Part shown: piece after piece, positions 1-64,000 of the stretch
Layout: the number at the start of each line of letters is the position of its first letter
How positions within the stretch are numbered: position 1 is the stretch's first letter
Assembly (NCBI GenBank): GCA_001775095.1
Contig: MFCA01000025.1
Location: forward strand, 22,994-86,993
Reading direction: 5' to 3'
DNA length: 64,000 nucleotides
DNA from: Candidatus Curtissbacteria bacterium RIFOXYA1_FULL_41_14
GTDB taxonomy: Bacteria > Patescibacteriota > Microgenomatia > Curtissbacterales > GWA2-41-24
Program-made: the position numbers and the translations under genes
The notes under the pieces: generated by a model
What the model saw: only the letters and a program-made list of their open reading frames with translations
The model's database searches: none
Told to the model about the DNA's origin: nothing

Positions 1-75
1 TCGAAAGACTTGTCCAGAATCCCTACCGGGTAGATTCTGGAGTCACTCTACAATGTAGAGTTCCCCAGAATGATA
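1..75. repeat. Partial copy, cut by the window edge, of the palindromic structured element family (terminal inverted repeat tgtcattctgg/ccagaatgaca)
   Basis: Positions 1-75 match the 43683-43790 copy in module order: ggtcgaaag-cttgtccagaatcc-[variable loop]-gattctggagtc-[variable self-complementary hairpin]-ccccagaatga. The loops differ between copies but stay palindromic. Confidence 0.7.
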
Positions 76-159
76 ACTGAAAGACTCATAATAATTTTAT
101 TCCCCGGGTCTTAGCGTCGGAAATATCTTCCTCTTTAGTAAAGAGCGATATTTCCTAGC

Positions 160-1608
160 TCAAGTTTTTGACCTGAGTGTCGGAAATAATATTACATCTT
201 TGATCGAGGGAGAGTTTGTAAGAATCATCACTAAACGATCCATTGACGGGCCAATACCTGAAGTCGGCGGCATGCCATATTCAAGGGCCTCGTTAAAATC
301 TGTATCTGTTTGATGGGCTTCTTCCTCGCCTAATCTTTCTTTTTTCCTTTCGTCTTGAAAGCGAAGTTTAAGGTCCTGCGGGTCGTTTAGCTCGCTGTAA
401 TTATTGGAGGCTTCCATCCCGGCGACGAAATGCTCAAAGCGCTGGACAAATCGGGGATCTTTACCTTTTTTAGCAAGGGGTGAGGTTTCAACCGGGAAAT
501 CGTAAATAATTGTCGGGGAAATTAAAGTTTCGACAACTTTTTGGTCAAAAATTTCGGCCAGGATTAGCCCTGCGGTTTTCTGGAAAGGCTTTAGAGGTAC
601 ATTTAATTTTTTTGCATGCTGTTTGGCCTTGTCAGCATCTGTTATTTTGGAAAAATCAACTCCGGTTGCTTCTCTGACTGCATCAATCATTGTTACCCTC
701 TTCCAAGGCCTTTTAAAATTAACGGCCGAATTCTGGTATTTAACTTTGGTTGATCCTATGGTTTTTTTGACAACATATTCGGTCATCTGCTCAACCAAAT
801 CCATATTAACTTGATAATCGGCATAAGCTTCCATGGTCTCCAAAATAGTGAATTCGGGATTGTGCTGTCTGTCAATTCCTTCATTTCTAAAGACGCGGGC
901 AATTTCAAAAACTTTTTCAAAACCGGCAACGATTAATCTCTTTAAGTAAAGCTCGGTGGAGATTCGAAGATAAAGAGGGATACCCAAAGCATTGTGATAA
1001 GTTTTAAAAGGCCGTGCTAAACCTCCACCGTAAAGCGTTTGCAGAACCGGTGTTTCAACTTCGATGTAACCGCGATCCAGTAAGAATTGGCGGTGAGCCT
1101 GGATGACTTGCGATCGCAGCTCGAAAACTTTTTTGACCTGCGAATTAAATAGAAGATCTAAATAGCGTTTACGGTATCTTTCTTCGATATCTTTTAGGCC
1201 GTACCAGGTAGAAGGCAGAGGTCTTGTTGATTTGGTAAGCAGTTCAAAATCTGAGGCGAAAATTGTTGTTTCGCCGGCTTGGGTTTTGTCGACTTTGCCT
1301 GTAACCTGGATAAAGTCGCCGATATCCAAAAGCGTTAACAGTTCACGGTTCACAGTTGACAGTTTGTCTTTGGAAAAGAAGAGCTGGATTTTGCCGGACT
1401 CGTCAACAAGGTCAGCAAAAGTTGACCCGCCGTGTGACCGAAGTGCCATGACGCGGCCGGCAGTCTGCACATTTTTACCCTGTGATTTTAGACAATCGGA
1501 GATATTTACTTCTTTTTGGCTTTTGGCAGGATAAGGATTAATGCCTAATTTCCTGATTTTTTCAAGCTTTTCAAGGCGAATTTTACGCAGTTTCTCCAGC
1601 GGCTCCAT
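160..1608 (-). CDS. lysS: Lysyl-tRNA synthetase, class II
   Basis: The ORF-track protein has a typical LysRS N-terminal OB-fold domain and class II catalytic core (FRNEG..., GGxGxGxDR-like C-terminus). The likely start is the internal Met (MEPLEKL) at 1608, not the track start at 1704. Confidence 0.9.
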   Translation of the reverse strand: MEPLEKLRKIRLEKLEKIRKLGINPYPAKSQKEVNISDCLKSQGKNVQTAGRVMALRSHGGSTFADLVDESGKIQLFFSKDKLSTVNRELLTLLDIGDFIQVTGKVDKTQAGETTIFASDFELLTKSTRPLPSTWYGLKDIEERYRKRYLDLLFNSQVKKVFELRSQVIQAHRQFLLDRGYIEVETPVLQTLYGGGLARPFKTYHNALGIPLYLRISTELYLKRLIVAGFEKVFEIARVFRNEGIDRQHNPEFTILETMEAYADYQVNMDLVEQMTEYVVKKTIGSTKVKYQNSAVNFKRPWKRVTMIDAVREATGVDFSKITDADKAKQHAKKLNVPLKPFQKTAGLILAEIFDQKVVETLISPTIIYDFPVETSPLAKKGKDPRFVQRFEHFVAGMEASNNYSELNDPQDLKLRFQDERKKERLGEEEAHQTDTDFNEALEYGMPPTSGIGPSMDRLVMILTNSPSIKDVILFPTLRSKT

Positions 1609-3082
1609 GAGGTAAAGTATACGAGGAAGGCGAAGAATTATCAATGAAGCTTGGAAGAGTTTGGGAATCGCTAAATGGAGCTCTAATTGAACCGTATCTT
1701 CCACTACGATCTGATACTAATTGTAAAAAGTAGTGGTATTCCTGTTCAGGTGTTGTTGACTGACTGAAGATAAACCTTAATAGTTCTCTTTTACCTTCTA
1801 TCGTAAGATTACCTGCATACCACTGATGAAGACGGAAACCAATTCCATAGGCGTAGAGATAAGTTCGCTTCACAGGGTCATCTCTTCTTTCTTGAATCTG
1901 ATTTCTTATTTCGTCTTCGGGTTCTGCTGGTAAAAATCTGTGCATATATGCAATCATTTCCTCATCAGTGGACCCTGTGGTGTTGACCATAATGTGTATA
2001 TTGTTATAGATCATCTGTCTCAAACCTTCCAGCTCAAGCTCTGACTCTGTATGTTCTGAGAAATGCCGATGCAAACTTGGTACAAAAAGATGGACTGTCT
2101 GGGCAAACCCTTCAATGGGAATCTGTCCCGGATAATGAACGGATGTCAGGCCTAAAACCCGCAATAACTCACCCCTATCTATGGCATTTTTCCAGCTCTC
2201 CATTTGCGCCGCGTGTCCGGCAATCTCATGGGCTGCCATAGCTTCAACTTTACCTTCTGTCCACCTGCTTGCATGCCTGACAGGGTGAGTATTAATCTTT
2301 AATGAAAATCTTTCGTGGTCTCCGTCAATCCAATCAATCCAATAATCGTCTTCTTTGACGGCTTCAATATCGAGCTCTGGTGTTATCTTTTTACCCAGGA
2401 AGTCTGAAACTGTTCCAAGGTAAGTTGCAACATAATCTCTCATCTTATCCGGAAGTGTTTCTTCGGAAACTAGGTGTTCACGTCTATAGCGTTCAATCGA
2501 TTCACTGTCGATAGCTCCAAATCCCTTTGTGATTGAGTCAATCTGAGCCATAAGTGTGCTTTCTTCGATCATTTGCGGTCTTATACCCTGAGTTAAGCTG
2601 ATAAATTCTTCAAATGGAAATTCTTGGTTTGTTTTTCCTCGATAAAAGGTGGAGTGGGCTATAAGTTCTGCTAGTAGGAATTCCCGTTGGAGTTGGAGGG
2701 CTGCTGTTTTCCCATTTCTGGGCAGTATAATTCTTTCTGCTCTGCTACGAAGTTCGTCAATAGACCCCACAATTTCTGTCCATTCTCTTTTTGTGGGAGG
2801 GCCTTGATGCCATTTCTTCCTTCTTTCTAGGGCCCTGCGATCTCTTGGGCTTACAGGAACGAGGTCGAAATCAACTAGTTTACGGTGTGGTCCTTCCATC
2901 ACATACGCGTCGCGTAACACCTCTATGGCTTCGTCGGAGAGCTCATAAAGTTCATACTCTGGCCCTTTTTGCTCCCTCCTTCTAAAGATAGAGGGTATTA
3001 TTCCCCTGTCTTTGAATACTATTGGTCCCCTATCTCTGAATTGTTCTGGCCTACTGGCCATGTTTTGCCTCCATAAACCCAA
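1583..3082 (-). CDS. Hypothetical protein with an HEXXH motif (HEIAGH); putative zinc metallopeptidase
   Basis: A 499-aa ORF with the single motif 'AAHEIAGHAAQ'. I recognise no confident family. The C-terminus is low-complexity. Confidence 0.5.
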   Translation of the reverse strand: MGLWRQNMASRPEQFRDRGPIVFKDRGIIPSIFRRREQKGPEYELYELSDEAIEVLRDAYVMEGPHRKLVDFDLVPVSPRDRRALERRKKWHQGPPTKREWTEIVGSIDELRSRAERIILPRNGKTAALQLQREFLLAELIAHSTFYRGKTNQEFPFEEFISLTQGIRPQMIEESTLMAQIDSITKGFGAIDSESIERYRREHLVSEETLPDKMRDYVATYLGTVSDFLGKKITPELDIEAVKEDDYWIDWIDGDHERFSLKINTHPVRHASRWTEGKVEAMAAHEIAGHAAQMESWKNAIDRGELLRVLGLTSVHYPGQIPIEGFAQTVHLFVPSLHRHFSEHTESELELEGLRQMIYNNIHIMVNTTGSTDEEMIAYMHRFLPAEPEDEIRNQIQERRDDPVKRTYLYAYGIGFRLHQWYAGNLTIEGKRELLRFIFSQSTTPEQEYHYFLQLVSDRSGRYGSIRAPFSDSQTLPSFIDNSSPSSYTLPHGAAGETA

Positions 3083-3094
3083 GATTATACTACT

Positions 3095-4456
3095 TTAAAT
3101 GAGTTTCTTCAAATTCGGTCTGAAGCGCTCGAAGATTTCCAACGAGGCATACTTCTCAACAAAATGCTGGGCATCTTCATAAGTACCTACTGCTAAAATA
3201 CGCTCAAGGGTATCGGCGAGTTCATTGATTGAGACAAAAAGTTTCGTAAAATTTGGCCAGGAGAACCCTCCGGCTTCCCTAATTGCGCCGCTTTCCAAGA
3301 AATAATTCAAAGCAATTGCAAAACCTTGGGCATAGTGAATAATACTAGGTTCTTTTAGGTAAGAAGTCCACCAGGAAAATGCCCGGGCTACAAACATAAC
3401 CATAATCGCTTCCAGTTCTTTTTGACTAATTACGTCTTTTAAAAGTAATGACCCGCAGGCTTTAACCCCGTAGATTGAGGCACTAATTTCATCAAAAACA
3501 GGGAAGTATTCTTTGAGTCTTCTTTCACTGTCACGATACCTTAAAAGGGTATGGGAAATTTCATGCAGGTAAGAATTACGCAGAGAACCCATCTTGAGTA
3601 CATCAATTGGATATCCTTGCTGGAATTTTCCTTCAAAAATGGCATGGAATATAGGGTGATGCTCGGCGTTAAATTTAATGTCAAATGAGGGTTTGAAAAT
3701 TGTAATTTCTGACCCATGTTTTTCCATTAAGCCGACATCGTTTGGTAAGTTCGAGCTGGTAAACATAAAGTGGGCAATCAAACCTGAAAAGATAAGAACA
3801 TCATCAACACGAATCTGAATTTTATCCAAGAAATCGACCTTTTCCGAAGGGGCTAAAACCTTTCTTCTTCCTGACACAATGTAATTTTTGAAAACTGTGG
3901 TGTCACTGGTCCTTTGCTCGTCCATAATGCCAACCCAAGATTGATAGGCACATTTTGTGAAGAAAAGTTTGTCATCATACCGCTCAATCGGGCCGATAAC
4001 AAAGTTGATTTTGTAGGGTTTTAATGAAAGCCAATAAATGTCACTTGTTTCATAATTGCCATCTAAAAGTGAATTGGCCTGAACCTCGAGGCGTTTAGCA
4101 AAATCATGATTTTGGGTAATTTTGGCAGCCTCTTTAACTAAACGGGCTACCTTCTCCAGTTGTTTTACGAATTTAACATGATAAGGGATAGCTATAAGTT
4201 CTCCCTTTTTATTTTTTTCGACCATCGTATAGGGTGAAAGGATAGCCTTGTTGTGCCTGGCAGCTTTGACAATTTCTTCTTTGGTAACATCGTGAGGATA
4301 AAAATTGGCGCCTAAGTAGTTGGAGTTTTCTTGTTGTTCATAAATGGCGGAAATAGCCTCGGCCGCATCGATAAGCTTAGTTACCACCCGCTTTTCGGAA
4401 GCTGACAATTTTCGAATGGCTTTTGCTGAAAATTTAATTATTGGTTTTTTGGTCAT
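3095..4456 (-). CDS. Hypothetical protein with an HEXXH motif (HEISHT); putative zinc metallopeptidase
   Basis: A 453-aa ORF with the motif 'YLHEISHTLL'. It lies directly downstream of greA on the same strand. Confidence 0.5.
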   Translation of the reverse strand: MTKKPIIKFSAKAIRKLSASEKRVVTKLIDAAEAISAIYEQQENSNYLGANFYPHDVTKEEIVKAARHNKAILSPYTMVEKNKKGELIAIPYHVKFVKQLEKVARLVKEAAKITQNHDFAKRLEVQANSLLDGNYETSDIYWLSLKPYKINFVIGPIERYDDKLFFTKCAYQSWVGIMDEQRTSDTTVFKNYIVSGRRKVLAPSEKVDFLDKIQIRVDDVLIFSGLIAHFMFTSSNLPNDVGLMEKHGSEITIFKPSFDIKFNAEHHPIFHAIFEGKFQQGYPIDVLKMGSLRNSYLHEISHTLLRYRDSERRLKEYFPVFDEISASIYGVKACGSLLLKDVISQKELEAIMVMFVARAFSWWTSYLKEPSIIHYAQGFAIALNYFLESGAIREAGGFSWPNFTKLFVSINELADTLERILAVGTYEDAQHFVEKYASLEIFERFRPNLKKLI

Positions 4457-4929
4457 TTAATTTCTAAGACCCTGATCTTACTTTTAACCGGGCCAACTGC
4501 TACTTCTATTGTCTCTCCGACTCTTAAACCGAGAAGTGCTTGACCGACAGGCGATTCATTGGATATCTTTTTCGTTGCAGGGTCAGCCTCCATTGACCCA
4601 ACTATAGTAAATTCGTGAACTTCATCCCCCATCTCTACTACCACTGTAGAGCCAATAACAACAAATCCATTTTTGGGGGTTTCACTTATAATTTGAGCTT
4701 TATGCAGAACCTCTTCCAGTTCTGATATACGATGTTCTAAAAGAGACTGTTCTTCTTTGGCAGCATCATATTCCGAATTTTCGGAAAGATCTCCGAATTC
4801 TCTGGCTCTTTCGATCCTTTGAATAATCTGTGATCTCTTAACATTAACCAACAGATCATACTCCCCTTCTAACTTAGCCAGTCCTTGAGGGGTAAGGATA
4901 AATTTCTTGGAACTTTGAGTCATGTTCAT
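4453..4929 (-). CDS. greA: Transcription elongation factor GreA
   Basis: A 158-aa protein with an N-terminal coiled-coil (DLSENSEYDAAKEEQ) and a C-terminal FKBP-like domain typical of GreA/GreB. Confidence 0.9.
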   Translation of the reverse strand: MNMTQSSKKFILTPQGLAKLEGEYDLLVNVKRSQIIQRIERAREFGDLSENSEYDAAKEEQSLLEHRISELEEVLHKAQIISETPKNGFVVIGSTVVVEMGDEVHEFTIVGSMEADPATKKISNESPVGQALLGLRVGETIEVAVGPVKSKIRVLEIK

Positions 4930-5238
4930 ATATGTAGGAAGCTAATTCTATTGCAAAAATACCTCCAGGTCAAGAATTGTGAGTTTAACTATTCACCTTT
5001 CCCCAAATGGATATGTCATCGCGAGGCTACGTAGTAGCCGTGGCAATCTAAAAGATTGCTTCTCCAGCTGCGCCGGATCGCAATGACGATTTGGCTGGAC
5101 AAAACTGAATAGTTACTTGTGAGTTTGTTATTAGTTTGTTGAAAACCTCGTTATTCTTCGAACAATGTGAGAAGTCTGACAGTTCTCGCTACGGAGAGTA
5201 TCAGACGGTACTCTCCTACGCTCGAACAATATTGGTTT

Positions 5239-5266
5239 TTAACAAGCTCTAAGATTGTTATATAAT
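5239..5266 (+). promoter_or_regulatory. Sigma70-like promoter upstream of tRNA-Glu (TTAACA - 16 nt - TATAAT)
   Basis: Consensus -10 'tataat' at 5261-5266 with a -35-like 'ttaaca' 16 nt upstream. The tRNA begins about 20 nt downstream. Confidence 0.4.
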
Positions 5267-5285
5267 GATGATCGAATTTAGATTC

Positions 5286-5360
5286 GGCGCTATCGTCTAG
5301 TGGTCCAGGACACATGGTTCTCATCCATGAAACCGGGGTTCGACTCCCCGTAGCGCTACC
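5286..5360 (+). tRNA. tRNA-Glu (anticodon CUC)
   Basis: Hand-folded cloverleaf: acceptor GGCGCTA/TAGCGCT with G1-U72, U8, D-stem GTCT/GGAC, anticodon stem CATGG/CCATG, loop TTCTCAT (anticodon CTC), T-arm CGGGG-TTCGACT-CCCCG, discriminator A. The 3' CC is encoded. Confidence 0.85.
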
Positions 5361-5606
5361 TCGTCGGAACTAAACTTTTATGTTTCGCGAAGATTGCAAG
5401 CAACTTCGCTCAACTTTTAGTTTGTTCCTCCTCTCAAAATCCTTCGGATTTTGGGTGGGATTTTTGTAAGGATTATTATGAGAGTATTTTCAGCCTGCCC
5501 CGTTAGAAACCTATTGCAAAAAATTTCTCAAAATTTTTTGCGTCAAGTTAAGCTGACCTCTTCTACAAATAAATCTTTTGAATTAAATTCGACTTTCTAC
5601 AGAAAG

Positions 5607-6314
5607 ATGGTTTTTAACGGGGCCTGCCTTATCAGTCTAAGCCTGTTTTTTGCTATTACTTTTTATCATCCTTTAACTTTTGCACAAGCTGAAAAATATC
5701 AGCTTCCAGACATAACCGAAGGACAAATTAACGAGGCGCTGCAAAAAACTGTACCGATAAGGCTGCTTCCCTCTCATCCTTTATATTTTTTAATTAGCGC
5801 CAAAGAGATAATTTCAAGGTTTTTTCAGCCATCTTCCATTGAGAAAACACGCTTTGATTTTATTTTGTTAGGAAAACGATTAAAAGAAACTTATCTGCTT
5901 TTTGAAAAAGGCGATTTTAAAGGGGGCAGTAAAAATCTAAAAAGATATAGTCAAAGGGCCTCTTCGCTGGTCAAGCAAATGGAGAAGGCAAGAGCGCAAA
6001 ACCAATCTGTGGTAGCTTTTGCAGACGAAACCGCGCAAGAATTACAATTTCATGAGATTTTATTTTCGGCAATCGCTAATAAATGGCAAAATACCAAAGA
6101 GTACGATATGGAAGATAATTTTGGTAACGCTTTAGGTGATTTTGTTAAGGTGGTTTTGGCAATAGATAATGTCCAGCCAGGACTAAAAAATCGTTTTAAA
6201 ACAGCAACCAGCTCTGCAATTTTAGAAACTGCACCGGCTGCAAGCCCAAGCCCTACCCCATCAACACTTTTTGAAACCTCACCTTCTGCAAGGCCGAGAA
6301 GGATAATTTATTAG
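5607..6314 (+). CDS. Hypothetical secreted protein (signal peptide; Pro/Ser/Thr-rich C-terminus)
   Basis: The track ORF 5451-6314 has a probable true start at MVFNGACLISLSLFFAITFY...AQA (signal-peptide-like), overlapping the tRNA terminator region. I assign no family. Confidence 0.45.
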   Translation: MVFNGACLISLSLFFAITFYHPLTFAQAEKYQLPDITEGQINEALQKTVPIRLLPSHPLYFLISAKEIISRFFQPSSIEKTRFDFILLGKRLKETYLLFEKGDFKGGSKNLKRYSQRASSLVKQMEKARAQNQSVVAFADETAQELQFHEILFSAIANKWQNTKEYDMEDNFGNALGDFVKVVLAIDNVQPGLKNRFKTATSSAILETAPAASPSPTPSTLFETSPSARPRRIIY

Positions 6315-6355
6315 GGTCTAGCGACTAGGGTTTAGGGTTTAGGGACTGTATAAGA

Positions 6356-8371
6356 TTAAACCAGAAGGGGTATAAGTAGTAAGGCAACTATGTTGATAAT
6401 CTTGATCATTGGATTTATGGCTGGTCCTGCCGTATCCTTATACGGATCACCAACCGTATCGCCGGTAATAGCTGCCTTATGAGCCTTTGACCCCTTCCCA
6501 CCAAAATTACCAGCCTCTATATACTTCTTGGCATTATCCCAGGCAGCACCGCCGGTTGTCATCGAAATTGCCACAAAGACTCCAGAGACAATTGAACCCA
6601 TTAAAAGACCGCCAAGAGCCTTGGTACCTAAGGTAAAACCTATTGCAACTGGCGCAAATACTGGAATAAGAGCTGGTATGACCATTAATCTAAGAGCTTT
6701 CTTAGTTACAATATCAACGGCTTTATCGTACTGAGGTTTACTTCGGCCGCTTAAAATTCCGGGTATTTCCTTAAACTGCCGCCTGACTTCGTCAACAACA
6801 GCTGCTCCCGCAATACCTACCGCTTCCAGTCCATACGAAGCAAAAAGGAATGGCAGCGAGGCGCCAATTAAAAGTCCGACTAAAACTTTAGGGTCCGATA
6901 GAGTAAACTCGACATATGAACCTCTGGCAATTAACTCCTGTGAATATGCGGCAAATAACACTAAAGCCGCAAGAACTGCTGATGCGATCGCATAGCCCTT
7001 AGTTACAGCTTTAGTTGTATTCCCGACAGCATCAAGTTCGTCGGTGATACTTCTTACTTCTTTTGGCAGTTGGGCCATTTCGGCAATTCCCCCGGCATTG
7101 TCCGTAATGGGGCCGTAGGCATCTATCGCCACAATCATACCGGTCAAAGAAAGCATGGCAACGACTGCGATTGCGATTCCATAAAGGCCTGCCAGTGAGA
7201 AAGCAACCAAAATTCCTGAACAAATTACAACAATTGGCCAGAATGTGGATCTTAGAGAAAAAGCAAGTCCGGTAATTATATTGGTAGCATGTCCGGTTGT
7301 AGCTGCTTTGGCGATATTTTGAACCGTTTTAAACTTTGTCGAGGTGTAATATTCGGTTATCAACATAATAAATATTGTCGCAATAATGCCAACCAACGAT
7401 GTTAAATATATATTGAAGGGATCAAAAGAACCGTTAGCATTCATAAGTATCATTGTTGCCGGGTAAAAACCAAGAGCCGAAAGGGCTGCCGCGATGATGA
7501 GTCCTGTGTATAGGGCTCCCATAATACTTTTATTCCTTGGGAGTCTTACAAAAAAAGCGGCAATTATAGTTGCGATAATTCCAATAGCTCCAAGAACCAT
7601 CGGATAAACAAGTGCACTTAACGAATCAGGAAAAAGAAAAGACCCTAAAAGCATTGCGGCGACTAAGGTTACAGCATAAGTCTCAAAAAGATCAGCGGCC
7701 ATTCCGGCACAGTCACCGACATTATCGCCGACATTATCGGCAATTGTCGCCGGATTACGGGGATCGTCTTCAGGAATACCCGCTTCTTCTTTACCGACTA
7801 AATCGGCACCAACATCTGCCCCTTTTGTAAAAATACCGCCTCCAAGTCTTGCAAAAATAGAGATTAAAGAACCGCCAAATCCCAGTCCGACGAGTCCATC
7901 TAAGCTGCCACTAACCCCAAAATAGCCGGCAACAGCAAGTAGTGCCAAACCGACAACTAAAAGTCCGGTAACCGATCCTCCAGCAAAAGCCAGTGAGAGG
8001 GCTTGGGCAAGACCCTTTTTTGCAGCCTGGGCAGTACGGACATTGGCCCTTACGGAAATATTCATTCCTATAAAACCGGAGGCAGTAGAAGCAGCAGCGC
8101 CGATAGCGAATCCAATGGCAGGTTCAAGTGATAGTAGTAACCAAATTGCCCCAAAAATAATTATGGCCACTACTGCAATAACCGAATACTGTCTTGCCAG
8201 ATAGGCAGATGCCCCTTCAGCAATCGCATCGGCAATGCGGCGCATTTTAACAGTACCCGGATCCTGTGAAACAATTCGAAATGAGGTAATTACTCCATAC
8301 AAAATAGCTGCAGTAGAAGCAGCTAAAGCAATAGGCAGGCCAAGTGAGGGGTTAATACTTTCTATATCCAC
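6356..8371 (-). CDS. hppA: Membrane-bound proton-translocating pyrophosphatase (H+-PPase), K+-independent type
   Basis: A 671-aa polytopic protein with the [21 protein letters not shown] signature. GNTTKAV (Lys rather than Ala) indicates the K+-independent subtype. Confidence 0.9.
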
Positions 8372-8445
8372 AATTAATATGGGCGGGAGTTAGACGTCTT
8401 TGAAAAATAATACAAACTTTTGTTAAAATTTGCAAGGCTTTGGGA

Positions 8446-10866
8446 CTATGCTGTTGATTGAGGAATTGAAAATGGGCGCGGGATTTTTTCTTTCTTTGTC
8501 GAACTCCTCTTTGCTCTTTGTGCCTCTATAACAGACCGCGTTAGGCCAACCTTTAGAACCTCGTCCATATGCTCAGTTAGAATAAATTGGAGGTCCCGTC
8601 TTACGTTTTTGGGTATTTCTTCCAAGTCCTTGGCATTGGCTTTTGGTAGAATAATGGTAGTTAATCCTGCCCGATGAGCCGCTAATACTTTCTCTTTAAC
8701 CCCACCAATTTCCAAAACTCTTCCTCGAAGTGTTACTTCACCAGTCATACCTACTCCGCGCCTTACCGCGATTTTGGTTACTGCCGAAACGAGTGCGGTT
8801 GTGATAGCAATACCAGCCGAAGGTCCTTCTTTAGGAACAGCTCCTTCGGGGACGTGAATATGGATATCGCACTTAGCAAAGAAGTTGTCTCCAACACCCA
8901 CAACTTTAGCTCTTGATTTTACATAAGAAAGAGCTGCCTGGGCGGATTCTTTCATAACATCGCCAAGCTGGCCCGTTAGTATCAAATGGCCCTTACCTGG
9001 CATAAGCGTAACTTCAACGAATAAAATCTCGCCTCCCGCAGGAGTTACGGAAAGGCCGGTCGACATGCCGACTTCATCTTTTGTTTCGGCAATAGTCTTG
9101 GAGAACTTAAACGGTCCAAGATAACTATGGAGTTGCTTGGGGCTGACTTTAATTTTTTTCTGTTTGTTGTTTGAGGCGAATTTTTTAGCGACTTTTCTCA
9201 AGATAGCGGCAATTTCTCTTTCCAGTTCTCTGACTCCCGCTTCCCGTGTATACCTTGAAATAATCTCTTTGATAGCTGCATCTGAAATTTCGACTTTTTC
9301 CTTGGCTAATCCATGGGCTTCAAATTGTTTTGGTTTAAGGAATCTTTTGGCAATATGGAATTTCTCTTCTTCTGTATAGCCCGGAAAGCTGATAACTTCT
9401 AACCGATCACGGAGTGCCGGCGGAATGGTATCCAGAACATTAGCAGTCGTAATAAACATCACGTCGGAAAGATCATAGGGAACCTCCAGGTAATGATCGG
9501 AAAAGGCATTATTTTGTTCCGGGTCAAGAGCCTCAAGAAGCGCTGAGGAGGGATCACCTCTAAAATCCGTACCAACCTTGTCGATTTCATCAAGCATAAA
9601 AACCGGATTTTTGGTGCCGGCATTTTTGATTCCTTGAATAATCCTGCCCGGAAGAGCACCGACGTATGTTCTGCGATGACCACGGATTTCAGCTTCATCA
9701 TGAATTCCGCCCAAGGAAACTCTTATAAATTTGTGGTCAAGAGCCCGGGCAATCGATTTTCCAATCGAAGTTTTACCTACCCCGGGCGGTCCAACAAAAC
9801 AAAGTATCGGTCCTTTAATTTTGCCGACTAACTTATGGACTGCCAGATATTCCAAAATTCGCTCTTTTACTTTGGGCAAACCGTAATGATCCTCTTCTAA
9901 AACTTTGGCGGCGAAATCAACGTCGGCGGACTTCTTGTTTTTCACTACCCAAGGCAGATCGACAAGCCATTCTAAATACGTTCGAAGGTAAGAAGATTCA
10001 GGATTATAAGATGACATCTTAGCCAGTCTTACGAGCTCTCTATCAGCTTTATTCTTAACTTCCTGCGGCATTGCTGCTTCTTTGATTTTCCTGCGAAATT
10101 CGGTAATCTCCCGGCCGTCTTCGTCCTCTCCTAATTCTTTTTCGATAGATTTCATCTTTTCGCGAAGGATTGCCTCTTTGGTTACCTTGCCAACTCTTTC
10201 TTGGGTCTCAGTATCGATCTTTGAAGATATTTCCAAAATCCGAATCTCACGGCTTAACAGTTCCGAAAGCCTCTCCAGCCTTGCTTTGGTATCAACCATT
10301 TCCAGAATCTGCTGTTTATCCTGGGTTTTAAGATCAATTGATGCAGAAATGATGTTTACAAGCTGGTTGGGGTCGTCAGTTGAAAAAATATGAATCGATG
10401 ACTCAAGAGTCAAAACTCCACCAAGTTCACCGTATTTTTTTATTTTATTCAGAATATTTCGGAATAAGGCTTCAATTTCCTCGGTTTTCTGGGCCAGTTC
10501 CGGTATTTCCTCGACTCTTACGGCTAAATATGGATCAATTTGGGAAAATTCTTTAAGATAGACTCTACTTAGGCCTTCAACTGCTAAATTGTATTCGTTG
10601 TCAACTTTCCAGAGTCTTCTGATTAAACCGACAGTTCCGACAGGATAAATATCGTTTGGAGCCGGGTTTTCGACCCGTGGATTTTTCTGGGCAACAAAAA
10701 CGGTAAGCCTGTCTGTTGCCCAAGCACTATCAAGGCCAAGCTTAACTTTGGGCCGGCCGACTGTTATTGGTACCATTGAAGATGGAAAAACAACTGTATC
10801 TCGAAGCGGAACTACGGGAATTTCGCTTTTTAATCTTGGTTTTTGCTGTTCTAAGAAAATAGCCAT
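8446..10866 (-). CDS. lon: ATP-dependent Lon protease
   Basis: An 806-aa protein with a LAN domain, Walker A GPPGVGKTS, and a C-terminal Ser-Lys protease domain (PKEGPSAGIA...). Confidence 0.95.
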   Translation of the reverse strand: MAIFLEQQKPRLKSEIPVVPLRDTVVFPSSMVPITVGRPKVKLGLDSAWATDRLTVFVAQKNPRVENPAPNDIYPVGTVGLIRRLWKVDNEYNLAVEGLSRVYLKEFSQIDPYLAVRVEEIPELAQKTEEIEALFRNILNKIKKYGELGGVLTLESSIHIFSTDDPNQLVNIISASIDLKTQDKQQILEMVDTKARLERLSELLSREIRILEISSKIDTETQERVGKVTKEAILREKMKSIEKELGEDEDGREITEFRRKIKEAAMPQEVKNKADRELVRLAKMSSYNPESSYLRTYLEWLVDLPWVVKNKKSADVDFAAKVLEEDHYGLPKVKERILEYLAVHKLVGKIKGPILCFVGPPGVGKTSIGKSIARALDHKFIRVSLGGIHDEAEIRGHRRTYVGALPGRIIQGIKNAGTKNPVFMLDEIDKVGTDFRGDPSSALLEALDPEQNNAFSDHYLEVPYDLSDVMFITTANVLDTIPPALRDRLEVISFPGYTEEEKFHIAKRFLKPKQFEAHGLAKEKVEISDAAIKEIISRYTREAGVRELEREIAAILRKVAKKFASNNKQKKIKVSPKQLHSYLGPFKFSKTIAETKDEVGMSTGLSVTPAGGEILFVEVTLMPGKGHLILTGQLGDVMKESAQAALSYVKSRAKVVGVGDNFFAKCDIHIHVPEGAVPKEGPSAGIAITTALVSAVTKIAVRRGVGMTGEVTLRGRVLEIGGVKEKVLAAHRAGLTTIILPKANAKDLEEIPKNVRRDLQFILTEHMDEVLKVGLTRSVIEAQRAKRSSTKKEKIPRPFSIPQSTA

Positions 10867-11015
10867 TTTTAAAAACTTCCTGACCTCCCTTTTTGCCGGT
10901 CTATATATTATATACGACCTTGTACAGCTTGTCTTGATCCAGCTCTACTGGAGAAAGATTAGCAGTTAGAATATCACGAGTGCTAATTGATGTCAAGCCC
11001 CGTTGGCGACTTTAA

Positions 11016-11037
11016 GAAGGGGCTAGCCCCTTCTTTT
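11016..11037. terminator. Perfect hairpin (gaaggggctagccccttc plus tttt) centred on the lgt stop codon; possible terminator
   Basis: A 7-bp GC-rich stem with a ctag loop followed by TTTT on the plus strand. Its orientation relative to lgt (minus strand) is ambiguous. Confidence 0.3.
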
Positions 11038-11781
11038 GCGGAGAAAATATAACCAAATTCCGATTAAGAACGCTAAAATGGCTACGACGTGGGCTACTTT
11101 GACTTCTCCAATCATCCAAGTATCAATTCGCCAGAATTCGACGGCAAATCTGCCGACTGCGTACAAAATCAGGTAAAGGCCGAAGACCTGTCCGGGCAGT
11201 TTGAGCTTTTTGGACAAAAATAGAAGGAGAATAAAAAATATACCATCCAAGATTGCTTCATAGAAAAAGGTTGGGTGAAAATGTGTGGAGCTTATATATT
11301 CGGCCGGTCGGTAAGCTTGATCAATAAAGATCCCCCATGGTTTATCGGTCGGAGGACCGAATCCTTCCTGGTTGATAAAATTCGCAAAACGGCCGACAGC
11401 TTGACCTAAAAGTATAGAAGGTGCCGCCAGATCAAGAATTGATAAGAAATTTACCTTTTTGACCCTTGCAATGATCCAAAAACCCAAAACCATCCCTGCC
11501 AAGGCACCTAAAATACCTAGACCCCCATTTCCGATTGCAAAAATTCTTATAAGATTATTTGAATAGTAATCCCAATAATCTACGACATGATAAACACGGG
11601 CTGTGGCAATTGCCAGGATCAGAGGAATAATTAGAATCGGATCATCGAAAAGTTTATGGGGGACTTTGTAAATGGCCGCCCTTTTTTTGGCCAAAAACCA
11701 GCCAAGAAAAATAGCAATTGCAATGACCAGGCCATAAATATGGATAGTCAACGGGCCGATTGAAATCTGTCTGAGAATCAT
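11023..11781 (-). CDS. lgt: Prolipoprotein diacylglyceryl transferase
   Basis: A 252-aa polytopic protein with the Lgt signature region (GNGGLGILGALAGMVLG..., Y...G...N...F). Confidence 0.85.
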   Translation of the reverse strand: MILRQISIGPLTIHIYGLVIAIAIFLGWFLAKKRAAIYKVPHKLFDDPILIIPLILAIATARVYHVVDYWDYYSNNLIRIFAIGNGGLGILGALAGMVLGFWIIARVKKVNFLSILDLAAPSILLGQAVGRFANFINQEGFGPPTDKPWGIFIDQAYRPAEYISSTHFHPTFFYEAILDGIFFILLLFLSKKLKLPGQVFGLYLILYAVGRFAVEFWRIDTWMIGEVKVAHVVAILAFLIGIWLYFLRKRRG

Positions 11782-12404
11782 TTAAGGCGCTTTTTGACAA
11801 AAACAGCCGAGATTAATGCAATAACTGCGCAAGTCACAATAATGTTTACTGCCAGTGAATTTGCGAATAAAATAAAGAATTGCTGGGGGAAAAGTTTTAC
11901 CAAATTATCGTGGGCAGGAAACAGCCACAACTCGTTTTTAAACAGTAATATGTGAAATTTGGTAAATATTGGTTCAAAGTCCCAAATCAGGCCAAAGGCG
12001 AGAAGACAAATTGCGAAAATAGTAACAATTGATGAGGTAAAAAATGAACTGGTTAGTCTTTTGTACTGTTTCTTAACAACAAATATTGTGGAAATAACTG
12101 CAGTTGCTACTGCGGATAAATAAAAAAGGCCGGATTCAAACTGCAGTAAGTTTTTAACATCAGCAAGGTGTAAGATGGCCTGTTTTGAGAAAAAAATGTG
12201 ATCGAGTTCATTTTTTCCTCTAAAATAGCCAAAAAGATTGTCAGTTGCCCAGTTGACAATTTCCCGATCAGCAAAAGTCTGGTAAACGCCAGTTTTTTGG
12301 TAAAGATTCTGGTAAAAGTTAAAATTTAATATGAGAAAGTGGAAATTTCCAAGTATAATTAGGAGCGGAATTAAAATAATTAAAAAATACCCGGCAATCC
12401 TCAT
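11778..12404 (-). CDS. Integral membrane protein, overlapping and co-oriented with lgt
   Basis: A 208-aa protein with several TM helices. Its stop overlaps the lgt start by 4 nt, which suggests translational coupling. Confidence 0.5.
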   Translation of the reverse strand: MRIAGYFLIILIPLLIILGNFHFLILNFNFYQNLYQKTGVYQTFADREIVNWATDNLFGYFRGKNELDHIFFSKQAILHLADVKNLLQFESGLFYLSAVATAVISTIFVVKKQYKRLTSSFFTSSIVTIFAICLLAFGLIWDFEPIFTKFHILLFKNELWLFPAHDNLVKLFPQQFFILFANSLAVNIIVTCAVIALISAVFVKKRLK

Positions 12405-12502
12405 TCCTATTTATTTTAACACTCCGGGGGGGCTTAATTAATTTAATTCGAGCCTTCTTAGTGAAATAGCATTGAGAACTACAATGATTGAGCTTGTGGA
12501 CA

Positions 12503-13012
12503 TCAATAGGACGACTTATTCCGTCTTATTAAATATGCAAGCGCTCCAATGATTAAAAAGGAGGAGATGATGATTGGAACCAAAACTGGTCCAACCCATG
12601 GTGTTGGAAGTAAAAAGAAAATATCAAGATCCCCAACGCTTTTTGGCCAACCAATTGTCAGCTTTAAAAAAACATAGTAGAAAATGTCCCAAATTCCGAA
12701 AGCTAAAAAGAAAAAAGCTATTTTGTCTGTCAATTTTCTGCCGACAATGGCAGCAATCGATGCTAGTATCACTAAAGTAGCTGCTTCTCTAAGACGCTCA
12801 ATGTTAAGAAGAGTCGTATCCTGAATTATTTTAACGGCAGTTTGGGGCTCCAAGAAAGCAATCCCGGGAGTTAAAAATAAAATTTCGCTTCGGTCAATAT
12901 GTGGAGGAGTAAAACCGATTCCCAGAAGATGACGGAGATAAACAACAACCGCAGCCTCGACAAAACCAAAGGCAACTGAAAAGATTAAGACTGCTAAAAT
13001 TGTTCTTGTCAT
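12503..13012 (-). CDS. Hypothetical membrane protein
   Basis: A 169-aa hydrophobic ORF at the distal end of the minus-strand copper/thiol cluster. Confidence 0.45.
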   Translation of the reverse strand: MTRTILAVLIFSVAFGFVEAAVVVYLRHLLGIGFTPPHIDRSEILFLTPGIAFLEPQTAVKIIQDTTLLNIERLREAATLVILASIAAIVGRKLTDKIAFFFLAFGIWDIFYYVFLKLTIGWPKSVGDLDIFFLLPTPWVGPVLVPIIISSFLIIGALAYLIRRNKSSY

Positions 13013-13031
13013 TGATAAAACTCATTTTAAC

Positions 13032-13514
13032 TCACTGCAATTCCCATTTGAAGCTTCTTTCGTTAACATCTCCCATCTTTTCAATTCTTAGTTCGATTGA
13101 TTTAGGTTTTGGGGAAAGACGTTTAAATTTCAAAATCCCACTGCGATGATGTCCTTGCGGCGGATCACCTTCCCAAGCGACTGGAGTAAATCTATTTTCT
13201 TTATCGTCGATCAAAATCGAGATCTCGGTAAGGTTTTGATCTAAATTACCAGAGTGAGTATCCAAAACTATCTCAAAATCCCAACTTGAGGAAGATTGTG
13301 AGAGATCTTTCGGTGTAACCTTAACAGTTACCTGGCCTTCAGAGTTAGTTTGTGTGGATAAAACTTCCTGCCTGCCGGCAGACAGGCCTTGATTCGAAGA
13401 AGGAATATCTTCCCTTAAGGTTGAATTATCAGAATGATGGGAGTAAAGAATGGCGATAATAATAATAATTACTATTACTCCAACAATTAAAAAAATTGCC
13501 TTTGGATTCTTCAT
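13032..13514 (-). CDS. Hypothetical membrane-anchored secreted protein (His-rich patches)
   Basis: A 160-aa protein with an N-terminal TM helix (IFLIVGVIVIIIIIAILY) followed by a soluble domain. It overlaps the upstream gene by 4 nt. Confidence 0.5.
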   Translation of the reverse strand: MKNPKAIFLIVGVIVIIIIIAILYSHHSDNSTLREDIPSSNQGLSAGRQEVLSTQTNSEGQVTVKVTPKDLSQSSSSWDFEIVLDTHSGNLDQNLTEISILIDDKENRFTPVAWEGDPPQGHHRSGILKFKRLSPKPKSIELRIEKMGDVNERSFKWELQ

Positions 13515-13960
13515 AATCCTTTATGGTATCGAAAAACTTTATTCGCCATATAGGTGATACCGACAAGATTTGCGGCTAAACCAATCCAAAATAATTGGAC
13601 CTGATATTGCGTAACAATAGTGATTAATCCAGTGATACCCAGAATTGGTAAGATGTTCGCCAGATAGTGCGCGCAGCAGGAAATCATCGCCGCGGTCGAA
13701 GTTGTACCGGAAGCTACTAGAACCTTAGTTGATTGATTTTTATCGCTAATTAAGTTTTTAAGATAGGTGTAAAGTCCCACTTGGATTCCAAATCCAAAAG
13801 CAAGAGCTAAAATAAAATACCAAAATCGCGAGAATTGGTCCTGTGCAAACTGCCAACCTGAAATAAAAGTTACAACCGCGAAATAAAATATCAGTAGTCC
13901 CGACGCAGCCAACAGTCCTTTTGGAATTGATCCTCGAAGAATTTTCCCCATACTCTTCAA
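13511..13960 (-). CDS. Membrane protein with a conserved CC motif (SCCAHYLANILP)
   Basis: A 149-aa protein with four predicted TM helices. It overlaps the upstream Sco-like gene by 4 nt. Confidence 0.5.
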   Translation of the reverse strand: MKSMGKILRGSIPKGLLAASGLLIFYFAVVTFISGWQFAQDQFSRFWYFILALAFGFGIQVGLYTYLKNLISDKNQSTKVLVASGTTSTAAMISCCAHYLANILPILGITGLITIVTQYQVQLFWIGLAANLVGITYMANKVFRYHKGL

Positions 13961-14550
13961 CTTATCTTCTTAAGTTCTGCTTTCAGTTGGTCATTTCTGG
14001 TAGCCATTTGTGGATCGTCAAGAACAAAGCGGACAATACCGTCTCTATCAAGAATCAGGTATGTGTGGCCGGGATACTGACCTTTGTGCATGGAAGAAGG
14101 CAGCGAGAGCACTCCGTAATCCCTTGAGATATTTTTTGATGTATCAAGTAGAACCGTAGCAGGAGCAAGCTCTGGCATTTTACTAACCGCTTTTTTCCAC
14201 TCGTTTTGAGTATCAACCATAATATTTAAAGTAACTGTATCCTCACTGTTAAATGCACTATCTTTACCAAAAGCGGCTATTTGATTCCAGCAGGAAGGAT
14301 AACACATTGCTCCTTCAGTAAAGAAAAGCACAACCTTTTTCCCTCGATAGTCTCTGAGACTAATTTGCTTACCATCATAGCTTGTGAGTGTAAAATCAGG
14401 TGCTTCTTTATCAACCCATGAATTAAATTTGCCCTCATCTTGTGTCGTACCGGATGAATGATCCATCGTCTCCTCTTTGCTTTTACCTACCAGCAGGAAA
14501 GAAGCACCGACAATAGCCGAAATAAAAAGGGCAATCGCTGTTACTATCAA
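13957..14550 (-). CDS. SCO1/SenC-family thioredoxin-fold copper chaperone (CxxxC plus His)
   Basis: N-terminal TM anchor, then 'KKVVLFFTEGAMCYPSCWNQ' (the CxxxC of Sco proteins), and downstream 'PGHTYLILDRDGIVRFV' (the conserved His followed by the LiD..G motif). Confidence 0.7.
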   Translation of the reverse strand: MIVTAIALFISAIVGASFLLVGKSKEETMDHSSGTTQDEGKFNSWVDKEAPDFTLTSYDGKQISLRDYRGKKVVLFFTEGAMCYPSCWNQIAAFGKDSAFNSEDTVTLNIMVDTQNEWKKAVSKMPELAPATVLLDTSKNISRDYGVLSLPSSMHKGQYPGHTYLILDRDGIVRFVLDDPQMATRNDQLKAELKKIS

Positions 14551-14564
14551 AACTGTTCGCTTAT

Positions 14565-15452
14565 TTATTTATCATCACCTTCCTTCCTGTTATTTTTGGC
14601 TAAATTTAAAAATTGCCTTACTGAAATTACCAGAATTATCAAAAATGCAATAAAGAAAATAATTGCCCAACCAACCTCCGGAATAATTTTTGTGTACCGA
14701 CCGATAAATTGTATCAGTCTAGTAAGATACACATTGATAGAAATCTGATAAGAAGCGTGGGCTGTTAAGTTATTGGTTAAGGCCAAATAGAAGATGAATA
14801 TTCCAAGTACCAAAAACATCAATCCTGAAAAAAGGTTGGATAGAGTCAGACGGATTCTTTTTCCAAAAAGGTTATAGCTGACTGTTTTTCTAAATGTAAA
14901 AAATTTCTGAGTAAATTTTCCTTTATCAAGAAACGCGCTTAAGATAAATAAAGGTATAACCATGCCTAGAACATAGGCCAAGGTGTATGCTCCGCCTAAA
15001 AGAAATGACCCAGGCATAGCAGCAAGTGCCAAGACTCCTGCCAACACTGGCGCGCAACAAGTCGTGGCAATTCCGGAAAATACGCCTAAGACAAAAACGG
15101 ATCCTAAGCCAGAATTCTTGAGTTGCGGATGGACTAAGACGGGGAATGAAAATTGGACTCCAGAAATTAAAGTTAGACCGAGAACAATCAAAAAAATTGA
15201 ACCCAAAGTAAAAATGACATTATGGTAGGTATTGAATAATTGACTAAGTGCTGATGCCCCAAATCCGATTGGCAAGAAAACTACTAAAAGACCAAGGAAA
15301 TAGATGAAGGTCATTAAAAATATAGTAGAGCGCTGTTTAAAGATCGAGGCAAAGTATGTGGGCAGAAGAACCGTCACGCAACAGGGAGCAAACAGGGCGG
15401 CAACACCGGCAAAAAAAGAAGCAATAAATGACGCGCTAATTAAGAGTTCCAT
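14565..15452 (-). CDS. ccdA: Cytochrome c-type biogenesis / thiol-disulfide transporter CcdA (DsbD transmembrane domain family)
   Basis: A 295-aa protein with the polytopic CcdA/DsbD-beta topology. Conserved Cys pairs sit in TM segments (APCCVTVLLP ... TTCCAPVLAG). Confidence 0.75.
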   Translation of the reverse strand: MELLISASFIASFFAGVAALFAPCCVTVLLPTYFASIFKQRSTIFLMTFIYFLGLLVVFLPIGFGASALSQLFNTYHNVIFTLGSIFLIVLGLTLISGVQFSFPVLVHPQLKNSGLGSVFVLGVFSGIATTCCAPVLAGVLALAAMPGSFLLGGAYTLAYVLGMVIPLFILSAFLDKGKFTQKFFTFRKTVSYNLFGKRIRLTLSNLFSGLMFLVLGIFIFYLALTNNLTAHASYQISINVYLTRLIQFIGRYTKIIPEVGWAIIFFIAFLIILVISVRQFLNLAKNNRKEGDDK

Positions 15453-15456
15453 AATT

Positions 15457-15636
15457 TTAATGATGTTTTTCTCTATGTCCTCTCATCATTAGGATATGAC
15501 TGAGGGGACATAGGAGGAAAAGTAAAACGATTAAACTATTATTTGTAAATCCGAATAGAAGAAAAAAGCCAAAGATTAAAATTGGAGCAATACAACCAAT
15601 AATCATCAAAAGCCTATGTTTAAAAAAGTTATTCAT
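15457..15636 (-). CDS. Small His-rich membrane protein (59 aa; absent from the ORF track because under 60 aa)
   Basis: [59 protein letters not shown]. Its ATG overlaps the TGA of the upstream YHS gene (ATGA). It resembles the small proteins found beside heavy-metal ATPases. Confidence 0.5.
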
Positions 15637-15809
15637 GATAAATACTTTTCAGGGTCTTGTTTGAATTCTTCCCTACAATTTTCAGAACAAAAATAATAGG
15701 TTTTGCCTTTATAACTGTAAGTTATTGCTTTTTCGTCTTTTTCAACTTTCATTAGACAAACGAGGTCGGTTACTTTATTTGATGACTTAGTAAGAAAATT
15801 TAACTTCAT
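15633..15809 (-). CDS. YHS/TRASH-domain metal-binding protein (58 aa; absent from the ORF track because under 60 aa)
   Basis: [58 protein letters not shown] carries the YHS signature (C.M.V ... YYFCS..C...F). Its ATG follows the copA stop directly. Confidence 0.7.
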
Positions 15810-18059
15810 TTAAACTTCCACTAAATTTTTTTCCGCTCGGTTTAAAAGCACGGCATTTGTGGCGACAATAATTGAGGACAGACTCATCAAAAGTGCTGCC
15901 CATTCCGGGCGCAGTGAAATACCAAACTTAGGATAGAGAATTCCGGCTGCTATCGGAATGGCCAAGAGATTATAAATTGAAGCCCAGAATAAATTTTGTT
16001 TCATTTTGGTCACCGTGGCCTTTGATAGACGGATGGCGCGTAAAACATCTGCGGGGTCTGATTTCATCAAAACCACCTTGGCTGTTTCAATAGCAACATC
16101 GGTTCCTGCTCCAATGGCAATACCAATATCTGCCTGAGCTAAGGCCGGCGCGTCATTTACTCCATCGCCAACCATAGCTGTAAATTTCCCCTCATTCTGA
16201 AGCTTTTTTACGTACTTAGCTTTGTCTTCCGGCAAAACTTCGGCAAAAACCCGCTTAATACCAAGTTGCCTGCCTATCGCCTCTGCAGTTTTTTGGTTAT
16301 CACCGGTAATCATCGCTACTTCAAGACCCAATTGTTGCATGCGATCGATAGTCTTTTTGGCGGAAGGTTTAATTGGATCGGCAGCGCCTGCAACACCTGC
16401 AACCTGACCATCCACAGCAAGAACCATAATCGTTTTTCCTTCAGAAAGTAACCGATCAATATCTTTCTGTATAGGTACCAGGTCAACGTTTTGATCATTC
16501 ATGAGCTTAACTGTTCCAACTAGGACATACTTCCCTTCAACCTGCGCTTCAACACCGTGTCCTGCAATATTTTTAAATTTCTCGACTTTTGATGGAATTT
16601 TTATGTTCCTTATTTTCACCTCTTCCAGTATCGCCTGACTTAAGGGATGACTTGATTTAGCTTCAGCCGCAGCATCGAGTCTCAGAATTTCATTTTCCGT
16701 CAGTCCTTTAACGGTAACTATATCTGTAATCTTTGGCTTACCTTCCGTTAACGTTCCTGTTTTATCTAAAACTACAGCCTGGATCTTGGAAACCTGTTCC
16801 AAAGTTGGTGCATCCTTAATCAAGATATTGTGTTTGGCACCAAGACCTGTTCCTACCGCAACAGCGGTCGGAGTTGCCAAACCGAGTGCATCCGGACAAG
16901 CAATGACAGTTGTAGAAATAGCAAAAGTCAGGGCGATAAGAATCGGTACGCCCATCACAAAGTACCAGCCTCCAAAGGCAAGCAGGCCTCCACCGACTGC
17001 GACAATAACTAAATACTGAGCAAATTTGTCTGCTATTTTTTGGCCAGGAGCTTTGGAACTCTGGGCAGTCTCAACCATTTTGACGATTTGCGCCAGCGCT
17101 GTATCTTCACCGACTTTCGTTGCCGCAAATTTGACCGATCCTGATTGATTAATAGAACCGCCAATTACTTTGTCACCTTTTACCTTAGCGACTGGAATTG
17201 ATTCACCGGTGACTAATGATTCATCAATTGCCGTTTCTCCTTCTATAATTTCTCCGTCAACTGGGACTTTATCACCAGGCTTTAGAATAATAATGTCGTT
17301 TACTTTCACTTGAGCTGTAGGTATAAGAACTTCTTTCCCTTCCCGAATAATTCTTGTTTGCGGGGGAACTAAGTTAAAAAGGGCTTGTAGAGCATCAGTT
17401 GTTCCACGCCTTGATTTCATTTCCATCCAATGGCCAAAGAGCACAAAAGTGATAAGAAGAGTCGCTGCTTCGTAATATGAATCGCTTGAACCAAGAAATG
17501 TCAAGAGTACACTGAATGCATAGGCTGCGGTGATACCTACTGCTATCAAAACTGCCATATTAAGAGTTTTTGCCTGCAGTGCTTTATAAGTCGAATAAAG
17601 AAAGATCCAACCGGAGTAGAAAAATACCGGTGTAGTTAAAATGAATAGAATCCAAGCTGCCGGAACCGGTGTTGGTAATTGCAAGTTGAAAATCTTTTCA
17701 CCTAATGGAGAATAAGCAATAATTGGGATTGAGAGGATCAGAGCAAAGAAAAACTTATTGCGAATATCTTCTTCCATTAGTTTGGCCATTTCCCGGCCCG
17801 CCAAACCCCCGTGTTCCATACCCATGGCCATAAACATTCCCATCTTAAACTTTTCCCAAAACGACATTTCGGCAACGGGTTTCATTTTGTGTTCTGCCAT
17901 TTTGTGTCCTGCGTGATTTTCTGTTTGACTTTTTGACGGCTCTAAATTCATCCCACACTTTGGGCAATGGCCGGGTTTATCGGATTTTACTTCCGGATGC
18001 ATCGGGCAAGAATATGTATTTTTGGATGACATTCTAATTGACTGCTTATGGTCATTCAT
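15810..18059 (-). CDS. copA: Copper/heavy-metal translocating P1B-type ATPase
   Basis: A 749-aa protein with an N-terminal CPMHPEV...CPKCGM metal-binding motif, DKTGTLT and GDGVNDAPAL. The TM6 motif reads 'ACPDALGLATP', CPD rather than the usual CPC. Confidence 0.9.
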   Translation of the reverse strand: MNDHKQSIRMSSKNTYSCPMHPEVKSDKPGHCPKCGMNLEPSKSQTENHAGHKMAEHKMKPVAEMSFWEKFKMGMFMAMGMEHGGLAGREMAKLMEEDIRNKFFFALILSIPIIAYSPLGEKIFNLQLPTPVPAAWILFILTTPVFFYSGWIFLYSTYKALQAKTLNMAVLIAVGITAAYAFSVLLTFLGSSDSYYEAATLLITFVLFGHWMEMKSRRGTTDALQALFNLVPPQTRIIREGKEVLIPTAQVKVNDIIILKPGDKVPVDGEIIEGETAIDESLVTGESIPVAKVKGDKVIGGSINQSGSVKFAATKVGEDTALAQIVKMVETAQSSKAPGQKIADKFAQYLVIVAVGGGLLAFGGWYFVMGVPILIALTFAISTTVIACPDALGLATPTAVAVGTGLGAKHNILIKDAPTLEQVSKIQAVVLDKTGTLTEGKPKITDIVTVKGLTENEILRLDAAAEAKSSHPLSQAILEEVKIRNIKIPSKVEKFKNIAGHGVEAQVEGKYVLVGTVKLMNDQNVDLVPIQKDIDRLLSEGKTIMVLAVDGQVAGVAGAADPIKPSAKKTIDRMQQLGLEVAMITGDNQKTAEAIGRQLGIKRVFAEVLPEDKAKYVKKLQNEGKFTAMVGDGVNDAPALAQADIGIAIGAGTDVAIETAKVVLMKSDPADVLRAIRLSKATVTKMKQNLFWASIYNLLAIPIAAGILYPKFGISLRPEWAALLMSLSSIIVATNAVLLNRAEKNLVEV

Positions 18060-18072
18060 AATTACTGTTCAG

Positions 18073-18339
18073 TCACTTTTTGGAAAATTTGTTATAAAGC
18101 CAGGCAAATGCATAACCGGCTACCCAGCCAGCTGCAACAGCCGTTACAAATCCGAAAATCAGACCACCAGTATTTGGAGAAATGTATGGCAAGGTTTCCA
18201 GATCGATACCATGGATCCAGTTTCCAGAAAAGGCCATAAAACTATCTCTGGCAATTACAACCCAAGCTGCGCAGATAACATATATTGCGGCAATGATAAC
18301 TGCAAAAGCATTAGCGAGTGCCTGTTCTTTCATATTCAT
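18073..18339 (-). CDS. Small membrane protein (2 TM)
   Basis: An 88-aa hydrophobic ORF between csoR and copA on the same strand. Confidence 0.45.
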   Translation of the reverse strand: MNMKEQALANAFAVIIAAIYVICAAWVVIARDSFMAFSGNWIHGIDLETLPYISPNTGGLIFGFVTAVAAGWVAGYAFAWLYNKFSKK

Positions 18340-18350
18340 TAAGTCTTTTT

Positions 18351-18569
18351 TTAGCGACCTTTATCGCCTTTCTTCCAGAGCCAACGGATTAAAGCGATTA
18401 AGACAACGATAACCAATATCCAAGTTGCTAACCACAAAATCCCAAAAAACCAAAAAGCACCGGTATTACCTCCCATCCAGCCCATCATCGGGTGATGACC
18501 CCAAAAATAACCATTATCATAACCTTGCGGCGGGGGACTTGCACCATAACGCATCATGTCACCAAACAT
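18351..18569 (-). CDS. Small Gly/Trp/Met-rich membrane protein
   Basis: A 72-aa protein with an N-terminal G/M/W-rich segment (HHPMMGWMGGNTGAFWFFG), one TM helix and a basic C-terminus (IRWLWKKGDKGR). Confidence 0.45.
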   Translation of the reverse strand: MFGDMMRYGASPPPQGYDNGYFWGHHPMMGWMGGNTGAFWFFGILWLATWILVIVVLIALIRWLWKKGDKGR

Positions 18570-18574
18570 TCATC

Positions 18575-18841
18575 TCACCTCCTAGCCTTTCCGAACACAT
18601 CTACGATTTCCTGGATTGACTCTTGTTGATCCTTACCGTGCATGGCATGGGTAACATGTTCTTCTAAATGGCCTTTTAGAATAATATTGTCGATGGCACG
18701 AAGGGCTGCTTGAACCGCCAGTGATTGTTGCAGGATATCAATGCAATATTTTTCTTCTTCAACCTGCTTAATGACGTGATCTAAATGACCTTGCGCCGAC
18801 TTTAATCTTTTTAGAGCATTTTCCTTTACATACTTTTGCAT
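18575..18841 (-). CDS. csoR: CsoR/RcnR/FrmR-family metal-sensing transcriptional repressor
   Basis: An 88-aa protein alignable by eye to B. subtilis CsoR: RLKSAQGHLDHVIKQVEEEKYCIDILQQSLAVQAAL ... GHLEEHVTHAMHG. The conserved Cys (YC) and His are present. The second ligand position appears to be His rather than Cys. Confidence 0.8.
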   Translation of the reverse strand: MQKYVKENALKRLKSAQGHLDHVIKQVEEEKYCIDILQQSLAVQAALRAIDNIILKGHLEEHVTHAMHGKDQQESIQEIVDVFGKARR

Positions 18842-18851
18842 TTCTATATCC

Positions 18852-18876
18852 TACCCTATTGGGGAGGGTATGTCAA
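18852..18876 (-). promoter_or_regulatory. CsoR-type operator TACCCT-N7-AGGGTA in the spacer of a TTGACA / TAGGAT promoter for the csoR-copA operon
   Basis: The palindrome 'taccctattggggagggta' lies 11 nt upstream of the csoR ATG. On the minus strand it reads TTGACA-taccctccccaatagggTAGGAT-atagaa-ATG. It closely resembles the B. subtilis copZA operator (TACCC...GGGTA). Confidence 0.7.
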
Positions 18877-18890
18877 CCCGTCTCTTTTCT

Positions 18891-18981
18891 GTCATTCCGG
18901 ACCTGATCCGGAATCTATACTTATCTGGATTCCCGCCCTTCGGTCTTGAACTCAGGGTCGAAAGACTTTCGCGGGAATGAC
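18891..18981. repeat. Copy of the palindromic structured element (gtcattccgg ... ggaatgac) in the csoR-pduO intergenic region
   Basis: Has terminal inverted repeats, an inner hairpin ttccgg-acctgat-ccggaa, and the module 'cccttcggtcttgaactcagggtcgaaag' shared with the 43683 copy. Confidence 0.65.
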
Positions 18982-19001
18982 ATCTAATATATAATTCTGA
19001 C

Positions 19002-19670
19002 GTGAAGATTTATACAAAAACCGGGGATGGTGGTACCACTTCCCTGTTTGGTGCCCGAAGAGTGGATAAAAATTCGGCAAGGATTGCAGCTTATGGAGAA
19101 GTTGATGAGTTGAATTCGTTAATCGGCGTAATACTTGCAGAATTAACTCCATATCCTGACTGTCATTCTGGGGAGCGAAGCGACTCCAGAATCGATTCTG
19201 GACAAGTCCTTCGACCTCGCTCAGGACCGTTTAAGGATCGTGAGTTTAATCGAACGGCCAGAATGACAAAGCAGAAATTAATCATCAAGAAACTTTTGAG
19301 GATTCAGTCGGAACTTTTTGTTTTAGGTGCTGACTTAGCAACACCAGCTGATGTTAAAACCAAGGTGCCAAGAATCACTAAAAGATATATAACAAGACTT
19401 GAGGAAGAAATTGATTCATGGAGTGATAAATTACCCAAACTACGTAATTTTATATTGCCTGGTGGAAATAAGGTGGGATCAAAGCTTCATCTGGCAAGGT
19501 CGGTTGTCCGGCGTGCAGAAAGAGCAATTGTTGACCTTAATAGGCAAGAAAAAATTAACCAAAATGTATTAATTTACACCAACCGCCTCTCCGATTGGTT
19601 TTTTGTCGCAGCAAGATATATTAACAAACTGGAAAATATCAGGGAAAATATTTGGAAAGGCAGGGGTTAA
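19002..19670 (+). CDS. pduO: ATP:cob(I)alamin adenosyltransferase, PduO type
   Basis: GTG start. MKIYTKTGDGGTTSLFGARRVDKNSARIAAYGEVDELNS... and ...IQSELFVLGADLATP match the PduO/MMAB family. The ORF carries an extra ~36 aa between the first two helices, described in the next feature. Confidence 0.85.
   Translation: MKIYTKTGDGGTTSLFGARRVDKNSARIAAYGEVDELNSLIGVILAELTPYPDCHSGERSDSRIDSGQVLRPRSGPFKDREFNRTARMTKQKLIIKKLLRIQSELFVLGADLATPADVKTKVPRITKRYITRLEEEIDSWSDKLPKLRNFILPGGNKVGSKLHLARSVVRRAERAIVDLNRQEKINQNVLIYTNRLSDWFFVAARYINKLENIRENIWKGRG
19161..19268. mobile_element. Palindromic element copy (reverse orientation) inserted in-frame within pduO (108 nt = 36 codons)
   Basis: tgtcattctgg...ccagaatgaca with inner ccagaatcgattctgg. 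It aligns to the 43683 copy in reverse complement. It encodes PYPDCHSGERSDSRIDSGQVLRPRSGPFKDREFNRTARMTK, with no stop codon, in a loop region of PduO. Confidence 0.7.
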
Positions 19671-19680
19671 TCGATTAGAT

Positions 19681-20280
19681 ATGGCCCTCAACAGAACCGT
19701 GCAACTTAAAAAGATTCGCGATGAAATTTGGAATCTTTCTAAATCCCCTCTTTATAATTATCGCAAGAAAAACAACTACTTTCCGGTTATCGGTGAAGGG
19801 AATCATTTCTCCAAAATTATTTTTATTGGCGAAGCGCCGGGTCAGAGGGAAGCTGAAACGGGTAGGCCTTTCTGCGGAGCGGCTGGAAAAATTTTAGATG
19901 AGCTTTTGGTATCGATTGATTTAAAACGGAAAGATGTCTATATCACTAATGTAGTTAAGGATAGACCTCCTAATAATCGTGATCCGGAGCCTGAGGAAAT
20001 TAAACTTTATTCCCCTTTTTTAGATCGGCAAATTTTAATTATTAAACCCAAAATTATTGCGACCCTGGGGCGTTTCTCAACCAAATATATTTTGGAAAAG
20101 TTTAATTTGTCCGAGAAAAACGAGTCGATCACAAACCTTCATGGCAAGGTTATCGAAGCAAAAGTACCGTTTGGCAAGACAAAAATCATCCCTCTTTATC
20201 ATCCAGCAGTCGTACTTTACAGCGCAGGCAGCAGAAAAGTACTTGAGGAAGATTTTAGAATTTTGAAGGACTTAGTATAA
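19681..20280 (+). CDS. Uracil-DNA glycosylase, family 4
   Basis: The GEAPGQREAETGRPFCGAAGKILDELL motif is typical of family-4 UDG. The track ORF begins at 19603 inside pduO. The probable start is MALNRT at 19681. Confidence 0.8.
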   Translation: MALNRTVQLKKIRDEIWNLSKSPLYNYRKKNNYFPVIGEGNHFSKIIFIGEAPGQREAETGRPFCGAAGKILDELLVSIDLKRKDVYITNVVKDRPPNNRDPEPEEIKLYSPFLDRQILIIKPKIIATLGRFSTKYILEKFNLSEKNESITNLHGKVIEAKVPFGKTKIIPLYHPAVVLYSAGSRKVLEEDFRILKDLV

Positions 20281-20287
20281 TTAAGTT

Positions 20288-20734
20288 GTGAAGTTGATAG
20301 TTATTGCTTTACTTTCTCTGGGATTTGCAAGCGTCTTGGAGTACTTAGGGGCTTTCGTGATAAGCCCACCTTTATGTGGTATGTTCAACCTAGATGATGG
20401 CCTTGAATGTCTTCCACTGTATTTCTGGATTGCACTGCTACTTCTCCTGCTTGGATTATCTTTAGGTTTTGTGATTGGCAACTATCTTGTAAGCAAAGAG
20501 AGATTAACTTTTAACTTGAAAAATTTTTACCTATCATTAATTACTGGCAGTCTAACGATACTTATCGACGGTTTGATAATTGCTGGAGTGATTAATATTG
20601 CTAATAGCCGCTTTTTCGGAATGCGTGGGGTGCCTAGTCACCTAGACGGTCCCGGTTTTGTTTTACTTGGTGGACTTAGTTTTCTTTTCTGGTTATGGAT
20701 TACGACAAAACTAAAGCAAAAATTTTTGGCCTAA
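20288..20734 (+). CDS. Hypothetical membrane protein (4 TM)
   Basis: A 148-aa hydrophobic ORF with a GTG start. Confidence 0.45.
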   Translation: MKLIVIALLSLGFASVLEYLGAFVISPPLCGMFNLDDGLECLPLYFWIALLLLLLGLSLGFVIGNYLVSKERLTFNLKNFYLSLITGSLTILIDGLIIAGVINIANSRFFGMRGVPSHLDGPGFVLLGGLSFLFWLWITTKLKQKFLA

Positions 20735-20743
20735 ATTGATTTT

Positions 20744-20770
20744 TAGCTGCACTTGCTCCAGCCGCAGGAG
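20744..20770. repeat. 27-bp direct repeat (left copy) duplicating the last 8 codons plus stop of nrdJ
   Basis: tagctgcacttgctccagccgcaggag matches tagctgcatttgctccagccgcaggag at 21256-21282 at 26 of 27 positions. Its reverse complement also encodes SCGWSKCS*. It directly abuts the DUF2283 stop codon. Confidence 0.8.
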
Positions 20771-21001
20771 TTAAACTGAGTGAGAAATCCTCCCCCGATA
20801 TGTTGGGAGTGTAAAAGTCACCGAATCTAAATTTTTCTTTGAGAGCTTTTTGGAAGCGTCGAGAACTTCGATTCCAATTAGTTCTCTGCCTGCATAATCC
20901 ACAATAAGATCAGCACTCACCTCTTCTGTTCGAGTACTTTTCTTTTTATCCGAAAGATAAATATACATGGCATCTGCCACCGGATCATATGTGATTTTCA
21001 T
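20771..21001 (-). CDS. DUF2283-family protein (putative antitoxin paired with DUF4258)
   Basis: MKITYDPVADAMYIYLSDKK... is the characteristic DUF2283 N-terminus. It is 76 aa long. Confidence 0.7.
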   Translation of the reverse strand: MKITYDPVADAMYIYLSDKKKSTRTEEVSADLIVDYAGRELIGIEVLDASKKLSKKNLDSVTFTLPTYRGRISHSV

Positions 21002-21013
21002 AGTCAGTCTATT

Positions 21014-21250
21014 TTACTTTTCTGACCTTTTTTTCGCAAGCCAGTACAGAGTTACCACTACTAACTGTTTTTCTTCTTCGGATATTATTAATTTCAGGTA
21101 ATTTTTGCCGAAATTTTTTAAATAGATTTTTTTGTCTTCTCTTGCTGGCAATATTTTATCCGGGTTTTTAGCACATTCGTCCGCTAACTCTTTTTTAAGC
21201 TTGCGTTGTGCAAGCATTTCCAGAGCATGTTTTGTGTAAATAATAGTCAC
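21014..21250 (-). CDS. DUF4258-family protein (putative toxin)
   Basis: (V)TIIYTKHALEMLAQRKL... matches the DUF4258 pattern (I.FT.HA...M..R.I). The track ORF start (TTG at 21319) reads through the nrdJ 3' end. GTG at 21250 or ATG at 21217 is more likely. Confidence 0.6.
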   Translation of the reverse strand: MTIIYTKHALEMLAQRKLKKELADECAKNPDKILPAREDKKIYLKNFGKNYLKLIISEEEKQLVVVTLYWLAKKRSEK

Positions 21251-21254
21251 GTAC

Positions 21255-24080
21255 CTAGCTGCATTTGCTCCAGCCGCAGGAGGGATTGATGCATTGACGG
21301 CAGCCTTCGGCAAAGACAACCGGGCTTGCGCAATCTGGGCAAACTACAAATTTATTTTCAATTATTTTTTCCTGATGAATGCTACTTACCGAACCGGTGT
21401 CGATTTGGTACTTACCCCCGACTGGGATATTCATCTGGGTACTTTTGGTGTTTCCCTTTGTTAAACCATTACCACTTCCTGTTTGACCGTTGGTATAAGC
21501 TGATTTGGCCGGGTAGTTTGTATGGCCGTTGGTTAAGGGAGTTTTTACAATGGATTCGATTGGTTCGTCTTGCCCAACTACTGGAAGGGTAAGTTGTTTG
21601 GCTTTGGCAATCTCCAATAAGGATTTACCGACGGCATCAAAGGCGGAAAGGACGCTGTCCGGTCCGATACCATAGGGCGTACCACAGGATATCCCGACTA
21701 GGTCTGTAGCAACCTCCTCCAAGCTCGCACCATATTTCAGGGCGCGGGATGCCAATCTGCCTGTAACTTCAGCGGCACCAGCCACATAACCGCCTGTTTT
21801 ACCGATAGTTACAAAAACCTCAACCGGCATACCTTCAGCATCCCGAAATACGGATGTATAAACATATCCAACATCAGCTTTCTTGCGAACTCTCATTCCC
21901 ACAGCTTCAGTTGGGGTCGACTTTTTTCTAGGAATTTGTGGTTGTGGTTCTTGGTAAATACGTTTACCGGTAAGCTGGTCATAATAAGAGTTATCTTTTT
22001 TAACCTCCAGGACTTGCTTAATTCTTGAACCGTCGCGATAAATTGTAGTCATGCGGCAACCAAGTTCGTATGTCAGCCAATAAGCTTGCCGGACATCTTC
22101 GACAGTCGCTTCATTTGGAAAATTGATTGTTTTGGAAATTCCGTTGTCAGTGTATTTCTGGAAAGCTGCTTCCATACGGATATGATCAGCAGGAGAAATA
22201 TCTTGGGCAACTACAAAAACCCTTGTCAGATCCTGAGGTATCTCACCTAAATTCTGAATTGAACCACGATTCTCTTCAATCTTGGAAAGTAATTGGTCGG
22301 AATCAATCCCCTTATTTTTCAAGGCCCCTAAAAAGTAGGAGTTAGTATTAAAAAGTCTTTTACCCTCGATGGTATTTTTGGCAAATGTCAGCGCAAAATA
22401 CGGTTCAATACCGCTGGAACAATCAGCAAGCAGGGAAATTGTGCCGGTTGGAGCGATAGTTGTTCTGGCAGCATTTCTTGGATGAATTTTACCTGGTTGG
22501 TTGTAGATAGAATCTTTGAAGGATGGAAATACCCCGCGAACCTTTGCTAGGTTCACACTGGCATTGTCTGCTTCATCTTGAATGAACTTCATGACTTTTT
22601 CTGCCAAGGAGAAAGCTTCAAAAGTGTTATAGCCAATACCAAGTTTGGCCAGCATATCTGCCCAGCCCATAACTCCAAGGCCGATTCTTCTGATTTTTGA
22701 GGTCATCTGGTCAATTTCCGCAACCGGATATTCGTTCATATCAAGAACGTTATCCAAAAAGTGAACTGCCTTGTGGATTGTTTGTTTTAACTCTTGCCAG
22801 TCGATTCTTTCTTCGACCGGTTCATCATATTGAGCGGAAGCCCTTCGACTTTGCTCAGGATCTTCGACCCTTCGACTTTGCTCAGGATCTTCGACCCTTC
22901 GACTTTGCTCAGTGTCTTCGACTTCGTCTTTAACGAACTTGGAGAGATTAACAGAGCCTAAAGTACAGGCATCATATGGGAGAAGCGGCTGTTCTGCACA
23001 GGGATTGGTAGCTTCGATTTGGCCAAGTTTTGGAGTTGGATTAGCCCGGGAATCGTTGATTCTATCAATTAAAACCACTCCCGGATCTCCGTACTGCCAG
23101 GCAAGTCTGGTTATTAAATCAAAGACTCTTTTGGCATTGAGTTTGTCAGTAACTTCACCGGTCCGAGGATTAACAAGGTTGTATCCTTCCCCTTTATGTT
23201 TAGCACGACAAGCTTCATATAACTTTCTAACTGCTTCTTCAACGCGAACATTTTTAAGATCAAGGTCGCGAATTGTGTATGCTTCTCTTATTTCTTCTAT
23301 AATCTCGTTAATTTCCAACTCGCCATCCGCACCTCGACTACGCTCGGTGTCTTCGACAAACTTGGCATCTTTTTTGACTTTTTCCATAAATTCCTCAGTT
23401 ATACTTATGGAGATATTAAAGTTAGTTAGCGAAAACTCATCGACTTTGTGAACTGCAAAACGCAAAATATCAGGGTGTGTATAGTGAAGGATTCCCATAT
23501 TAGCACCGCGGCGAACTCCACCCTGTCTTATTTGCGAAGTTACGTCGTTATAGGCTTGCAAAAAAGCAACTGGACCGGTTGATTTGCCCTTTGAGGTACC
23601 AATAATATCGTCTTTTGGACGGAGCTTGGAAAAAGAAAAGCCTGTCCCACCGCCCATTTTATGAATCATTGCCATATCCCGCATCGTTCTGAGAATTGAT
23701 TCCATATCATCCTCAATAGGTAAGACAAAACAAGCTGAAAGCGATTGGCCGGTTTTACCGGAGTTGACTAAAGTCGGAGTATTGGGAATAAATCTCTGGG
23801 AAGCCATAAGTTTGTAAAATTCTTTGGCTGTCTTTTTGTGGATATTGCCTTCGTAAATTCTGTCGGCAGCGGCAATATAGTAGGCAACACGCCAGAAAAG
23901 TTTTTTTGGAGTTTCTACCGGTTCCCCTTTCTCGTTACGGAAAGAGTAACGGGTTTGGGCAATATAGGCAGCATTTTCGGATAGAGTCGGTTCAAATAAA
24001 TCTTTCGGGACAGCCGGAATCTTTCTGCCTATTGCGCGAACATCTTCTCTTGTGAATTTCTTCTTTAACACTTTTTTCAT
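21255..24080 (-). CDS. nrdJ: Ribonucleoside-diphosphate/triphosphate reductase, class II (adenosylcobalamin-dependent)
   Basis: A 941-aa protein with the class II RNR fold signature and a C-terminal Cys-rich zinc ribbon (CPDCASP...CRQCINPSCGWSKCS). It overlaps nrdR by 4 nt. It contains in-frame repeat insertions, described in the next feature. Confidence 0.9.
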   Translation of the reverse strand: MKKVLKKKFTREDVRAIGRKIPAVPKDLFEPTLSENAAYIAQTRYSFRNEKGEPVETPKKLFWRVAYYIAAADRIYEGNIHKKTAKEFYKLMASQRFIPNTPTLVNSGKTGQSLSACFVLPIEDDMESILRTMRDMAMIHKMGGGTGFSFSKLRPKDDIIGTSKGKSTGPVAFLQAYNDVTSQIRQGGVRRGANMGILHYTHPDILRFAVHKVDEFSLTNFNISISITEEFMEKVKKDAKFVEDTERSRGADGELEINEIIEEIREAYTIRDLDLKNVRVEEAVRKLYEACRAKHKGEGYNLVNPRTGEVTDKLNAKRVFDLITRLAWQYGDPGVVLIDRINDSRANPTPKLGQIEATNPCAEQPLLPYDACTLGSVNLSKFVKDEVEDTEQSRRVEDPEQSRRVEDPEQSRRASAQYDEPVEERIDWQELKQTIHKAVHFLDNVLDMNEYPVAEIDQMTSKIRRIGLGVMGWADMLAKLGIGYNTFEAFSLAEKVMKFIQDEADNASVNLAKVRGVFPSFKDSIYNQPGKIHPRNAARTTIAPTGTISLLADCSSGIEPYFALTFAKNTIEGKRLFNTNSYFLGALKNKGIDSDQLLSKIEENRGSIQNLGEIPQDLTRVFVVAQDISPADHIRMEAAFQKYTDNGISKTINFPNEATVEDVRQAYWLTYELGCRMTTIYRDGSRIKQVLEVKKDNSYYDQLTGKRIYQEPQPQIPRKKSTPTEAVGMRVRKKADVGYVYTSVFRDAEGMPVEVFVTIGKTGGYVAGAAEVTGRLASRALKYGASLEEVATDLVGISCGTPYGIGPDSVLSAFDAVGKSLLEIAKAKQLTLPVVGQDEPIESIVKTPLTNGHTNYPAKSAYTNGQTGSGNGLTKGNTKSTQMNIPVGGKYQIDTGSVSSIHQEKIIENKFVVCPDCASPVVFAEGCRQCINPSCGWSKCS
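21256..21282. repeat. 27-bp direct repeat (right copy) equal to the authentic 3' end of the nrdJ CDS
   Basis: Pairs with 20744-20770 at 26 of 27 positions and brackets the DUF4258/DUF2283 cassette. Confidence 0.8.
22841..22921. repeat. Three tandem in-frame copies of a 27-nt unit (ccttcgactttgctcaggatcttcgac) within nrdJ
   Basis: Encodes ...VEDTEQSRRVEDPEQSRRVEDPEQSRR... A further single copy sits at about 23332-23357 (VEDTERSRG). The same unit is in gltX and in the palindromic elements. Confidence 0.85.
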
Positions 24081-24541
24081 TTATTTTTTAATCCTTTCGA
24101 TAGCTTGGAAAGCTCTTTTTCAAAATCAGACAGATCAGCAAATTGTCTATAGACACTGGCAAAGCGAATATAAGAAATCTCATCTAATTTCTTGAGTCTT
24201 TTAATAACCATTTCTCCGATTTTCTTACTTAAAATCTCGCTAGCGTTAATCTTTCGCAGTTCAGCTTCTGACTCGTCGACAATTTTTTCAATATCCCCGG
24301 CAGAAACGGGTCTCTTTTCGCATGATTTTATAATGCCGCCCCTCAACTTTGCCCTATCAAAGATTTCTCTTCTGCCGTCTTTTTTAATAACCAAAAGATC
24401 CAGAGTCTCAATTTTTTCAAATGTAGTAAACCGACGACCACATTTCAGACATTCACGTCTGCGCCTGATTGTTTTGACATCATTGCCTTCTCTTTTATCG
24501 ACAACACGAGTCTTTCTGTGCTCACAAAAAGGACAAATCAC
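24077..24541 (-). CDS. nrdR: Transcriptional repressor NrdR
   Basis: MICPFCEHRKTRVVDKREG...CLKCGRRFTTFE zinc ribbon plus an ATP-cone domain. It is translationally coupled to nrdJ. Confidence 0.9.
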   Translation of the reverse strand: MICPFCEHRKTRVVDKREGNDVKTIRRRRECLKCGRRFTTFEKIETLDLLVIKKDGRREIFDRAKLRGGIIKSCEKRPVSAGDIEKIVDESEAELRKINASEILSKKIGEMVIKRLKKLDEISYIRFASVYRQFADLSDFEKELSKLSKGLKNK

Positions 24542-24632
24542 ACTACTTCCCTCACAAAATTATTCACTGCCCTGTACTTGAAAATCTTTGCCCTTAGCTG
24601 CAGGTTTCAATGTTTCACGAAATTGCTAAAGG

Positions 24633-24646
24633 CACAATATATTGTG
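24633..24646. promoter_or_regulatory. NrdR box (CACAATATATTGTG) upstream of nrdR-nrdJ
   Basis: A perfect 14-bp palindrome matching the established NrdR-box consensus (aCaCwAtATaTwGtGt), about 90 bp upstream of the nrdR start. Confidence 0.55.
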
Positions 24647-24786
24647 GTCTAATTCCAGATTAGACACTACATCTACGATTTGTCAAGACCCTAAAAATAT
24701 TAAATTCCAATTTCCAAATTCCAATTTCCAATGAAGAATAAGACAAGTATAAACCGAAGGAAACCCGAAGTCAAGAAGGTCGAAGC

Positions 24787-25128
24787 TTAATTAATAAACC
24801 CAAGAAGCTCCTTTGAGTCCTGGGACATTTTTGAAGGATTCCAGGGAGGATCAAATGTTAATTCGACTAAAACAGCAGAGACCCCCTTAAGGGCTCGAAC
24901 CTTGTCTGTGATATCTTTTATGAAGAATGAGCCCATCGGGCATCCAGAAGTGGTAACGGTCATTAAGACATTGACTCTGCTGCCTTCGATATTGACAGCG
25001 TATATTAGGCCCAAATCAACAATATTGATACCCAATTCGGGATCGATACACTGCTTTAATTTCTTAATTACCTCTTCTTGAGTAATCATTTTAACCTTAA
25101 ATTCATTATACGGCTTATCCCCAGTCAA
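24787..25128 (-). CDS. DUF59-family protein (MIP18/SufT-like Fe-S assembly factor)
   Basis: CIDPELGINIVDLGLIY... is the core DUF59 motif. It is 113 aa long. Confidence 0.7.
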   Translation of the reverse strand: MTGDKPYNEFKVKMITQEEVIKKLKQCIDPELGINIVDLGLIYAVNIEGSRVNVLMTVTTSGCPMGSFFIKDITDKVRALKGVSAVLVELTFDPPWNPSKMSQDSKELLGFIN

Positions 25129-25236
25129 TGATAGTTTGACAAATTATATTTGACTTCTTAAGAAATATTGATCTATTCTAACATAGAGTGGAGCTCTCTT
25201 TCGTTAAAACTTTGGAGGGCGAGGGAGGTGATTGTA

Positions 25237-25638
25237 ATGGACCAAAAAAAGGTTGTTAATTTTTTAAGCTTTTGGGTAGCAAATACGGTAGTTCTGCTTT
25301 TAGGCTCGGTCGTTTTGAAAAGTAATGTAGTTTTGGGAAATGATAAACTTTCGGCTCCCCTGGCCGCCATTATTTCGGGTCTTATTCTGACTGGCCTAAT
25401 CTACTTGGTTCCTGAGGTTGTTAAAAGAAGCGGTTATAAAATAAAGGACCAGAATATCTGGGTCGCAGCATATTTTATAGCCAATGTGGCCATCATCTGG
25501 ATTATTAAAAGGCTGGCGATAATAACTGCTTTTGGGATTTCAAGTATTTTTTGGGTACTGGTTGTGGCTTTAGTTGTCACGCTCGTTGAATTGGGCGTTG
25601 CCAAAATTACGGGAGCGATGAAATTGGCCAAAAAGTAG
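25237..25638 (+). CDS. Hypothetical membrane protein
   Basis: A strong SD (gggaggtg) lies 5 nt before the ATG at 25237. There are four predicted TM helices. The track start at 25168 is probably too early. Confidence 0.5.
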   Translation: MDQKKVVNFLSFWVANTVVLLLGSVVLKSNVVLGNDKLSAPLAAIISGLILTGLIYLVPEVVKRSGYKIKDQNIWVAAYFIANVAIIWIIKRLAIITAFGISSIFWVLVVALVVTLVELGVAKITGAMKLAKK

Positions 25639-25698
25639 AAATTAGGACACTGGGAATTAAATTTGCTCAAGTACAAATTTTTTACTCGATAGCTTCTT

Positions 25699-26262
25699 GT
25701 GAACAATTTTGACAAAAAAACACTCAGAGATATTTTTCTTTCCAAGAGACTTGCGCTTTCCAAAAAATTTATTGCCCAAACAAGCCGGAACATAACAGAC
25801 AAAATTCTTTCTGTTGGTAAGATTGCAGACAGTCAGCTTTTCTCCATATATTTACCAATCAAAAATGAGGTTGAAACTAAATTAATTATTGACTCTCTTA
25901 ATCTACGGGACGCCAAAATCTTGGTACCTGCCTATTCTACAAAGATTAAAGACTACGTATTTAGCAAATTTGGAAATTGGCAAAGTTTGGAAAAAGGACC
26001 AAGGGGAATTCTCCAGCCAAGAATCATTGAGCCTGTCGATCCATCACTTGTTGACGTGGCTATTTTGCCCGGACTGGCATTTTCCAAAAGGGGCGTAAGA
26101 CTTGGGTACGGTAAGGGAGTTTTTGATAGACTATTTTCCAATTCAAAAGCTATTAGAATTGGGCTTGCCTATGACTTCCAGATTGTCGATAAAATTCCCC
26201 AAGAAGAACATGATCTGGTGATGGACATTATAATCACGGAAAAAAGAGTTCTTCGTTCATAG
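25699..26262 (+). CDS. 5-formyltetrahydrofolate cyclo-ligase
   Basis: ILVPAYS...LPGLAFSKRGVRLGYGKGVFDRL is the 5-FCL family signature. Confidence 0.75.
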   Translation: MNNFDKKTLRDIFLSKRLALSKKFIAQTSRNITDKILSVGKIADSQLFSIYLPIKNEVETKLIIDSLNLRDAKILVPAYSTKIKDYVFSKFGNWQSLEKGPRGILQPRIIEPVDPSLVDVAILPGLAFSKRGVRLGYGKGVFDRLFSNSKAIRIGLAYDFQIVDKIPQEEHDLVMDIIITEKRVLRS

Positions 26263-26283
26263 TTCACAGTTCATAGTTCATGG

Positions 26284-27189
26284 TTATTTGATAATGACCG
26301 CGTTTGGCAAATTGCGTCCCGGACCGACTTTGTAGCCACCGTCGTAGAGGGCAACTGAGCCTCCCCCATCAAGATTTAAGGCTTCTTGGGCGCCAAGAGA
26401 CTTAAAGATATTAGCAAGGTCAAAGTAACTTGAGGATCTGGCAACAACTAAAAACAATTTACCTCCCCCGAATCCGATTCCGCTTCTCGTACCTTTGGCG
26501 CCGTCACTAACCAATACCTGGCCGCCGGAGACTAAAGAGGGATAATTAACGATACCTCCGGTGATATCGGCTGGTGCTCCGACACAACCTGCACAAGGAA
26601 AGAATTGAGCAGATCCGGGGCGAAAAACCATCATTCCCCTGCCGCCCCAAAAAAGGGTTGTGGCGTTAATCCATTTTTTGTTGCGGTTGTTCCAAACGGC
26701 AAAATCGAAAGAATTAACTTTACCACCGCAGGACGCATAATCCGGCGGGCAAAAGTATGTACCGTTCATGCCTGCTCTTCCTCCGTTTTCAGCTATGTAT
26801 TGAGCTAAAGGTTTGACCGGACAATCGTTGCCGCAATCATTATCATTGGCGCTATCTGTAACTATGGTTGTTGAGGCAAGATCGAAAGTTAAAACGGTGT
26901 AGTTGCCGCCTGAGGTGACAGTTGCATTTGACGATTGAGAAGAAGATGTTGGAGATGGCTTCGGCGAAAGAGAAGGCGTGGGATTTGGAGTTGGTGTTTG
27001 GGTGGGACTTGGGCTTGGAGTTGGACTTGGTGTAATAGAAGGTGTCGGGGAAACTTCGGAAGTTGGGGTTGACAAAACGGCTTGCGTATTTGGTAACTGG
27101 CTCTTGAAGGTGACGTAGGCGATTGAAATAAGGCTGGTTATGGCGATTGGGATAACGATGAGGAAGGCAGTGAATCCCTTTTTGCTCAC
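26284..27189 (-). CDS. Secreted phosphodiester glycosidase-like protein (DUF2233) with a Pro/Thr/Ser-rich linker
   Basis: N-terminal TM/signal sequence, a PT-rich low-complexity linker, and a C-terminal domain with the NLDGGGS motif. Confidence 0.55.
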   Translation of the reverse strand: MSKKGFTAFLIVIPIAITSLISIAYVTFKSQLPNTQAVLSTPTSEVSPTPSITPSPTPSPSPTQTPTPNPTPSLSPKPSPTSSSQSSNATVTSGGNYTVLTFDLASTTIVTDSANDNDCGNDCPVKPLAQYIAENGGRAGMNGTYFCPPDYASCGGKVNSFDFAVWNNRNKKWINATTLFWGGRGMMVFRPGSAQFFPCAGCVGAPADITGGIVNYPSLVSGGQVLVSDGAKGTRSGIGFGGGKLFLVVARSSSYFDLANIFKSLGAQEALNLDGGGSVALYDGGYKVGPGRNLPNAVIIK

Positions 27190-27239
27190 TGTCTAATTAT
27201 AACTTGCTCAAAGATATTGCGCATGCGGATTATTTTTAA

Positions 27240-28130
27240 TTAAGATGTGTCTTTTAAATCTCTAAGATTCTCAAGTGCATTAAAAGCAAGCGCCGCATGT
27301 TGGCCTGGATGAATTGATAGCTCATTGTGTCCGCCTATTACAGAATAGTACCCTTTTATTTCTATAGGTAATACACCATTAGACTCCTTAGACTTGAGCA
27401 TATTTGCAGTTTGGCGGCTAACCGGAAATAACGGATCATCAACGCCTGCTATTACACTAAATTTGATGCCTTGCTCCCAAAGCTTCTTCATTATTTCCCC
27501 AAGATCAAAACTGGTTAGCGCACCCACTTCTTTAGGCACTCTTAAGGGATGCTCCACGAAGTATCGTGCGGTTCTTCCACCTGCCCTAATTGAACTTGTA
27601 GAATCCGTCAGTGCTTTAGGTCGAGTCTTCATCTCTTGAGATAAGAGCTCTTTAAATCTTCCGGCCAAAGCTTTTATTGAATCTTGTCCAATGAGACCGG
27701 CCGGCTTATCAAGGACTATATTGCGAAATTTATCCGGCTTAAGCATAGCCGCAATCAAACTATTTATTGCCCCTTCCGAATGCGCAATAACGTCTGCTTT
27801 TTCTATTCCTTTTTTATCAAGAACATCAAGAAGTAATAAGGCTTTTTGAAGCTCTATTTTTGGATATTCTCCCCCACTTGTAACTTTGCCTCCATGGCCT
27901 GAATATTCAACTGTCAAAACTCTTCTTCCTTCTCTAAAACCAACAGCTAAAGTTTCCTCGTAGGTTTTAGGATTTTCGGCCCAGCCGGGTGCGATAAGCA
28001 CCGGTACATCATCTTTTAACACCTCCGGCGCAACATCAACAACTGTTATTTTACCTTCCGGGAATTTTAAAGTGTCACGATTTCTGAATTGTTGTTCAAA
28101 CGAGGGGGCTGGTGCTTCTCCGGTTTCCAT
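27240..28130 (-). CDS. Alpha/beta-fold hydrolase
   Basis: GxSxG nucleophile elbow (AHSEGA), 296 aa. Confidence 0.55.
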   Translation of the reverse strand: METGEAPAPSFEQQFRNRDTLKFPEGKITVVDVAPEVLKDDVPVLIAPGWAENPKTYEETLAVGFREGRRVLTVEYSGHGGKVTSGGEYPKIELQKALLLLDVLDKKGIEKADVIAHSEGAINSLIAAMLKPDKFRNIVLDKPAGLIGQDSIKALAGRFKELLSQEMKTRPKALTDSTSSIRAGGRTARYFVEHPLRVPKEVGALTSFDLGEIMKKLWEQGIKFSVIAGVDDPLFPVSRQTANMLKSKESNGVLPIEIKGYYSVIGGHNELSIHPGQHAALAFNALENLRDLKDTS

Positions 28131-28233
28131 TCGAATATTATAGCATCAGATAAGGCTAAAACATTTAACAGCTGAGGGTATAAGTAGCGAGGGTACAGTT
28201 ACATTGGTGCGCAGTCGTGCTGAAATGGCCGGT

Positions 28234-29208
28234 CTAGAATCTTCCGATTTTGTTAGTATATCGAAGGCCGATTCTTCCCATTCCTAAGAAGTATTCATTT
28301 TCGGCAGATGTATTACCATTTACAACCTTTTCATAACTGGCTAAAAGAACATGCATTGCATGGGCTAATTTTACATAATCAGGCAATTTCTTGATTTCAT
28401 CTGCAGTTAGTGTAATATACTTCTGATACTCGCTTAAGGCTAAATCGTAGTTTTTGGGAAAGCTCCCAAAACCCTTTGGATTAAAGAACAAATCACATAA
28501 AATAACCGCAAGTTCTTGAATTCTTGGGTAATAGTTTGCTACCGCGAAATCTAAGATATAAATATCCCCATTAACACTCTTCATTGTATTTGTCTTGGTA
28601 ATATCCCCATGTACAAAACAGTGAGGTAAATTTTCGACGGATAGAGAATTAAATACATCCACAAGCGGTTCTATCAGGTTTTTATCCTCTTTATTAAGAT
28701 ACTGGCCTTTCTTTTTATACTCTTTGGGGAAATTTGTTATCGCCCATTGGTCATATACCAGTGATGGACGAATATCAATCTTATTGACTAGTGCTGCCTG
28801 TTTGATAATAAAACGCATTTCTTTGACAGTTGGCGTAGTTTGAAGCTGGTAGAAATTTTGTCCATCGATAAACTCCATCACACAAAGTCTATCTGTTTGG
28901 CTATTATTTGATATCTCGTAAAGATGGTCTTGGTTAGATTTGTAAAGTCTGGGGTATGATATACCGGCTTTTAAAACACTATCCATAATTTCAACATATC
29001 GGCTGCATTCGTTCTTATTCCGAAAAGAGGCAAAGATTTTGACAAAATACCTACCCCTTTTTGTTTTTAAAAATAGGTTAAAATCTTCATAGCCAATCGG
29101 GACTATTTTGCAAGAACCATATTCGCCAATATGGAAGTCTTGGCAAACTTGCTTAAGAAATGGCTTTAAGTCACCTCGATAATGAATTCTTTTTTGAAAG
29201 TTATACAT
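28234..29208 (-). CDS. Aminoglycoside/choline-kinase-like phosphotransferase (APH family fold)
   Basis: HGDITKTN catalytic-loop motif and ILDFAVANY (DFG-equivalent) typical of APH/ChoK-like kinases. Confidence 0.6.
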   Translation of the reverse strand: MYNFQKRIHYRGDLKPFLKQVCQDFHIGEYGSCKIVPIGYEDFNLFLKTKRGRYFVKIFASFRNKNECSRYVEIMDSVLKAGISYPRLYKSNQDHLYEISNNSQTDRLCVMEFIDGQNFYQLQTTPTVKEMRFIIKQAALVNKIDIRPSLVYDQWAITNFPKEYKKKGQYLNKEDKNLIEPLVDVFNSLSVENLPHCFVHGDITKTNTMKSVNGDIYILDFAVANYYPRIQELAVILCDLFFNPKGFGSFPKNYDLALSEYQKYITLTADEIKKLPDYVKLAHAMHVLLASYEKVVNGNTSAENEYFLGMGRIGLRYTNKIGRF

Positions 29209-29277
29209 TTCAGTCAGCTGGGCATGCCGGTCAAGACCCTATTCTTTTGACTCCTCAATTTATTTCTCGTTTGTGTT

Positions 29278-29685
29278 TTATACGAGACCTACGCCGGAAA
29301 CATATTTGCCATTTCTTTTAACTTTTACTCTTTTAAATATATCTGGGTAGGTTAAAAGAAGATCATTTATATTTTTCTCTGTAAATTCATTTTTCCAGTT
29401 CCATTCTTTACTGAGATGACTAATGCTGTGTCTCTTTTCCTTTTCCAAGTAGTTAAGTAGGATGGTTTTCCGGCGCCATGTTATTATCTCTTTTCTTAAT
29501 CGAAAACCCGCGATAACCCACATTACTATGATTAAAAAGACCACTGGCGGTCTCCACGATTCTGGAAACTGAGACCCCCATTGATTAAATATAAAAGGGA
29601 GAAACACTATTGACAATATAATCAACACCGACCAGGGCTCATCCTTGATAATATTTGCTATTTCTCTCACAGATTTGGTGTTCAT
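29278..29685 (-). CDS. Hypothetical membrane protein
   Basis: A 135-aa protein with two TM helices. Confidence 0.4.
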   Translation of the reverse strand: MNTKSVREIANIIKDEPWSVLIILSIVFLPFIFNQWGSQFPESWRPPVVFLIIVMWVIAGFRLRKEIITWRRKTILLNYLEKEKRHSISHLSKEWNWKNEFTEKNINDLLLTYPDIFKRVKVKRNGKYVSGVGLV

Positions 29686-29703
29686 ATCTACTTGTGTCCA
29701 ATC

Positions 29704-29719
29704 TGGCTGCCAGACTAGG
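29704..29719. repeat. Duplicate of the tRNA-Gln 3' end (tggctgccagactagg versus tggctgccggactagg at 30151-30166; 15 of 16 match)
   Basis: Same orientation as the tRNA copy and 431 bp away. The enclosed segment carries the GIY-YIG ORF plus repeat-derived sequence. This is an att-like direct-repeat signature. Confidence 0.6.
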
Positions 29720-29775
29720 TATCTTTCGTTCTTCGAACTTCAGAATACCATGGGGTCCATCAGAAAAATCTTTCA

Positions 29776-30045
29776 CTAAAGCTTCTTTAGTAATTCCAAC
29801 TCCCCTTTTATCAAAGCCTCTTTTTTAGCTCTTGTCCATTTTTTTACTTGAAGCTCTCGGTTCATTGCAGATTTTATGTCTAGATACTTTTCTGTGTAAA
29901 CAATGCTTACTGGTGTTTTGCCTCGCAAATATTTTGCGCCTCTTGATGAATTTGAATTATGTTCTTTTAACCTTTTATCTATATCGGTCGTCATCCCACA
30001 ATAAAAGGAATTATCCGAACATCGAAGAATGTAAAAGTGGTACAT
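29776..30045 (-). CDS. GIY-YIG nuclease domain protein (UPF0213/YhbQ-like)
   Basis: MYHFYILRCSDNSFYCGMTTDIDKRLKEHN...GAKYL is the stand-alone GIY-YIG domain. It is 89 aa long. Confidence 0.8.
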   Translation of the reverse strand: MYHFYILRCSDNSFYCGMTTDIDKRLKEHNSNSSRGAKYLRGKTPVSIVYTEKYLDIKSAMNRELQVKKWTRAKKEALIKGELELLKKL

Positions 30046-30150
30046 GAGTTCTTCGATTACCCTTCGACTCGGTCAATAAATTGATCTCGCTCAGGGCATT
30101 CAACTCACTTCTTAAGGGGCAATAGTCATGAGCGAACGAAGTGAGTCGAA

Positions 30151-30224
30151 TGGCTGCCGGACTAGGATTCGGACCTAGATAAGCAGATCCAGAATCTGCT
30201 GTCCTACCATTAGACGATCCGGCA
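30151..30224 (-). tRNA. tRNA-Gln (anticodon CUG)
   Basis: Hand-folded on the minus strand: acceptor TGCCGGA/TCCGGCA with U1-A72, discriminator G73, CCA encoded, D-stem GTCT/GGAC, anticodon arm GCAGA-TTCTGGA-TCTGC (CTG), T-arm CTAGG-TCCGAAT-CCTAG. The T-loop has C at position 55, which is unusual. Confidence 0.7.
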
Positions 30225-30317
30225 ATATGAGATGTATTTTACCAAATTTCGAGCTTGGCTGATATTCCGAGAATGCGACTGGACAAGGAATAGAAAGCAT
30301 CCTATAATCTCATACTA

Positions 30318-31190
30318 ATGATAAGAGGTCCTGAAGCTAGTGTTTATAAGGGTTTTGGCCCAGAAGATCAAGACATGTTCTCACGTACACTTCGTGAATG
30401 CGAGGCGACTTGGAATTGTACAGAGTTAAAGCCTGGAACGCTTGACGACATGCTTGTTTATCAGTTTGAATTAGCAATTGCTCAAGGTAGGAATGCAGTA
30501 AATGTTCTAGATCTGGGATGTGGCAGTGGTGCTGCAATCAAAAATATCATTAATGACTCAGCAGTACCAGAAAGACAACTGATACCTAAAAGCCGTGGGA
30601 TACTTACCAGTCATCCTAGCCTTACCCTTAGAGTTGTCGGTTTGACTGATGCAACTGACACACAGCAGTTTTTACAAAGAGAACCGATTGTACTTTCTGC
30701 TTACTCTACTCCGCCCCTAGTAAGCCAACAAGTTGAAGCCGAAATCGTTTACTATTCTATTACAGAAGCCCAAGGGCTCGGACAATTTACAGAAGCTGTA
30801 GGAATGCCAAAAGTAGACCTTATCATAGCGACGGGCTTTTTCTGTTACATCGAAGGCGATGATCAATTCAGACAAATACTCTCAGATGCAATCAGTGTAC
30901 TCAGAGCAAATGGGGGAAGATTATTAGCCTTCAAGTACGGTAATATTCCTGATAGAGAGTGGTCGGAAGAATATATCTCCAATGCCCTATGCCAGTTAAT
31001 GGCTTTTTCTGGAAAAGATCTATTGGAAGCGGGCGAAAGTGTATGGCAAGAAGCACGTGGCAAGATAGAATTGTCAACTAAGAGGAGAAATGAAATACTA
31101 GAACAGTTTGAGACCGATAAGGGATTATCTCTTCAATACAACAAGGATATTTTAATTGTTGATAGAGTAAGGTCAACTCCAGATCGATAG
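30318..31190 (+). CDS. Class I SAM-dependent methyltransferase-like protein
   Basis: Motif I 'VLDLGCGSGAA'. Its composition is noticeably more GC-rich and codon-distinct than its neighbours. Confidence 0.5.
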   Translation: MIRGPEASVYKGFGPEDQDMFSRTLRECEATWNCTELKPGTLDDMLVYQFELAIAQGRNAVNVLDLGCGSGAAIKNIINDSAVPERQLIPKSRGILTSHPSLTLRVVGLTDATDTQQFLQREPIVLSAYSTPPLVSQQVEAEIVYYSITEAQGLGQFTEAVGMPKVDLIIATGFFCYIEGDDQFRQILSDAISVLRANGGRLLAFKYGNIPDREWSEEYISNALCQLMAFSGKDLLEAGESVWQEARGKIELSTKRRNEILEQFETDKGLSLQYNKDILIVDRVRSTPDR

Positions 31191-31289
31191 ACGATTTTTA
31201 GACGATTTGCAAGTATTTTCTTAGTTCAAATTATTACTTCGTGCCTGTGGACGACGAGGATATAGTTAGAATCGCATTCCGCAAATTTT

Positions 31290-31434
31290 ATAAACTTCCG
31301 AGGGCTAAGAGCACTCGGTATTGTTCTTTAAGTTTACATGAGCGAGCAGATGTTTCCTCGGCTCGGAAGTATGTATTCGTTCTCACATTCATCCGTGGGC
31401 TAATAGTCCATGGTCTTCTGCGAACGAATATAAA
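31290..31434. repeat. Structured repeat family 2, copy A (about 145 nt)
   Basis: About 80% identical to 38156-38295. Shared blocks are ataaacttccgagggctaa, aagtttacatgag.gagcaga, aagtatgtattcg, cattcatccg and ctgcga.cgaatataaa. The hairpin ccgtgg...ccatgg corresponds to ccgagg...cctcgg in copy B with a compensatory change. Confidence 0.7.
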
Positions 31435-32278
31435 TTTCCTCGAAACCAAACAGTAACTCTTTCGCACCGTTTCTGTTAAACAACGCTATTGAATGCGACC
31501 AGGCACTAGGAAGATCTGGCCGATTCTTTAATCTCAACCTTGGTTCTATAGTAAAAGCCATCGGAGCTTCTATTTTAAAATCTTCAGCTTCGTTTACAAA
31601 TATCCTCTTTTTACTTATCAGCTGGCAAACCTTTCCCCATTCATTTTCTCCACCTTTCAACATATCTCTTTCATCACTAGTCCAGTCTTCATAAGTTGCA
31701 GGAATTGTGTGGCCAATATTGACACTTTGAGGATCACTTGTGCTTAGAATGTTGTTTGTAAAACCTCTACTTGTTATTAATTTGTTGGCAAATTTAGTAA
31801 CATCAGAAAATTGTTCGCCAACACGGACAAATTCAAAAATTTCTCTATTTATCTCGATACAAGTTTTTAAAGTTTTTATAACTTCTTTATTATTTCCTAA
31901 ATAAATCATTACTTCGGTATCTCCAATAATTCCTGATTCTTTGTCAACGGGAGAACCATAGAAAGCGAGAATACCATCTGTTTTATCTAAATAGACATCG
32001 TCCCTAGGCCATGTTTCTTCAAGCCTCATGTTGGGGTATAAAACTCTCTTTGGATTCTTAACAGTTGCAAACAGAACAATAAGCCCGTTAGGTGGAGGAA
32101 TATACCAGCCGTTTGGAAAAATCTTTGGGTTTTTTCTGAGTTCTCCCAGCCATAGGTCTCGAAATTCTTTTTCCGAAATCCTATTTTTCCTCAGAGATTT
32201 TCTTAACGCTTTAGCCAACGCATCGGTCGCTATTTTTCGAGTTTCTTTGCAAACTTGAAGTTTTTTATTAGGATCCAT
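31400..32278 (-). CDS. M24-like (creatinase/prolidase fold) domain protein
   Basis: C-terminal 'NIGHTIP...KIEAPMAFTIEPRL' resembles the M24 pita-bread motif. Its 3' end overlaps repeat copy A. Confidence 0.4.
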   Translation of the reverse strand: MDPNKKLQVCKETRKIATDALAKALRKSLRKNRISEKEFRDLWLGELRKNPKIFPNGWYIPPPNGLIVLFATVKNPKRVLYPNMRLEETWPRDDVYLDKTDGILAFYGSPVDKESGIIGDTEVMIYLGNNKEVIKTLKTCIEINREIFEFVRVGEQFSDVTKFANKLITSRGFTNNILSTSDPQSVNIGHTIPATYEDWTSDERDMLKGGENEWGKVCQLISKKRIFVNEAEDFKIEAPMAFTIEPRLRLKNRPDLPSAWSHSIALFNRNGAKELLFGFEEIYIRSQKTMDY

Positions 32279-32779
32279 AGGTTTATGATAGCAAATTGAA
32301 GCTAATTAGAGCTGGCACAGGCTAAAGTTCTGAATACTCTTTACTCCAACAATCTTTCTCAGGACCGTCCCAAATCACCCCTGGATATTTGGTAAGTTCA
32401 GCCCAATTCGCGGTTCGGAAATCATCAACTACTCCCAGCACGACTGTGCACCCATGTAACCGTACCCTCGACATTCACCCTTCAAATACCCCGATAATGA
32501 GGCTACGGTTGCAAAAGCGTCCTTGTTTTCACCTTGTTAACGATACACCCCCAACCATAGTCTTGGTTTCCAGTAAGGTTTTTAGGGTTAATAGAAATTT
32601 AATCTCGCCCGCTTAGTGAAGAATGTATGGTAGAGTCTAAGAAAGAGGTCTAAGCTACGTTAATTGAAGTACCAGACTATCTATCGATAAGTCAGAATTT
32701 TGCTCGTGAGTTATCACTTGCGTCACAAGGGGAAACTACGAGCGTACCATTTATAAAAAATCCACTTCCAGAATACCCA

Positions 32780-33799
32780 TTGGTTCAGTCAAATCAGGTA
32801 TTTCAAGCATTCGTTATCGGTGGAACGCATGGAGCCATGGTAGTTGTAAAACTCAATGAGGATAAGAAATTTGCAATTTTGAAGCAGAAAACATTCACCC
32901 CTCTTCCTAGGTTTGCTACTAAAGATGATTTTTTAGCATTCATTGAAGCCAATCTTGAACAGCAAACGGCTGCGATAGGAATCAATTTTGCGTACAATCT
33001 TATTCCTGTTGTCGGAGAAATGGGAGAACTTGATGGCATTATGAATCAAGGAGATACCAAAGGACACGCCTTTCAGGGACTGCAACAAGAACAAGTTGGA
33101 AAAACCATTGAGGATTACCTAAAAGAAACAACTAACAGAGATATTGCAGTGACAGTTGCAAATGACTCAGTATGTCTTATTACTTCTGGGCTAGAAGAAG
33201 ATACAGATAGAGAAAATCTTATAGCAGCTATTGCTGGAACGGGATATAACGTTGCGATATTTTTAGATAATAATACTGTCGTTAATCTTCAGGCTTCTGA
33301 CTTTACTGGATTTACACAAACTTCAACAGGAAAAGTGGTTGATTCGGAATCTAAAAATGCTGGTGAGCAGTTATTTAATAAAGAAGTTGCTGCTGGTGAT
33401 CTATATAAACACTACAATGTGCTTATTCCATTAATGCACTTGGCGACACCGCCCCTCCAATCGAGCGAAGAACTATCACGGTTAGCGCAAAAAGGAATTG
33501 GAGCAGAATCACAAGTTGCAAGGGAACTTTTTAAACGATCTGCCTCACTTATTGCTGCTCAATTAGCAGGTATATATGAATTCAAAGGTAGGCCTGTAAG
33601 ATTAACTTGTATTGTGCAAGGAAGTCTTTTCTTAAAAGAACCAGGCTACCTTTTAAACATACAGACTCAACTTGAAGCACTCGGAGTATCACAGAATGCC
33701 TTTGAATTTAAGAAAATAGAAAATAGCGATGTCTTGGGAATGATAAAGTTGATAACTGGAATAAATGCCTCGTTGATGGCAGAGGAGTTATTTATTTAA
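32780..33799 (+). CDS. ASKHA-superfamily sugar kinase (ROK/BadF/hexokinase-like)
   Basis: N-terminal 'FVIGGTHGAMVVVK', central 'VTVANDSVCL', and 'AAIAGTGYNVAIF' match phosphate-1, connect and phosphate-2 type motifs. Confidence 0.5.
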   Translation: MVQSNQVFQAFVIGGTHGAMVVVKLNEDKKFAILKQKTFTPLPRFATKDDFLAFIEANLEQQTAAIGINFAYNLIPVVGEMGELDGIMNQGDTKGHAFQGLQQEQVGKTIEDYLKETTNRDIAVTVANDSVCLITSGLEEDTDRENLIAAIAGTGYNVAIFLDNNTVVNLQASDFTGFTQTSTGKVVDSESKNAGEQLFNKEVAAGDLYKHYNVLIPLMHLATPPLQSSEELSRLAQKGIGAESQVARELFKRSASLIAAQLAGIYEFKGRPVRLTCIVQGSLFLKEPGYLLNIQTQLEALGVSQNAFEFKKIENSDVLGMIKLITGINASLMAEELFI

Positions 33800-33842
33800 G
33801 TCGCTATGTTAATGTAGTATTACTTAATTAAATTCTATTATA

Positions 33843-35039
33843 ATGCAGGATTTTAAAACAAAAGTTTACGAAATAATGCTTGCTAATAGGAGGCACAAAG
33901 GTAAGTATCAATACACACTCCCTTCACCTGACTCCTATCCTTATCAATGGCTTTGGGATTCCTGCTTTCATGCTATCATTCTCACCCACTACAACACCGG
34001 GGATGCTAAAAAAGAATTATTATCTCTCGTAGCCAAACAGTTTACCAACGGAATGATACCTCACATGAACTATTGGCAAGAACCTGAAAAAACGAATTTC
34101 CCTAAGATTGATTGGGGGAAAGAAGATAGTTCATCAATTACTCAGCCACCAATGCTTGCTTACGCAGTTTGGCAGATTTATCAAAAAGATCAAGACTTAG
34201 AGTTTTTATCTAACATATATGGTCATATAAAACGTTTTTATGATTACCTTTTAAAAGAGAGAGATCCGAGAGGACATCATCTAGTCAGCATTATCAACCC
34301 AGATGAATCTGGAGAGGATAACTCTCCTCGTTTTGATCTTCCTTTGAATCTACCGCCCAAACAAACAATTGAAGAAAATTATAAAAAAAGGCTTGAATTA
34401 ATTAGTAAGAATCATAAATGTAATTTTGATGCACCTTTTTGTATGAAAAACTTTTTTTGGGCTAAAGATGTACCATTCAACTCCATTTTAGTTGAAAATT
34501 TAAAGATCTTGTCATCTATAGCCGATAAATTAAACTTTGATGAAGAAAGTGAATATTATCATCATCAGGCATCGCTTATAAAGGAGGCGATGAGAAGTTT
34601 AATGCTTGAAGACGGAATTTTTTGGTCAACATATGGAAAGGATTATAAAAAAATTAAAGTTAAAACTTGGGCAATTTTTTCCCCTTTATTTGCTAAAGTT
34701 GCAACTGATTCGGAAGCGAAGAATTTAATTAAAAACTATTTTTTAAATCCAGATGAATTTTATCTACCTTTTATCCTTCCAACAACTTCAAAGTCTGACC
34801 CGGCTTTTGATCCAAAGGGATTCTGGCGTGGTCCAATTTGGATCTCAACGAACTGGATAGTTTTTAAAGGATTAAAAAATTATGGGTTTGAGGTGGAAGC
34901 TAAATATCTGCTTGATTGTTCTATCAAATTATTAGAAAAATCTGGCTTTAGGGAACAATATAATCCGCTTACCGGTGAAGGGTTTGGTGCGAGAAACTTT
35001 ACATGGGGTGGCCTAATTGCAGATATGTTAGAAAATTAA
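33843..35039 (+). CDS. Glycoside hydrolase, (alpha/alpha)6-barrel GH63/mannosylglycerate-hydrolase-like
   Basis: YQWLWDSCFHAII and WRGPIWISTNWIVFKGL are hallmark GH63/GH37-like motifs. Confidence 0.65.
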   Translation: MQDFKTKVYEIMLANRRHKGKYQYTLPSPDSYPYQWLWDSCFHAIILTHYNTGDAKKELLSLVAKQFTNGMIPHMNYWQEPEKTNFPKIDWGKEDSSSITQPPMLAYAVWQIYQKDQDLEFLSNIYGHIKRFYDYLLKERDPRGHHLVSIINPDESGEDNSPRFDLPLNLPPKQTIEENYKKRLELISKNHKCNFDAPFCMKNFFWAKDVPFNSILVENLKILSSIADKLNFDEESEYYHHQASLIKEAMRSLMLEDGIFWSTYGKDYKKIKVKTWAIFSPLFAKVATDSEAKNLIKNYFLNPDEFYLPFILPTTSKSDPAFDPKGFWRGPIWISTNWIVFKGLKNYGFEVEAKYLLDCSIKLLEKSGFREQYNPLTGEGFGARNFTWGGLIADMLEN

Positions 35040-35044
35040 GTTTG

Positions 35045-36115
35045 TTATTGACTTAAAATTTTGTTGTAGATCTGCTCATACCCGTCGACCATATTTTTGA
35101 CATTGAATTTATTCAAAACGTATTTCCTACAATACTCCCTGTCAATTTTTAAGATATTAGCGACTGCCTCTATCATCGAAGAAACATCTTCGACTATATA
35201 TCCTGATTTTCCATTTTCAATTACTTCTGGTATCGAACCTAAGTTAAATGCCACTACCGGAGTTCCGCAAGCCATCGATTCGATGAGTGTTAACCCAAAC
35301 GGTTCTGGCCAAGTAACAGGATGTAAAGAACACATCGCCTCACTCATTAACTTATTTCTTTCTGTTTCATTAACTTCACCAACCCATTTGATTTGGTCAG
35401 ATAATTTGGGTTCAACAAATTGTTTGAAATACGAAACATCGTGAGGAGCATCTACTGCACTATCTAATTTGGCTGCAATTATCAAGGGGATGTCTAAATA
35501 TTGAGCAACCTCAATCGCAAAATGTACCCCTTTTTCCATGGATATCCTTCCTGTGAAAAGTAAATATTTACCCGGCTTTTTCGAAAATGGAAAATGTTTC
35601 ATCTCTAAACCATGGTAGACATTCCCCATAAATTTTAAATTGGGAGCGGAAGCCGCTTGAGCTTTTGAAACAGGAACCAGGTATGGGTTTTTTAAATTTT
35701 CAAAGATTCTTTTTTCATTTACACCAAAATACCCGTGTATAGTCATTACTACGGGAGTTTTGGAAAAGTTAGCTGTTGGTAAGCTTAGATAACCGTTATG
35801 ATCATGGATTATGTTAAATTGATCTTGTCTTTGATAAGCATAACCTATATTTAGCAGGGATAGGATATTCGCACCATATACATTATCCAAAACCCTGGAA
35901 TAACGCAGCGCCTTTGGATAAATCGAAATGAGTTTAGCAGAAGTAATAGAATCACCACTAGCAAACAGAGTAACCTCATGACCTCTTTTAACTAACTCCT
36001 CAGTCAGCGCATAAACAACTCTTTCTGTTCCTCCATATTTTTGTGGCGGAACTCTTTCTGCAATATTTGCTAACTGCGCTATTCTTAATCTTCTTTTTGC
36101 CATACTACTTGCCAT
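35045..36115 (-). CDS. Glycosyltransferase family 4 (GT-B)
   Basis: EPFGLTLIESMACGTPVVAFNLGSIPEVIENGKSGYIV is the GT4 E-X7-E region. Confidence 0.8.
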   Translation of the reverse strand: MASSMAKRRLRIAQLANIAERVPPQKYGGTERVVYALTEELVKRGHEVTLFASGDSITSAKLISIYPKALRYSRVLDNVYGANILSLLNIGYAYQRQDQFNIIHDHNGYLSLPTANFSKTPVVMTIHGYFGVNEKRIFENLKNPYLVPVSKAQAASAPNLKFMGNVYHGLEMKHFPFSKKPGKYLLFTGRISMEKGVHFAIEVAQYLDIPLIIAAKLDSAVDAPHDVSYFKQFVEPKLSDQIKWVGEVNETERNKLMSEAMCSLHPVTWPEPFGLTLIESMACGTPVVAFNLGSIPEVIENGKSGYIVEDVSSMIEAVANILKIDREYCRKYVLNKFNVKNMVDGYEQIYNKILSQ

Positions 36116-36533
36116 TCCTAAATCATTTTACACTTCATATAATGATTATGTTTTTGCGAAGCAAAAGGCAAGACTTCGACGATGAGCTCAGTCGAATCGC
36201 TTCTGCGAATACGAAGTATAATTTAACATTAATTAAGAAATTTGATCTAATCAAAAAATATTTTCAAAGTTAAACAGACATATTACTTAATCTGCTAATT
36301 ACGAAGCTAAGCATATCTGGGAGTACTCTTAAGGTCAAATTTTCTTATGCTAAAGTAGCTTATTAGAAACTGATGCTAGTTGGATCTACTGAATAGCGAA
36401 GCTAGGGAGAGAATCGCAACGCGGCAATCGCCTGAGACTATAACCCTAGGCACCGCATCCGACTATAATGACGGAATGGGTCTTGACCGACACGCTCAGC
36501 TTTTTTCCCAGCAGGAAGTAAAGGTCGCTTTGG

Positions 36534-37763
36534 TTACTTAGTGAAATAGTGTTTAATTAAATTCCAAAGATCCGGATAGTCTTTGTCATATCCTAGGGTC
36601 CAGATAGCAATCCCTCCTAAATTATGTGTTTTTGCAAAATCAAACTTTATTTCAATTGATTTATTATCTTCTAACCAAACCTCTCTTTGAATTTTGTTTA
36701 AATCTGTGTAAGCACACCAGGTTGCTTTGGCCGTATCATCCCATTGACAGTTTTGGGGCTTCAGGTCTGTGTTTGTTCTGGCTCTCCCGTAAGAAATAAC
36801 CTCAGGATACCCATTTTCGTCATTTTGAGGAAGAACCTTACTTAGGGCGACAGTATTGTCTTCAACCGGATAATCCCAACCATAATAAGGAACTCCCATA
36901 ATCAATTTTTCTTTTGGCACCACTTTCTGGAAATCGTTGTAGGTGGTCTTAACATCGAAGAAGTAACTTGTTTGGTCGGCAGAAGGGTTGGCAATATAGC
37001 CAAAGATGGGGGCTACCGGACCGGCAAGGTCAGAAGAGCCTGAGTAGTAATCATAAGACATAACAATTACTTTATCGAAAAGCGGCGCCAGGGAAGCTAC
37101 ATCATTAAGCCTGGGTTTTTCGACAGATAAAGGGAAAAAATCTATGCTCAGCTCTGTTTTAGGAGATTGGGTTCTAAAAGTTGAGGTCAGCTCTTTAGCA
37201 AAATTGGTAAACTCGGATTGGTATTTATCATCCGGCTCTCCATCATATTCAAAATCAAGATTTAGTCCATCGATTTTATTTGACTTTACAATCTGGATCA
37301 GGTTACTGATAAGAGTCTTTTGAGCCGAAGGGTTATCAAGAAAGCTTTCCAAAGTTTTATTCTTTTGCATGGCAATAGTTAAACCAAATTTTGCCCCTGT
37401 GATTTGAGTTTTAGCAATTAAATTTTGGATTGTGGGAGAGCTCCACCACCTCCAGCCGGGATCAGTTTCATTGTTAACTATTTTAATAATTTGCCCATTC
37501 TCATCGACGCTTAAGCTGAAAAAGAAAACCTCTGATAAAAGATCAAAGTGCAGATATTTTGAATTATCTAAATTCCAATAGGGTAAAAATCCGACTACAT
37601 CTTTTTGCATCTTCGCATGAGAGTGACCTAAATTAGAAAGTATGTATTGTCCGGAAACTAAAGGAGAGACAGTAGGATAACGGAAGTGAAGATATAAGCC
37701 TATGCCAGTAAAAATCAAAAAGAGAGCAGGAAAAATATAAAAAAAGGCTTTTTTATCCACCAT
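36534..37763 (-). CDS. Glycoside hydrolase family 18 (chitinase-like), membrane-anchored
   Basis: N-terminal TM helix. The DGLNLDFEY catalytic motif (DxxDxDxE) is present. Confidence 0.75.
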   Translation of the reverse strand: MVDKKAFFYIFPALFLIFTGIGLYLHFRYPTVSPLVSGQYILSNLGHSHAKMQKDVVGFLPYWNLDNSKYLHFDLLSEVFFFSLSVDENGQIIKIVNNETDPGWRWWSSPTIQNLIAKTQITGAKFGLTIAMQKNKTLESFLDNPSAQKTLISNLIQIVKSNKIDGLNLDFEYDGEPDDKYQSEFTNFAKELTSTFRTQSPKTELSIDFFPLSVEKPRLNDVASLAPLFDKVIVMSYDYYSGSSDLAGPVAPIFGYIANPSADQTSYFFDVKTTYNDFQKVVPKEKLIMGVPYYGWDYPVEDNTVALSKVLPQNDENGYPEVISYGRARTNTDLKPQNCQWDDTAKATWCAYTDLNKIQREVWLEDNKSIEIKFDFAKTHNLGGIAIWTLGYDKDYPDLWNLIKHYFTK

Positions 37764-37765
37764 TT

Positions 37766-38110
37766 TTAGTAACCTACATCCTTGTAAAACCTAAGCTGGT
37801 TGTTAAGTTCCCTGTTGAATGAATTTATAAAGCTTGTGGTTAGCCAAATTGTTAATAAAATTGAAATTATGGTTAGAAAAATCGCGGCAAGTCCAATTTT
37901 TTTTGATTTTTCATCCTGTTGTCTTAAATAACGAACGGCAGGCCAAAGTCCAAAAGGCGGAAGAAAAAAACTTATAACATAAACTGTCAACTGCCGTGAG
38001 AAGGTTGTGGACGGGGGTTTATCTTTTAGCTTCTTCCCGCACTGGTGGCAAAAATATTCTGTTGGTAAAATATTCTTATTACAGTTGGGACAAGTTAGTT
38101 GTAATTCCAT
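37766..38110 (-). CDS. Zinc-ribbon plus TM small protein
   Basis: CPNCNKNI...CHQCGKK followed by two TM helices. It is 114 aa long. Confidence 0.45.
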   Translation of the reverse strand: MELQLTCPNCNKNILPTEYFCHQCGKKLKDKPPSTTFSRQLTVYVISFFLPPFGLWPAVRYLRQQDEKSKKIGLAAIFLTIISILLTIWLTTSFINSFNRELNNQLRFYKDVGY

Positions 38111-38155
38111 ATCATGTCAATATTACTACATTTCTTGATATGTATAATGAAATCA

Positions 38156-38295
38156 ATAAACTTCCGAGGGCTAAAAGCCCTCGGTATTTGCTCTTCAAGT
38201 TTACATGAGAGAGCAGAATACCCTCGGAAGTATGTATTCGCTTTCGCATTCATCCGAGGATTAATAATCCTCGGTATTCTGCGAGCGAATATAAA
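38156..38295. repeat. Structured repeat family 2, copy B (about 140 nt), immediately 5' of the 38307 gene
   Basis: See copy A. It contains five ccgagg/cctcgg hexamers in alternating orientation, able to form mutually exclusive hairpins. It ends 11 nt before the ATG at 38307. Confidence 0.7.
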
Positions 38296-38306
38296 ATCTA
38301 CTTGAC

Positions 38307-39863
38307 ATGAGCTATCTTGCTTCCCGAAAAAAAGTTTTGGCGCTTTTGTTGATTTTAGTGGTGTTTTATGTCTTTCAATTAAAATATTTACAGAAGAGCA
38401 TTTTTAACATTCAATTTGTAGATGAGGACGACAATTTTGTAACAGGTGCTTGGATACTACGGGGCCAAAAATTATATAAGGACATATTTTTTCAGCATCA
38501 GCCAACTGCAACATATATCAGTGCCACAGTACAAGAAATAACAAAGCCAAATAGTATCTTTCTTTTGGTTAAGCGTCATCGGGAGTTAATTTATCTTTAT
38601 TCTGCTGCCGCTTTTTTCTTCTTAACTCTAAGGTTTGGTTTTGCGGGCTTTGCGACAGCAGTACTATACGAGACAACTAAGTTCTATTTTTTGGGTAATT
38701 TATTTTTGGCTGAGACTCTCGTAATACCGCCGCTATTATTCGTGACCGGACTCATTCACGAAACAGTTTTCAAAAGAGAAAAATTATCCAGTAGACTTAA
38801 TTTGGCGGTAGCATTAATTTCGATAATCTTTATTCAATGGACCCTGTTACCCTTGGCTCCATTTGCAATAATATCTTTTGCCATTATTTGGTATTTATCT
38901 TCAAAACATTTGAGGAGTTTCTTTCTGAAATTCATAGGTATTTATATCCTACTTTTATCTTTCATTTTTCTTAAGTTATTCCCCATTTCTGGTTACCTCA
39001 AAGACACCGTATTTATAACTTCAACTCAAAATATTCCGGCAGAAGTTGGTCATCTGGGTATCTTTATTGCAAGATTTTTCTTTTATCCTTTATTTGCCAT
39101 TGATTTTCAAAACAGCGGATTTTTCCTTACATTTAAAGTTTTATCTATCTTCTTTGTAATTTCGCTTCTATTTCTTGTAAAAAGAAAGTGTAACCTTCTT
39201 GCTTTTCTTTCTGTTTTACTTTTTTGGCTTACAAATTTGCGGCCGGCCCCTTTTGGTCTTTTCTACAGCGGATTTCATTTGTTGCCAATGTATGTCGCCC
39301 TTCTCTGGCTCACCGTTTTAAATGCTAATTTTATAATTTTAAAATCAAATGGGAAAATTTCTAAAATATTAATTTCAAGTATTTTCTTTGGGACTTTAAT
39401 TTCGCTTTCTGCGATTTCGTACAAAAAAGAAATCACCACCACATTTGACAGGGAAAGTATTTTTTACACAAACTATTCACCCAGATTTGATTATGGAGAA
39501 GCTGTAAAACTTCTTTCTGAACCTCAGGATAAATTGATAGTCGGCTCCAGTGAGTCATTAATCTATTGGCAAAGCAAATTACTTCCTAGTTCGCCATTTT
39601 TCTATACTTACGCGTTTATGTATAAAAGTGATGCCTTGAAAAAGGAGGTAGGTGATAATTTTTCTAAAAGTTTACCAAAATTTTTCTATATTAATGGGGA
39701 TTTCGAGAATGACGCTATATATAGCAGTCAAGCAAACTATTACTCAAATGTGCTGCTTCGCGATAAACCTTCCAGACTTTATGTTTTAAAAAGCAAGTTA
39801 AAAGATATAACAGATGATAAATGGGAGGAAGTAAAAAGGTTAGGGTTTACTAAAAAGAAATAA
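38307..39863 (+). CDS. Polytopic membrane protein, putative GT-C-fold glycosyltransferase
   Basis: A 518-aa protein with more than 10 TM helices and an early acidic loop motif (FVDEDDNFVTGAW), reminiscent of PMT/ArnT-type enzymes. Confidence 0.4.
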   Translation: MSYLASRKKVLALLLILVVFYVFQLKYLQKSIFNIQFVDEDDNFVTGAWILRGQKLYKDIFFQHQPTATYISATVQEITKPNSIFLLVKRHRELIYLYSAAAFFFLTLRFGFAGFATAVLYETTKFYFLGNLFLAETLVIPPLLFVTGLIHETVFKREKLSSRLNLAVALISIIFIQWTLLPLAPFAIISFAIIWYLSSKHLRSFFLKFIGIYILLLSFIFLKLFPISGYLKDTVFITSTQNIPAEVGHLGIFIARFFFYPLFAIDFQNSGFFLTFKVLSIFFVISLLFLVKRKCNLLAFLSVLLFWLTNLRPAPFGLFYSGFHLLPMYVALLWLTVLNANFIILKSNGKISKILISSIFFGTLISLSAISYKKEITTTFDRESIFYTNYSPRFDYGEAVKLLSEPQDKLIVGSSESLIYWQSKLLPSSPFFYTYAFMYKSDALKKEVGDNFSKSLPKFFYINGDFENDAIYSSQANYYSNVLLRDKPSRLYVLKSKLKDITDDKWEEVKRLGFTKKK

Positions 39864-39871
39864 CTTGTACC

Positions 39872-40639
39872 TTACGCAGTCCTGATTAACTGAAGCATTT
39901 GCGGGTGAAGTAAGCCGTTTGTGGCAAGAGATGTTTCGCCTAAAGCGTACTCATCACCTTTAAAATTGGAATATTTCCCTCCGGCTTGTTTGATAATTAT
40001 TTGGTATGCTGATATATCCCAAGCCTTCATCCCTATTTCAAAAAAGACGTCTGATCGACCAGTAGCAATAAGATGGTAGCCATAGGTATCGGCAAATCCC
40101 CGCATATTCAAAGCTTGTCTATCAACGGCTTTCACGATACTGGTAAATTTTGGGTTATCAAAATGATTTGGAGCGAAGTTTACAAAGGCCTTTTCAAGTT
40201 TTTTAATTTGGGAAACATGTATTGGTTTATTATTAAGAGTGGCTTTTTCAATGGATGAAGCAAATAAAAGTTCATCAATAGCAGGCATATTAGAGACGCC
40301 GAGTATTATTTTCCCCTGATGTTTTAAGCCAAGTACAGTTCCAAAGAAGCCTAAGCCGTGAATAAAATTCTTCGTGCCGTCAATCGGGTCTATAATCCAT
40401 ATAAATTCGGCGTTCTTCTTATCTTCCCCAAATTCCTCTCCCATAAAACCATGCGACGGGAAAGTTTTCCTTATTGTGGTTACAATTATTTCTTCTGCTT
40501 CCCTATCCGCTTTGGTAACAGGCGTACTGTCGGCTTTTGTTTCAACCTTTGGTTGATTTTTAAAATAATAAAGGATCCTTTTCTCTGCTTTCCATATAGC
40601 CTCAAGTGCTACCTTTTTGAATTCAGTAAGGTCATTCAT
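39872..40639 (-). CDS. Inositol monophosphatase family protein (SuhB/CysQ-like)
   Basis: WIIDPIDGTKNFIHG and the metal-binding motifs of the IMPase fold. Confidence 0.8.
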   Translation of the reverse strand: MNDLTEFKKVALEAIWKAEKRILYYFKNQPKVETKADSTPVTKADREAEEIIVTTIRKTFPSHGFMGEEFGEDKKNAEFIWIIDPIDGTKNFIHGLGFFGTVLGLKHQGKIILGVSNMPAIDELLFASSIEKATLNNKPIHVSQIKKLEKAFVNFAPNHFDNPKFTSIVKAVDRQALNMRGFADTYGYHLIATGRSDVFFEIGMKAWDISAYQIIIKQAGGKYSNFKGDEYALGETSLATNGLLHPQMLQLIRTA

Positions 40640-40688
40640 ATTTCAAATTGTACCAAATATTAATGTACCCTTCTGTTATAATTCGTTC

Positions 40689-40994
40689 ATGCAAATTACT
40701 TCCGAAATTAAGGATATATTTTCAACTAGAGATAAGGCTGTTGCAAAACAGGATGAAAAGCTCTTTTTGTCCACTCAAATTGCGGAGATTGAAGGTGGAT
40801 CGAGTGAAGGGTATCTGGATATAGACAAAATGAAAACAGAAGTGCTTTACGTCCTAAATGAGAGTGAAATTGAAAAAGTTGTTTTTGCTAAGGAAACCTA
40901 TCTGCCAAAGGGAAAAAAGTCACATCACGGCTTCATAATCTACTTTTTGACCAACACTGTCAAAGGTTGGAAGATTTACAAAGTTCGTTACTGA
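40689..40994 (+). CDS. Hypothetical protein
   Basis: A 101-aa ORF. The track start at 40617 overlaps the IMPase gene. MQITSE at 40689 is more likely. Confidence 0.35.
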   Translation: MQITSEIKDIFSTRDKAVAKQDEKLFLSTQIAEIEGGSSEGYLDIDKMKTEVLYVLNESEIEKVVFAKETYLPKGKKSHHGFIIYFLTNTVKGWKIYKVRY

Positions 40995-41044
40995 TTTAGG
41001 TGTATCTCGACTTTATTTGGAGAACGAGGTATATTTGATCTAGA

Positions 41045-41236
41045 ATGAAAAACGGAAAATGGAGAGGGCCGTGTACCCCAGGTGGAGGTGCAGTTTATGG
41101 ACTGGGCTTAATCGGCGCGCTGGTTTATTTCATCCAACAGTCAACTACGTTTGGACAGGGAGTTCTTGGTGTGTTAAAATCCATCGTCTGGCCGGCAATA
41201 CTGGTATACAAACTCCTTGAGCTTCTCCAATTATGA
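41045..41236 (+). CDS. Small membrane protein
   Basis: A 63-aa ORF with one TM helix, overlapping the next ORF by 4 nt. Confidence 0.35.
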   Translation: MKNGKWRGPCTPGGGAVYGLGLIGALVYFIQQSTTFGQGVLGVLKSIVWPAILVYKLLELLQL

Positions 41237-41709
41237 TTCTTAAAATCATCTATTCAATATTTATTGGAGTTCTTTTTGCTGTGCTTGTTGGGGTTGGAAT
41301 TGCGGCGTTTTATCCTGAACCTAAGCCTCCCGAATACCCTTCCGCATTGAAAATTCCAAGAGAAGGAGGATTGAATCAACCGGTTTTTAACGAGTTGAAG
41401 GGGGAGCAGGAAGAATTCGATCGGCTTGAGAAAGCTTTTGAGCAGAATTTGGAAACCTATAACCGTAATGTTTCAATCATAGCAATAGTTGCTTCAATTA
41501 TTACCTTAGTAGTCAGCCTGACGCTTTTTGGCAAACTTCTTCTTATTGCTGACGGATTACTTCTCGGGGGCGTATTAACACTTCTTTATAGTATTATCCG
41601 GGGCTTTGGTAGCGGTAATAACAAGTTTCAATTTATTATAGTTTCTTTAAGTTTTACTGTTGCTCTTATTCTTGGATATATTAAACTAGCCAAACCTCCA
41701 AAAGCTTAG
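41233..41709 (+). CDS. Hypothetical membrane protein (3 TM)
   Basis: A 158-aa protein with an N-terminal TM helix, a coiled soluble segment and two C-terminal TM helices. Confidence 0.45.
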   Translation: MILKIIYSIFIGVLFAVLVGVGIAAFYPEPKPPEYPSALKIPREGGLNQPVFNELKGEQEEFDRLEKAFEQNLETYNRNVSIIAIVASIITLVVSLTLFGKLLLIADGLLLGGVLTLLYSIIRGFGSGNNKFQFIIVSLSFTVALILGYIKLAKPPKA

Positions 41710-41736
41710 TTACCAAGAGATTGATGCATGTAAATT

Positions 41737-42036
41737 TCAGGGAGTGAATTTGATTTCCAGATGAGAATTAAGGGCTTGAGCTAATTTTTTAAGGAAACCA
41801 ATGGAAGGATTAGCCCTGCCCGATTCGAGTCTCGAAATAACTGATTGTTTTGTACCAAGTTTTTTAGCTAGTTCTTCTTGTGAAATGCCATTCATACTTC
41901 TTGCTCTGACAATAGCTCTAATTACTGCGAATTCCGGCTGTTGACGGTCGTACTCCGCTTTTAATTCAGGATCTTTTAAAACTTGCTTTTTCCAAGTATT
42001 AAAATCCAAATGTTTTCTGTCTTTAGGTTGAATCAT
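41737..42036 (-). CDS. XRE-family HTH antitoxin (HigA-like)
   Basis: C-terminal HTH 'ISQEELAKKLGTKQSVISRLESG'. It lies immediately downstream of the RelE/HigB-like gene. Confidence 0.75.
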   Translation of the reverse strand: MIQPKDRKHLDFNTWKKQVLKDPELKAEYDRQQPEFAVIRAIVRARSMNGISQEELAKKLGTKQSVISRLESGRANPSIGFLKKLAQALNSHLEIKFTP

Positions 42037-42060
42037 ATTATAAGGATTATAGCATATATG

Positions 42061-42390
42061 CTATACTAATTCTCCCATCCTGTCAAGTGCGGTTTTCAAT
42101 TCTTTTGCTGGTGTTTTTTGAGACTTCTTTTTAAAAGCATGCAAAAGGTAATATTCCCCGTTTTTGATTGTATAAAAGATTCTAACTGCTACTTTCCCCG
42201 AAATCCGCAACTCATACAATTTATTTTTGACTTTTTTAATATAAGGTGGTTTCAGGTAAGGACCATCGGTTTCCAAAAGTTCAATAGCACCTATGAGCTT
42301 AGCATATGTCGGTTTATTCTGTTCGATCATAAAATCTTGAACAGGATAATTGCCTCTTGTGATTTGGAAGAATTTAACTTTCCATGCCAT
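42061..42390 (-). CDS. RelE/ParE-superfamily toxin, Gp49/HigB-like (DUF891)
   Basis: A 109-aa protein. The MAWKVKFF...YLLHAFKKKSQKTP pattern is typical of HigB/Gp49-like toxins, with a toxin-first arrangement. Confidence 0.65.
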   Translation of the reverse strand: MAWKVKFFQITRGNYPVQDFMIEQNKPTYAKLIGAIELLETDGPYLKPPYIKKVKNKLYELRISGKVAVRIFYTIKNGEYYLLHAFKKKSQKTPAKELKTALDRMGELV

Positions 42391-42419
42391 GACTTTAGTC
42401 TAGCAAAAAACAAGTTATC

Positions 42420-43607
42420 TTAAGAGGTCAGGGTAAGATTTCGACTTCTTGTCAGAATTAACAAAGCAACGCTGCCGACCCCTGCAAAAATGGCTCCGTA
42501 GATAAAAACAGCCGAGTGACCGACTTTATCCCACAATTGTCCGGCAACAACACTTGCAATGAGTCCGGTTAAACCAACCGTTGTGTTATACCAGCCTACC
42601 CCGCTTGCCCTAAGCGCTTGAGGCACAAAATCGGTCGCGAATGCTTTACCGACAGAACGAAAGGTACCCTGATATAGACCGTACAGGGCAAAAAGTCCGG
42701 CTACAACCAGAATATTTCCGGTTATGGCGAAGCCGACATAGGTAGTAAAAAAGATAAGAAAGGCAGCAAGCAGTATATTTTTCCGGCCGAATTTGTCCGA
42801 CAAAAATCCTGAAGGGTAGGAAATCAGGGCTGCTATCAGGTTATATACCGCATAAATTAAGATGGTTGCCTCAAGTGAGACCCCCAGGCTTTTAGTCTGC
42901 AGAATCAGGAAAGCATTGCTTGAATTACCAATCCCAAAAAGCATAATCACAGAAAGGTATTTCCAATAATCTTTGGGGAACTGACGAAAGTTAACGTCAA
43001 GCTTGGCCTTTGATTTTACTTTGACTTTCCCCTCTTTAACAAACAGGATCATCAAAACTGCCAAAAGACCCGGTATTATTGCCAGGTAGAAAATATGGCG
43101 GATATCTACATGAAATGAAAAAAGGATAAGCACAGCAATTAAAGGGCCCAAAAATGCCCCCAAGTGATCCCCGATTCCTTCCAGCCCGAAGGCTTTGCCT
43201 CTGCTTCTTTCGTCTGCCGATGCGGCGATCAATGCGTCTCGAGGGGCTGAGCGAGTTCCGGTTCCTATTCTATCGATAGATCTAAAAGCTAAAACTGCCT
43301 GCCAAATTGTGGCCAATCCAATTAAAGGTTTGGAAATTGCTGCCAGAATATAACCAAAAAGAGCAATTGGTTTCCTTTTTTGAATTTTGTCCGATAAATA
43401 GCCTGAAGCCCCCTGAATAATATTTTGAGCGGCCTCGGCTATGCCTTCCACAATGCCGACAATACTGCCCCCGACTTTGAGGTTTTGGGTTAGGAAGATG
43501 GGCAACACAGGATAAAGCATTTCTGTGGAAATATCGGCAAATAAACTGGCAAAAGCCAAAAGAAAAGTATTTTTTGATAGTCCACGAAAATATTTTTTAG
43601 CTAACAT
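42420..43607 (-). CDS. MFS transporter
   Basis: A 395-aa protein with 12 TM helices and MFS-type loop motifs (G..SDK.GRK). Confidence 0.8.
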   Translation of the reverse strand: MLAKKYFRGLSKNTFLLAFASLFADISTEMLYPVLPIFLTQNLKVGGSIVGIVEGIAEAAQNIIQGASGYLSDKIQKRKPIALFGYILAAISKPLIGLATIWQAVLAFRSIDRIGTGTRSAPRDALIAASADERSRGKAFGLEGIGDHLGAFLGPLIAVLILFSFHVDIRHIFYLAIIPGLLAVLMILFVKEGKVKVKSKAKLDVNFRQFPKDYWKYLSVIMLFGIGNSSNAFLILQTKSLGVSLEATILIYAVYNLIAALISYPSGFLSDKFGRKNILLAAFLIFFTTYVGFAITGNILVVAGLFALYGLYQGTFRSVGKAFATDFVPQALRASGVGWYNTTVGLTGLIASVVAGQLWDKVGHSAVFIYGAIFAGVGSVALLILTRSRNLTLTS

Positions 43608-43682
43608 TTTAGATATGCATATCGTAACATTTTTTGTTATTTAACTTCTTCTTGTATAATGAGGGGCACGTTCCGCACGTCT

Positions 43683-43790
43683 GTCATTCTGGCCCTTCGG
43701 TCTTGAGCTCAGGGTCGAAAGGCTTGTCCAGAATCCATATCTTGATTAGATTCTGGAGTCGTCGAGTCAGACTCGACTCCCCAGAATGAC
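43683..43790. repeat. Full-length copy (108 nt) of the palindromic structured element in the dxr 5' region
   Basis: gtcattctgg-[cccttcggtcttgagctcagggtcgaaaggctt]-gtccagaatcc-atatcttgatta-gattctggagtc-gtcgagtcagactcgac-tccccagaatgac. It has nested inverted repeats and a -10-like tataat about 25 nt upstream. Confidence 0.8.
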
Positions 43791-43822
43791 AAATGGGAAA
43801 TCGTGATGACAAAAAGTACAGC

Positions 43823-45001
43823 ATGAAAAATATTGCACTTTTAGGATCAACAGGTTCTATCGGTACCCAAACACTTGATGTCGTTAGTCAATTCCCCGGT
43901 TCCTTCAAAGTCACAGGCCTTGCTGCGGGTTCAAATATACAGCTATTAAAACAACAGGTTTCTAAATTTCACCCAAAGGAGATTTCAGTTAAAGACGAAG
44001 GGGATGCCGCGATATTGCAGAAAGATTTTAAAAAGGACAATTTGAAGGTTTATTTCGGTGACGAGGGTATTGTAAGAGTCGCAACCAATCCAAGAGTTGA
44101 GACAGTCGCGGTGGCAACTTCGGGCCTAGCCGGTATTAAGCCGACTCTTGCCGCAATTAGGGCGCACAAAACCGTGGCTTTAGCAACTAAAGAAGTTTTA
44201 GTCTCGGCAGGTAGTGTCGTGATAACCGAAATCAAAAAAAAGAAAGTTAAGCTTCTGCCTATAGATTCTGAGCACAGCGCAATTTTTCAATGCTTGGAAG
44301 GTAAAAGCACCCAAGAAATAGCCACAATATATTTAACATGTTCGGGCGGGCCCTTCCGTACAAAAACTTTCAAAGAATTAAAAAACGTGAAGGCTAGCCA
44401 AGCTCTTAAACACCCTACCTGGAATATGGGCAAGAAGATAACTATTGATAGTGCAACTCTGATGAATAAGGGTTTTGAGATTATTGAAGCGATGTGGTTA
44501 TTTAAAGTTCCACTGGCCAAAATTAAAGTTATTGTCCATCCGCAAAGCGTCATCCATTCGGCCGTAGAATTTGTCGATGGGTCGATTATCGCCCAACTTG
44601 GTCCTGCCGATATGCGCCTGCCTATTCAACATGCTCTTTTCTATCCCCATGAAAGAAGACCGAATAATTTCAAACGCTTCAGATTTAGCGACTATCCAGC
44701 TCTTTCTTTTGAAGAACTGGATTTAGACAAATTTCCATGTCTGGCACTCGCTTACCAAGCGGCAAGACTTGGTGGTACCTGTTGTGCTGTTTTAACAGCA
44801 GCAAATGACGTAGCTGTTGAGGCGTTTTTAAAGGATGAACTATCCTTTTATGGTATACCCAGGGTTATCGAAACGACCCTGGCAAAGCATCGCAACAAAA
44901 AGCGTCCTAAAATCGAAGAAATTTTAGAAAGCGATCTTTGGGCAAGAAAGACAGCAGGGCAACTTGTTAAAATTTCAGGCCGAGGATTTGGCCGCAGGTA
45001 G
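43823..45001 (+). CDS. dxr: 1-deoxy-D-xylulose 5-phosphate reductoisomerase
   Basis: The NIALLGSTGSIGTQTLDV NADPH-binding motif and the DXR core. The alternative start at 43793 lies inside the element terminus. Confidence 0.9.
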   Translation: MKNIALLGSTGSIGTQTLDVVSQFPGSFKVTGLAAGSNIQLLKQQVSKFHPKEISVKDEGDAAILQKDFKKDNLKVYFGDEGIVRVATNPRVETVAVATSGLAGIKPTLAAIRAHKTVALATKEVLVSAGSVVITEIKKKKVKLLPIDSEHSAIFQCLEGKSTQEIATIYLTCSGGPFRTKTFKELKNVKASQALKHPTWNMGKKITIDSATLMNKGFEIIEAMWLFKVPLAKIKVIVHPQSVIHSAVEFVDGSIIAQLGPADMRLPIQHALFYPHERRPNNFKRFRFSDYPALSFEELDLDKFPCLALAYQAARLGGTCCAVLTAANDVAVEAFLKDELSFYGIPRVIETTLAKHRNKKRPKIEEILESDLWARKTAGQLVKISGRGFGRR

Positions 45002-46151
45002 ATATCAACTCCCCCGCCTTTTGACCTCTGGTTCTGGCGAGGTTGACAAGAATTTCCAAAGCTCTTGGCGTATTAAGATTTTCATCCATGACTTTAAAAA
45101 ATGCCGGCAATAATTTTTTGGCTTGTTGACTGGTTAGTTTTGGATTTTTTTGAGAAGATTTTTCTAAGGTTTGGGCAGTTTTAACAGATTCATCCAACTT
45201 TCTTTGTTCATAATTCCATGCTTTTTGCCAATGATGAGAGAGAAGAAAAATTCTAATTGCATTAGGGCTATATTTCTTAAGAAGGTCATAGACAAAAACC
45301 ATGTTGCCAAGGCTTTTGCTCATTTTCTTGCCTTCACAGTAAACCATGGCTGTATGCATCCAGATTTTGACAAATTTTTTACCTGTGTAGTTTTCACTTT
45401 GGGCGATTTCCGCCTCGTGATGAGGAAAAAGCAGATCTGACCCCCCACCGTGGATGGTGATTGTCTGCCCGAGGTATTTCATACTCATTGCTGAACACTC
45501 AATATGCCATCCGGGTCTGCCTCTACCCCATGGAGAATTCCAAAAAGGCTCGATAAATTTCTCGCTTGCAGACCAGCCGGCAGATGTTTTGGACTTTTGC
45601 CAAAGGACAAAATCCAATGGATCCTTTTTATTGGGATCCAAGGGAAAATTTCCCCGGTCATTGGCGATTTCCAGCATTGCCCCATAGCTGAATCTGGAAA
45701 GATCGCCAAATTTTTGGTCGCTTTTGACATTAAAATACACCGAACCATTGACTTCGTAAGTCAAACCCTTGTCAACTAAAACCTTAATAATCGAAATCAT
45801 TTCGTTTATGTGTTTTGTCGCCCAAGGAAAGAAGTCCGGCCGGAGAAGCCCAAGTCTATCCATGTTTTTCAAGTGTTTTTTGGTTTCCGTTGTTGCCAGT
45901 TTTTTCCAATTGGTACTGGTCAATTTGGCGTGGATTAATATATCGTCATCAATGTCCGTGACATTCTGGACATAAATGACTTTGCCGCCCAAAAACCTCA
46001 AATATCTGACAAGAACATCATATATAAGAAATGTGAAAGCGTGACCGATATGAGTTGTATCATAAGGCGTAATCCCGCAGACATAAATGCCAATCTTTTG
46101 AGAAATATCAACGTTTTCAAATTTGCGGGAGAAAGAATTGTAGAGTTTCAT
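44967..46151 (-). CDS. cysS: Cysteinyl-tRNA synthetase
   Basis: HIGH motif (TTHIGHAFT), KMSKS, and zinc-binding Cys. Confidence 0.9.
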   Translation of the reverse strand: MKLYNSFSRKFENVDISQKIGIYVCGITPYDTTHIGHAFTFLIYDVLVRYLRFLGGKVIYVQNVTDIDDDILIHAKLTSTNWKKLATTETKKHLKNMDRLGLLRPDFFPWATKHINEMISIIKVLVDKGLTYEVNGSVYFNVKSDQKFGDLSRFSYGAMLEIANDRGNFPLDPNKKDPLDFVLWQKSKTSAGWSASEKFIEPFWNSPWGRGRPGWHIECSAMSMKYLGQTITIHGGGSDLLFPHHEAEIAQSENYTGKKFVKIWMHTAMVYCEGKKMSKSLGNMVFVYDLLKKYSPNAIRIFLLSHHWQKAWNYEQRKLDESVKTAQTLEKSSQKNPKLTSQQAKKLLPAFFKVMDENLNTPRALEILVNLARTRGQKAGELISTCGQILGLKF

Positions 46152-46155
46152 CTAT

Positions 46156-46863
46156 TTAGCGAAGGACTATTCTTTTAAAGCCTTCTGCATATTTTGCCTT
46201 GATTTTTCTACCTGAACGCCTGGCCCACAATTTAATCATTTTTTCCATTTGGCTGGGGTCTTTAATCTGACTTTTATGTTCCTTAAGGGCCTTGATTTTT
46301 AAATCGAGAGTATCAGTGATATCAACAATAAAATTCGGCTTTTCAAAAGCAGTTAATAAGATTTCTTTGACTTTATGAGGTGCAAATCCTTTTTTCGCGA
46401 GGTCTGGAAATGTTAAGCGGTCGCGGGCTAGGGGGAAAACCGCAGACAAAGTGGCTTCGGCAGCTGCGATATGATCCGGGTGATTGATATAGCCGAGATC
46501 GATCGAGTAGCGTGCAGTTGGATCCAGGGTAACTACCAAGGCCGGTCTAATCTTTCGAATAACTTTAACTATCTCTTTTTTAAGTTCGAGTGTCGGTTCA
46601 AGCTCAGTATCGTGATGATTCAAAAAATATACTTTTTTGACCCCTAAAACTTTGGCCGCATCTTCCTGTTCTTTCCTTCGGATTTTGGCAAGTTTTGCCG
46701 ATGTCATTTTAGGATCATCGGAACCCTTGTTGCCATTTGTGCAAAGGAGGTAATAAACAACTGCCCCTTCCCCAATCCATTTGGCGATTGAGCCGGAAGC
46801 TATAAAATCAATGTCGTCTTGATGGGCTCCAACAGCAAGAATTACCTCATTTCTTTTTGACAT
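46156..46863 (-). CDS. PIG-L/LmbE-family N-acetylglucosaminyl deacetylase
   Basis: The AHQDDIDF and HPDH motifs of the LmbE-like fold. The start is probably MSKRNEV at 46863 rather than 46899. Confidence 0.7.
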   Translation of the reverse strand: MSKRNEVILAVGAHQDDIDFIASGSIAKWIGEGAVVYYLLCTNGNKGSDDPKMTSAKLAKIRRKEQEDAAKVLGVKKVYFLNHHDTELEPTLELKKEIVKVIRKIRPALVVTLDPTARYSIDLGYINHPDHIAAAEATLSAVFPLARDRLTFPDLAKKGFAPHKVKEILLTAFEKPNFIVDITDTLDLKIKALKEHKSQIKDPSQMEKMIKLWARRSGRKIKAKYAEGFKRIVLR

Positions 46864-48181
46864 AATTTTTAAGTCTGGTAATCGTCTCCTCTTGACCAAG
46901 TTGTTCCATAGATTCGTAAAGAGGAGGGGTAATTATACTACCTGAGACAATATTTCTGACAGCAGAAATTAACTCTATCCTGTCGATTTTTTTAAGGACA
47001 GCTGTTTCCTCGATTAATTTCCTGATGACAGAATTATTCCAAACCTTACTTTTTTCAAAAACTGAGATTACATCAGCAATCAATGAAACAGACAGTGATA
47101 TTTTGGGAATATTTGAAATTTTCGGGCGGTTGAAAAAGAAGTCCGCCATTTTTGGGAATTCCAACAATGTTTTCATCCGTTCCCTGACAAGTGGTATTAA
47201 AGATCTGATTTTTTCAAGATCATATTGGGGAAAAAGGGTTTTAATCTGTTTGGCAAGTCTGTCGTCTTTGATCTTTTTCATCCACTCCCGATTAAACCAA
47301 TTTAATTTTTCGCCGTTGAAGATCGGGCTGTTTTTGTTAAGGCGATCAAGCGAAAATTCGCGAGTTAAATCATTTAGAGAAAATATTTCTCTATCGTCTT
47401 TGGGCGCCCAACCAAGAAGGCTCAAAAAGTTAACTAGAGCTTCGGGCAGATAACCTTCATCTATATATTCGATAACTGATTTTGCACCTTCGCGCTTTGA
47501 AAGCTTTTTACGATCAGGTCCCAGGATTGGCGGCAGATGAATAAAAGCAGGATATAGCCACGAAAAGGCCTCGTACAAAAGAAGATGTTTTGGAGTTGAT
47601 GATATCCATTCGTCCCCGCGGATGACGTGGGAGATTTGCATATCGTGATCATCAACAACAGAGGCAAAGTGATACGTCGGGAAACCGTCGGATTTTACTA
47701 TGATAAAGTCTTCGAGTACATCGGATAAAAACTTAATTTCGCCATGAACCAAATCTTGCCATTTTAGGGTTTTTCCTTTTGGAATTTTGAAGCGCCAAGA
47801 TCCTTGGTCTTCATAAACCAGCTTCTGGTCTTTTAGAATTTTCAGGTGTTTCTGGTAAAGATCCAGTCTTCTGGACTGCTCGTAATACTCATCCCATTTC
47901 AAACCAAGAACCGAGAGGCTTTCTTGAATTATTTCTCGAGAGCCTGGAACTAGTCTTTTACGATCGGTGTCCTCAAGCCTGAGTATGAAGGTGCCATCCT
48001 GATTTTTTGCATACAAAAAATCAAAAAGGGCTGTTCTTATATTGCCGATATGAGGAACTCCAGTTGGCGACGGGGCATATCGAACACGGACCCTTCGACT
48101 ACGCTCAGGGTCTTCGACCTTTCGACTACGCTCAGGGTCTTCGACCTTTCGACTACGCTGCGGGTCTTCGGTCTTTTTCAT
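46847..48181 (-). CDS. gltX: Glutamyl-tRNA synthetase with an N-terminal repeat-encoded extension
   Basis: RVRYAPSPTGVPHIGNIRTA (HIGH) and KLSKREG (KMSKS). The first 30 residues, MKKTEDPQRSRKVEDPERSRKVEDPERSRR, are encoded by the 27-nt tandem repeat. There is no alternative start downstream of the repeat. Confidence 0.85.
   Translation of the reverse strand: MKKTEDPQRSRKVEDPERSRKVEDPERSRRVRVRYAPSPTGVPHIGNIRTALFDFLYAKNQDGTFILRLEDTDRKRLVPGSREIIQESLSVLGLKWDEYYEQSRRLDLYQKHLKILKDQKLVYEDQGSWRFKIPKGKTLKWQDLVHGEIKFLSDVLEDFIIVKSDGFPTYHFASVVDDHDMQISHVIRGDEWISSTPKHLLLYEAFSWLYPAFIHLPPILGPDRKKLSKREGAKSVIEYIDEGYLPEALVNFLSLLGWAPKDDREIFSLNDLTREFSLDRLNKNSPIFNGEKLNWFNREWMKKIKDDRLAKQIKTLFPQYDLEKIRSLIPLVRERMKTLLEFPKMADFFFNRPKISNIPKISLSVSLIADVISVFEKSKVWNNSVIRKLIEETAVLKKIDRIELISAVRNIVSGSIITPPLYESMEQLGQEETITRLKNYVKKK
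48092..48172. repeat. Three tandem in-frame copies of the 27-nt unit (ccttcgactacgctcagggtcttcgac) at the 5' end of gltX
   Basis: It is the same unit as in nrdJ with 2-3 substitutions, and it encodes VEDPERSRK repeats. Confidence 0.85.
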
Positions 48182-48198
48182 GGTAAAATTGTATCACG

Positions 48199-49233
48199 GT
48201 GACAAACTTAACCGAAACTGCATCTTTTTCAAGAAAATCTTTTATTTGGGTCCTTCGGTTGGTTGGGGTAATTATTATTTTAATCCTTTTAATATCACTG
48301 GGCAGAGTTTTAAAAAATACGATCTTTCCACCCAAACCACTGCCCGCAACGGTTGCCTTCGGCAAATTACCAAAGCCTGATTTGACAGAGGGTATAAAGC
48401 CAAGTGCAGGAATTACCTATAAAATCGAGACGATCAGCGGTCAATTACCAACGCTGCCCAATACGGCTAAAGTTTTTGCGATAGTCGCCAATGAATCTTC
48501 ATTTGGAGCACTGGAGAGGACCCGTACAATTGTTTCAAAACTTGGATTTACACAGGAGCCTCAAAAAATCTCGGGTAATATTTATAAGTTTCAAAACACT
48601 AAAGAGGGAGGAACTATTACAATTGATATTTCCAGCAATAACTTTATTCTGGAGGGTGACTATTTTAATAATCCAGAAATAATTTCAACACGACCGAGAA
48701 GCCTTGAGGATGCTGTCGATTTGGCCAAAGATTTCTTTAGTAACTTTGATCTTGTCTGGGAAGAATTTCCTAAGGACAGGATCCAAACTTCTACTCTGCG
48801 ACTTGACGCCGGACAGTTAACAGAAACACCATCGCTTTCTTCTGCAAATTTAGTGCGGGTAAATTTTCAGAGGGCAAGTTTGGATGGCTTAAATATAATC
48901 AGCCCGCAAGAGGATAGACCCCCGGCACAAGCATTGGTTTCTGAAAGAAAAGTAGTCGAAGCAGAACTTTCAAAGCTTTCAACTGCCCATAACGAATTTG
49001 CAACATATCCTCTAAAGGGAACAGCAAAAGCATTTGAGCAGATAACATCAGGTCAGGGTGCTTTGAACAAAAGACCAACAGGCGCAAATATTCCAATAAG
49101 AAGTGTTGATCTTTGTTATCTTGAAACTAAAAACTATCAAAGTTATTTGCAGCCGGTATACGCTTTTAAAAGTGACGATGGCTTGATAGTGTATGTGGCA
49201 GCGGTTGATGATTTTTGGATCACTGCGGATTAA
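48199..49233 (+). CDS. Hypothetical membrane-anchored secreted protein
   Basis: A 344-aa protein with an N-terminal TM helix and no recognised domain. Confidence 0.45.
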   Translation: MTNLTETASFSRKSFIWVLRLVGVIIILILLISLGRVLKNTIFPPKPLPATVAFGKLPKPDLTEGIKPSAGITYKIETISGQLPTLPNTAKVFAIVANESSFGALERTRTIVSKLGFTQEPQKISGNIYKFQNTKEGGTITIDISSNNFILEGDYFNNPEIISTRPRSLEDAVDLAKDFFSNFDLVWEEFPKDRIQTSTLRLDAGQLTETPSLSSANLVRVNFQRASLDGLNIISPQEDRPPAQALVSERKVVEAELSKLSTAHNEFATYPLKGTAKAFEQITSGQGALNKRPTGANIPIRSVDLCYLETKNYQSYLQPVYAFKSDDGLIVYVAAVDDFWITAD

Positions 49234-50113
49234 GCCACTGGTGGTTGGTAAAGGCCCACTCTATAAGCTGCTTTGATTCTCCAAAACGGTCATATGAGCC
49301 TAAGACTACAGTGGTAATTGTATGGTCATTGCGAGTCGTTTTGGTAATTAAAACTTCTAGAGAGCCTTCTGTTTGGCCTGTTTTGACGCCTTCAACCCCT
49401 TCTATTTCGCCAAGTAACTCGTTAATATTTTCTAAATAATAAATTTTGAAACCATTAACATCATTCAAAACAGCGTTCTTTGTGGCGACTATTTTGGATA
49501 TTAAGGGACTAGCAACCGCAACTTTGGCGAGCTTCGCAAGATCACGGGCAGACGAATATTGAAGTGGATCGTCGAATCCGGCCGGATTAAGAAAGTGGCT
49601 ATTTTCCATTTTCAATTCCTTGGCCTTTTGGTTCATTGACTCCACAAAGCGATAGGAGGAGTCCGAACAAGAATCAGCCAACACAAAAGCCGCATCGTTA
49701 CCGGAGGCAACTAATAAGCCATAGAGTAAATCTTTGACCGTAACTAAATCACCCTGGGTAAGTCCCATCTGGGTTCCTTCTCCAACTACCTTTCCAACCC
49801 TTATTACTTGCTCTGGATCACATTTCTCAAGCGCAACAATTGCTGTCATCAATTTGGTAGTTGATGCGGGTAAATGGCGAGTATCGGGATTTTTCGTAAA
49901 AAGCTCAATTGCTGTTTTACTGTCGATTACAATTGCTGAGCTTGCGGAAATCTCCGGCGGTTGATGGGGGTTTTCAACTGCGACCGGGTAAGGATAAAGT
50001 TCAGGTACCTCGTTTATAATCGGCAATTTTTGAGGCTGACTTTTGGCAAAGGCAATAAATACAGTAAAAGATAGAAGTATTAAAACTGCGCAAAGATAAC
50101 GGGTAAGATTCAC
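49220..50113 (-). CDS. D-alanyl-D-alanine carboxypeptidase (S11, PBP5-like)
   Basis: SxxK (ASTTK), SGN (ASGND) and KTG (KTGQT) motifs are present. Confidence 0.8.
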   Translation of the reverse strand: MNLTRYLCAVLILLSFTVFIAFAKSQPQKLPIINEVPELYPYPVAVENPHQPPEISASSAIVIDSKTAIELFTKNPDTRHLPASTTKLMTAIVALEKCDPEQVIRVGKVVGEGTQMGLTQGDLVTVKDLLYGLLVASGNDAAFVLADSCSDSSYRFVESMNQKAKELKMENSHFLNPAGFDDPLQYSSARDLAKLAKVAVASPLISKIVATKNAVLNDVNGFKIYYLENINELLGEIEGVEGVKTGQTEGSLEVLITKTTRNDHTITTVVLGSYDRFGESKQLIEWAFTNHQWLNPQ

Positions 50114-51471
50114 AACTGTCTAATGCCAAGTTCTTTCAGGGTTTCTTTGTCGACATCCGAAGGCGCATCCATAACCGCAGTCCGGCCGGTTGAAGTCATC
50201 GGAAAAGGAATGACCTCGCGTATATCTTTCTCTCCGGTTAAAAGCATTAACCAGCGATCAATGCCGCAAGCAATTCCGCCGTGAGGAGGAGCGCCATAGG
50301 CAAAAGCCTCAAGCATATGGCCAAACTTTTCCTCAATATCTTTTCTCTTGTGGCCTAAAACTTCAAAAACTTTGGTCAGAATTTGCCCATCATTACTTCT
50401 GATGCTCCCGCCTCCCATCTCAACACCGTTAGCGACCAGATCGTATTGGCAGGTTTTAATCCCTTCAATTTGGCCCCTTAAAAAGGCCTCTTTATCATCC
50501 GGGGCAAGATCGGAAAAGGGATTGTGGGAATAAGTCCATTTACTGTTTGCATCTTTTACAAAAAACGGGAAATCAACCACCCAGGCAAAGGCAAAAGTGT
50601 TTGGCTTTTTCTCGCCTTCTGCACGCAGATCGAATTTATCTGAACCGAATTTTTTCATTGCCTCCTCATAGGTAAAGACTGGAAAGGGTTTTTTAAAAAT
50701 CTTAGCACCCATTTTTTCAAAAACTTGAGTCGCCAGGCCTTCTGTCATGGCCATCACATCTTCTCTTTTGACAAAGCTCATTTCCAGATCAATCTGGGTA
50801 TGTTCAAAAGCCCGGTCTGAACGCAGGTCCTCATCTCTAAGGCATCTGGCAATTTGGAAATACTTCTCAAAACCGGCAATCATCAAAAGTTGTTTATATT
50901 GCTGGGGAGATTGGGGGAGGGCATAAAATTTGCCTTTCTGAAAACGGGAAGGGACGATGAAGTCTCTAGAGCCTTCCGGTGTTGATTTGGTTAAAATTGG
51001 AGTTTCAATTTCGACAAAGTCGTTTTCAAAAAGATACTGACGGGCAATTTCGACAAGTTTTGACCGCAGCTTAATATTTTTCTGCAATCTTTTGCGCCTC
51101 AGATCGAGATAACGGTACTTAAGCCTTAAATCTTCCTCTATATCATATCCATCCGTATCAATTGGGAATGGTGGGGTTTTTGACTCGTTTAAAACGGTAA
51201 ATTTTGTTGCTTTAACTTCAACTTCGCCGGTCTCAATTTTAGGGTTGACGAGATTTTTTGGTCGTTTGTTTACTTCTCCTTCAATCTCGACCACAAATTC
51301 GGGCCTTAAACTTTTGGCTTCTTGGCCGCAGACAACTTGGATAATCCCCGATCGGTCCCGAAGATCAAGAAAAATTAGTTTTCCATGATCGCGACGGGTA
51401 TCGACCCAGCCCTGAAGTTTTACTTTCTGACCGATTTTTTTAATACTTTCAACGGCTAATGTCCTGTCCAT
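50110..51471 (-). CDS. aspS: Aspartyl-tRNA synthetase, archaeal/eukaryotic type (no GAD insertion)
   Basis: N-terminal OB fold, FYALPQSPQQYKQLLM and FRDEDLRSDR class II motifs. Its length of 453 aa lacks the bacterial insertion domain. Confidence 0.85.
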   Translation of the reverse strand: MDRTLAVESIKKIGQKVKLQGWVDTRRDHGKLIFLDLRDRSGIIQVVCGQEAKSLRPEFVVEIEGEVNKRPKNLVNPKIETGEVEVKATKFTVLNESKTPPFPIDTDGYDIEEDLRLKYRYLDLRRKRLQKNIKLRSKLVEIARQYLFENDFVEIETPILTKSTPEGSRDFIVPSRFQKGKFYALPQSPQQYKQLLMIAGFEKYFQIARCLRDEDLRSDRAFEHTQIDLEMSFVKREDVMAMTEGLATQVFEKMGAKIFKKPFPVFTYEEAMKKFGSDKFDLRAEGEKKPNTFAFAWVVDFPFFVKDANSKWTYSHNPFSDLAPDDKEAFLRGQIEGIKTCQYDLVANGVEMGGGSIRSNDGQILTKVFEVLGHKRKDIEEKFGHMLEAFAYGAPPHGGIACGIDRWLMLLTGEKDIREVIPFPMTSTGRTAVMDAPSDVDKETLKELGIRQL

Positions 51472-51529
51472 TGACTTTTGGAAAATCTATCTATTTTATT
51501 TTCTTCAGTCAATTCTAAACTAAACAAGG

Positions 51530-51559
51530 TTGACAATCAAAGATTATGTTGAGTAATAT
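51530..51559 (+). promoter_or_regulatory. Near-consensus sigma70 promoter TTGACA - 18 nt - TAATAT
   Basis: ttgaca at 51530-51535 and taatat at 51554-51559, in the aspS/recJ intergenic region. Confidence 0.5.
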
Positions 51560-51566
51560 TTTTAAG

Positions 51567-51701
51567 TATGGTTTTTAACTTAAACAGAACTCCCCTTACT
51601 TTAGGTCTCTTGCTTTGCAGGAGCTACGGGGAGGTTATGGTTTAGGTTACAAAAACCCAACCGAATCGGAAAAGATACCTCCCCAAAAGGGAGGGTTTTT
51701 T
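51567..51701 (+). ncRNA. Candidate small RNA or cis-regulatory leader (about 135 nt) between the consensus promoter and an intrinsic terminator
   Basis: Bounded by the promoter above and the hairpin cctccc-caaaa-gggagg plus TTTTTT. It contains a long-range pairing ggggaggt...acctcccc. I recognise no match to a known RNA family. Confidence 0.35.
51678..51701 (+). terminator. Intrinsic terminator (cctccc caaaa gggagg tttttt)
   Basis: A 6-bp GC stem with a 5-nt loop and a T6 tract. Confidence 0.55.
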
Positions 51702-51718
51702 ATGGGTGAAAGGTTAAA

Positions 51719-51886
51719 ATGCCGGAAAGAGAAAATCAGGATAATAATCAGTTTGATCAAGATAAATCCCCGGATACTAACAAAGATCAACGAGTTGGCC
51801 CTCAGAACTATGACATTCTCGAGGAGGTTGGAAAGATTGTTGATGAAAAGTCAAGACAAGATTTCATTGATCAAATGAATGCCTAA
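51719..51886 (+). CDS. Small acidic ORF (55 aa) downstream of the leader
   Basis: MPERENQDNNQFDQDKSPDTNKDQRVGPQNYDILEEVGKIVDEKSRQDFIDQMNA. It competes with the overlapping track ORF 51615-51878 in another frame. Neither frame is supported by homology. Confidence 0.25.
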   Translation: MPERENQDNNQFDQDKSPDTNKDQRVGPQNYDILEEVGKIVDEKSRQDFIDQMNA

Positions 51887-51919
51887 TTTTAGATTTATTG
51901 TCGAGAACTTCTCGACTCT

Positions 51920-51944
51920 CCCGCCCTTTTTGAAAAAAGGCGGG
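51920..51944. terminator. Bidirectional terminator hairpin cccgccctttttgaaaaaaggcggg downstream of recJ
   Basis: A near-perfect palindrome with a GC-clamped stem and A/T tracts on both sides, 25 nt past the recJ stop. Confidence 0.55.
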
Positions 51945-51968
51945 ATCGCTCGAAGAATAAAAAGGGGG

Positions 51969-53600
51969 TCAGGATTTGATTTTTAAATCCCTTAGCTTGA
52001 GCTGGATTGCGTTGTTGCCGTTGTAACGGTCTTCGGCTAAAGTATAAACCGCATCTACTGAATATCCCGGCCTGATTTGGGATCTAAATTCACCCATGTT
52101 AAATCCGATTGCCGAAAAACCGTCAATTTGAAGTTTTAAATGATCGTTCTTTTGACCGACACACCTAACATCTTCAACTAACATTCCTTTTGTTAAAAAT
52201 AGAGGTTCACGATTACCAACACCAAAAGGCTCAAACTCGTCGATAATTTCCAAGGTATTGCGGCTGATATCATCGAGTTGCAACTCACATTCGATGGAAA
52301 GTTTTCGTGCAAGCGATTCCACCGATAGCTTTCCTTTGGCATAGTAGTTTATCGAATCTGAAAAACTTTGGATATGGCAAGTTTCGATGGTAAATCCGGC
52401 TGCCATTGGGTGTCCGCCAACATTAAGTACCAGATTACTTGACTTACTAATCGCTTCAACAATATTAAAACCGGCAACAGAACGGGCGGACCCTTTGGAA
52501 AAAGTCTCTCCTTGCGATATGACAATCATTGGCTTGTTATGGATTTCCATTAGCCGAGCGGCGACTAACCCGATAATTCCCTCGTGCCAATTTGGGTGTG
52601 ATATGACTCCAATTGGACTCTCTCCATTAACCATTACTTTTGCTTCCTGAATAATTTTGGAGGTTAAATCCTGTCTTTTGGTATTGGTTTTACAAAGCAA
52701 TCTAGCAAGACTAGCAGCTTGATCCTGATTTTTGGCACAAATGAGCCTTAAAGCATCAATTGCGTGTTCGATTCTGCCCATGGCGTTAATCCGCGGAGCT
52801 ATAATATGGCCTATTTCAAAAGTTCCAATTTGCCCCGAAATTGAAGTTTCTCTGATTAAAGCCTGTAGCCCTGGCCTTGAAGTTTTTGAAATCTTTTCCA
52901 GCCCAAGTTTAACAATCGCCCGATTGGCACCAAGAAGGGGCACCAAATCCGCAACAGTAGCTATGCTTGCCAGCTCCAGTTTCTCGATCAGGTTTTCTCT
53001 ATATGAAGGTTTTAATTTTTCTGAAATTTCATAAGCTAAACGCCAGGCAACTCCGGCCCCGCACAAATCAGTCGAGTGAACAAGGGCAACAGCTTTAGGG
53101 AGTTTTTTGGGTAAAATGTGGTGATCAGTGACGATTACATCGATTCCTAGATCTTTCGCGTGATCGACTTGATCGACAGCTGCTACGCCATGGTCTACCG
53201 TGATAATTAACTTTACTTTTTTCTTGGCAAGTTCTGAAATTGCTTCTTTGGAAAGACCGTATCCTTCCTTTATTCTATGAGGTACATAGGGTAAGGTATC
53301 AGCGCCAAGATCATGGAGAGTTTCCCATAAAATTGCTGTACCGCAAATGCCGTCAGCGTCATAATCGGAATAAATAATTACCTTTTCCTTACTGCTGATG
53401 GCTTTTGAAATCCGTTTCAACGCTTTCTCAACATCAGTCAGTTTGACCTCAAGAATCTGTTCGAACTTGGGATTCAAAAATTCTTCAAGTTTCTTTTTAG
53501 AAGTCAGTCCCCTATTTTTTGCAAGTAGGGAGGGGAGCCAATTTTTACCTTTATTGCTAACAGAAGGTGAAATTACGTTCCAGATGTGTGTAACCACCAA
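51969..53600 (-). CDS. recJ: Single-stranded-DNA-specific exonuclease RecJ
   Basis: DHH motifs (YSDYDADG, VIVTDHH) and a DHHA1 domain with a C-terminal OB fold. Confidence 0.85.
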   Translation of the reverse strand: MVVTHIWNVISPSVSNKGKNWLPSLLAKNRGLTSKKKLEEFLNPKFEQILEVKLTDVEKALKRISKAISSKEKVIIYSDYDADGICGTAILWETLHDLGADTLPYVPHRIKEGYGLSKEAISELAKKKVKLIITVDHGVAAVDQVDHAKDLGIDVIVTDHHILPKKLPKAVALVHSTDLCGAGVAWRLAYEISEKLKPSYRENLIEKLELASIATVADLVPLLGANRAIVKLGLEKISKTSRPGLQALIRETSISGQIGTFEIGHIIAPRINAMGRIEHAIDALRLICAKNQDQAASLARLLCKTNTKRQDLTSKIIQEAKVMVNGESPIGVISHPNWHEGIIGLVAARLMEIHNKPMIVISQGETFSKGSARSVAGFNIVEAISKSSNLVLNVGGHPMAAGFTIETCHIQSFSDSINYYAKGKLSVESLARKLSIECELQLDDISRNTLEIIDEFEPFGVGNREPLFLTKGMLVEDVRCVGQKNDHLKLQIDGFSAIGFNMGEFRSQIRPGYSVDAVYTLAEDRYNGNNAIQLKLRDLKIKS

Positions 53601-53657
53601 ATCATTCTATCAAGAAATATGAATGTCTGCTTAAGAAAAGAGATATAATTTTAGTAG

Positions 53658-55013
53658 ATGGATAAAGAACTTGTAAACATTCTGCAGGCCATAGTAAAAG
53701 CCGGTTTTGAGGTAGCTATTGTTGGAGGTGCGGTCAGGGATTTTTTGGCAAAAAAAGATATTAGCGATTGGGATTTTACAACCAATGCCAGACCCGAGGA
53801 AATTTTAAAATTAATTAAGGGGTCATTTTACAATAATCGATTTGGTACGGTGGGGGTAGTACTTCAAAGTCAAAAGTTAACTATTCAAATTACGACTTAC
53901 CGAACGGAAGAAAAATATACAGACAAAAGACATCCCGACGTAATTGTCTGGGGAAAGACACTAGAGGAGGACTTGTCACGGCGTGATTTTACGATTAATG
54001 CAATGGCCCTGCGAATTGAAAATGGAAAGTTGAAAGTTGAAAAAGACAATTTGGTTGACCCGTTTGATGGCCAAAAAGATCTAAGAAACAAACTAGTTCG
54101 CGCGGTTGGCGATCCGGATAAACGATTTAGGGAGGACGCATTAAGACTTTTAAGAGCGACTCGTTTTGCTACAACATTAGGTTTTAAAATTGAAGATAAA
54201 ACAGCTGCAGCAATCAAGAAAAATGCTAAAGCTCTTTTGTTAATCTCCGGCGAGAGAATTCGGGATGAACTTTTTAAAATACTAGGATCTGAGAATGCTG
54301 CTGACGGCATTCTCTTGGCTCGTGATCTTGGACTTCTGCAAATAATTTTGCCGGAACTTAATGAGTGTTTTACTGTTGAGCAAAAAAGTCCCCAGCGCCA
54401 TCATATTTATGACGTCGGAACTCACTGTGTCATGAGTCTGAGAAATTGTCCTTCCAAAGATACAATCACTCGTCTGGCGACCCTACTTCATGATACTGGT
54501 AAAGCCAAAGTAGCGGCTGTTACCGAAGAAGGCGTAAGAACTTTTCATAATCATGAGCTTGTCTCCTCAAGACAAGCTTTACAAATTGCCAAAAGACTCC
54601 ATCTTACTAATACCCAGAGAGAAAAATTATTCAAATTGGTCCGTTGGCATCAATTTAGCGTTAATGAAAATCAGACAGACAAGGCTTTGCGACGATTTAT
54701 CAGAAATATCGGGATCGAAAACATCGAGGATATGATGGATTTGAGAATCGGCGACAGGCTTGGCGGCGGATTGCAGCAGCCGGAATCCTGGAGACTTAAA
54801 CTTTTCAGAAAACGGCTAAAGGATGTTATGAAAAAACCGTTTACTGTTGCTGATCTTAAAGTCGACGGTCACGACGTAATGAAGATTCTAAATATCAAAC
54901 CTGGACCAAAAGTCGGCGAAGTGTTAAAAATGCTTTTCGAACAAGTCGCCGACGATCCTAAGAAAAATAACCGCGATTATTTGCAAAAAAGATTAAAAGA
55001 ATATAAAAATTGA
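53658..55013 (+). CDS. cca: CCA-adding tRNA nucleotidyltransferase / poly(A) polymerase family with HD domain
   Basis: N-terminal IVGGAVRDFLAK...DWDF polymerase-beta-like head and a central HD domain (LLHDTGK). Confidence 0.85.
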   Translation: MDKELVNILQAIVKAGFEVAIVGGAVRDFLAKKDISDWDFTTNARPEEILKLIKGSFYNNRFGTVGVVLQSQKLTIQITTYRTEEKYTDKRHPDVIVWGKTLEEDLSRRDFTINAMALRIENGKLKVEKDNLVDPFDGQKDLRNKLVRAVGDPDKRFREDALRLLRATRFATTLGFKIEDKTAAAIKKNAKALLLISGERIRDELFKILGSENAADGILLARDLGLLQIILPELNECFTVEQKSPQRHHIYDVGTHCVMSLRNCPSKDTITRLATLLHDTGKAKVAAVTEEGVRTFHNHELVSSRQALQIAKRLHLTNTQREKLFKLVRWHQFSVNENQTDKALRRFIRNIGIENIEDMMDLRIGDRLGGGLQQPESWRLKLFRKRLKDVMKKPFTVADLKVDGHDVMKILNIKPGPKVGEVLKMLFEQVADDPKKNNRDYLQKRLKEYKN

Positions 55014-55571
55014 AGAATTATTTTTAATCTTCTTTTTAATTAACTCAATAATTTCCGGAAATTCTTTTTTAGGGTTAGGGTAGCCAAAATGTTGCTCATT
55101 TTCAAACTCGAAATATTCCGTATTTAATTTGTTATTAATGAATCGTGAATGCTCAATTGGAATAAAGGGGTCATCTTTAGAGGCAAACTGAGCAATCCAT
55201 TTGGTATTCTTTTTAATTGTCGACCACTTCCAAGGTTCATCAAAATAGCCGCTTAATTTATCTTCCCTATAACCAAGGTCTGTGTAATGCCCAGCAACTA
55301 AAATTGCACCAAAAACTTTTATCTTTTCAAGCACACGCATAGTCGCGGCTGCGCCGGATGAGTGTCCAACAAGAATTGAGTTTTTGTCTGCTTTTAATGT
55401 ATCAATAATAAAAGGCTCCCAATATTTCCGACGTGCAAGATACCAGTCCGGCATATTTTTGGCAATAACTTCTAAGCCCAAATGTGTCAGTTTTTCAATT
55501 AAGTATGGGAACCAGTAATATTTATTAATGTCATCATGATAACCATTCCCTGGAAGCAATACTACTTTCAT
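54993..55571 (-). CDS. Alpha/beta hydrolase, RBBP9/YdeN-like serine hydrolase
   Basis: GHSSGA nucleophile elbow. It is 192 aa long. Confidence 0.6.
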   Translation of the reverse strand: MKVVLLPGNGYHDDINKYYWFPYLIEKLTHLGLEVIAKNMPDWYLARRKYWEPFIIDTLKADKNSILVGHSSGAAATMRVLEKIKVFGAILVAGHYTDLGYREDKLSGYFDEPWKWSTIKKNTKWIAQFASKDDPFIPIEHSRFINNKLNTEYFEFENEQHFGYPNPKKEFPEIIELIKKKIKNNSSIFIFF

Positions 55572-56467
55572 TTTTTATTTCGAAGCTTTAAATTCTGCCA
55601 GACGACTAGGAGTGGGCTGGCGCTGAAGATTGAGGAGTAGGTACCGGAAATTATCCCTACCAAAAGCGCCAGTACGAAGTTTCTGATAGATGCACCGCCA
55701 AAAAGCAGAAGTGCCAGAAGAACAAAAACTACTGTCAGTGATGTGGAAAGTGATCTTCCCATCGTCTGCAGAAGCGAATGGTTAACTACTTCTTCAAATG
55801 GAAAATCACCATGTTTTTTGAGATTTTCGCGGATTCTGTCAAAAACGACTATTGTGTCGTGAACCGAAAACCCGATAACAGTCAAAAGTGCCGTTATAAA
55901 AAGCGAATCAACTTCAATTGCAAAGAAATGTCCCAAAATTGCAAAAATCCCTACAACTACAATAACGTCGTGGATCAGCGCGATTATCGTACAAATACCA
56001 AAGGCAATCGACGATGCCGGCTTTGGGACTTGCCTAAAAGCCCAAGTGATATATAAAACAATTGCCAAGATTGAAATGGCGACAGCGATGAAAGCTTTTT
56101 GGGCTAACTCTTTGGAAACAACCGGCCCGACAGTCTCCAGACGGACATCTTCGGTTTCACCGAAATTTGAATTGAGTTTAGTCTTTAGATCATTGATTTT
56201 TGCTTCATCGGTAACTTTCATCCGCACTAAGGCTGAATTATCGGAAGTCTGAGCAACTGATGAGGCTTCCACTTGTTCTTGAACAAAGAAGTTGTGGATT
56301 TCGTCTCTTTCAACTTTTTCCTTTTGTGTAAATTTAATTTCCCATAAAGTTCCACCGGCAAAATCAATTCCCAGTTTTAGCCTCCAAGTCGAAAGGGCAA
56401 TCACGCCAGGAATAATGACCAGAAGTGATAAGACAAAAAACCAGTTGCGGTATTTTATAAGATTCAT
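55568..56467 (-). CDS. secF: Protein translocase subunit SecF
   Basis: Six TM helices and a periplasmic P1 domain. It is translationally coupled to secD. Confidence 0.85.
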   Translation of the reverse strand: MNLIKYRNWFFVLSLLVIIPGVIALSTWRLKLGIDFAGGTLWEIKFTQKEKVERDEIHNFFVQEQVEASSVAQTSDNSALVRMKVTDEAKINDLKTKLNSNFGETEDVRLETVGPVVSKELAQKAFIAVAISILAIVLYITWAFRQVPKPASSIAFGICTIIALIHDVIVVVGIFAILGHFFAIEVDSLFITALLTVIGFSVHDTIVVFDRIRENLKKHGDFPFEEVVNHSLLQTMGRSLSTSLTVVFVLLALLLFGGASIRNFVLALLVGIISGTYSSIFSASPLLVVWQNLKLRNKK

Positions 56468-57777
56468 TCTATCTTCCTCACCCAGAACACTCTAATAAAG
56501 GTTCTGGTTACTGTAATTGCCGAAAACATCGAGACTAAAATTCCGATTGCCAGTGTTAGGGCAAATCCTCTGATTGAACCCGTACCAAAATTAAAAAGGA
56601 TAGCCGTAGTAATCAAAGACGAAACATTTGAATCACGGATTGACGACCAAGCTCTGTCAAATCCTGTAAAAAAAGCGTCGTGTTTGGGCTTACCCCAGCG
56701 GAGTTCCTCTTTTATTCTTTCAAAGATCAATATGTTGGCATCGACGGCCATACCAATAGAAAGGACGAAACCGGCAATACCTGCTAAAGTCAGGGTAACT
56801 GGAATTATTTTGAAAATTGCAAAAACAATAAGAGTATAGATACAAAGGGCGGCAACTGCGAATATACCAAGTACCCGGTAACAAACGATCATAAAAATTG
56901 CAACGGACACCAGACCAACTGCCGTTGCAAAGAGACTTTTTTGTATTGAATCAGTGCCAATCGTTGGGCCGATTCTGGTTTGGCTTTCAATGTTTAAAGG
57001 TACTGGAAGTGCACCGGCATTAAGTTGGATAGCTAGTTGTTTGGCTTGCTGGGAAGTAAACCCACCAGTGATTTGAGCATTGCCATCGGTTATAACGGCT
57101 TTAATAATAGGCGGTGGCCAGGAGATTGGTTGATCGTCAAGATACATAGCCATAGGTTTTTCGAGGTTGTTTGTAGTAATTTCTTCCAATTTCTTGGCTC
57201 CTTCACTGTTAAATTCTAAGTTGACCACATAGCCTGGTGATTGGGGATCTTGACTGGGAGCAGCGGTGGCTCTTTTTAGATCTTTACCAGTAAGCCCAGA
57301 AGCTTCAAAGTATTCCGGTGTAGCGGCATAAGTAGCTTCCGGTGGAGCATCAGCTTTGATAATTTGAAACTCAAGATGAGCTGTTTTTTTAACTATTGAG
57401 ACCGCCTGATCAATATCGGAAATTCCCGGAATTTCTACAATCAGCCGGTATTGACTCTGTGTTTTAGCAGTTTGAATCACCGGCTCAGCAACACCCAGCG
57501 AATTTATTCGATTCTCCACAATGTCTTTAGCAGAACCAAGTGCCGTATCACGATCCTGCGGTTCAATATTGGTCATATCTGCCGACATTGTTAACTGAAC
57601 CCCTCCGGCAAGATCTAAACCGAGTTTTGGTTCCAGGTCTCTTTTGAATATTCTTGTATTAATTTTTGGATGGGAAAGTTCTACACCTTTAAACTTAATT
57701 ATGGGAAGATCAAGATAAAACGCGGCGACTGTTAATATTAGAATTAAAAAAAGGATACGTCTTGGCTTTTTAAGCAT
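56464..57777 (-). CDS. secD: Protein translocase subunit SecD
   Basis: A 437-aa protein with the typical SecD topology and conserved C-terminal TM bundle. Confidence 0.85.
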   Translation of the reverse strand: MLKKPRRILFLILILTVAAFYLDLPIIKFKGVELSHPKINTRIFKRDLEPKLGLDLAGGVQLTMSADMTNIEPQDRDTALGSAKDIVENRINSLGVAEPVIQTAKTQSQYRLIVEIPGISDIDQAVSIVKKTAHLEFQIIKADAPPEATYAATPEYFEASGLTGKDLKRATAAPSQDPQSPGYVVNLEFNSEGAKKLEEITTNNLEKPMAMYLDDQPISWPPPIIKAVITDGNAQITGGFTSQQAKQLAIQLNAGALPVPLNIESQTRIGPTIGTDSIQKSLFATAVGLVSVAIFMIVCYRVLGIFAVAALCIYTLIVFAIFKIIPVTLTLAGIAGFVLSIGMAVDANILIFERIKEELRWGKPKHDAFFTGFDRAWSSIRDSNVSSLITTAILFNFGTGSIRGFALTLAIGILVSMFSAITVTRTFIRVFWVRKIE

Positions 57778-57788
57778 TGGCAGAAATC

Positions 57789-58367
57789 TTAAAGCTTAAC
57801 CATTTCCTCTTCATCGCCAATTAGCATGACTTTGGGTTTTGCTAAAATTCCCATGACGAATGGGTCACGGCGATTTTTGCGAAAATTAAATTCTTCCTCG
57901 GTCATTGGAGTAAAATTTATCTCGCGGTTACGCCTTGCTTCTTCTTCCCGAATAATACTGCCAAGTTCCGGCAGAATAATTGTACCGACAACAAAAAGAT
58001 CAACTTCATTCTGCGTATAGGGTCTTCCTTTAGCAAATGAGCTCGAAAGCATTGCATACTTAATTTTGCCAAGTTTGGCTTTACTTGTTAAAATTGCCCC
58101 TCCAAGACCCACACTTTTATTGATAATTGAGAGTAATTCATTAAAAAAGACATAATCACGACGAAGAGAATAGAATCTCCTGTTAGCCCGCCACTCACTC
58201 AGCAAAAGTCCGGTTTTTTCAAGCCTTGCAAGCTCTCGCCTGACAGCATTTATTTCCTCATCCACTCTTCTTACGATCTCTCTGACATGGTAAATTTGAC
58301 CCGGATTACTCAAGAAAAGCTCAAGGATTTTGACTCTGACTTTTGAGATTAAAATATCAACTAACAT
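57789..58367 (-). CDS. Winged-helix DNA-binding domain protein
   Basis: N-terminal wHTH (KVRVKILELFLSNPGQIYHVREIVRRV...LARLEKTGLL). The C-terminal half is of unknown function. Confidence 0.45.
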   Translation of the reverse strand: MLVDILISKVRVKILELFLSNPGQIYHVREIVRRVDEEINAVRRELARLEKTGLLLSEWRANRRFYSLRRDYVFFNELLSIINKSVGLGGAILTSKAKLGKIKYAMLSSSFAKGRPYTQNEVDLFVVGTIILPELGSIIREEEARRNREINFTPMTEEEFNFRKNRRDPFVMGILAKPKVMLIGDEEEMVKL

Positions 58368-58447
58368 TTATTATCGCTTTCAAATCAAAGATTTGATTGT
58401 TAGATTAAATGGCAGACTGGAAAATAGTTTTTGGGCAGGCTACTTTG

Positions 58448-59575
58448 TTAATATTCGATATCACTGTCAACTGGCACAGTTTCAATCCAAATCATACCTC
58501 TATTAAGTTGAATTTCTTTACCTTGGGCATCTACAAACTGGGTTCTTGATATTCTATCTTTCTTAACCCATTTACCTTTAATCACCTGGCCGTCTAGAAA
58601 AACAAGAGCATTGCCTGTGCCTGTTGTTCCGTAAAGAAGATGGCCGTCGGGATAACCGTCATTAGCAGTCTTTTCAATCTGAAACTGAACTATCATATTT
58701 TTGGCGGAAAGCTGTTCATTAGTAATTGGATCGTTTTGGGCCACGTTTTGATGAGTCCTACGATACAAATTCGCTTGTTTGTCGTAATTCCAAGTAACTG
58801 TGTAATCGGAAGACTGCTGCCAAAAAGGAACGATAACTGGTTTCTGATCGCCACGCGCCTCAAGGCTGGCATCATCTTTAAATTTCCACTCTATAAAATT
58901 CTTATCCCATCTGACGCCTTCTTCATCTTCCGGGCCAAATTTACGCTCACTTGCTGCTTCCCAAAGTTTTTGAGTCGTTGAGTGAACGTTATGGGGAGCA
59001 AGCTTATCCGTGCCTCGCCAGAAAGTCGGGAATCCTAAACCAAACTGATCCATATCCAAAATACCGTACTGTCTTATTTGACCAAGAGCATCGGCAGGTC
59101 CGGGTGTATTCGCACCGCCTACATGAGCATAGAGTGCATTGTACTCAGATACCCAGTCTAAAAAGTAAGTCCTGGCAGATCTTACAGGTGCAATATCTCC
59201 AGCGTCTTGACAGAGATAGACAGCTAAAAACCTGGTAATACCCCCTTCGGCAACTGCTTCATAAATTACGTCTGCCCGAGACAAGCCAAGTGTTGGTCTG
59301 GCATCCACGTGATTTTCAACCATAACACCAAGCGGCCTTCTCTCTTGCCATTTTTGTTCCCTATTCTTGGTGTAAAGGGCACCATTTAATGGGCAAGGAC
59401 GATCTTTTACGCCTTCCTCGTTGCCCGAAGTGACATCAGTTAAACTCCCGAAAGGTGTGACTATATTTACTGGTCCCTTCAAAACTGCATTAAATACCAT
59501 ATATGACAGTCCTGCCGACGCAAAATATAAAACTAGTATCCCAATAAGAACTAATAGCAGTTTTTTCTTATTCAA
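58448..59575 (-). CDS. DUF3048 (YerB-like) lipoprotein/secreted protein
   Basis: The RPLGVMVENHVDARPTLGLSRADVIYEA motif of DUF3048, with a signal/TM N-terminus. Confidence 0.7.
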   Translation of the reverse strand: MNKKKLLLVLIGILVLYFASAGLSYMVFNAVLKGPVNIVTPFGSLTDVTSGNEEGVKDRPCPLNGALYTKNREQKWQERRPLGVMVENHVDARPTLGLSRADVIYEAVAEGGITRFLAVYLCQDAGDIAPVRSARTYFLDWVSEYNALYAHVGGANTPGPADALGQIRQYGILDMDQFGLGFPTFWRGTDKLAPHNVHSTTQKLWEAASERKFGPEDEEGVRWDKNFIEWKFKDDASLEARGDQKPVIVPFWQQSSDYTVTWNYDKQANLYRRTHQNVAQNDPITNEQLSAKNMIVQFQIEKTANDGYPDGHLLYGTTGTGNALVFLDGQVIKGKWVKKDRISRTQFVDAQGKEIQLNRGMIWIETVPVDSDIEY

Positions 59576-59603
59576 AGTTATTTTTTACCAAGCCGAGCTT
59601 TAG

Positions 59604-60077
59604 TTAAACGGCTTGGCGGGCAGCTTTTTCAACTACCTCTTTTTCCTCCTTAGAGAATGGATGGGTTGTTGGTTTTGCACCAGAAACCCCTTTCGCATAA
59701 ACTCTAGTTCCGCCTCTTGAGTGTAGAGATGATATAACCACGCCATTATTAGCACCATCCAGAAGGGCTAAAACAAAGCTTTGGTCTCCTCCCGTATCCT
59801 CAAAAGGGTTGAATCTGATAAGTGCGTGTTTAGTAAAACTGCCCTTCTGGGCCTGGTCAAGTTTTTGAATTTGTTTTGTAAGCTGCTGTCTATTTTCATT
59901 TTGCAAGTTAACTTTTTCAATTACCTCTTCTAATATCCTATCGAGGGTCTGTCCCTTAGCTCCTTTTGTAAGTCTTCGATAGTGGCCAATCGTTTTTATA
60001 AGATAAACACTTAAGATTGCCAGCCAGATTCCTAATACGATAAGTAAATAATCGGTGGCTCTTACCTGTTGCCACAT
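59604..60077 (-). CDS. DUF4446-like membrane-anchored protein
   Basis: N-terminal TM helix, coiled region, and C-terminal RFNPFEDTGGDQSF motif. Confidence 0.5.
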   Translation of the reverse strand: MWQQVRATDYLLIVLGIWLAILSVYLIKTIGHYRRLTKGAKGQTLDRILEEVIEKVNLQNENRQQLTKQIQKLDQAQKGSFTKHALIRFNPFEDTGGDQSFVLALLDGANNGVVISSLHSRGGTRVYAKGVSGAKPTTHPFSKEEKEVVEKAARQAV

Positions 60078-60170
60078 CTTTTAGCCTAAGCTTTGCTTGG
60101 AAAACACCAGTGTCATGTTGAATAAATTTAGTACCCCTTCTTTTACCATGCAAGTTGCAGGATTGTCAAT

Positions 60171-60242
60171 CCTTCGACTTCGCTCAGGATGACTCTGAGT
60201 TAAATCGAAGAGTCAATGGGTTCGACAAGCTCACCATTGACT
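60171..60242. repeat. Repeat-derived segment: one 20-nt core unit (ccttcgacttcgctcaggat) plus the hairpin gagtcaatgg...ccattgactc
   Basis: The core is identical in pattern to the nrdJ/gltX tandem unit. The 10-bp inverted repeat is separated by 14 nt. Confidence 0.6.
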
Positions 60243-60310
60243 CTTCAGTCAAATCGAGTGATTGATGGATCGGTGAGTCGGAGTGTTGTGTTAATATATG
60301 TCATAGAGTT

Positions 60311-60580
60311 ATGCCGTTTAAAACCAGGAGAGCAAAAATTTCTGCAGCCTCCCGTCGATTTATTATTGTTAAGGAGCAAGTTTTTGATTATCTGGGAAAA
60401 GAAGCAAAAACTGAATCAGAAAAGAAACTGTCTTCATCAAATGTTAAACAGGGAGTTGGTATACGGACAATCGAGAGTAATTATAATTACGTAAAAGGAG
60501 ATTTAGTGAAAATTATCTTACTCACTAGCTTAATTATATCAGCTCAAATTACACTGCTTTTCTTCCTAAGATATCATTGA
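60311..60580 (+). CDS. Hypothetical protein (weak)
   Basis: An 89-aa track ORF with no homology support and a C-terminal hydrophobic helix. Confidence 0.25.
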   Translation: MPFKTRRAKISAASRRFIIVKEQVFDYLGKEAKTESEKKLSSSNVKQGVGIRTIESNYNYVKGDLVKIILLTSLIISAQITLLFFLRYH

Positions 60581-60784
60581 TTCTAAAACCAAATTGAGGA
60601 GCGGCTGTAGCCTGATGGGGACTGCGCACTACCCATTTAGATTGGTGGTGCTTGACTTTAGCTTCGAGGCTATGCTATGGTTGAGGCTAGTTGAAGCTAG
60701 GTAGCCTCAAATTTATCCTGAGTGAAATCGAAGGATAGAACCTAGACTTTCAAATATTTCTGTCTAAGGAGGTGATTAAATAGA

Positions 60785-60925
60785 ATGGCTGAAATGTATT
60801 GCGTCAAGTGTCGCGCAAAGAGAGACGATCCCAATGCTCAAAAAGTAACCATGAAGAATGGGAAACCAGCAATGAAAGGTAAATGTCCGGTTTGCGGCAC
60901 GACAATGTTCAAAATTGGTGGTTAG
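60785..60925 (+). CDS. Small zinc-ribbon protein (46 aa; absent from the ORF track because under 60 aa)
   Basis: MAEMYCVKCRAKRDDPNAQKVTMKNGKPAMKGKCPVCGTTMFKIGG. A strong SD (aaggaggtg) lies 8 nt upstream. Two CxxC pairs are present. Confidence 0.6.
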   Translation: MAEMYCVKCRAKRDDPNAQKVTMKNGKPAMKGKCPVCGTTMFKIGG

Positions 60926-60965
60926 AAAACGACTAAATATTTTTAAATTCGGTTACGAAATTAGA

Positions 60966-61010
60966 GAAAACCCCAAGATAAACTATGTAGTTATTTTTGT
61001 GGGGTTTTTT
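60966..61010. terminator. Possible bidirectional terminator (aaaacccca ... tggggtttttt)
   Basis: A 9-bp stem with a long loop and a T7 tract, between convergent genes. Confidence 0.35.
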
Positions 61011-61019
61011 CTTTCCATA

Positions 61020-61640
61020 TTAGCCTCCAAGTAATCCTATTACTAAATGAGGAAGACTATAAAGTATCTTCAATATGAATGAAGGATATGCAGCTAATTT
61101 AGTATATTCTTGAGTCAAATCCTCAGTCAGATTCACCTTATCATACTGCCAAGTAATTTTGACTGTTTGTTGGGTATCTTCTTTAACTGAAAGCATTATT
61201 TTGCTATATCCTGATTCCTGATTTGCTGATAAATTTGCTTTTTTAACATCAAGAGCTGAATTTACCGATTGCTTATCGGTTATTATCGCCGGCAAAACTT
61301 TATCAAAAATACTGGCATCTGACCCTTCGGGCATTTCCAAAGTCGCCACTATGACATTTTGATCTTTCAAAAAGGCAGGCGTGTAGGTAAATTTTACGCC
61401 GATCACTTCTTTTTCAGTTGTTTCCATTTCCCAAAGATAACTGGTTTGGTTGAAATCTATATTCGGAGGCAAAATACCTTTGGGAATACGCACAATTTTA
61501 GAAAAATGCTCCGTTAGTTTTTGATTGATTGCCTCGGTGGTAGGTTTTACAATCACAAAGCTGGCAATAACCGCAGCAACTGCCAAAACAATTAGAAAAA
61601 TAATGACGAGTAACAGGAAGATAATAGTAATTTTCTTCAC
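61020..61640 (-). CDS. Hypothetical membrane-anchored secreted protein
   Basis: A 206-aa protein with an N-terminal TM helix (IIFLLLVIIFLIVLAVAAVIASFVIV) and a soluble domain of unknown function. Confidence 0.5.
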   Translation of the reverse strand: MKKITIIFLLLVIIFLIVLAVAAVIASFVIVKPTTEAINQKLTEHFSKIVRIPKGILPPNIDFNQTSYLWEMETTEKEVIGVKFTYTPAFLKDQNVIVATLEMPEGSDASIFDKVLPAIITDKQSVNSALDVKKANLSANQESGYSKIMLSVKEDTQQTVKITWQYDKVNLTEDLTQEYTKLAAYPSFILKILYSLPHLVIGLLGG

Positions 61641-61740
61641 GCTCTTATTCTAACATCTCTCATATTTTACTAGACAGGTTTAAATTAATAAGAAAGTGGG
61701 GTTTACTGCTAAGCGATTATAAGTTTATTATTAAATTAGG

Positions 61741-64000
61741 ATGACAGATGGAAAAGACGGCCGTTTTCCCCAAATAAATCAGGATTCATTACCGCCTGTT
61801 GGGAATACTTCCAATGTTTCCCAAGTTGATTCGCCTCCTGAAGAACCTCTTCCGGAAGCCTCACTTCCAACTGATCCTCCGCCTCCGATTCCCCAAAATC
61901 CCACTTCAGCTCTATTTCAATCGCCCCAAGCTCCTCAAGAAGAACCAGCACTGCCTGCATCTCCCTCCCAGTTTCCACCTATTCCCAGTGCAGGGGTTTC
62001 TGTCAATCAACCACCAGTCCCGCCTCCCGGTGAATCTCCATCGAGATTAGGTTTTCTAAAAAGTAAGCTGGTTTTGGCCTTTGTTTTGTTGGTTCTTGTT
62101 ATCGGTCTTGGGGCAGGAGGAGTCTTTTACTACTTAAACCAAAGAGTTACCAGCTACACATTACTGCCCGATGATACCCAGTTCTATTTGGGACTTTCCG
62201 TTAAAAAACACCCCCAAGTGCAAAAACTTTTGGATTTATCCAAAAAACTGCCGGGAGGAGAGAAGATGATTAAGTATCTTGATGATTGGCGAGGGGAAAT
62301 TTTTGGCACCCAAAAGGATCCGTTTAAAGAGATTCTAAATTTGGCAGAGGAGGAAATTTTCCTGGCTAAAATCTCCCCTGAAGACTCAAGCGTAGGGGGA
62401 AATGCTTTAGAACAGCTTGTTAATATTGTCGCCTTGAAAGATGCAAAAGAAGCCAAGGAAAAGCTTGCCAACCTTGAAGATGACGCAAACATTACAACAA
62501 CTAAAGAAGCCTATGGTAGTGCCAAAATTGCAAAGTTTGAACTTAAAAGTCAGAAGATGGATGAAAGTGCGCAAAGATTTTCCACCGGCCCTATTCCTTA
62601 CCAAGTGACCTTGCCTCTTTCTAAGTCAATCTTTTCGGTAAACCTCAATGAGTTTTTGGTAGCAGCAGAAAGAGAAAGCGATGTTAAAAAAATTATTGAT
62701 TTGGCAACAAACGCTAAGGAGAAAAAACTAAAAAGTATTGAGGAGGACGAAGAGCATAATGAAATTACCAGCCACTTTCCCAAAGAATATCTTTTGAAAT
62801 TTTATCAAAGGCAAGTTTTGGACCCGTTCTCAAACATAATGCCTGCAACAACTTTGCCACAGAATTTTTGGTTTGGCCAAAGTTACGATACGCGTGAAAG
62901 AAATAGTCAAGGTGATAACGTTTTTACAACCAAACGAGGCTTAACCATTGTTGCCCAAGACAATGGTGTCGATTTTACTTCTTATCAGCTAACCAAAAAA
63001 TCAGAAATTAGCGAAAAAATCGAGAATATGCTTAAGCACGGATTTTCCATGGAAAGTTCGCTGGCCAATAAGCTGCCGGCTACTTTCGACGGTAAATCGC
63101 CACTGTTTTACGGAGAGGCTAAAAACATTAGAGATTCGATTCAAGACCAGCTAAACCAATTGGAGGATGTTTCAAAAAATTCCAGTGACGAGCAGCAGAA
63201 GAAGGCTTTTGAGGATGCGAAAAAAGGCATCGAGGAATTTAAAAAGCAGATTAAAGAGGCTTTTCAGATTGATGTTGATGCGGATTTACTTTCCTGGATG
63301 GACCAGAATGCGGCCATGATTGTCGCCGCGGATTCCCAAAAAGCTCCGGAGATTTTGTTTGTCTTTGAGATCAAAGATCCTCAACTGGTGGAGCAAAAAT
63401 TGGTCAAATTTAGAATGGTGGATTTTATGGGTACCAGATTAAAACAAGCGCAAGACGCAAGTATGAAAAACGACGTCGGACAAATAGCGACAGCTCTTCA
63501 GGCGTATTACACTACACCAGGACAGGGTTTGTATCCGACTTCCTTGAATGATCTGGTATCTTCTGAGTACCTTAAAACCTTACCTAAACCAGCTTCAGGG
63601 GGAAATTACAATTACTTAAGATGTGATAACGGGACAGAAGCTGCCATTTTTGCAAAGTCTGAAGAAACCGGACGTTATTGGGCTTTTAGTTCCAAATTAG
63701 GAAGAGCCGGTTATATCGATGGAACAAATCCTCCTGTTGATTGCAATTTTAATGTTCTTAAACAGACTCCGGAAACTCTTTTCGACAAGCCGCGGATCGA
63801 ACCAGAAATTGAACCCTATCAAACCAGTAAGATCTATTCATTTCCCATTTATGATTATGAGGGCGATAAGTTTGCTTTTCGTTTTACGGTGACTGACAGT
63901 TTGACAATTTTTTCCGTCGGTGCTTCCAGCCAATCGCTGAAAGAACTTATTGATTTCCCAAAGGAGAGCGATAGTACCTTAATCAAAGATCCTCGCTGGA
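61741..64000 (+). CDS. Large membrane-anchored protein (over 753 aa, runs off the window end) with a Pro-rich N-terminus and a type IV pilin/pseudopilin-like (GspG-like) domain
   Basis: An open frame from the ATG at 61741 to the window end with no stop. It is not in the ORF track because it is unterminated. It has a Pro-rich segment, a TM helix (LVLAFVLLVLVIGLGAGGVFYYL), and 'GQIATALQAYYTTPGQGLYPTSLNDLVSSEYLKTLPKPASGGNYNY', which resembles pseudopilins. The antisense track ORFs 61736-62783 are spurious. Confidence 0.6.
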   Translation, partial: MTDGKDGRFPQINQDSLPPVGNTSNVSQVDSPPEEPLPEASLPTDPPPPIPQNPTSALFQSPQAPQEEPALPASPSQFPPIPSAGVSVNQPPVPPPGESPSRLGFLKSKLVLAFVLLVLVIGLGAGGVFYYLNQRVTSYTLLPDDTQFYLGLSVKKHPQVQKLLDLSKKLPGGEKMIKYLDDWRGEIFGTQKDPFKEILNLAEEEIFLAKISPEDSSVGGNALEQLVNIVALKDAKEAKEKLANLEDDANITTTKEAYGSAKIAKFELKSQKMDESAQRFSTGPIPYQVTLPLSKSIFSVNLNEFLVAAERESDVKKIIDLATNAKEKKLKSIEEDEEHNEITSHFPKEYLLKFYQRQVLDPFSNIMPATTLPQNFWFGQSYDTRERNSQGDNVFTTKRGLTIVAQDNGVDFTSYQLTKKSEISEKIENMLKHGFSMESSLANKLPATFDGKSPLFYGEAKNIRDSIQDQLNQLEDVSKNSSDEQQKKAFEDAKKGIEEFKKQIKEAFQIDVDADLLSWMDQNAAMIVAADSQKAPEILFVFEIKDPQLVEQKLVKFRMVDFMGTRLKQAQDASMKNDVGQIATALQAYYTTPGQGLYPTSLNDLVSSEYLKTLPKPASGGNYNYLRCDNGTEAAIFAKSEETGRYWAFSSKLGRAGYIDGTNPPVDCNFNVLKQTPETLFDKPRIEPEIEPYQTSKIYSFPIYDYEGDKFAFRFTVTDSLTIFSVGASSQSLKELIDFPKESDSTLIKDPRW

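Follow-up and report, generated by a model that had tools for sequence, protein, structure and literature searches.

Two genes in the analysed stretch of Candidatus Curtissbacteria DNA (64,000 nt, hereafter the window) each contain three head-to-tail, in-frame units of 27 nt, as confirmed on the open reading frame map. These arrays, located in nrdJ and gltX, and a solo unit in nrdJ all lie on the minus (coding) strand and encode the peptide VEDPE[QR]SR[RK]. The features concerned are the following:

21255..24080, minus strand: nrdJ, adenosylcobalamin-dependent ribonucleotide reductase of 941 aa, carrying an array and a solo module
22842..22922, minus strand: nrdJ array, three units, aa 387-413 (VEDTEQSRR, VEDPEQSRR, VEDPEQSRR)
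22806..22841, minus strand: rest of the lineage-specific NrdJ loop, aa 414-425 (ASAQYDEPVEER), which links the array to the conserved IDWQEL
23331..23357, minus strand: solo nrdJ module, "site A", aa 242-250 (VEDTERSRG)
46847..48181, minus strand: gltX, glutamyl-tRNA synthetase (GluRS) of 444 aa, with an N-terminal array
48089..48169, minus strand: gltX array, three units, aa 5-31 (EDPQRSRKV, EDPERSRKV, EDPERSRRV)

Tandem Repeats Finder recovered both arrays with a period of 27 and 3.0 copies (nrdJ, 22841-22922, 96% matches, score 150; gltX, 48089-48170, 94% matches, score 143). A search of the window with the pattern proposed in the first-pass annotation, allowing up to three mismatches, gave six matches against 0.00 expected from 100 shuffles, one of them being the solo copy at 23332-23356. 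The description given there, of in-frame 27-nt tandem arrays in nrdJ and gltX and a solo copy near 23332, was thus borne out by repeat detection, reading frames and pattern search alike. As in a coding variable-number tandem repeat (VNTR), the unit is a multiple of three, the copies are head to tail and both host reading frames are intact. The consensus of the module is GTCGAAGAYNCTGAGCNNAGTCGAAGG. Units are 93-100% identical inside the nrdJ array and 81-96% inside the gltX array, and 70-89% identical between the arrays. The peptide VEDPE[QR]SRR contains proline and is charge-balanced, with as many acidic as basic residues. The 27-nt unit has neither terminal inverted repeats nor a recognisable target-site duplication, the arrays contain no palindrome and do not fold significantly (z −1.9 and −1.4). 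The density is modest, with seven units and about six related elements in the 64-kb window.

The nrdJ product has the Pfam domains Ribonuc_red_lgN, Ribonuc_red_lgC and TSCPD, is 100% identical to KKR57704.1 (Candidatus Curtissbacteria GW2011), and its best PDB match is 1xje, the B12-dependent ribonucleotide reductase (NrdJ) of T. maritima (E 9e-94). Because an AlphaFold2 model built on a 26-sequence alignment was too poor to place the loop in three dimensions (mean pLDDT 47), the loop was located by sequence alignment to 1xje; the array falls in a stretch of 38 residues (aa 388-425) that the alignment places between positions 348 and 349 of the T. maritima enzyme. The last part of this segment, aa 414-425, has no T. 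maritima counterpart and is variable or missing among orthologues. Across 120 orthologues the array loop ranges from about 5 to more than 40 aa and holds zero to three units, and roughly half of these closest 120 show something like [VI]xD[PT]E[QR]SR. Among CPR NrdJs that are more distant, this loop is filled by other, unrelated repeat families, also in frame. At site A, a codon alignment revealed a clean 27-nt indel relative to the closest relative (P0002/L208), with the junctions TTT|GTC...GGT|GCG in the window and TTT|ACG in P0002. A microhomology at NrdJ site B between native GTNGAAG and the terminal box of the module is suggestive (native GTC GA- after Phe, with GTCGAAGAA downstream); however, site A contradicts it, since the insertion there is clean and no box is in common with the closest empty relative.

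Pfam assigns the domains tRNA-synt_1c and Anticodon_2 to the gltX product, which has its best PDB matches among GluRS structures, in alignments that start at about query residue 24-31. Its sequence is 100% identical to that of the protein P0135, whose cluster at ≥90% identity includes KKR57128.1 (Candidatus Curtissbacteria GW2011). The array comes straight after Met-Lys-Lys-Thr, and most GluRS orthologues start M-x-x-VRVRYAPSPTG with no N-terminal insert. The first-pass annotation had argued that this repeat must be translated. Reading of the sequence agrees, because the ATG at 48181 is preceded, five codons upstream, by an in-frame TGA, and no ATG, GTG or TTG occurs between this ATG and RVRYAPSPTG...HIGN. 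The arrays also mislead annotation pipelines: in the deposited RefSeq/GenBank annotation GluRS begins downstream of the catalytic HIGH motif, and PFDFAQDLR is read from a spurious antisense ORF.

Length variants caused by changes in repeat number had been anticipated, and they were found. In near-identical Curtissbacteria assemblies each gene carries three, two or one units; within the clusters of at least 90% identity, NrdJ measures 941, 932 or 923 aa (29, 12 and 5 contigs) and GluRS 444, 435 or 426 aa (37, 20 and 8 contigs), all read at assembly level from short-read assemblies. Over 4.3-5.8 kb, four NrdJ and five GluRS loci match the window at 99.9-100% identity save for 27- or 54-nt gaps in the array, and the GluRS variants with three, two and one units have flanks 99.9-100% identical over 4.3 kb. 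Given such flanks, the arrays are hypervariable in-frame VNTRs and not assembly chimeras, an origin that had been named as a possible objection. No member of these clusters that is legible at the array site has zero copies. Among orthologues of about 70% identity, the NrdJ loop and the GluRS N-terminus carry zero to three units in a patchy manner; on the orthologue tree the module comes and goes irregularly, and even proteins that are 93% identical can differ in having it. Many NrdJ and GluRS orthologues lack the peptide altogether, which answers the question of whether it might be a universal native motif.

The codons used by the module are minor ones in the host genome (CGA 8%, AGT 15%, AGG 19%). 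In orthologues, the identity of the modules to the consensus is 0.77, 0.87 and 0.80 at codon positions 1, 2 and 3, against only 0.46-0.51 at position 3 of the host gene; 58 of the changed codons are non-synonymous and 6 synonymous. The codon spelling of the module is kept across orthologues while the peptide is not. Judged from these sequence comparisons, the module is defined at the DNA level, not at the peptide level. One reading frame, VEDPERSRR, is nevertheless preferred, accounting for 18 of the 24 low-GC loci with long ORFs among the matches listed (binomial P 1e-8 against five open frames). This frame has a GRAVY of −2.47 versus −0.12 to −0.62 for the other frames.

The window also contains longer palindromic elements:

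18890..18982, plus strand: intergenic palindromic element, TGTCATTCCGG...CGGGAATGACA, in which the box has diverged; fold z −2.65
19161..19268, plus strand: palindromic element of 108 nt, TGTCATTCTGG...CCAGAATGACA, box TTCGACCTCGCTCAGG; fold z −4.6
43682..43791, plus strand: intergenic palindromic element between the MFS transporter gene and dxr (families D9 and D12)
60158..60292, plus strand: intergenic composite hairpin element with an exact box, TTCGACTTCGCTCAGGATGAC (family D2); fold z −3.7

In contrast to the arrays, these elements fold strongly (z −2.7 to −5.5), and those of 93-110 nt have the inverted termini GTCATTCYGG / CCRGAATGAC; inspection by eye revealed no clear target-site duplication around the larger ones. 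The element at 43682..43791 folds into three hairpins enclosed by a terminal stem of 11 bp (z −5.5), and a truncated relative of it lies at 1-74. The only part common to the arrays and the palindromic elements is a box of about 15 nt, TTCGACNNNGCTCAG, present exactly at 19210-19224 and 60173-60187. The earlier proposal that the unit is the same core as that of the palindromic elements holds for this box but not for the hairpin architecture, which the arrays lack. A point that the first reading had missed is that the whole 108-nt element lies in frame within a PduO-type cobalamin adenosyltransferase ORF (19002-19670), where it encodes PDCHSGERSDSRIDSGQVLRPRSGPFKDREFNRTARMT; aa 47-91 of this query align with no more than residues 53-58 in the L. 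reuteri enzyme (PduO, 3ci1). The 108-nt element belongs to the same repeat superfamily as the module. Rfam 15, searched at the gathering threshold and at E up to 1, returned nothing on the arrays or palindromic elements; beyond two tRNA genes, it gave only STnc150 and mascRNA, both below threshold and neither near an array or palindromic element. A hammerhead-like reading of CUGAGCG...GUC was discarded, as the core positions misfit by eye and no Rfam match was obtained.

Outside the window, a 20-base motif from the module matched at least 118 loci in more than 10 phyla. Among the matches listed are CPR lineages, Auribacterota, the PVC group, Planctomycetota, Acidobacteriota, Nitrospirales, Gammaproteobacteria and others. 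The matches are often single in-frame inserts within housekeeping genes. At least 10 further host families hold the module in frame, with solo copies in AIR synthase-like, ThyA, GT4, LeuRS, RadC, ProRS-like anticodon domain, RarA and M24 peptidase genes; this dispersal of a DNA-defined 27-mer across phyla and housekeeping genes had also gone unnoticed in the first-pass annotation. In other phyla the module occurs within larger hairpin repeats and as inverted pairs. The plasmid collection yielded one related 24-nt tandem variant, from Microcystis, and the phage collection no match. A database search with a five-unit synthetic peptide, a short and repetitive query, found nothing at E up to 10. 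Full-text literature searches for peptide strings (VEDPERSR, FDFAQG, LRLRSGQ and others) and DNA strings recovered no paper, and none of the 20 best-ranked literature matches for MITE, REP or interspersed repeats in CPR/Patescibacteria contained any of these repeat terms. The searchable literature offered no explanation for the near-identity of the 27-mer across phyla. This near-identity is not what a purely neutral passenger would predict, and it hints at some sequence-specific process or a constraint at the DNA level.

We compared the module with known repeat systems. Classical bacterial coding VNTRs reside mostly in surface or contingency genes and have locus-specific units. The arrays resemble them in their head-to-tail units of a multiple of three and in the change of whole units between otherwise identical strains, which fits slipped-strand mispairing; they differ in that the unit is a module dispersed genome-wide and across phyla, and in that the hosts are core enzymes, a ribonucleotide reductase and GluRS. 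REP, REPIN and BIME sequences are short (20-40 nt) extragenic imperfect palindromes, specific to a species or genus and mobilised by RAYT. Like them, the module is short, GC-rich relative to the genome and found as singlets, clusters and inverted pairs (the latter in hairpins of other phyla); unlike them, it is intragenic here, not self-complementary and present across phyla, and no RAYT (Y1 transposase) gene was found among the about 60 ORFs of the window. Intragenic MITEs (ERIC, pneumococcal BOX, Anabaena MITEs) are non-autonomous repeats with open frames, and some cases of in-frame fusion to a host ORF are on record (PMC10969869). The 93-110-nt elements of the window end in inverted termini similar to MITE terminal inverted repeats, whereas the 27-nt unit, an order of magnitude shorter, shows none of the features of a MITE (terminal inverted repeats, target-site duplication, 50-500 bp). 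By analogy of form, the closest counterparts of the module are the Rickettsia palindromic elements (RPEs), which in the outline given by Ogata et al. are palindromic repeats of about 100-150 bp, confined to Rickettsia and dispersed in frame in unrelated housekeeping genes at positions compatible with fold and function. Against that outline, the likeness lies in a dispersed repeat that adds a peptide in frame to unrelated genes (here nrdJ, gltX and the PduO gene) and in its recurrence in many genes. The 108-nt element in the PduO gene comes closest in form, being the only one that shares the palindrome and size (z −4.6). The 27-nt unit is far shorter, non-palindromic, amplified in tandem to copy-variable arrays and present in more than 10 phyla. 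The host here is Candidatus Curtissbacteria, and the comparison concerns form, not the sequence of RPE families.

Several other origins of the arrays were weighed. Mis-assembly of short reads across a dispersed repeat, as a source of the arrays or of their copy-number differences, is hardly credible. In at least one older assembly (RIFCSP, GCA_001775215.1) a run of N stands exactly where the nrdJ array would be, so this region is hard for some assemblers; however, identical three-unit arrays were obtained independently by several projects and assemblers (GW2011, RIFCSP and MEGAHIT k141 contigs), every variant preserves the reading frame of an essential gene, and diverged copies occupy the same sites in orthologues of 60-80% identity. 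In addition, the k141 prefix of the contig names denotes a 141-nt k-mer, which would span the whole 81-nt array, and the variants are therefore not a collapse artefact. It is also highly improbable that the peptide is a native hypervariable loop, ancestral to Curtissbacteria NrdJ and GluRS and merely resembling genomic repeats. The motif seen in roughly half of the closest NrdJ orthologues would agree with this, but the cross-gene and cross-phylum distribution of the 27-mer already contradicts it, as do the conserved codon spelling of a non-conserved peptide, its absence from the T. maritima enzyme and many orthologues, and the clean presence or absence of 27 nt between close relatives. A domesticated peptide, acting for example as a flexible linker or interaction surface in NrdJ or as a tRNA- or partner-binding appendage on GluRS, with copy number tuning the function, would explain why the module recurs in many Curtissbacteria at the N-terminus of GluRS and at the two NrdJ positions seen here, why one frame is preferred and why the legible members of the close clusters include none with zero copies. 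We regard it as improbable, given the many orthologues without the module and the patchiness between 93%-identical proteins. Eukaryotic aaRS extensions are basic tRNA-binding appendages, unlike the GluRS unit, whose net charge is about zero. The unrelated repeat families found in the same NrdJ loop of other CPR argue for a permissive site, not for a needed peptide. The first-pass annotation had proposed that the peptides were domesticated or at least tolerated: in-frame units inside core enzymes and copy-number variants agree with tolerance, and domestication is disfavoured because all codon positions decay alike with no synonymous excess, presence on the tree is patchy and copy number is unconstrained.

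Two explanations at the DNA level were judged unlikely, to a similar degree. According to one, the module would be a functional DNA or RNA element that is translated incidentally, such as a recombinase, nuclease, uptake or regulator site under nucleotide-level selection. The near-identical sequence in more than 10 phyla, the position-3 identity above that of the host gene, the minor codons, the larger hairpin repeats and inverted pairs of other phyla and the discrete indel at site A are all consistent with it. Against it stand the lack of significant secondary structure in the arrays and of any Rfam match even at E up to 1, the modest density, the absence of a candidate partner protein within the window, and tandem amplification with free copy-number change, which is unexpected for a dosage-sensitive site; moreover, recurrent insertion or gene conversion would account equally well for the conservation. 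According to the other, genomes would share the 27-mer horizontally as a discrete insertion unit, which might be the smallest mobile module yet described and which is inserted and precisely removed by sequence-specific machinery or spread by templated repair or gene conversion. Its 9-codon length and hydrophilic, charge-balanced preferred frame would then make coding sequence colonisable. The presence or absence of 27 nt at one phosphodiester bond between close relatives is compatible with this idea, as are the position-3 identity (~0.8 vs ~0.5 in the host), patchy gain and loss, and cross-phylum near-identity. DNA-uptake sequences were set aside as the main explanation: they spread through point mutation and recombination and not in the form of 27-nt insertions or tandem arrays, and the density is only about 1 per 5 kb.

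The reading that we consider likely from the sequence data is that the arrays are translated, in-frame hypervariable tandem repeats of a dispersed cross-phylum module whose peptide is a passenger. The occurrence of one, two or three copies among otherwise identical genomes suggests selfish DNA that the hosts tolerate and not a newly gained functional domain. A single module would have entered each gene where added residues were harmless, in NrdJ at a loop just past the strand with the active-site motif ACTLGS and in GluRS at the first residues ahead of the Rossmann fold. It was then amplified in place at each site, as shown by units that resemble those of their own array more than those of the other. 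Whole 27-nt units are now gained and lost more quickly than point mutations build up, most likely through slipped-strand mispairing or unequal recombination, as suggested by the clean unit-sized indels. The frame bias and the decay pattern point to a passenger peptide, with selection filtering only the frame (the most hydrophilic of the five open ones) and the insertion site. Since the modules are better kept than the host gene at synonymous positions, repeated gain or homogenisation against other copies would be needed. A module may reach a new site by trans-mobilisation, or other genomic copies may supply it through templated repair or gene conversion; a survey of the about 60 ORFs of the window turned up no transposase, RAYT or reverse transcriptase.

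If the 27-mer were instead an insertion unit, it would give CPR proteomes a general means of varying the length of loops and N-termini, and a dedicated mechanism behind its near-identity would be new. Under the preferred reading, as translated tandem repeats of a passenger module, CPR genomes of about 1 Mb would carry selfish or passenger DNA within their most essential enzymes, with certain loops and N-termini acting as recurrent landing pads. This would carry the idea of selfish DNA in coding genes, developed for Rickettsia, over to a lineage of a very different kind, where the unit is much smaller and amplifies in tandem. In practice, the arrays break assemblies as well as misleading annotation, and they may serve as high-resolution strain markers for groundwater Curtissbacteria that are otherwise clonal over kilobases.

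Tandem Repeats Finder, a pattern scan and the presence of long minus-strand ORFs agreed that arrays of three 27-nt units lie in frame in nrdJ (adenosylcobalamin-dependent ribonucleotide reductase) and gltX (glutamyl-tRNA synthetase, GluRS), as the first-pass annotation had proposed. The pattern taken from that annotation had six matches in the window at up to three mismatches, compared with 0.00 expected from shuffled sequences. The features considered here are the following:

22841-22922, minus strand: nrdJ array (Tandem Repeats Finder: period 27, 3.0 copies, 96% matches, score 150)
48089-48170, minus strand: gltX array (Tandem Repeats Finder: period 27, 3.0 copies, 94% matches, score 143)
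23332-23356, minus strand: solo copy in nrdJ (site A), matching the pattern with up to three mismatches
21255..24080, minus strand: nrdJ ORF, 941 aa, with Ribonuc_red_lgN, Ribonuc_red_lgC and TSCPD matches
46847..48181, minus strand: gltX ORF, 444 aa, class I GluRS
19161-19268, plus strand: 108-nt palindromic element (36 codons), in frame in a PduO-type cobalamin adenosyltransferase ORF (19002-19670)

The array units read VEDTEQSRR, VEDPEQSRR and VEDPEQSRR in NrdJ (residues 387-413) and EDPQRSRKV, EDPERSRKV and EDPERSRRV in GluRS (residues 5-31), and the solo NrdJ unit reads VEDTERSRG (residues 242-250). Predicted tryptic peptides at the unit-flank junctions include VEDPEQSR, ASAQYDEPVEER and the GluRS N-terminus. 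Reading the gltX sequence, we observed an in-frame TGA five codons 5' of the ATG at 48181, and no ATG, GTG or TTG was found between this ATG and the RVRYAPSPTG...HIGN segment; GluRS can therefore keep its HIGH motif only if the array is translated, in agreement with the earlier claim. A spurious 78-aa antisense ORF (22697-22933, plus strand) spans the nrdJ array, reads PFDFAQDLR three times, and is of the type that seeds 'hypothetical protein' database entries. Related 'ghost peptides' (FDFAQG, LRLRSGQ, VILSEAKDL and FAQDDK) are common in hypothetical-protein databases. Two small minus-strand genes, encoding DUF4258 (21014-21319, sharing the last 65 nt of nrdJ) and DUF2283 (20771-21001), adjoin the nrdJ 3' end and are possibly a toxin-antitoxin pair.

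The length variants that had been predicted from changes in copy number were present in assemblies. The NrdJ of the window matches KKR57704.1 at 100% identity, and KKR57128.1 belongs to the ≥90%-identity cluster of GluRS; both are from GW2011 groundwater genomes of Candidatus Curtissbacteria (CPR/Microgenomates). In the ≥90%-identity clusters, NrdJ had 941 (29 contigs), 932 (12 contigs) or 923 aa (5 contigs), and GluRS 444 (37 contigs), 435 (20 contigs) or 426 aa (8 contigs), that is, steps of exactly 9 and 18 residues, or whole units. We compared with the window the assembly-level DNA of nine length-variant loci, four for NrdJ and five for GluRS. Three NrdJ loci (L001-L003) were 100.0% identical to it across 5.8 kb save for one clean array gap of 54 or 27 nt, and the fourth (L004) showed 4 mismatches across 4.4 kb; the GluRS loci (L203-L207) were 99.93-100% identical across 4.3 kb save for a clean array gap of the same kind.

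An assembly artefact was considered together with a motif native to the proteins. The contig names of the compared loci start with k141, and a 141-nt k-mer exceeds the entire 81-nt array, which makes collapse unlikely. The three-unit form was also found in independent projects (GW2011, RIFCSP). In one older assembly (GCA_001775215.1, L210 1881-1895) a run of N falls precisely at the nrdJ array, yielding a truncated 494-aa 'hypothetical protein', so the region is hard for some assemblers, but the window array is very probably no chimera. Jointly, an artefact or a native motif is very improbable. In another assembly (GCA_001774755.1, L212 470-620), the deposited GluRS annotation begins MGNIRTALF, past the HIGH motif, and the ATG and three-unit array are intact upstream.

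Unit identity was 93-100% within the nrdJ array and 81-96% within the gltX array, and 70-89% between them, so each array expanded in situ from a single founder. The arrays are thus in frame, were amplified in place, and vary in whole-unit steps among genomes that otherwise match. At site A, the window reads TTT/GTC GAA GAC ACC GAG CGT AGT CGA GGT/GCG GAT and its closest relative, the orthologue P0002 (88% identical), TTT/ACG GAT, a clean 27-nt indel. Since the site is empty in P0002 and filled in the more distant P0003-P0008, either precise loss or repeated gain at the same bond is implied.

The closest solved structure to the nrdJ product is the B12-dependent reductase of T. maritima (1xje). 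One alignment block ends at query 387/T. maritima 348 and the next begins at query 426/T. maritima 349; therefore, residues 388-425, directly after the strand with the conserved ACTLGSVNLSKF motif, have no T. maritima counterpart. The AlphaFold model of NrdJ was unusable for placing this loop (mean pLDDT 47). The loop varies in length among the 120 Curtissbacteria orthologues listed (61-90% identical), from about 5 residues in its shortest form (KFVQ-KEG-INW) to more than 40, and [VI]x D[PT]E[QR]SR[RSG] occurs in it zero to three times. In a neighbour-joining tree, orthologues with and without modules are intermingled: P0058, for example, carries two in the loop, and P0065, 93% identical, has none. 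Many orthologues also have a module at residues ~240-260, at an exact position that depends on the lineage. Most GluRS orthologues begin M-x-x-VRVRYAPSPTG, and about 15 of the 120 listed have N-terminal inserts of the same repeat family, some in other frames (TDPERSRR, IDPERSRG, SLSKG, RPELVE, PEPVLALSD). Judging from their length variability, these sites are probably permissive landing pads. In NrdJ proteins of other CPR lineages (~50% identical), the loop is filled in frame by other repeat families (loci L153, L155, L192, L141, L145, L185): the DNA of the insert VIASEAKQS...APRNDI is a full hairpin, GTCATTGCGAGC...GCTCCTCGCAATGAC, and further inserts read VLRQAQDE, PLTPSL and KSPFDKGD. A second recurrent peptide, ~(K)SL(P/S)SEAxAKEG, occurs in the C-terminal part of the loop in many orthologues (P0003, P0045, P0058, P0060, P0074, P0075, P0080, P0118) and could represent either a further repeat family or a helix native to the protein.

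The palindromic elements of the window span 93-140 nt, with several hairpins and a terminal stem (termini GTCATTCYGG...CCRGAATGAC), and they fold with z-scores of -2.7 to -5.5. The first-pass annotation had assigned them the same core as the arrays. This held for the exact box TTCGACNNNGCTCAGG, which is present in two of the elements, but nothing else is shared, and array folding was not significant (z -1.9 and -1.4). Rfam gave no match for arrays or palindromic elements, and no transposase, RAYT or reverse transcriptase was found among the ~60 ORFs of the 64-kb window. Rickettsia palindromic elements (RPE) are selfish DNA found in frame within housekeeping genes (PMC10969869), and they are the closest analogue of the arrays, which share the in-frame insertion. 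However, the arrays have neither the size nor the palindrome of RPE and are therefore not filed with them; they also lack the extragenic, palindromic character of REP sequences and the terminal inverted repeats and target-site duplication of MITEs, and they agree with a coding copy-number-variable tandem repeat (VNTR) in every property tested. The window insertion most RPE-like in form is the 108-nt element of the PduO-type gene, which places ~39 extra residues between two helices when compared with L. reuteri 3ci1; residues 47-91 of this ORF match just six residues (53-58) of that structure. Other repeats were also observed in the window. An intergenic hairpin element, TGTCATCGCGAGG...GGATCGCAATGACG (5013-5089), of the related 'GTCATTGCGAGC' type, is flanked by greA and a tRNA gene, and an unrelated ~140-nt dispersed repeat has two copies (31290-31434 and 38156-38295, 85-94% identical), each with short hairpins (CCGAGGGCTAAnAGCnCTCGG). 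A 35-nt inverted repeat (28188-28222/32436-32470, arms 91% complementary and 4.2 kb apart) encloses several genes and a tRNA gene (30154-30224), and may delimit a segment that is mobile or invertible.

A scan for TCGAAGANNCTGAGCNNAGTCGAA (20 specified bases) in one genome per species (596 Gb; chance expectation, by our own estimate, ~1) gave at least 118 loci. The matches listed include CPR (Curtiss-, Davies-, Levy-, Woese-, Staskawicz-, Uhr-, Peri- and Adlerbacteria, Saccharibacteria), Auribacterota, the PVC group, Planctomycetota, Acidobacteriota, Nitrospirales, Gammaproteobacteria, Opitutaceae, Lentisphaerae and Ignavibacteria, and the extended consensus is GTCGAAGAYCCTGAGCGNAGTCGAAGG(G). 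Among these matches, the module lies mostly within longer hairpin repeats and inverted pairs in high-GC phyla, and is often a solo insert in real genes in low-GC CPR genomes. Pfam-confirmed hosts are an AIR synthase-like protein, thymidylate synthase (N-terminus), a GT4 glycosyltransferase, a nucleotidyltransferase, LeuRS, RadC (N-terminus), a ProRS-like anticodon domain, RarA/MgsA, a DsbD/HMA protein and an M24 peptidase; another GluRS N-terminus with the module, read from locus L110, is MKKVEDPVADTERSRSEHNRRIEDPEHSRKVRVRIAPSPTG. The module is open in five of six frames, and VEDPERSRR was used in 18 of 24 matches among the listed low-GC loci with long ORFs (binomial P 1e-8; 6.5e-6 once orthologous duplicates were collapsed). 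This is by far the most hydrophilic frame (GRAVY -2.47 vs -0.12 to -0.62 in the others). A related 24-nt tandem variant, GTTRACCCTGAGCGAAGCCRAAGG, has two copies in annotated coding sequence of Microcystis aeruginosa NIES-2481 plasmid p1 (61719-61772; L209 597-650), overlapping hypothetical and TolC-family CDSs; as this cyanobacterium is cultured, the core is not restricted to metagenome-assembled genomes. In the searchable literature, where absence is no proof of novelty, we found no account of the module, nor of repeats inserted in frame into CPR proteins.

The module is defined by its DNA and not by its peptide. Its codons are minor in the 40%-GC window (GTC 23%, GAG 30%, CGA 8%, AGT 15%, AGG 19%), and, given the codon usage of the window, this exact spelling would arise by chance with a probability of ~1e-6. 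Orthologue modules, located by position, share the codons GTC GAA GAY CCT GAG CRA AGT CGA AGG even where the peptide differs. Identity to the consensus was 0.77 at codon position 1, 0.87 at position 2 and 0.80 at position 3 (15 orthologue modules), and changed codons were non-synonymous in 58 cases and synonymous in 6 (17 matches). This even decay and these codon changes indicate that the module peptide is under no detectable purifying selection. In the same orthologues, host-gene identity was 0.84-0.87 at positions 1 and 2 and only 0.46-0.51 at position 3; since position 3 of the modules exceeds this value, they are either younger than the divergence of the host gene or homogenised against other copies. 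This speaks against domestication and favours recurrent gain or gene conversion.

The earlier suggestion that the peptides had been domesticated is therefore improbable. A DNA-level function, which could coexist with a passenger status of the peptide, seems somewhat less doubtful, although still unlikely. We consider it probable that the arrays are tolerated passengers of the VNTR type. The module, set by its DNA sequence, is widely dispersed, and its host sites tolerate many different inserts. Slipped-strand mispairing or unequal exchange would account for the gain and loss of units, the encoded peptides would be disordered surface passengers, and selection may act as a mere filter on frame, site and hydrophilicity. 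Across the CPR, the range of inserts suggests that the NrdJ loop serves generally as a landing pad for short repeats.

Follow-up and report, generated by a model that had tools for sequence, protein, structure and literature searches.

A tRNA gene whose 3' end recurs a few hundred nucleotides downstream raises two questions: was the DNA between the two copies inserted there and, if so, what inserted it? Such an arrangement lies in a 64-kb stretch of a Candidatus Curtissbacteria genome. We refer to the whole of this analysed stretch as the window and give all positions in its numbering. The original prediction proposed that an integrase had duplicated the end of a tRNA-Gln gene, and that the DNA in between was either a tiny mobile unit or the remnant of a larger, mostly deleted island.

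The tRNA-Gln locus and its repeated 3' end

The tRNA call held. ARAGORN and Rfam both recognise an intact tRNA-Gln with the anticodon CTG, and its gene-strand terminus reads ...CTAGG-TCCGAAT-CCTAG-TCCGGCA-G-CCA. The last 16 nt of the gene (TGGCTGCCGGACTAGG, 30151-30166) take in the 3' strands of the T-stem and of the acceptor stem, followed by the discriminator base and the encoded CCA. As had been proposed, this 16-mer has a second copy at 29704-29719 in the same orientation, with 15 of 16 positions matching and 431 nt between the copies. The possibility that the 16-mer is simply a frequent word, which the original prediction had itself raised, was looked for; there are two copies only in the 64-kb window at up to three mismatches. 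By base composition, 3.7e-4 chance matches with at most one mismatch are expected in the whole window, counting both strands. The features of the locus, from the tRNA gene downstream, are as follows.

30151..30224, minus strand: intact tRNA-Gln (anticodon CTG) with encoded CCA (ARAGORN; Rfam tRNA, 58 bits)
30151..30166, minus strand: upstream copy of the 16-nt direct repeat, an attL-like core that is part of the working tRNA-Gln
30097..30152, minus strand: hairpin anchored on the CCA end, with a 26-nt loop containing a TCGCTCA motif
30046..30150, minus strand: 5' module of 105 nt, from the tRNA end to the ATG, made up of the hairpin, the CCTGAGCG..GAGTCGAAGG unit and the start codon
30061..30095, minus strand: split instance of the CCTTCGA..GCTCAGG repeat unit that recurs in the window (gene strand CCTGAGCGAG-17 nt-GAGTCGAAGG)
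29776..30045, minus strand: gene for an 89-aa stand-alone GIY-YIG nuclease of the UPF0213/Slx1-like type (PF01541, E = 5.8e-19)
29720..29775, minus strand: 3' tail of the cassette
29720-29739: conserved right end, the last 20 nt of the tail (gene strand AGTTCGAAGAACGAAAGATA)
29704..29719, minus strand: relic CCTAGTCTGGCAGCCA, the displaced original tRNA-Gln 3' end (attR-like copy)
29686..29703, minus strand: native tRNA-Gln trailer GATTGGACACAAGTAGAT, which runs into the 135-aa gene
29278..29685, minus strand: gene for a 135-aa protein of unknown function, which is conserved and flanks the insertion site on the right

The 431-bp segment between the two copies holds the 89-aa ORF, the 15-bp hairpin and the split repeat unit. 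It had been described as containing only the GIY-YIG gene, and this is the sole ORF with a match in our scan for protein families; two further ORFs of 57 and 71 aa, on the plus strand and overlapping the GIY-YIG gene or its tail, lay outside that scan.

The Pfam match spans residues 1-75 of the 89-aa protein, which has no additional DNA-binding domain. Its closest solved structures are those of the UPF0213/Slx1-like proteins BH0048 (1zg2, E = 2.1e-16) and EF2693 (1ywl, E = 7e-15), which have the same family, size and single-domain architecture. Both its sequence and its form, a single domain in the range of about 90-100 aa, place the protein in this family. We detected 181 homologues, 72-137 aa in length, with conserved active-site residues, and R25, E28, H29, N30, Y39, R41 and E64 are invariant across 25 homologues. 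Constraint on the gene is evident from strong purifying selection, with pN at 0.10-0.15 against a saturated pS of 0.72-0.89. A model of group I intron endonucleases gives a weak match of 19.5 bits, where the cutoff is 56. In PMC1564403, prokaryotic Slx1-like proteins are treated as vertically inherited repair factors and their fusions to tRNA methyltransferases are noted; where that paper uses tRNA terms, it does not link them to tRNA or tmRNA 3' ends, to a hairpin module or to insertion behaviour.

Immediately 3' of the tRNA, the hairpin with a 15-bp stem that had been seen in the letters was recovered. Its 15-nt arms (30097-30111 and 30138-30152) are 93% complementary, the 5' arm reading (C)CATTCGACTCACTTC and the 3' arm GAAGTGAGTTGAATG, and folding gave z = -3.9 as DNA and z = -2.6 as RNA. 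An Rfam search of the module at E <= 10 returned the tRNA and noise only, and no family for the hairpin. The split unit that follows, also recognised earlier, adjoins or overlaps the ribosome-binding region of the GIY-YIG gene. It is one of six matches to the combined CCTTCGA..GCTCAGG pattern in the window, where 0 are expected. The motifs TTCGACT (15 occurrences against 4.4 expected) and GCTCAGG (8 against 1.8) are in excess there as well. Between the tRNA-Gln and the ATG, our scan found no promoter-like or terminator-like site, so read-through expression from the tRNA promoter is plausible.

The surroundings had been read as a compositionally unusual neighbourhood. A composition check found no such oddity at the locus or among the neighbouring genes. 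The methyltransferase candidate on the right, thought to be compositionally distinct, has a GC content of 0.416, where the window averages 0.402 +/- 0.037, and its sole Pfam match is below threshold.

Insertion of about 447 bp at the tRNA-Gln 3' end

The site is empty in a relative (L106/L107). There, 21 nt separate tRNA-Gln(CTG) from the gene for a homologue of the 135-aa protein (69% identity), with nothing inserted. The junction reads ..CCAAGTCCCGCAGCA|AGATTGGAAAT..ATGAACACAAAA in L106/L107 and, after the cassette in the window, CCTAGTCTGGCAGCCA|GATTGGACAC..ATGAACACCAAA, in which the first part is the relic. Because the tRNA-Gln of L106/L107 runs directly into the same downstream gene, we identify the 16-mer at 29704-29719 as the displaced original tRNA end. 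The empty-site comparison thus shows, at the level of sequence, an insertion of about 447 bp at the tRNA-Gln 3' end, as the original prediction had supposed. This length is that of the segment 29704/29720-30150, with one copy of the 16-nt repeat counted.

Other contigs place the same boundary at the relic. Together with the trailer, the relic is collinear with the true tRNA-Gln 3' end both in the L106/L107 empty site and in L016. The motif GATTGGA(A/C)A, homologous to the trailer, comes straight after the end of the tRNA, or a weak relic of that end, in L106, L016 and L101. Homologues of the 135-aa protein adjoin tRNA-Gln in L101-L103 as well (77% identity), and the same hotspot there holds other cargo, a 248-aa ORF. 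Among the contigs read across this position, only two lack the repeat at 29704-29719 with its mismatch: L003 has another relic in its place, and in L118 the repeat is deleted. Presence/absence polymorphism was not found within the species: every contig read with an identical 135-aa protein has the cassette. One contig of the species carries a 97-bp internal deletion that spans the 3' end of the GIY-YIG gene and the relic. Synteny was also sought via the kinase gene and was rejected as a guide, with relatives at 72-75% identity having none of the neighbouring genes in common.

The opposite boundary is marked by the right end, ..GTTCGAA(G/A)AACGAAAGATA, which abuts three different tRNA-Gln relics and flanks. 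In the window it is followed by CCTAGTCTGGCAGCCA and then by the 135-aa gene. In L003, from the same species, CCTAGCCCGGCAAC and a degenerate older module come next, and in L110, another Curtissbacteria (76% protein identity), CCTAGTCCCGCAGC and an unrelated flank. The 20 nt at 29720-29739 are identical in L003 and agree at 19/20 positions in L110, although synonymous sites between cassette copies are saturated, and the right end is therefore under constraint. It follows that recognisable relics are either young or functional. Further relics lie 3' of the GIY-YIG gene in L009, L115 and L036 (the last of a tmRNA), and most tRNA/tmRNA-adjacent cassettes have no relic detectable downstream.

The cassette probably contributed the 3' part of the tRNA-Gln. 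In its acceptor and T arms (TGCCGGA..CCTAGTCCGGCAGC), the window tRNA-Gln agrees with the cassette-linked tRNA-Gln genes in L009, L111 and L113. This shared sequence occurs in the four linked genes, which include both anticodons and come from Curtissbacteria, Roizmanbacteria and Woykebacteria, and in none of the 8 unlinked ones. Acceptor types in the relics differ from it and are of a 'native' kind. With n = 4 linked and 8 unlinked genes, the shared arms are suggestive and fit an element that itself supplies the tRNA 3' end. Insertion would then have left a functional tRNA and displaced the former 3' end (29704-29719), together with the trailer, to a downstream position. Along the gene strand, the parts of the cassette are ordered as follows.

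First: probable replacement tRNA 3' end, ..CCTAGTCCGGCAGCCA
Second: long hairpin with its stem starting from the CCA (CCA-TTCGAC...GTCGAA-TGG)
Third: CCTGAGCG..GAGTCGAAGG unit over the ribosome-binding region
Fourth: gene for the 89-aa UPF0213/Slx1-like GIY-YIG nuclease
Fifth: short tail ending ..AACGAAAGATA

Recurrence behind tRNA and tmRNA genes

Scanning by GIY-YIG alignment, with one genome per species, gave 80 loci. A co-oriented tRNA (7) or tmRNA (8) gene lies at most 400 nt upstream of the GIY-YIG gene in 15 of these, and close homologues added two tRNA-Gln cases (L111 and L113). The cassette therefore recurs behind tRNA-Gln, other tRNAs and tmRNA. In Microgenomates, the RNA gene before the hairpin and GIY-YIG gene is always tRNA-Gln. 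In Planctomycetota, Acidobacteriota, Deltaproteobacteria, Elusimicrobia and others, the module comes after tmRNA or tRNAs of other kinds. Genes flanking the cassettes are different at almost all loci.

Some cassettes stand apart from any complete RNA gene. Genomes have one tmRNA gene each, and in L036 and L055 a tmRNA 3' relic lies directly before the module without an intact tmRNA. These two, together with L006 and L012, carry only a tRNA or tmRNA 3' fragment, with no tRNA in the context. L036 has relics on both sides and no tmRNA within 3 kb.

The 5' module was delimited by alignment with L006, L009-L013 and others, and its hairpin is conserved in position and pairing. In 15 of 16 tRNA/tmRNA-adjacent loci, the terminal 1-3 nt of the RNA gene open a stem of at least 10 bp (CCA-TTCGAC...GTCGAA-TGG). 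Of the GIY-linked RNA genes, 14/20 have a TTCGAC-type motif no more than 6 nt from their end, versus 3/20 of the unlinked ones. Constraint on the stem is also seen in compensatory variants (CTCGAC/GTCGAG, TGTTCGAC/GTCGAACA and GGATTCGAC/GTCGAATCC). Arm pairs are altered on both sides in 8 of 13 cases and the observed values were reached by 0/500 shuffles, with the pairing counts biased upward by the choice of 3' arms as best partners. Mismatches in the hairpin show no asymmetry (9 G.T versus 11 A.C), and the hairpin may therefore act as DNA as much as RNA.

Inserts without a GIY-YIG gene, from 48 nt to about 2 kb long and bounded by duplicates of tRNA 3' ends, were found in L061, L080, L009 (at tRNA-Lys) and L015. 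Since they show the same kind of duplication, the duplication process may not depend on the nuclease. In L015 the arrangement is stacked, in the order tRNA, 2 kb, relic and GIY-YIG gene. Recent copying within a genome was considered for L044 and L045, from one Elusimicrobia MAG, and rejected: at only 71% DNA identity, they are old paralogues.

A proposed role of the nuclease in the spread of the cassette

We favour a self-contained cassette with nuclease-driven spread or retention because no cassette has a cargo other than this nuclease gene. Our main reading, to which we give about an even chance of being right, is that the 447-bp integrase-less cassette inserts site-specifically into tRNA-Gln at the T-loop/T-stem boundary, with the nuclease aiding its spread or retention. 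A tiny mobile unit, one of the two options in the original prediction, is thereby the best fit to the data, which show a compact cassette with the same right end at three relics.

The observed topology is what a small circle would leave after Campbell-type integration where T-loop and T-stem meet; double-strand-break repair in which tRNA and relic served as homology arms would lead to it too. We infer that the GIY-YIG nuclease itself drives mobility. Its gene would be read through from the tRNA promoter. The enzyme, being structure-specific, might act like a homing enzyme and cut tRNA and tmRNA genes in or close to the T-arm or hairpin DNA, and the break would be repaired from a filled copy, again with tRNA and relic as homology arms. 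The spread or retention of the cassette would then be promoted by the nuclease and not by a recombinase acting in trans. We know of no case of site-specific recombination by a GIY-YIG hydrolase.

We hold a further-reaching proposal only tentatively. It states that the cassette is a minimal mobile element, autonomous and about 0.45 kb long, which in many phyla targets tRNA and tmRNA genes at the T-arm or 3' end, that it uses a GIY-YIG nuclease and host repair instead of an integrase or transposase, and that the TTCGAC..GCTCAGG repeats are its non-autonomous derivatives. Three observations count against autonomy: relics are mostly undetectable, GIY-less inserts exist and copies within a genome are old.

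Possible donors were also sought. The predicted junction ..AACGAAAGATA-CCTAG-TCCGGCAGCCA-TTCGACTC.. had no match in viral contigs. Viral GIY-YIG homologues (at most 52% identity) were rejected as donors, lacking the module and any adjacency to tRNA or tmRNA, and so was a Rhizobium phage GIY-YIG copy, which has neither module nor adjacency.

A direct repeat of the tRNA 3' end from the T-loop boundary, with an element-borne replacement end, is the classic signature of integrases at tRNA and tmRNA genes. The locus has this repeat and probably such an end, and it is possible, if less likely than our main reading, that it is the remnant of a tyrosine-integrase island at tRNA-Gln that lost everything but the GIY-YIG gene, or a non-autonomous passenger of an integrase encoded elsewhere. 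The like duplications around GIY-less inserts at other tRNAs, the stacked arrangements at L015, L003 (relic, then old module) and L036, and the different cargo at the same hotspot in L101-L103 all argue for an origin of this kind. However, a Pfam search of the window locus found no integrase or recombinase domain in the unit or the neighbouring genes. None recurs at 18 comparable loci among the best 25 of 67 Pfam families from 81 flanking ORFs, and because the inspection covered those best 25, a single integrase at one locus could have gone unseen. The integrase-mediated insertion that had been proposed therefore found no backing at these loci. The cargo is invariably the module and GIY-YIG gene, starting exactly at the end of the RNA gene, in distant phyla. 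The right end, moreover, is kept beside three different relics while neutral sites are saturated, unlike in a random deletion remnant. The other option of the original prediction, the remnant of a larger island, thus appears unlikely for a compact cassette with a right end constrained in three contexts and a module found across phyla.

Comparison with known elements shows both sides of this resemblance. Like P4-type tyrosine-integrase islands and prophages, the cassette has the 3' part of an RNA gene (the T-loop region) as its target, probably a replacement 3' end, a displaced original end left as a direct repeat and tandem stacking at the same gene. Unlike them, it has no integrase, a length of 447 bp instead of kilobases, a GIY-YIG hydrolase as its sole gene and a hairpin at the CCA. 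It thus shares with integrative elements the insertion into a 3' part with a direct repeat, but lacks the recombinase that defines that family. CIMEs also have att-like repeats at a tRNA gene, no integrase and possible tandem arrays, and the cassette is likewise att-flanked with recombination genes absent. CIMEs, however, are heterogeneous deletion products of a particular ICE, whereas the cassette is the same compact module and nuclease across phyla, with constrained ends.

The nuclease invites comparison with homing enzymes. Seg and I-TevI-type enzymes are longer than 200 aa and have C-terminal DNA-binding domains, and homing normally leaves no target duplication. Similar to free-standing GIY-YIG homing genes such as T4 Seg, the cassette lies between conserved genes and near tRNA genes and is present or absent among relatives; the T4 SegB gene is located in a tRNA gene cluster (PMC13096335). 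The cassette protein has the catalytic domain with a conserved active site in common with these enzymes but, unlike Seg and I-TevI, it belongs to the Slx1/UPF0213 lineage and consists of just the 89-aa catalytic domain, without the extra DNA-binding domain.

Integron cassettes are also about 0.5 kb long, with one apparently promoterless ORF and an imperfect palindrome, a fixed insertion position and reading from an upstream promoter, which here would be that of the tRNA. In contrast to integron cassettes, where attC lies 3' of the ORF, the hairpin here is 5' of the ORF and sits on the tRNA end, there is no IntI or attI, and the cargo is constant. Dispersed short palindromic repeats are shared with REP/RAYT or MITE systems, in which the enzyme is of the HUH/Y1 type and not GIY-YIG.

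The pair of tRNA-Gln and GIY-YIG gene may instead have been inherited vertically and lost in L106 by repeat-mediated deletion, and linkage of the two is very common in Microgenomates.

A resident, non-mobile GIY-YIG gene, co-transcribed with the tRNA or tmRNA and acting in processing, repair or protection, with the relic as the product of an unrelated rearrangement, seems improbable to us and is a weaker explanation than an integrase island or passenger. It would suit the conserved, co-oriented adjacency in many phyla, the absence of a promoter or terminator between tRNA and gene, the strong purifying selection, the description of Slx1-like proteins as vertically inherited repair factors in PMC1564403, and the age of the within-genome paralogues L044 and L045. 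Yet filled and empty sites have the same precise boundary at the relic, one cassette end abuts different relics, the flanking genes change at almost all loci, and four cassettes (L006, L012, L036 and L055) carry a tRNA or tmRNA 3' fragment only.

A chance repeat or the remains of a tandemly duplicated tRNA-Gln, for which the shortness of the repeat and nothing else speaks, has a negligible probability and is excluded: by base composition, 8.6e-6 matches are expected within 3 kb downstream of the tRNA-Gln, the repeat and the same mismatch are conserved across the contigs read (L003 and L118 excepted), when a second tRNA-Gln, complete but decayed, was sought downstream of the nuclease gene, similarity outside the 16-mer was no higher than in shuffled controls (p ~0.7), and the relic and trailer are collinear with real tRNA-Gln ends of relatives.

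In the literature that we searched, we found no description of GIY-YIG or UPF0213 genes linked to tRNA or tmRNA 3' ends or to TTCGAC..GCTCAGG-type repeats; that search was incomplete, and the cassette may therefore have been described earlier. If self-mobilising, it would be among the smallest protein-coding mobile elements in bacteria and would represent a new, recombinase-free route to the targeting of tRNA and tmRNA genes. It would also give the large, uncharacterised UPF0213/prokaryotic Slx1-like family a concrete and testable role. If an integrase moves the cassette in trans, it would still be a widespread and overlooked hitch-hiker, one that accounts for tRNA 3'-end relics, for hairpins behind tRNA and tmRNA genes and for common short repeats in CPR and other genomes. 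Genome annotation is affected as well, since relics and repeat units lie within ORFs that have been called. Either way, it bears on the scars in tRNA flanks as markers of past insertions.

A deletion in the cassette, and other inserts at tRNA genes

We identified a deletion within the cassette, the 447-bp insert behind tRNA-Gln(CTG), in a single conspecific strain or assembly (L118, GCA_000994225.1 LBYX01000005.1, 2330-2500). The deletion spans 97 bp between TTGGA microhomologies and removes the 3' end of the GIY-YIG gene, the tail and the relic, the displaced 3' end of the original tRNA-Gln. This deletion suggests that the cassette is dispensable.

In three other loci (L101-L103, 2042-3000), the same site, with tRNA-Gln on one side and the 135-aa gene on the other, is occupied by a 248-aa ORF that has no match in Pfam or PHROG. 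The relic there is weak and just 8 nt long (CCTGCCCC), and GATTGGACAC follows it. Inserts lacking a GIY-YIG gene were also found downstream of tRNA genes, where duplicated tRNA 3' ends of 15-20 nt flank them:

L009 (Roizmanbacteria) 1516-1700, 86-nt insert, starting with CTTCGACAAGCTCAGGG
L080 2029-2240, 119-nt insert
L061 214-350, 48-nt insert
L015 821-2960, 2-kb insert

Distant GIY-YIG homologues (~40-50% identity) are encoded inside phage tRNA gene clusters on two IMG/VR contigs (L127 and L139), a setting that resembles T4 segB. The hairpin module is absent at both.

Dispersed repeats

TTCGAC..GCTCAGG units, which resemble the A-B part of the cassette 5' module, are strongly enriched in the window (TTCGACT 15 vs 4.4 expected, GCTCAGG 8 vs 1.8 expected) and lie nearly all on its + strand. 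Some copies fall in long ORFs, such as those at 22839-22922, within a 941-aa ORF (21255-24080, - strand). Two further families overlap a TTCGA-type motif, as these units do, and a MITE-like repeat adjoins a tRNA-Gln relic in L009 (3290-3505).

22839-22922, 48089-48172, 19207-19230 and 60170-60193, TTCGAC..GCTCAGG unit, 27-nt tandem and solo copies
18929-18968 and 43686-43725, dispersed 40-nt pair, 90% identity
1-25, 19191-19216 and 43713-43739, GATTCTGGACAAG..TTCGA family
31289-31434 and 38155-38295, two copies of the MITE-like repeat, ~146 nt, internal hairpins (ATAAACTTCCGAGGGC...GCGAGCGAATATAAA)

Inverted repeat and candidate promoter motif

A 35-nt inverted repeat (28188-28222 and 32436-32470, 91% complementary) encloses the entire locus, with the kinase gene at one end and the M24 peptidase gene at the other, and hints at an inversion. 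A sequence resembling a tRNA-Gln end, CTCCCAGC, stands just before the arm at 32436. In L115 (Woesebacteria), the GIY-YIG gene is followed by a tRNA-Gln 3' relic and then directly by ~45 nt of the inverted-repeat sequence (ACGACTGTGCA.CCATGTAACCGTAC..). This sequence may be a conserved trailer or a recombination scar.

A further motif, GGGTCT(T/A)GACCGAC(A/C)CGCTCAGC, recurs in the upstream regions of genes at several Microgenomates loci:

window 36478-36501
window 29216-29239, reverse complement
L016 (another tRNA-Gln locus) 2340-2365 and 2965-2990
L115, 5' of the GIY-YIG gene

This motif may represent a lineage-specific promoter element.

Follow-up and report, generated by a model that had tools for sequence, protein, structure and literature searches.

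The window, by which we mean the whole 64,000-nt stretch of DNA analysed from Candidatus Curtissbacteria bacterium RIFOXYA1_FULL_41_14, contains two copies of a short structured repeat between positions 31,290 and 38,295. Copy A lies at the 3' end of an M24-peptidase-like gene and copy B directly upstream of a gene for a 518-aa membrane protein. The features at these two places are:

31266-31289, minus strand: orphaned original 3' end of the peptidase gene (KICGMRF codons and stop), severed by the insertion
31290-31434, plus strand: copy A, 145 nt including the ATAAA target pentamer
31290-31294, plus strand: ATAAA target pentamer at the left junction of copy A; uninterrupted TTTATAAA in an orthologue
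31295-31434, plus strand: inserted DNA of copy A, 140 nt, CTTCC...GAATATAAA, partly decayed, recognised by CM score
31298-31318, plus strand: hairpin 1 of copy A, CCGAGGGCT..AGCACTCGG, one mismatch against the family hairpin
31393-31413, plus strand: hairpin 2 of copy A, CCGTGGGCT AAT AGTCCATGG, containing two G-T pairs
31400-32278, minus strand: M24-peptidase-like ORF (Pfam Peptidase_M24, C-terminal alignment, translation)
38143-38148, plus strand: TATAAT, -10-like box, conserved upstream of orthologues L162, L158 and L160
38156-38295, plus strand: copy B, 140 nt including the ATAAA target pentamer
38156-38160, plus strand: ATAAA target pentamer at the left junction of copy B; orthologues have TTAAA/ATAAA, then directly atcta..ATG
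38160-38169, plus strand: 5' strand of long-range helix P1, ACTTCCGAGG, predicted by folding, overlapping the 5' strand of hairpin 1
38161-38295, plus strand: inserted DNA of copy B, 135 nt, well preserved, missing from orthologous loci
38164-38184, plus strand: hairpin 1 of copy B, CCGAGGGCT AAA AGCCCTCGG, terminator-like on both strands
38184-38221, plus strand: domain 1 middle arm of copy B, with conserved loop AAGTTTACATGAG at 38197-38209
38222-38231, plus strand: 3' strand of P1, CCTCGGAAGT, from the fold of copy B
38233-38293, plus strand: domain 2 of copy B, basal stem TATTCGC../..GCGAATA with hairpin 2 at its tip
38254-38274, plus strand: hairpin 2 of copy B, CCGAGGATT AAT AATCCTCGG, at the tip of domain 2
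38307-39863, plus strand: 518-aa membrane-protein gene, starting 11 nt after the end of copy B

Both copies lie on the same strand and are 84% identical over the element in pairwise comparison, close to the 80% given by the initial annotation, and this identity stops exactly at the element ends. Their CM scores are 142.5 bits (copy A) and 154.8 bits (copy B). Measured against dinucleotide shuffles, RNA folding gave z-scores of -5.1 for copy A and -10.7 for copy B (-8.2 for the minus strand of copy B), and DNA folding gave -4.7 and -3.3 for the plus and minus strands of copy A and -10.2 and -9.3 for those of copy B. The five CCGAGG/CCTCGG hexamers originally ascribed to each copy are all exact in copy B (order + - - + -), whereas copy A has two exact and three decayed; across the window such hexamers occur at chance frequency (16 observed, 16.7 expected), with 7 of the 16 falling within the two copies. 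The compensatory T-A to A-T swap described for one stem is present, as CCGTGG..CCATGG in copy A and CCGAGG..CCTCGG in copy B.

Copy A had been placed between convergent genes, which is not simply the case: it sits within the 3' end of the peptidase ORF, the last 35 nt of which are element sequence encoding its present last nine residues (IRSQKTMDY) and stop. Excision of exactly the inserted bases returns the conserved end of the ORF, the reconstructed gene reading ..GFEEIYKICGMRF* where homologues end ..EEIYKICGM.., and the orthologue in L155 is uninterrupted; judged from these alignments, copy A has substituted for the last seven codons of the gene. Copy B ends, as first noted, 11 nt before the ATG at 38307 and is located between this codon and the TATAAT box. 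Orthologues of the 518-aa gene (86%, 77% and 67% identity), the product of which has no Pfam match, have the same TATAAT...ATG upstream sequence without the element, and family-wide the element has no sense or upstream preference, which argues against the suggestion that copy B is the leader or attenuator of what had been called a glycosyltransferase-like gene. Because copy B, by position, makes up nearly the whole 5' UTR, a side effect on expression of this gene is plausible: through the insertion its leader would have become long and very stable and have acquired a terminator-like hairpin. The element's role in the window is that of a passenger, with side effects in that both copies have altered host genes.

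Copies A and B are members of a previously undescribed family of small, gene-less mobile elements in Curtissbacteria and related Microgenomates. Far from there being just two copies, our search returned 147 CM matches at about 101 distinct sites, nearly all in Candidatus Curtissbacteria and other Microgenomates assemblies (candidate phyla radiation; groundwater). A genome scan specifying the P1 strands alone yielded 22 extra copies, all with ATAAA at the left end, and a metagenome scan found 110 further stretches, the terminal invariance of which is partly built in because that scan demanded terminal motifs. The elements measure 123-165 nt, contain no conserved reading frame and have sharp ends in all copies (ATAAAC...GAAWATAAA); flanks at different sites are unrelated, and an identical 148-nt copy was found again at an unrelated site. 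Most loci hold a single copy, with the element alone as the inserted DNA, and copies standing head to tail have one ATAAA in common (L076, L006). No described Rfam family matches, either at gathering scores over the whole window or at E up to 10 over 31000-38500, searches of phages, plasmids and viral contigs gave no match to the element, and we found no literature report of such elements (PATE type) in candidate-phyla-radiation bacteria.

The additional copies brought the covariation that the initial annotation had looked to, with double (compensatory) changes at 24 of 32 base pairs and 95.7% of pair cells paired, against 83.9% in shuffles and 33-51% with partners slid. These changes between lineages uphold a two-domain fold, in which domain 1 is a three-way junction closed by the long-range helix P1 (9-11 bp, retained across subfamilies), a competitor of hairpin 1, and domain 2 consists of a long stem bearing hairpin 2 at its tip. 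Compensatory changes occur in six of the seven pairs of hairpin 1 and also uphold the stem of hairpin 2, a position that holds at least eight unrelated stem sequences across the family; subfamily 2 has a different middle arm in domain 1. The 5' CCGAGG strand is able to pair with either downstream CCTCGG, and the three strands co-vary, from CCGAGG/CCTCGG/CCTCGG to CTCCAGC/GCTGGAG/GCTGGAG; since co-variation across the family retains both pairings, the earlier remark that mutually exclusive hairpins can form holds. Clean stems have decayed equally by G-T and C-A (54 versus 53), and we therefore infer that no one strand is maintained as RNA in individual copies. The G-T wobbles in domain 2's basal stem speak for the plus strand as the one that folds, but the geometry of the ends speaks for the minus strand.

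Five comparisons of filled with empty sites prove that the element is mobile. The L110 site is filled and its counterparts in L101 and L049 are empty, with flanks 93.5% identical and a junction that reads ..TATAAA[148 nt]ttaag in the former and ..TATAAAttaag in the latter two; L093 carries two insertions, neither of which is present in the orthologous contig L143; and the remaining comparisons are those of copies A and B with their orthologues. Together with the roughly 101 unrelated sites and the identical copies at different loci, these comparisons strongly support the earlier suggestion of a MITE.

Insertion is precise beside ATAAA (TTTAT on the other strand) and always in one orientation, as the five empty sites agree, and ATAAA precedes 24 of 24 copies found without requiring the motif. 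Beyond the pentamer, a preference for Y-T at positions -2 and -1 is all that the left flank shows, and the targets have just 5-7 nt or so in common. The base preceding the right-hand ATAAA is constant within a subfamily (T or A), whereas the one preceding the left-hand pentamer varies, so the right-hand pentamer behaves as element sequence; because the element ends in its target pentamer, insertion with no duplication and with a strict 5-bp ATAAA duplication would give the same sequence. Terminal inverted repeats are absent, the first 20 nt matching the reverse complement of the last 20 at 8.7 of 20 positions, against 7.4 for shuffled arms. Hairpins 1 and 2 instead form a direct repeat (family D2) in a common WTC-[stem]-GTNTT context, with feet reading TTC/C.. 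and ..G/GTATT, and the layout of the minus strand is TTTAT / 16 nt - hairpin ... hairpin - 3 nt - TTTAT /. Relative to neighbouring genes, 33 sites are antisense, 18 sense, 11 divergent and 9 convergent, and across all sites no gene family is found repeatedly at one position beside the element. With gene orientation as a proxy for replication direction, there is a weak bias (p of about 0.05 and 0.17) toward the minus strand as the active one, in co-directional gene pairs (33 versus 18) and loci (51 versus 37), and 58.5% of nearby coding bases are on the strand expected if the minus strand were active.

The one-orientation ATAAA and the two direct hairpins point to single-strand transposition by a Y1/HUH transposase, and we favour, with a probability of roughly 0.6, a mobile family of non-autonomous or parasitic, single-strand IS200/IS605- or RAYT-type origin. 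The element would be a derivative of, or a parasite on, a 'peel-and-paste' transposon of either type: the two subterminal direct hairpins would be recognised by a tyrosine transposase of the Y1 (HUH) class acting in trans, which would cut beside the pentamer at each element end, and the element would be released as a single-stranded circle that re-inserts on the 3' side of a further such pentamer. For IS200/IS605 elements, insertion takes place downstream of a pentamer, TTTAT for example, without target duplication; their transposition depends on left-end and right-end stem-loops, and gene-less 'PATE' derivatives exist (PMC10055086). RAYT-like proteins scoring above the Pfam Y1_Tnp cut-off are encoded in element-bearing contigs (L093, L101, L110, L113); their best NCBIfam match is REP_Tyr_transpos, below its cut-off, and they have more than 6,349 homologues, the organism-named ones mostly from Curtissbacteria or Levybacteria. 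A transposase gene flanked by the element's own ends was not found in the loci and contigs searched, which are parts of genomes: the flanks of nine Y1 gene copies (L093/L143, L101, L110, L113, L144/L145, the second copy of L145, L150 and L151) have other short palindromes or nothing recognisable, and no element lies within 4 kb of four further Y1 loci (58 kb covered). Because no Y1 gene has matching ends, we can only infer the transposing enzyme. The two hairpins within one copy also often have unrelated stems.

Movement by a different enzyme, which we consider a good deal less probable, would involve either a site-specific recombinase (tyrosine or serine) with ATAAA as its crossover core or a DDE transposase making a strict 5-bp ATAAA duplication, with the hairpins in another role, for example as terminators or protein-binding sites. 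Such core exchange or duplication would leave ATAAA on both sides of every insertion, as is seen, and would accord with the lack of a Y1 gene with matching ends. However, the absence of terminal inverted repeats and the asymmetric, one-orientation motif are unlike the outcome of a two-fold symmetric DDE transposase, the few nucleotides common to targets are too short for the arm-binding sites of a site-specific recombinase, and the right-hand ATAAA behaves as part of the element.

A bolder form of the Y1 reading, which we regard as improbable, would make the element a long-lived partner of the abundant Microgenomates RAYT-like Y1 transposases and not just a decaying passenger, with hairpins that are swapped as modules matching different resident enzymes and a conserved pair of mutually exclusive helices that switches conformation. 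This switch would control single-strand excision or, in a transcript, serve as a terminator/antiterminator or as the guide-RNA scaffold of a TnpB-like nuclease. If true, the relationship would be a symbiosis like that of REPINs but with a new architecture, in bacteria whose genomes are very small.

We think it very unlikely that the family is above all a functional structured RNA, be it a riboregulator, an attenuator or a small RNA gene, whose copies serve the host. The strong conserved fold, its pair of mutually exclusive helices, its terminator-like hairpin, the conserved loop sequences and the position of copy B within a 5' UTR are consistent with such a role, yet the copies are tied to no gene family or position, occur in all four orientations with antisense the commoner, are missing upstream of orthologues, can insert into coding sequence, as copy A did, and decay equally by G-T and C-A in clean stems, and no Rfam family matches even at the most permissive threshold. 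The initial annotation's novel structured RNA thus survives in its structure, covariation and lack of an Rfam match, and its riboregulator role does not, given the mixed orientations and the orthologues without the element; a cis-regulatory leader or riboswitch-like RNA was rejected, there being no conserved sense position upstream of homologous genes. Equally hard to credit is a gene-less IS200/IS605 derivative whose right-end fold is a guide RNA (omega RNA) scaffold for a TnpB/IscB-type nuclease encoded elsewhere: gene-less PATEs often encode such RNAs, the TnpB of ISGst2 uses TTTAT, the element's pentamer read on the minus strand (PMC10055086), and a complex conserved fold adjoins one element end, but 0.9 Mb of element-bearing loci contain no TnpB-like ORF by a crude zinc-ribbon filter, Rfam gives no match, and the apical hairpins are freely exchanged between copies.

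Like the element, classical bacterial MITEs and Rickettsia palindromic elements are 100-160 nt long, multi-copy, structured and mostly intergenic; both can change the expression of neighbouring genes, and Rickettsia palindromic elements, like copy A, can be taken up into a reading frame. Classical MITEs (Correia/NEMIS, RUP, ERIC, BOX) are bounded by terminal inverted repeats and by short symmetric duplications, TA for instance. We rejected a MITE of this TIR type, as the element has no terminal inverted repeats and its flanking motif is asymmetric with a fixed orientation. Integron attC sites form same-orientation arrays that separate gene cassettes and have RYYYAAC/GTTRRRY cores; this identity was rejected as well, on mostly single copies, insertions of the element only, and ends that by inspection are off the core consensus.

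REPINs and REPs (RAYT) are, like the element, short, hairpin-forming, non-coding repeats that are mostly intergenic, with copies common to related species and RAYT-like Y1 genes in the same contigs. Whereas a REPIN consists of two inverted REPs in one long hairpin, the element has two direct hairpins in a 140-nt two-domain fold, and the palindromes flanking RAYT-like genes (L093/L143, L101, L110, L113, L144, L151) differ from its hairpins. REP palindromes carry, according to PMC3733652, a conserved tag (GTAG or CGTC) on one side, and neither tag is present at the feet of the element hairpins. On these three counts a REPIN or REP-RAYT system was set aside.

PATEs and IS200/IS605 elements (IS608, ISDra2, ISGst), like the family described here, have no inverted terminal repeats. 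PATEs share with it like-oriented subterminal hairpins at the two ends, insertion in a specific orientation beside a 5-nt motif (TTTAT being a known one in IS200/IS605), precise boundaries, small size and the lack of an ORF, and Y1 transposase genes are present in the element's host lineage. Its minus-strand layout resembles that of IS608, the left and right hairpins of which are near-identical, whereas the two hairpins of the element may be unrelated in sequence. Unlike PATEs, the element has no cognate tnpA/tnpB found with matching ends, has an additional long-range helix in competition with hairpin 1 as well as a conserved middle arm, repeats the target pentamer at its own end, and resides in bacteria of the candidate phyla radiation.

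The two window copies, A (31290-31434) and B (38156-38295), are 140-145 nt long, lie on the same strand and are 84% identical, with their similarity running exactly from a left-hand ATAAAC to a right-hand ATATAAA; a covariance-model search found no third copy within the 64-kb window, whose Candidatus Curtissbacteria assembly originates from the Rifle aquifer. Against dinucleotide shuffles, RNA folds scored z = -5.1 for copy A and -10.7 for copy B, the opposite strand of copy B scored -8.2, and DNA-parameter folds gave -4.7/-3.3 (copy A) and -10.2/-9.3 (copy B). The five CCGAGG/CCTCGG hexamers first ascribed to each copy are all exact in copy B; copy A holds two exact and three decayed ones. 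The T-A to A-T swap between the copies, located in hairpin 2, is real.

The initial annotation had proposed searching genomes and metagenomes for further copies and comparing the element with Rfam. A covariance model trained on 23 copies brought the total to at least 147 copies of 123-165 nt, at about 101 or more distinct sites once copies with common flanks were merged, and no Rfam family matched the element, either at gathering scores across the whole window or at E up to 10 across 31000-38500. A scan of the genome collection with a pattern specifying only both strands of the long-range helix added 22 copies at 21 loci; every copy from this helix-only scan carried the left end ATAAACTTCC and 22 of 24 the right end ATAAA, though the pattern required neither end, and the flanks beyond these ends were unrelated among the scanned copies. 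A three-block pattern recovered at least 110 stretches from metagenomes, groundwater and sediment predominating. The scan loci lie almost throughout in Curtissbacteria, Microgenomates or Patescibacteria assemblies; the element occurs in many lineages of Curtissbacteria and Microgenomates across several aquifers, and one assembly (MFBV, GCA_001776505.1) contains at least nine copies. Three element-bearing loci (L002, L004 and L007; L numbers are handles of contigs or loci retrieved from these collections) come from assemblies labelled 'uncultured Gammaproteobacteria', a label or binning that may be wrong because the distribution is otherwise strictly Microgenomates. Neither viral contigs, scanned with two patterns, nor phage or plasmid records gave a match.

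In domain 1 of the element a long-range helix, ACTTCCGAGG paired with CCTCGGAAGT, encloses hairpin 1 (CCGAGG-NNN-loop-NNN-CCTCGG) together with a middle arm; the loop of this arm, AAGTTTACATGAG, is kept in two subfamilies out of three. In domain 2, hairpin 2 sits at the tip of a long stem (TATTCGC.../...GCGAATA). Taken with their feet, the two hairpins are direct repeats of each other (family D2). Among 101 distinct sequences, standard pairs fill 95.7% of pair cells, against 83.9% after column shuffles and 33-51% with partners slid, and double changes occur at 24 of 32 pairs; the alignment was fitted to the model, which somewhat inflates these figures, and raw sequences show the same pattern. 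The mutually exclusive hairpins described initially prove to be conserved family-wide: in subfamily 3, CCGAGG, CCTCGG and CCTCGG change jointly to CTCCAGC, GCTGGAG and GCTGGAG, so that the 5' strand keeps a choice between the near strand, giving hairpin 1, and the far strand, giving the long helix. This helix spans 9-11 bp in most copies, compared with 5-6 bp when its strands are taken from different subfamilies.

At least eight mutually unrelated stems form hairpin 2, among them CCGTGGACT, CCGTCGAGTC, CCCCGCC (16-nt loop), CCCCGAT, CTTCGAC and CCTCAGC, constantly bracketed by CATC and GTNTT. Since differing versions are found within one genome and across subfamily backbones, the hairpins behave as exchangeable modules. 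Extra GC-rich hairpins or inserts of 15-25 nt were also seen in the middle arm or linker of some copies (L006 4314-4465, L049 1370-1534, L011 6147-6311, L097 4178-4337). A protein-coding reading is dismissed: six-frame translation of 23 copies revealed no conserved reading frame, and copy lengths are not divisible by three. Mismatches in clean stems are equally divided (53 C-A, 54 G-T), as neutral decay of individual copies predicts, and wobble pairs are thus uninformative about the folding strand; a G-T excess is confined to a few columns and may reflect lineage effects.

Five filled-versus-empty comparisons (L110, copy A, copy B and two in L093) are evidence of mobility. L110 is filled (...TATAAA[CTTCC...GAATATAAA]ttaag) where L101 and L049, with flanks 93.5% identical, are uninterrupted (...TATAAAttaag); its 148-nt copy has a base-for-base twin at an unrelated site in L049/L101, and we therefore conclude that transposition was recent. 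L093 carries two copies, one full and the other a 64-nt version with an internal deletion (556-619, without domain 2, yet precisely inserted), and the orthologous L143 has neither. Copies cluster in places, as in L049, and stand head to tail with a single common ATAAA in L076 and L006. Strain-level contigs of the window organism offered no empty sites, both copies being present in all 11 loci examined, and L005 and L006 were unusable as an empty and filled pair because an assembly gap abuts the element. Runs of N lie directly beside or inside copies at L006 4261-4313 and L019 2310-2322; evidently, short-read assembly of these genomes breaks at the repeat.

Copy A interrupts an M24-peptidase-like ORF (31400-32278, minus strand) that now ends ...GFEEIYIRSQKTMDY, where homologues at 56-76% identity end ...EEIYKICGM.... 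With 31295-31434 deleted in silico, the ORF continues into 31266-31289 and its end becomes ...GFEEIYKICGMRF followed by a stop, and an orthologue in L155 (74% identical) reads GAAATTTATAAAATT uninterrupted; copy A thus inserted eight codons ahead of the stop and took the place of the protein's tail, altering nine C-terminal residues.

Copy B separates the start codon (ATG, 38307) of a 518-aa membrane-protein gene from a conserved -10-like box at 38143-38148, and had been suggested as a possible cis-regulatory leader or attenuator. A transcript from that putative promoter would carry the whole of copy B as its leader, and hairpin 1 is predicted to be terminator-like on both strands. Orthologues at 86%, 77% and 67% identity read ...tgTATAATaaaatcaTTAAAatctagttga...ATG or close variants upstream without any element, and the window reproduces their sequence with 135 nt inserted after ATAAA, a comparison that counts against the leader reading.

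Sites are mainly intergenic, often a few bases from a gene end, and no gene family is found repeatedly in one position relative to the element. Both neighbours are antisense to the element, as oriented in the initial annotation, in 33 cases and sense in 18, with 11 divergent and 9 convergent arrangements; the same orthologous gene is followed by the element in one species and preceded by it in another. Numerous sites fall within cell-envelope and glycosylation gene clusters. The recurrent neighbours (glycosyltransferases, membrane GT-C-like proteins, pilins, epimerases) were considered as transposases and rejected; they instead mark variable envelope regions. Fusions of two helix-turn-helix domains of transposase type (HTH_28 and HTH_Tnp_1) to a membrane family-2 glycosyltransferase recur near several copies (L126 1-1550, L049 2258-4510, L143 6188-8669 and others; ORF cluster 0). 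The repeat first noted is real and non-random, and it represents a mobile element family rather than a gene-specific riboregulator; we place the probability that the element is mobile DNA at about 0.95 or higher. Strong covariation and proximity to a start codon are insufficient on their own to indicate a riboregulator.

Several other features of the window were recorded. A small GIY-YIG-annotated, homing-endonuclease-like ORF (29776-30045, minus strand), called as 89 or 50 aa in different strain-level contigs, sits beside a tRNA (30154-30224, minus strand). Adjoining small genes at about 41737-42400 (minus strand; L022 6431-7084), one with an HTH_3 and one with a Gp49 domain, look like a HigB/HigA-type toxin-antitoxin pair. 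Upstream of a GH18 gene (about 35045-36533), strain-level contigs differ in gene content (L024 53-1216 versus L022/L023 1-809): L024 has a TspO/MBR gene and another ORF, and the window and other contigs a family-4 glycosyltransferase.

Candidate-phyla-radiation genomes measure about 1 Mb, and the element family was recently active in them. It remodels genes, having rewritten one protein's C-terminus and put a large structured leader into another gene, and for annotation it accounts for spurious ORFs, apparent gene fusions and assembly gaps at its sites. The literature searched contained no report of miniature mobile elements in these bacteria. The family provides a clean, covariation-rich substrate for studying DNA-shape recognition by Y1 transposases, and it bears on whether the numerous RAYT-like genes of these bacteria are active.

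Searches for an IS608-type TnpA (tblastn, phmmer) gave no significant match, and weak HUH-region matches led to RAYT-like genes, of which element-bearing contigs hold four intact and one frameshifted. The loci recorded are as follows.

RAYT-like Y1 (HUH) genes, 205-225 aa, by contig
L093, 776-1444: RAYT-like gene
L101, 356-973: RAYT-like gene
L101, about 12472-13112: RAYT-like gene, frameshifted
L110, 704-1366: RAYT-like gene
L113, 213-884: RAYT-like gene
L144, 4001-4645: RAYT-like gene

Their proteins score above the cut-off for Pfam Y1_Tnp, with NCBIfam REP_Tyr_transpos the best match there, below its cut-off; the family numbers over 6,349 members, predominantly from Curtissbacteria or Levybacteria (Microgenomates groups) where an organism is named. 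As autonomous partners these genes were rejected: they have short palindromes of their own at their borders, unlike the element's ends and hairpins, and no element lay near four further RAYT loci. The half element beside the RAYT gene in L093 is an independent insertion, since the orthologous L143 lacks it. A crude zinc-ribbon filter found no TnpB-like ORFs. In one genome a RAYT-like gene lies between rplK and nusG, and on another contig CCCTTCGACTTTGCTCAGGG stands directly upstream of one. That sequence resembles the motif of a separate repeat family in the window (22839-22922, 48089-48172, 18929-18968, 43686-43739, 1-25, 19191-19216; also L101, about 1130-1165), whose units include GACCCTTCGACTTTGCTCAGGATCTTC, arranged as tandem pairs of 27 nt, and ..CCCTTCGGTCTTGAACTCAGGGTCGAAAGACTTGTCCAGAATCC.., and which is probably the first repeat family of the initial annotation.

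Because the element ends in the pentamer beside which it inserts, duplication of strictly 5 bp, or recombination at a core site, may also fit the sequence. The flanking motif is asymmetric and in a single orientation relative to the element, which has no terminal inverted repeat, and both features favour an asymmetric mechanism over a DDE transposase, which would be symmetric; an integron attC and a terminal-inverted-repeat MITE were both rejected on architecture. We infer that the IS200/IS605 family is the best fit: its members transpose in single-stranded form and need a stem-loop at the left end and another at the right. They integrate downstream of a pentamer, TTTAT for instance, with no target duplication, and gene-less derivatives arise from them (PMC10055086). 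On the minus strand of the element the first hairpin comes 16 nt after TTTAT | and the second ends 3 nt before the closing TTTAT |, and gene orientation shows a weak bias (33 versus 18 pairs; 58.5% of coding bases nearby) that agrees in direction with this layout. A Y1 enzyme would move such a hairpin-dependent element as a single strand, and we incline modestly towards this HUH mechanism; the copies are best regarded as a new family of gene-less, hairpin-dependent elements of candidate-phyla-radiation bacteria that are probably mobilised by Y1. Among known systems, their minus-strand spacing of 16 and 3 nt is close to that of IS608, in which the corresponding distances are 19 and 10 nt.
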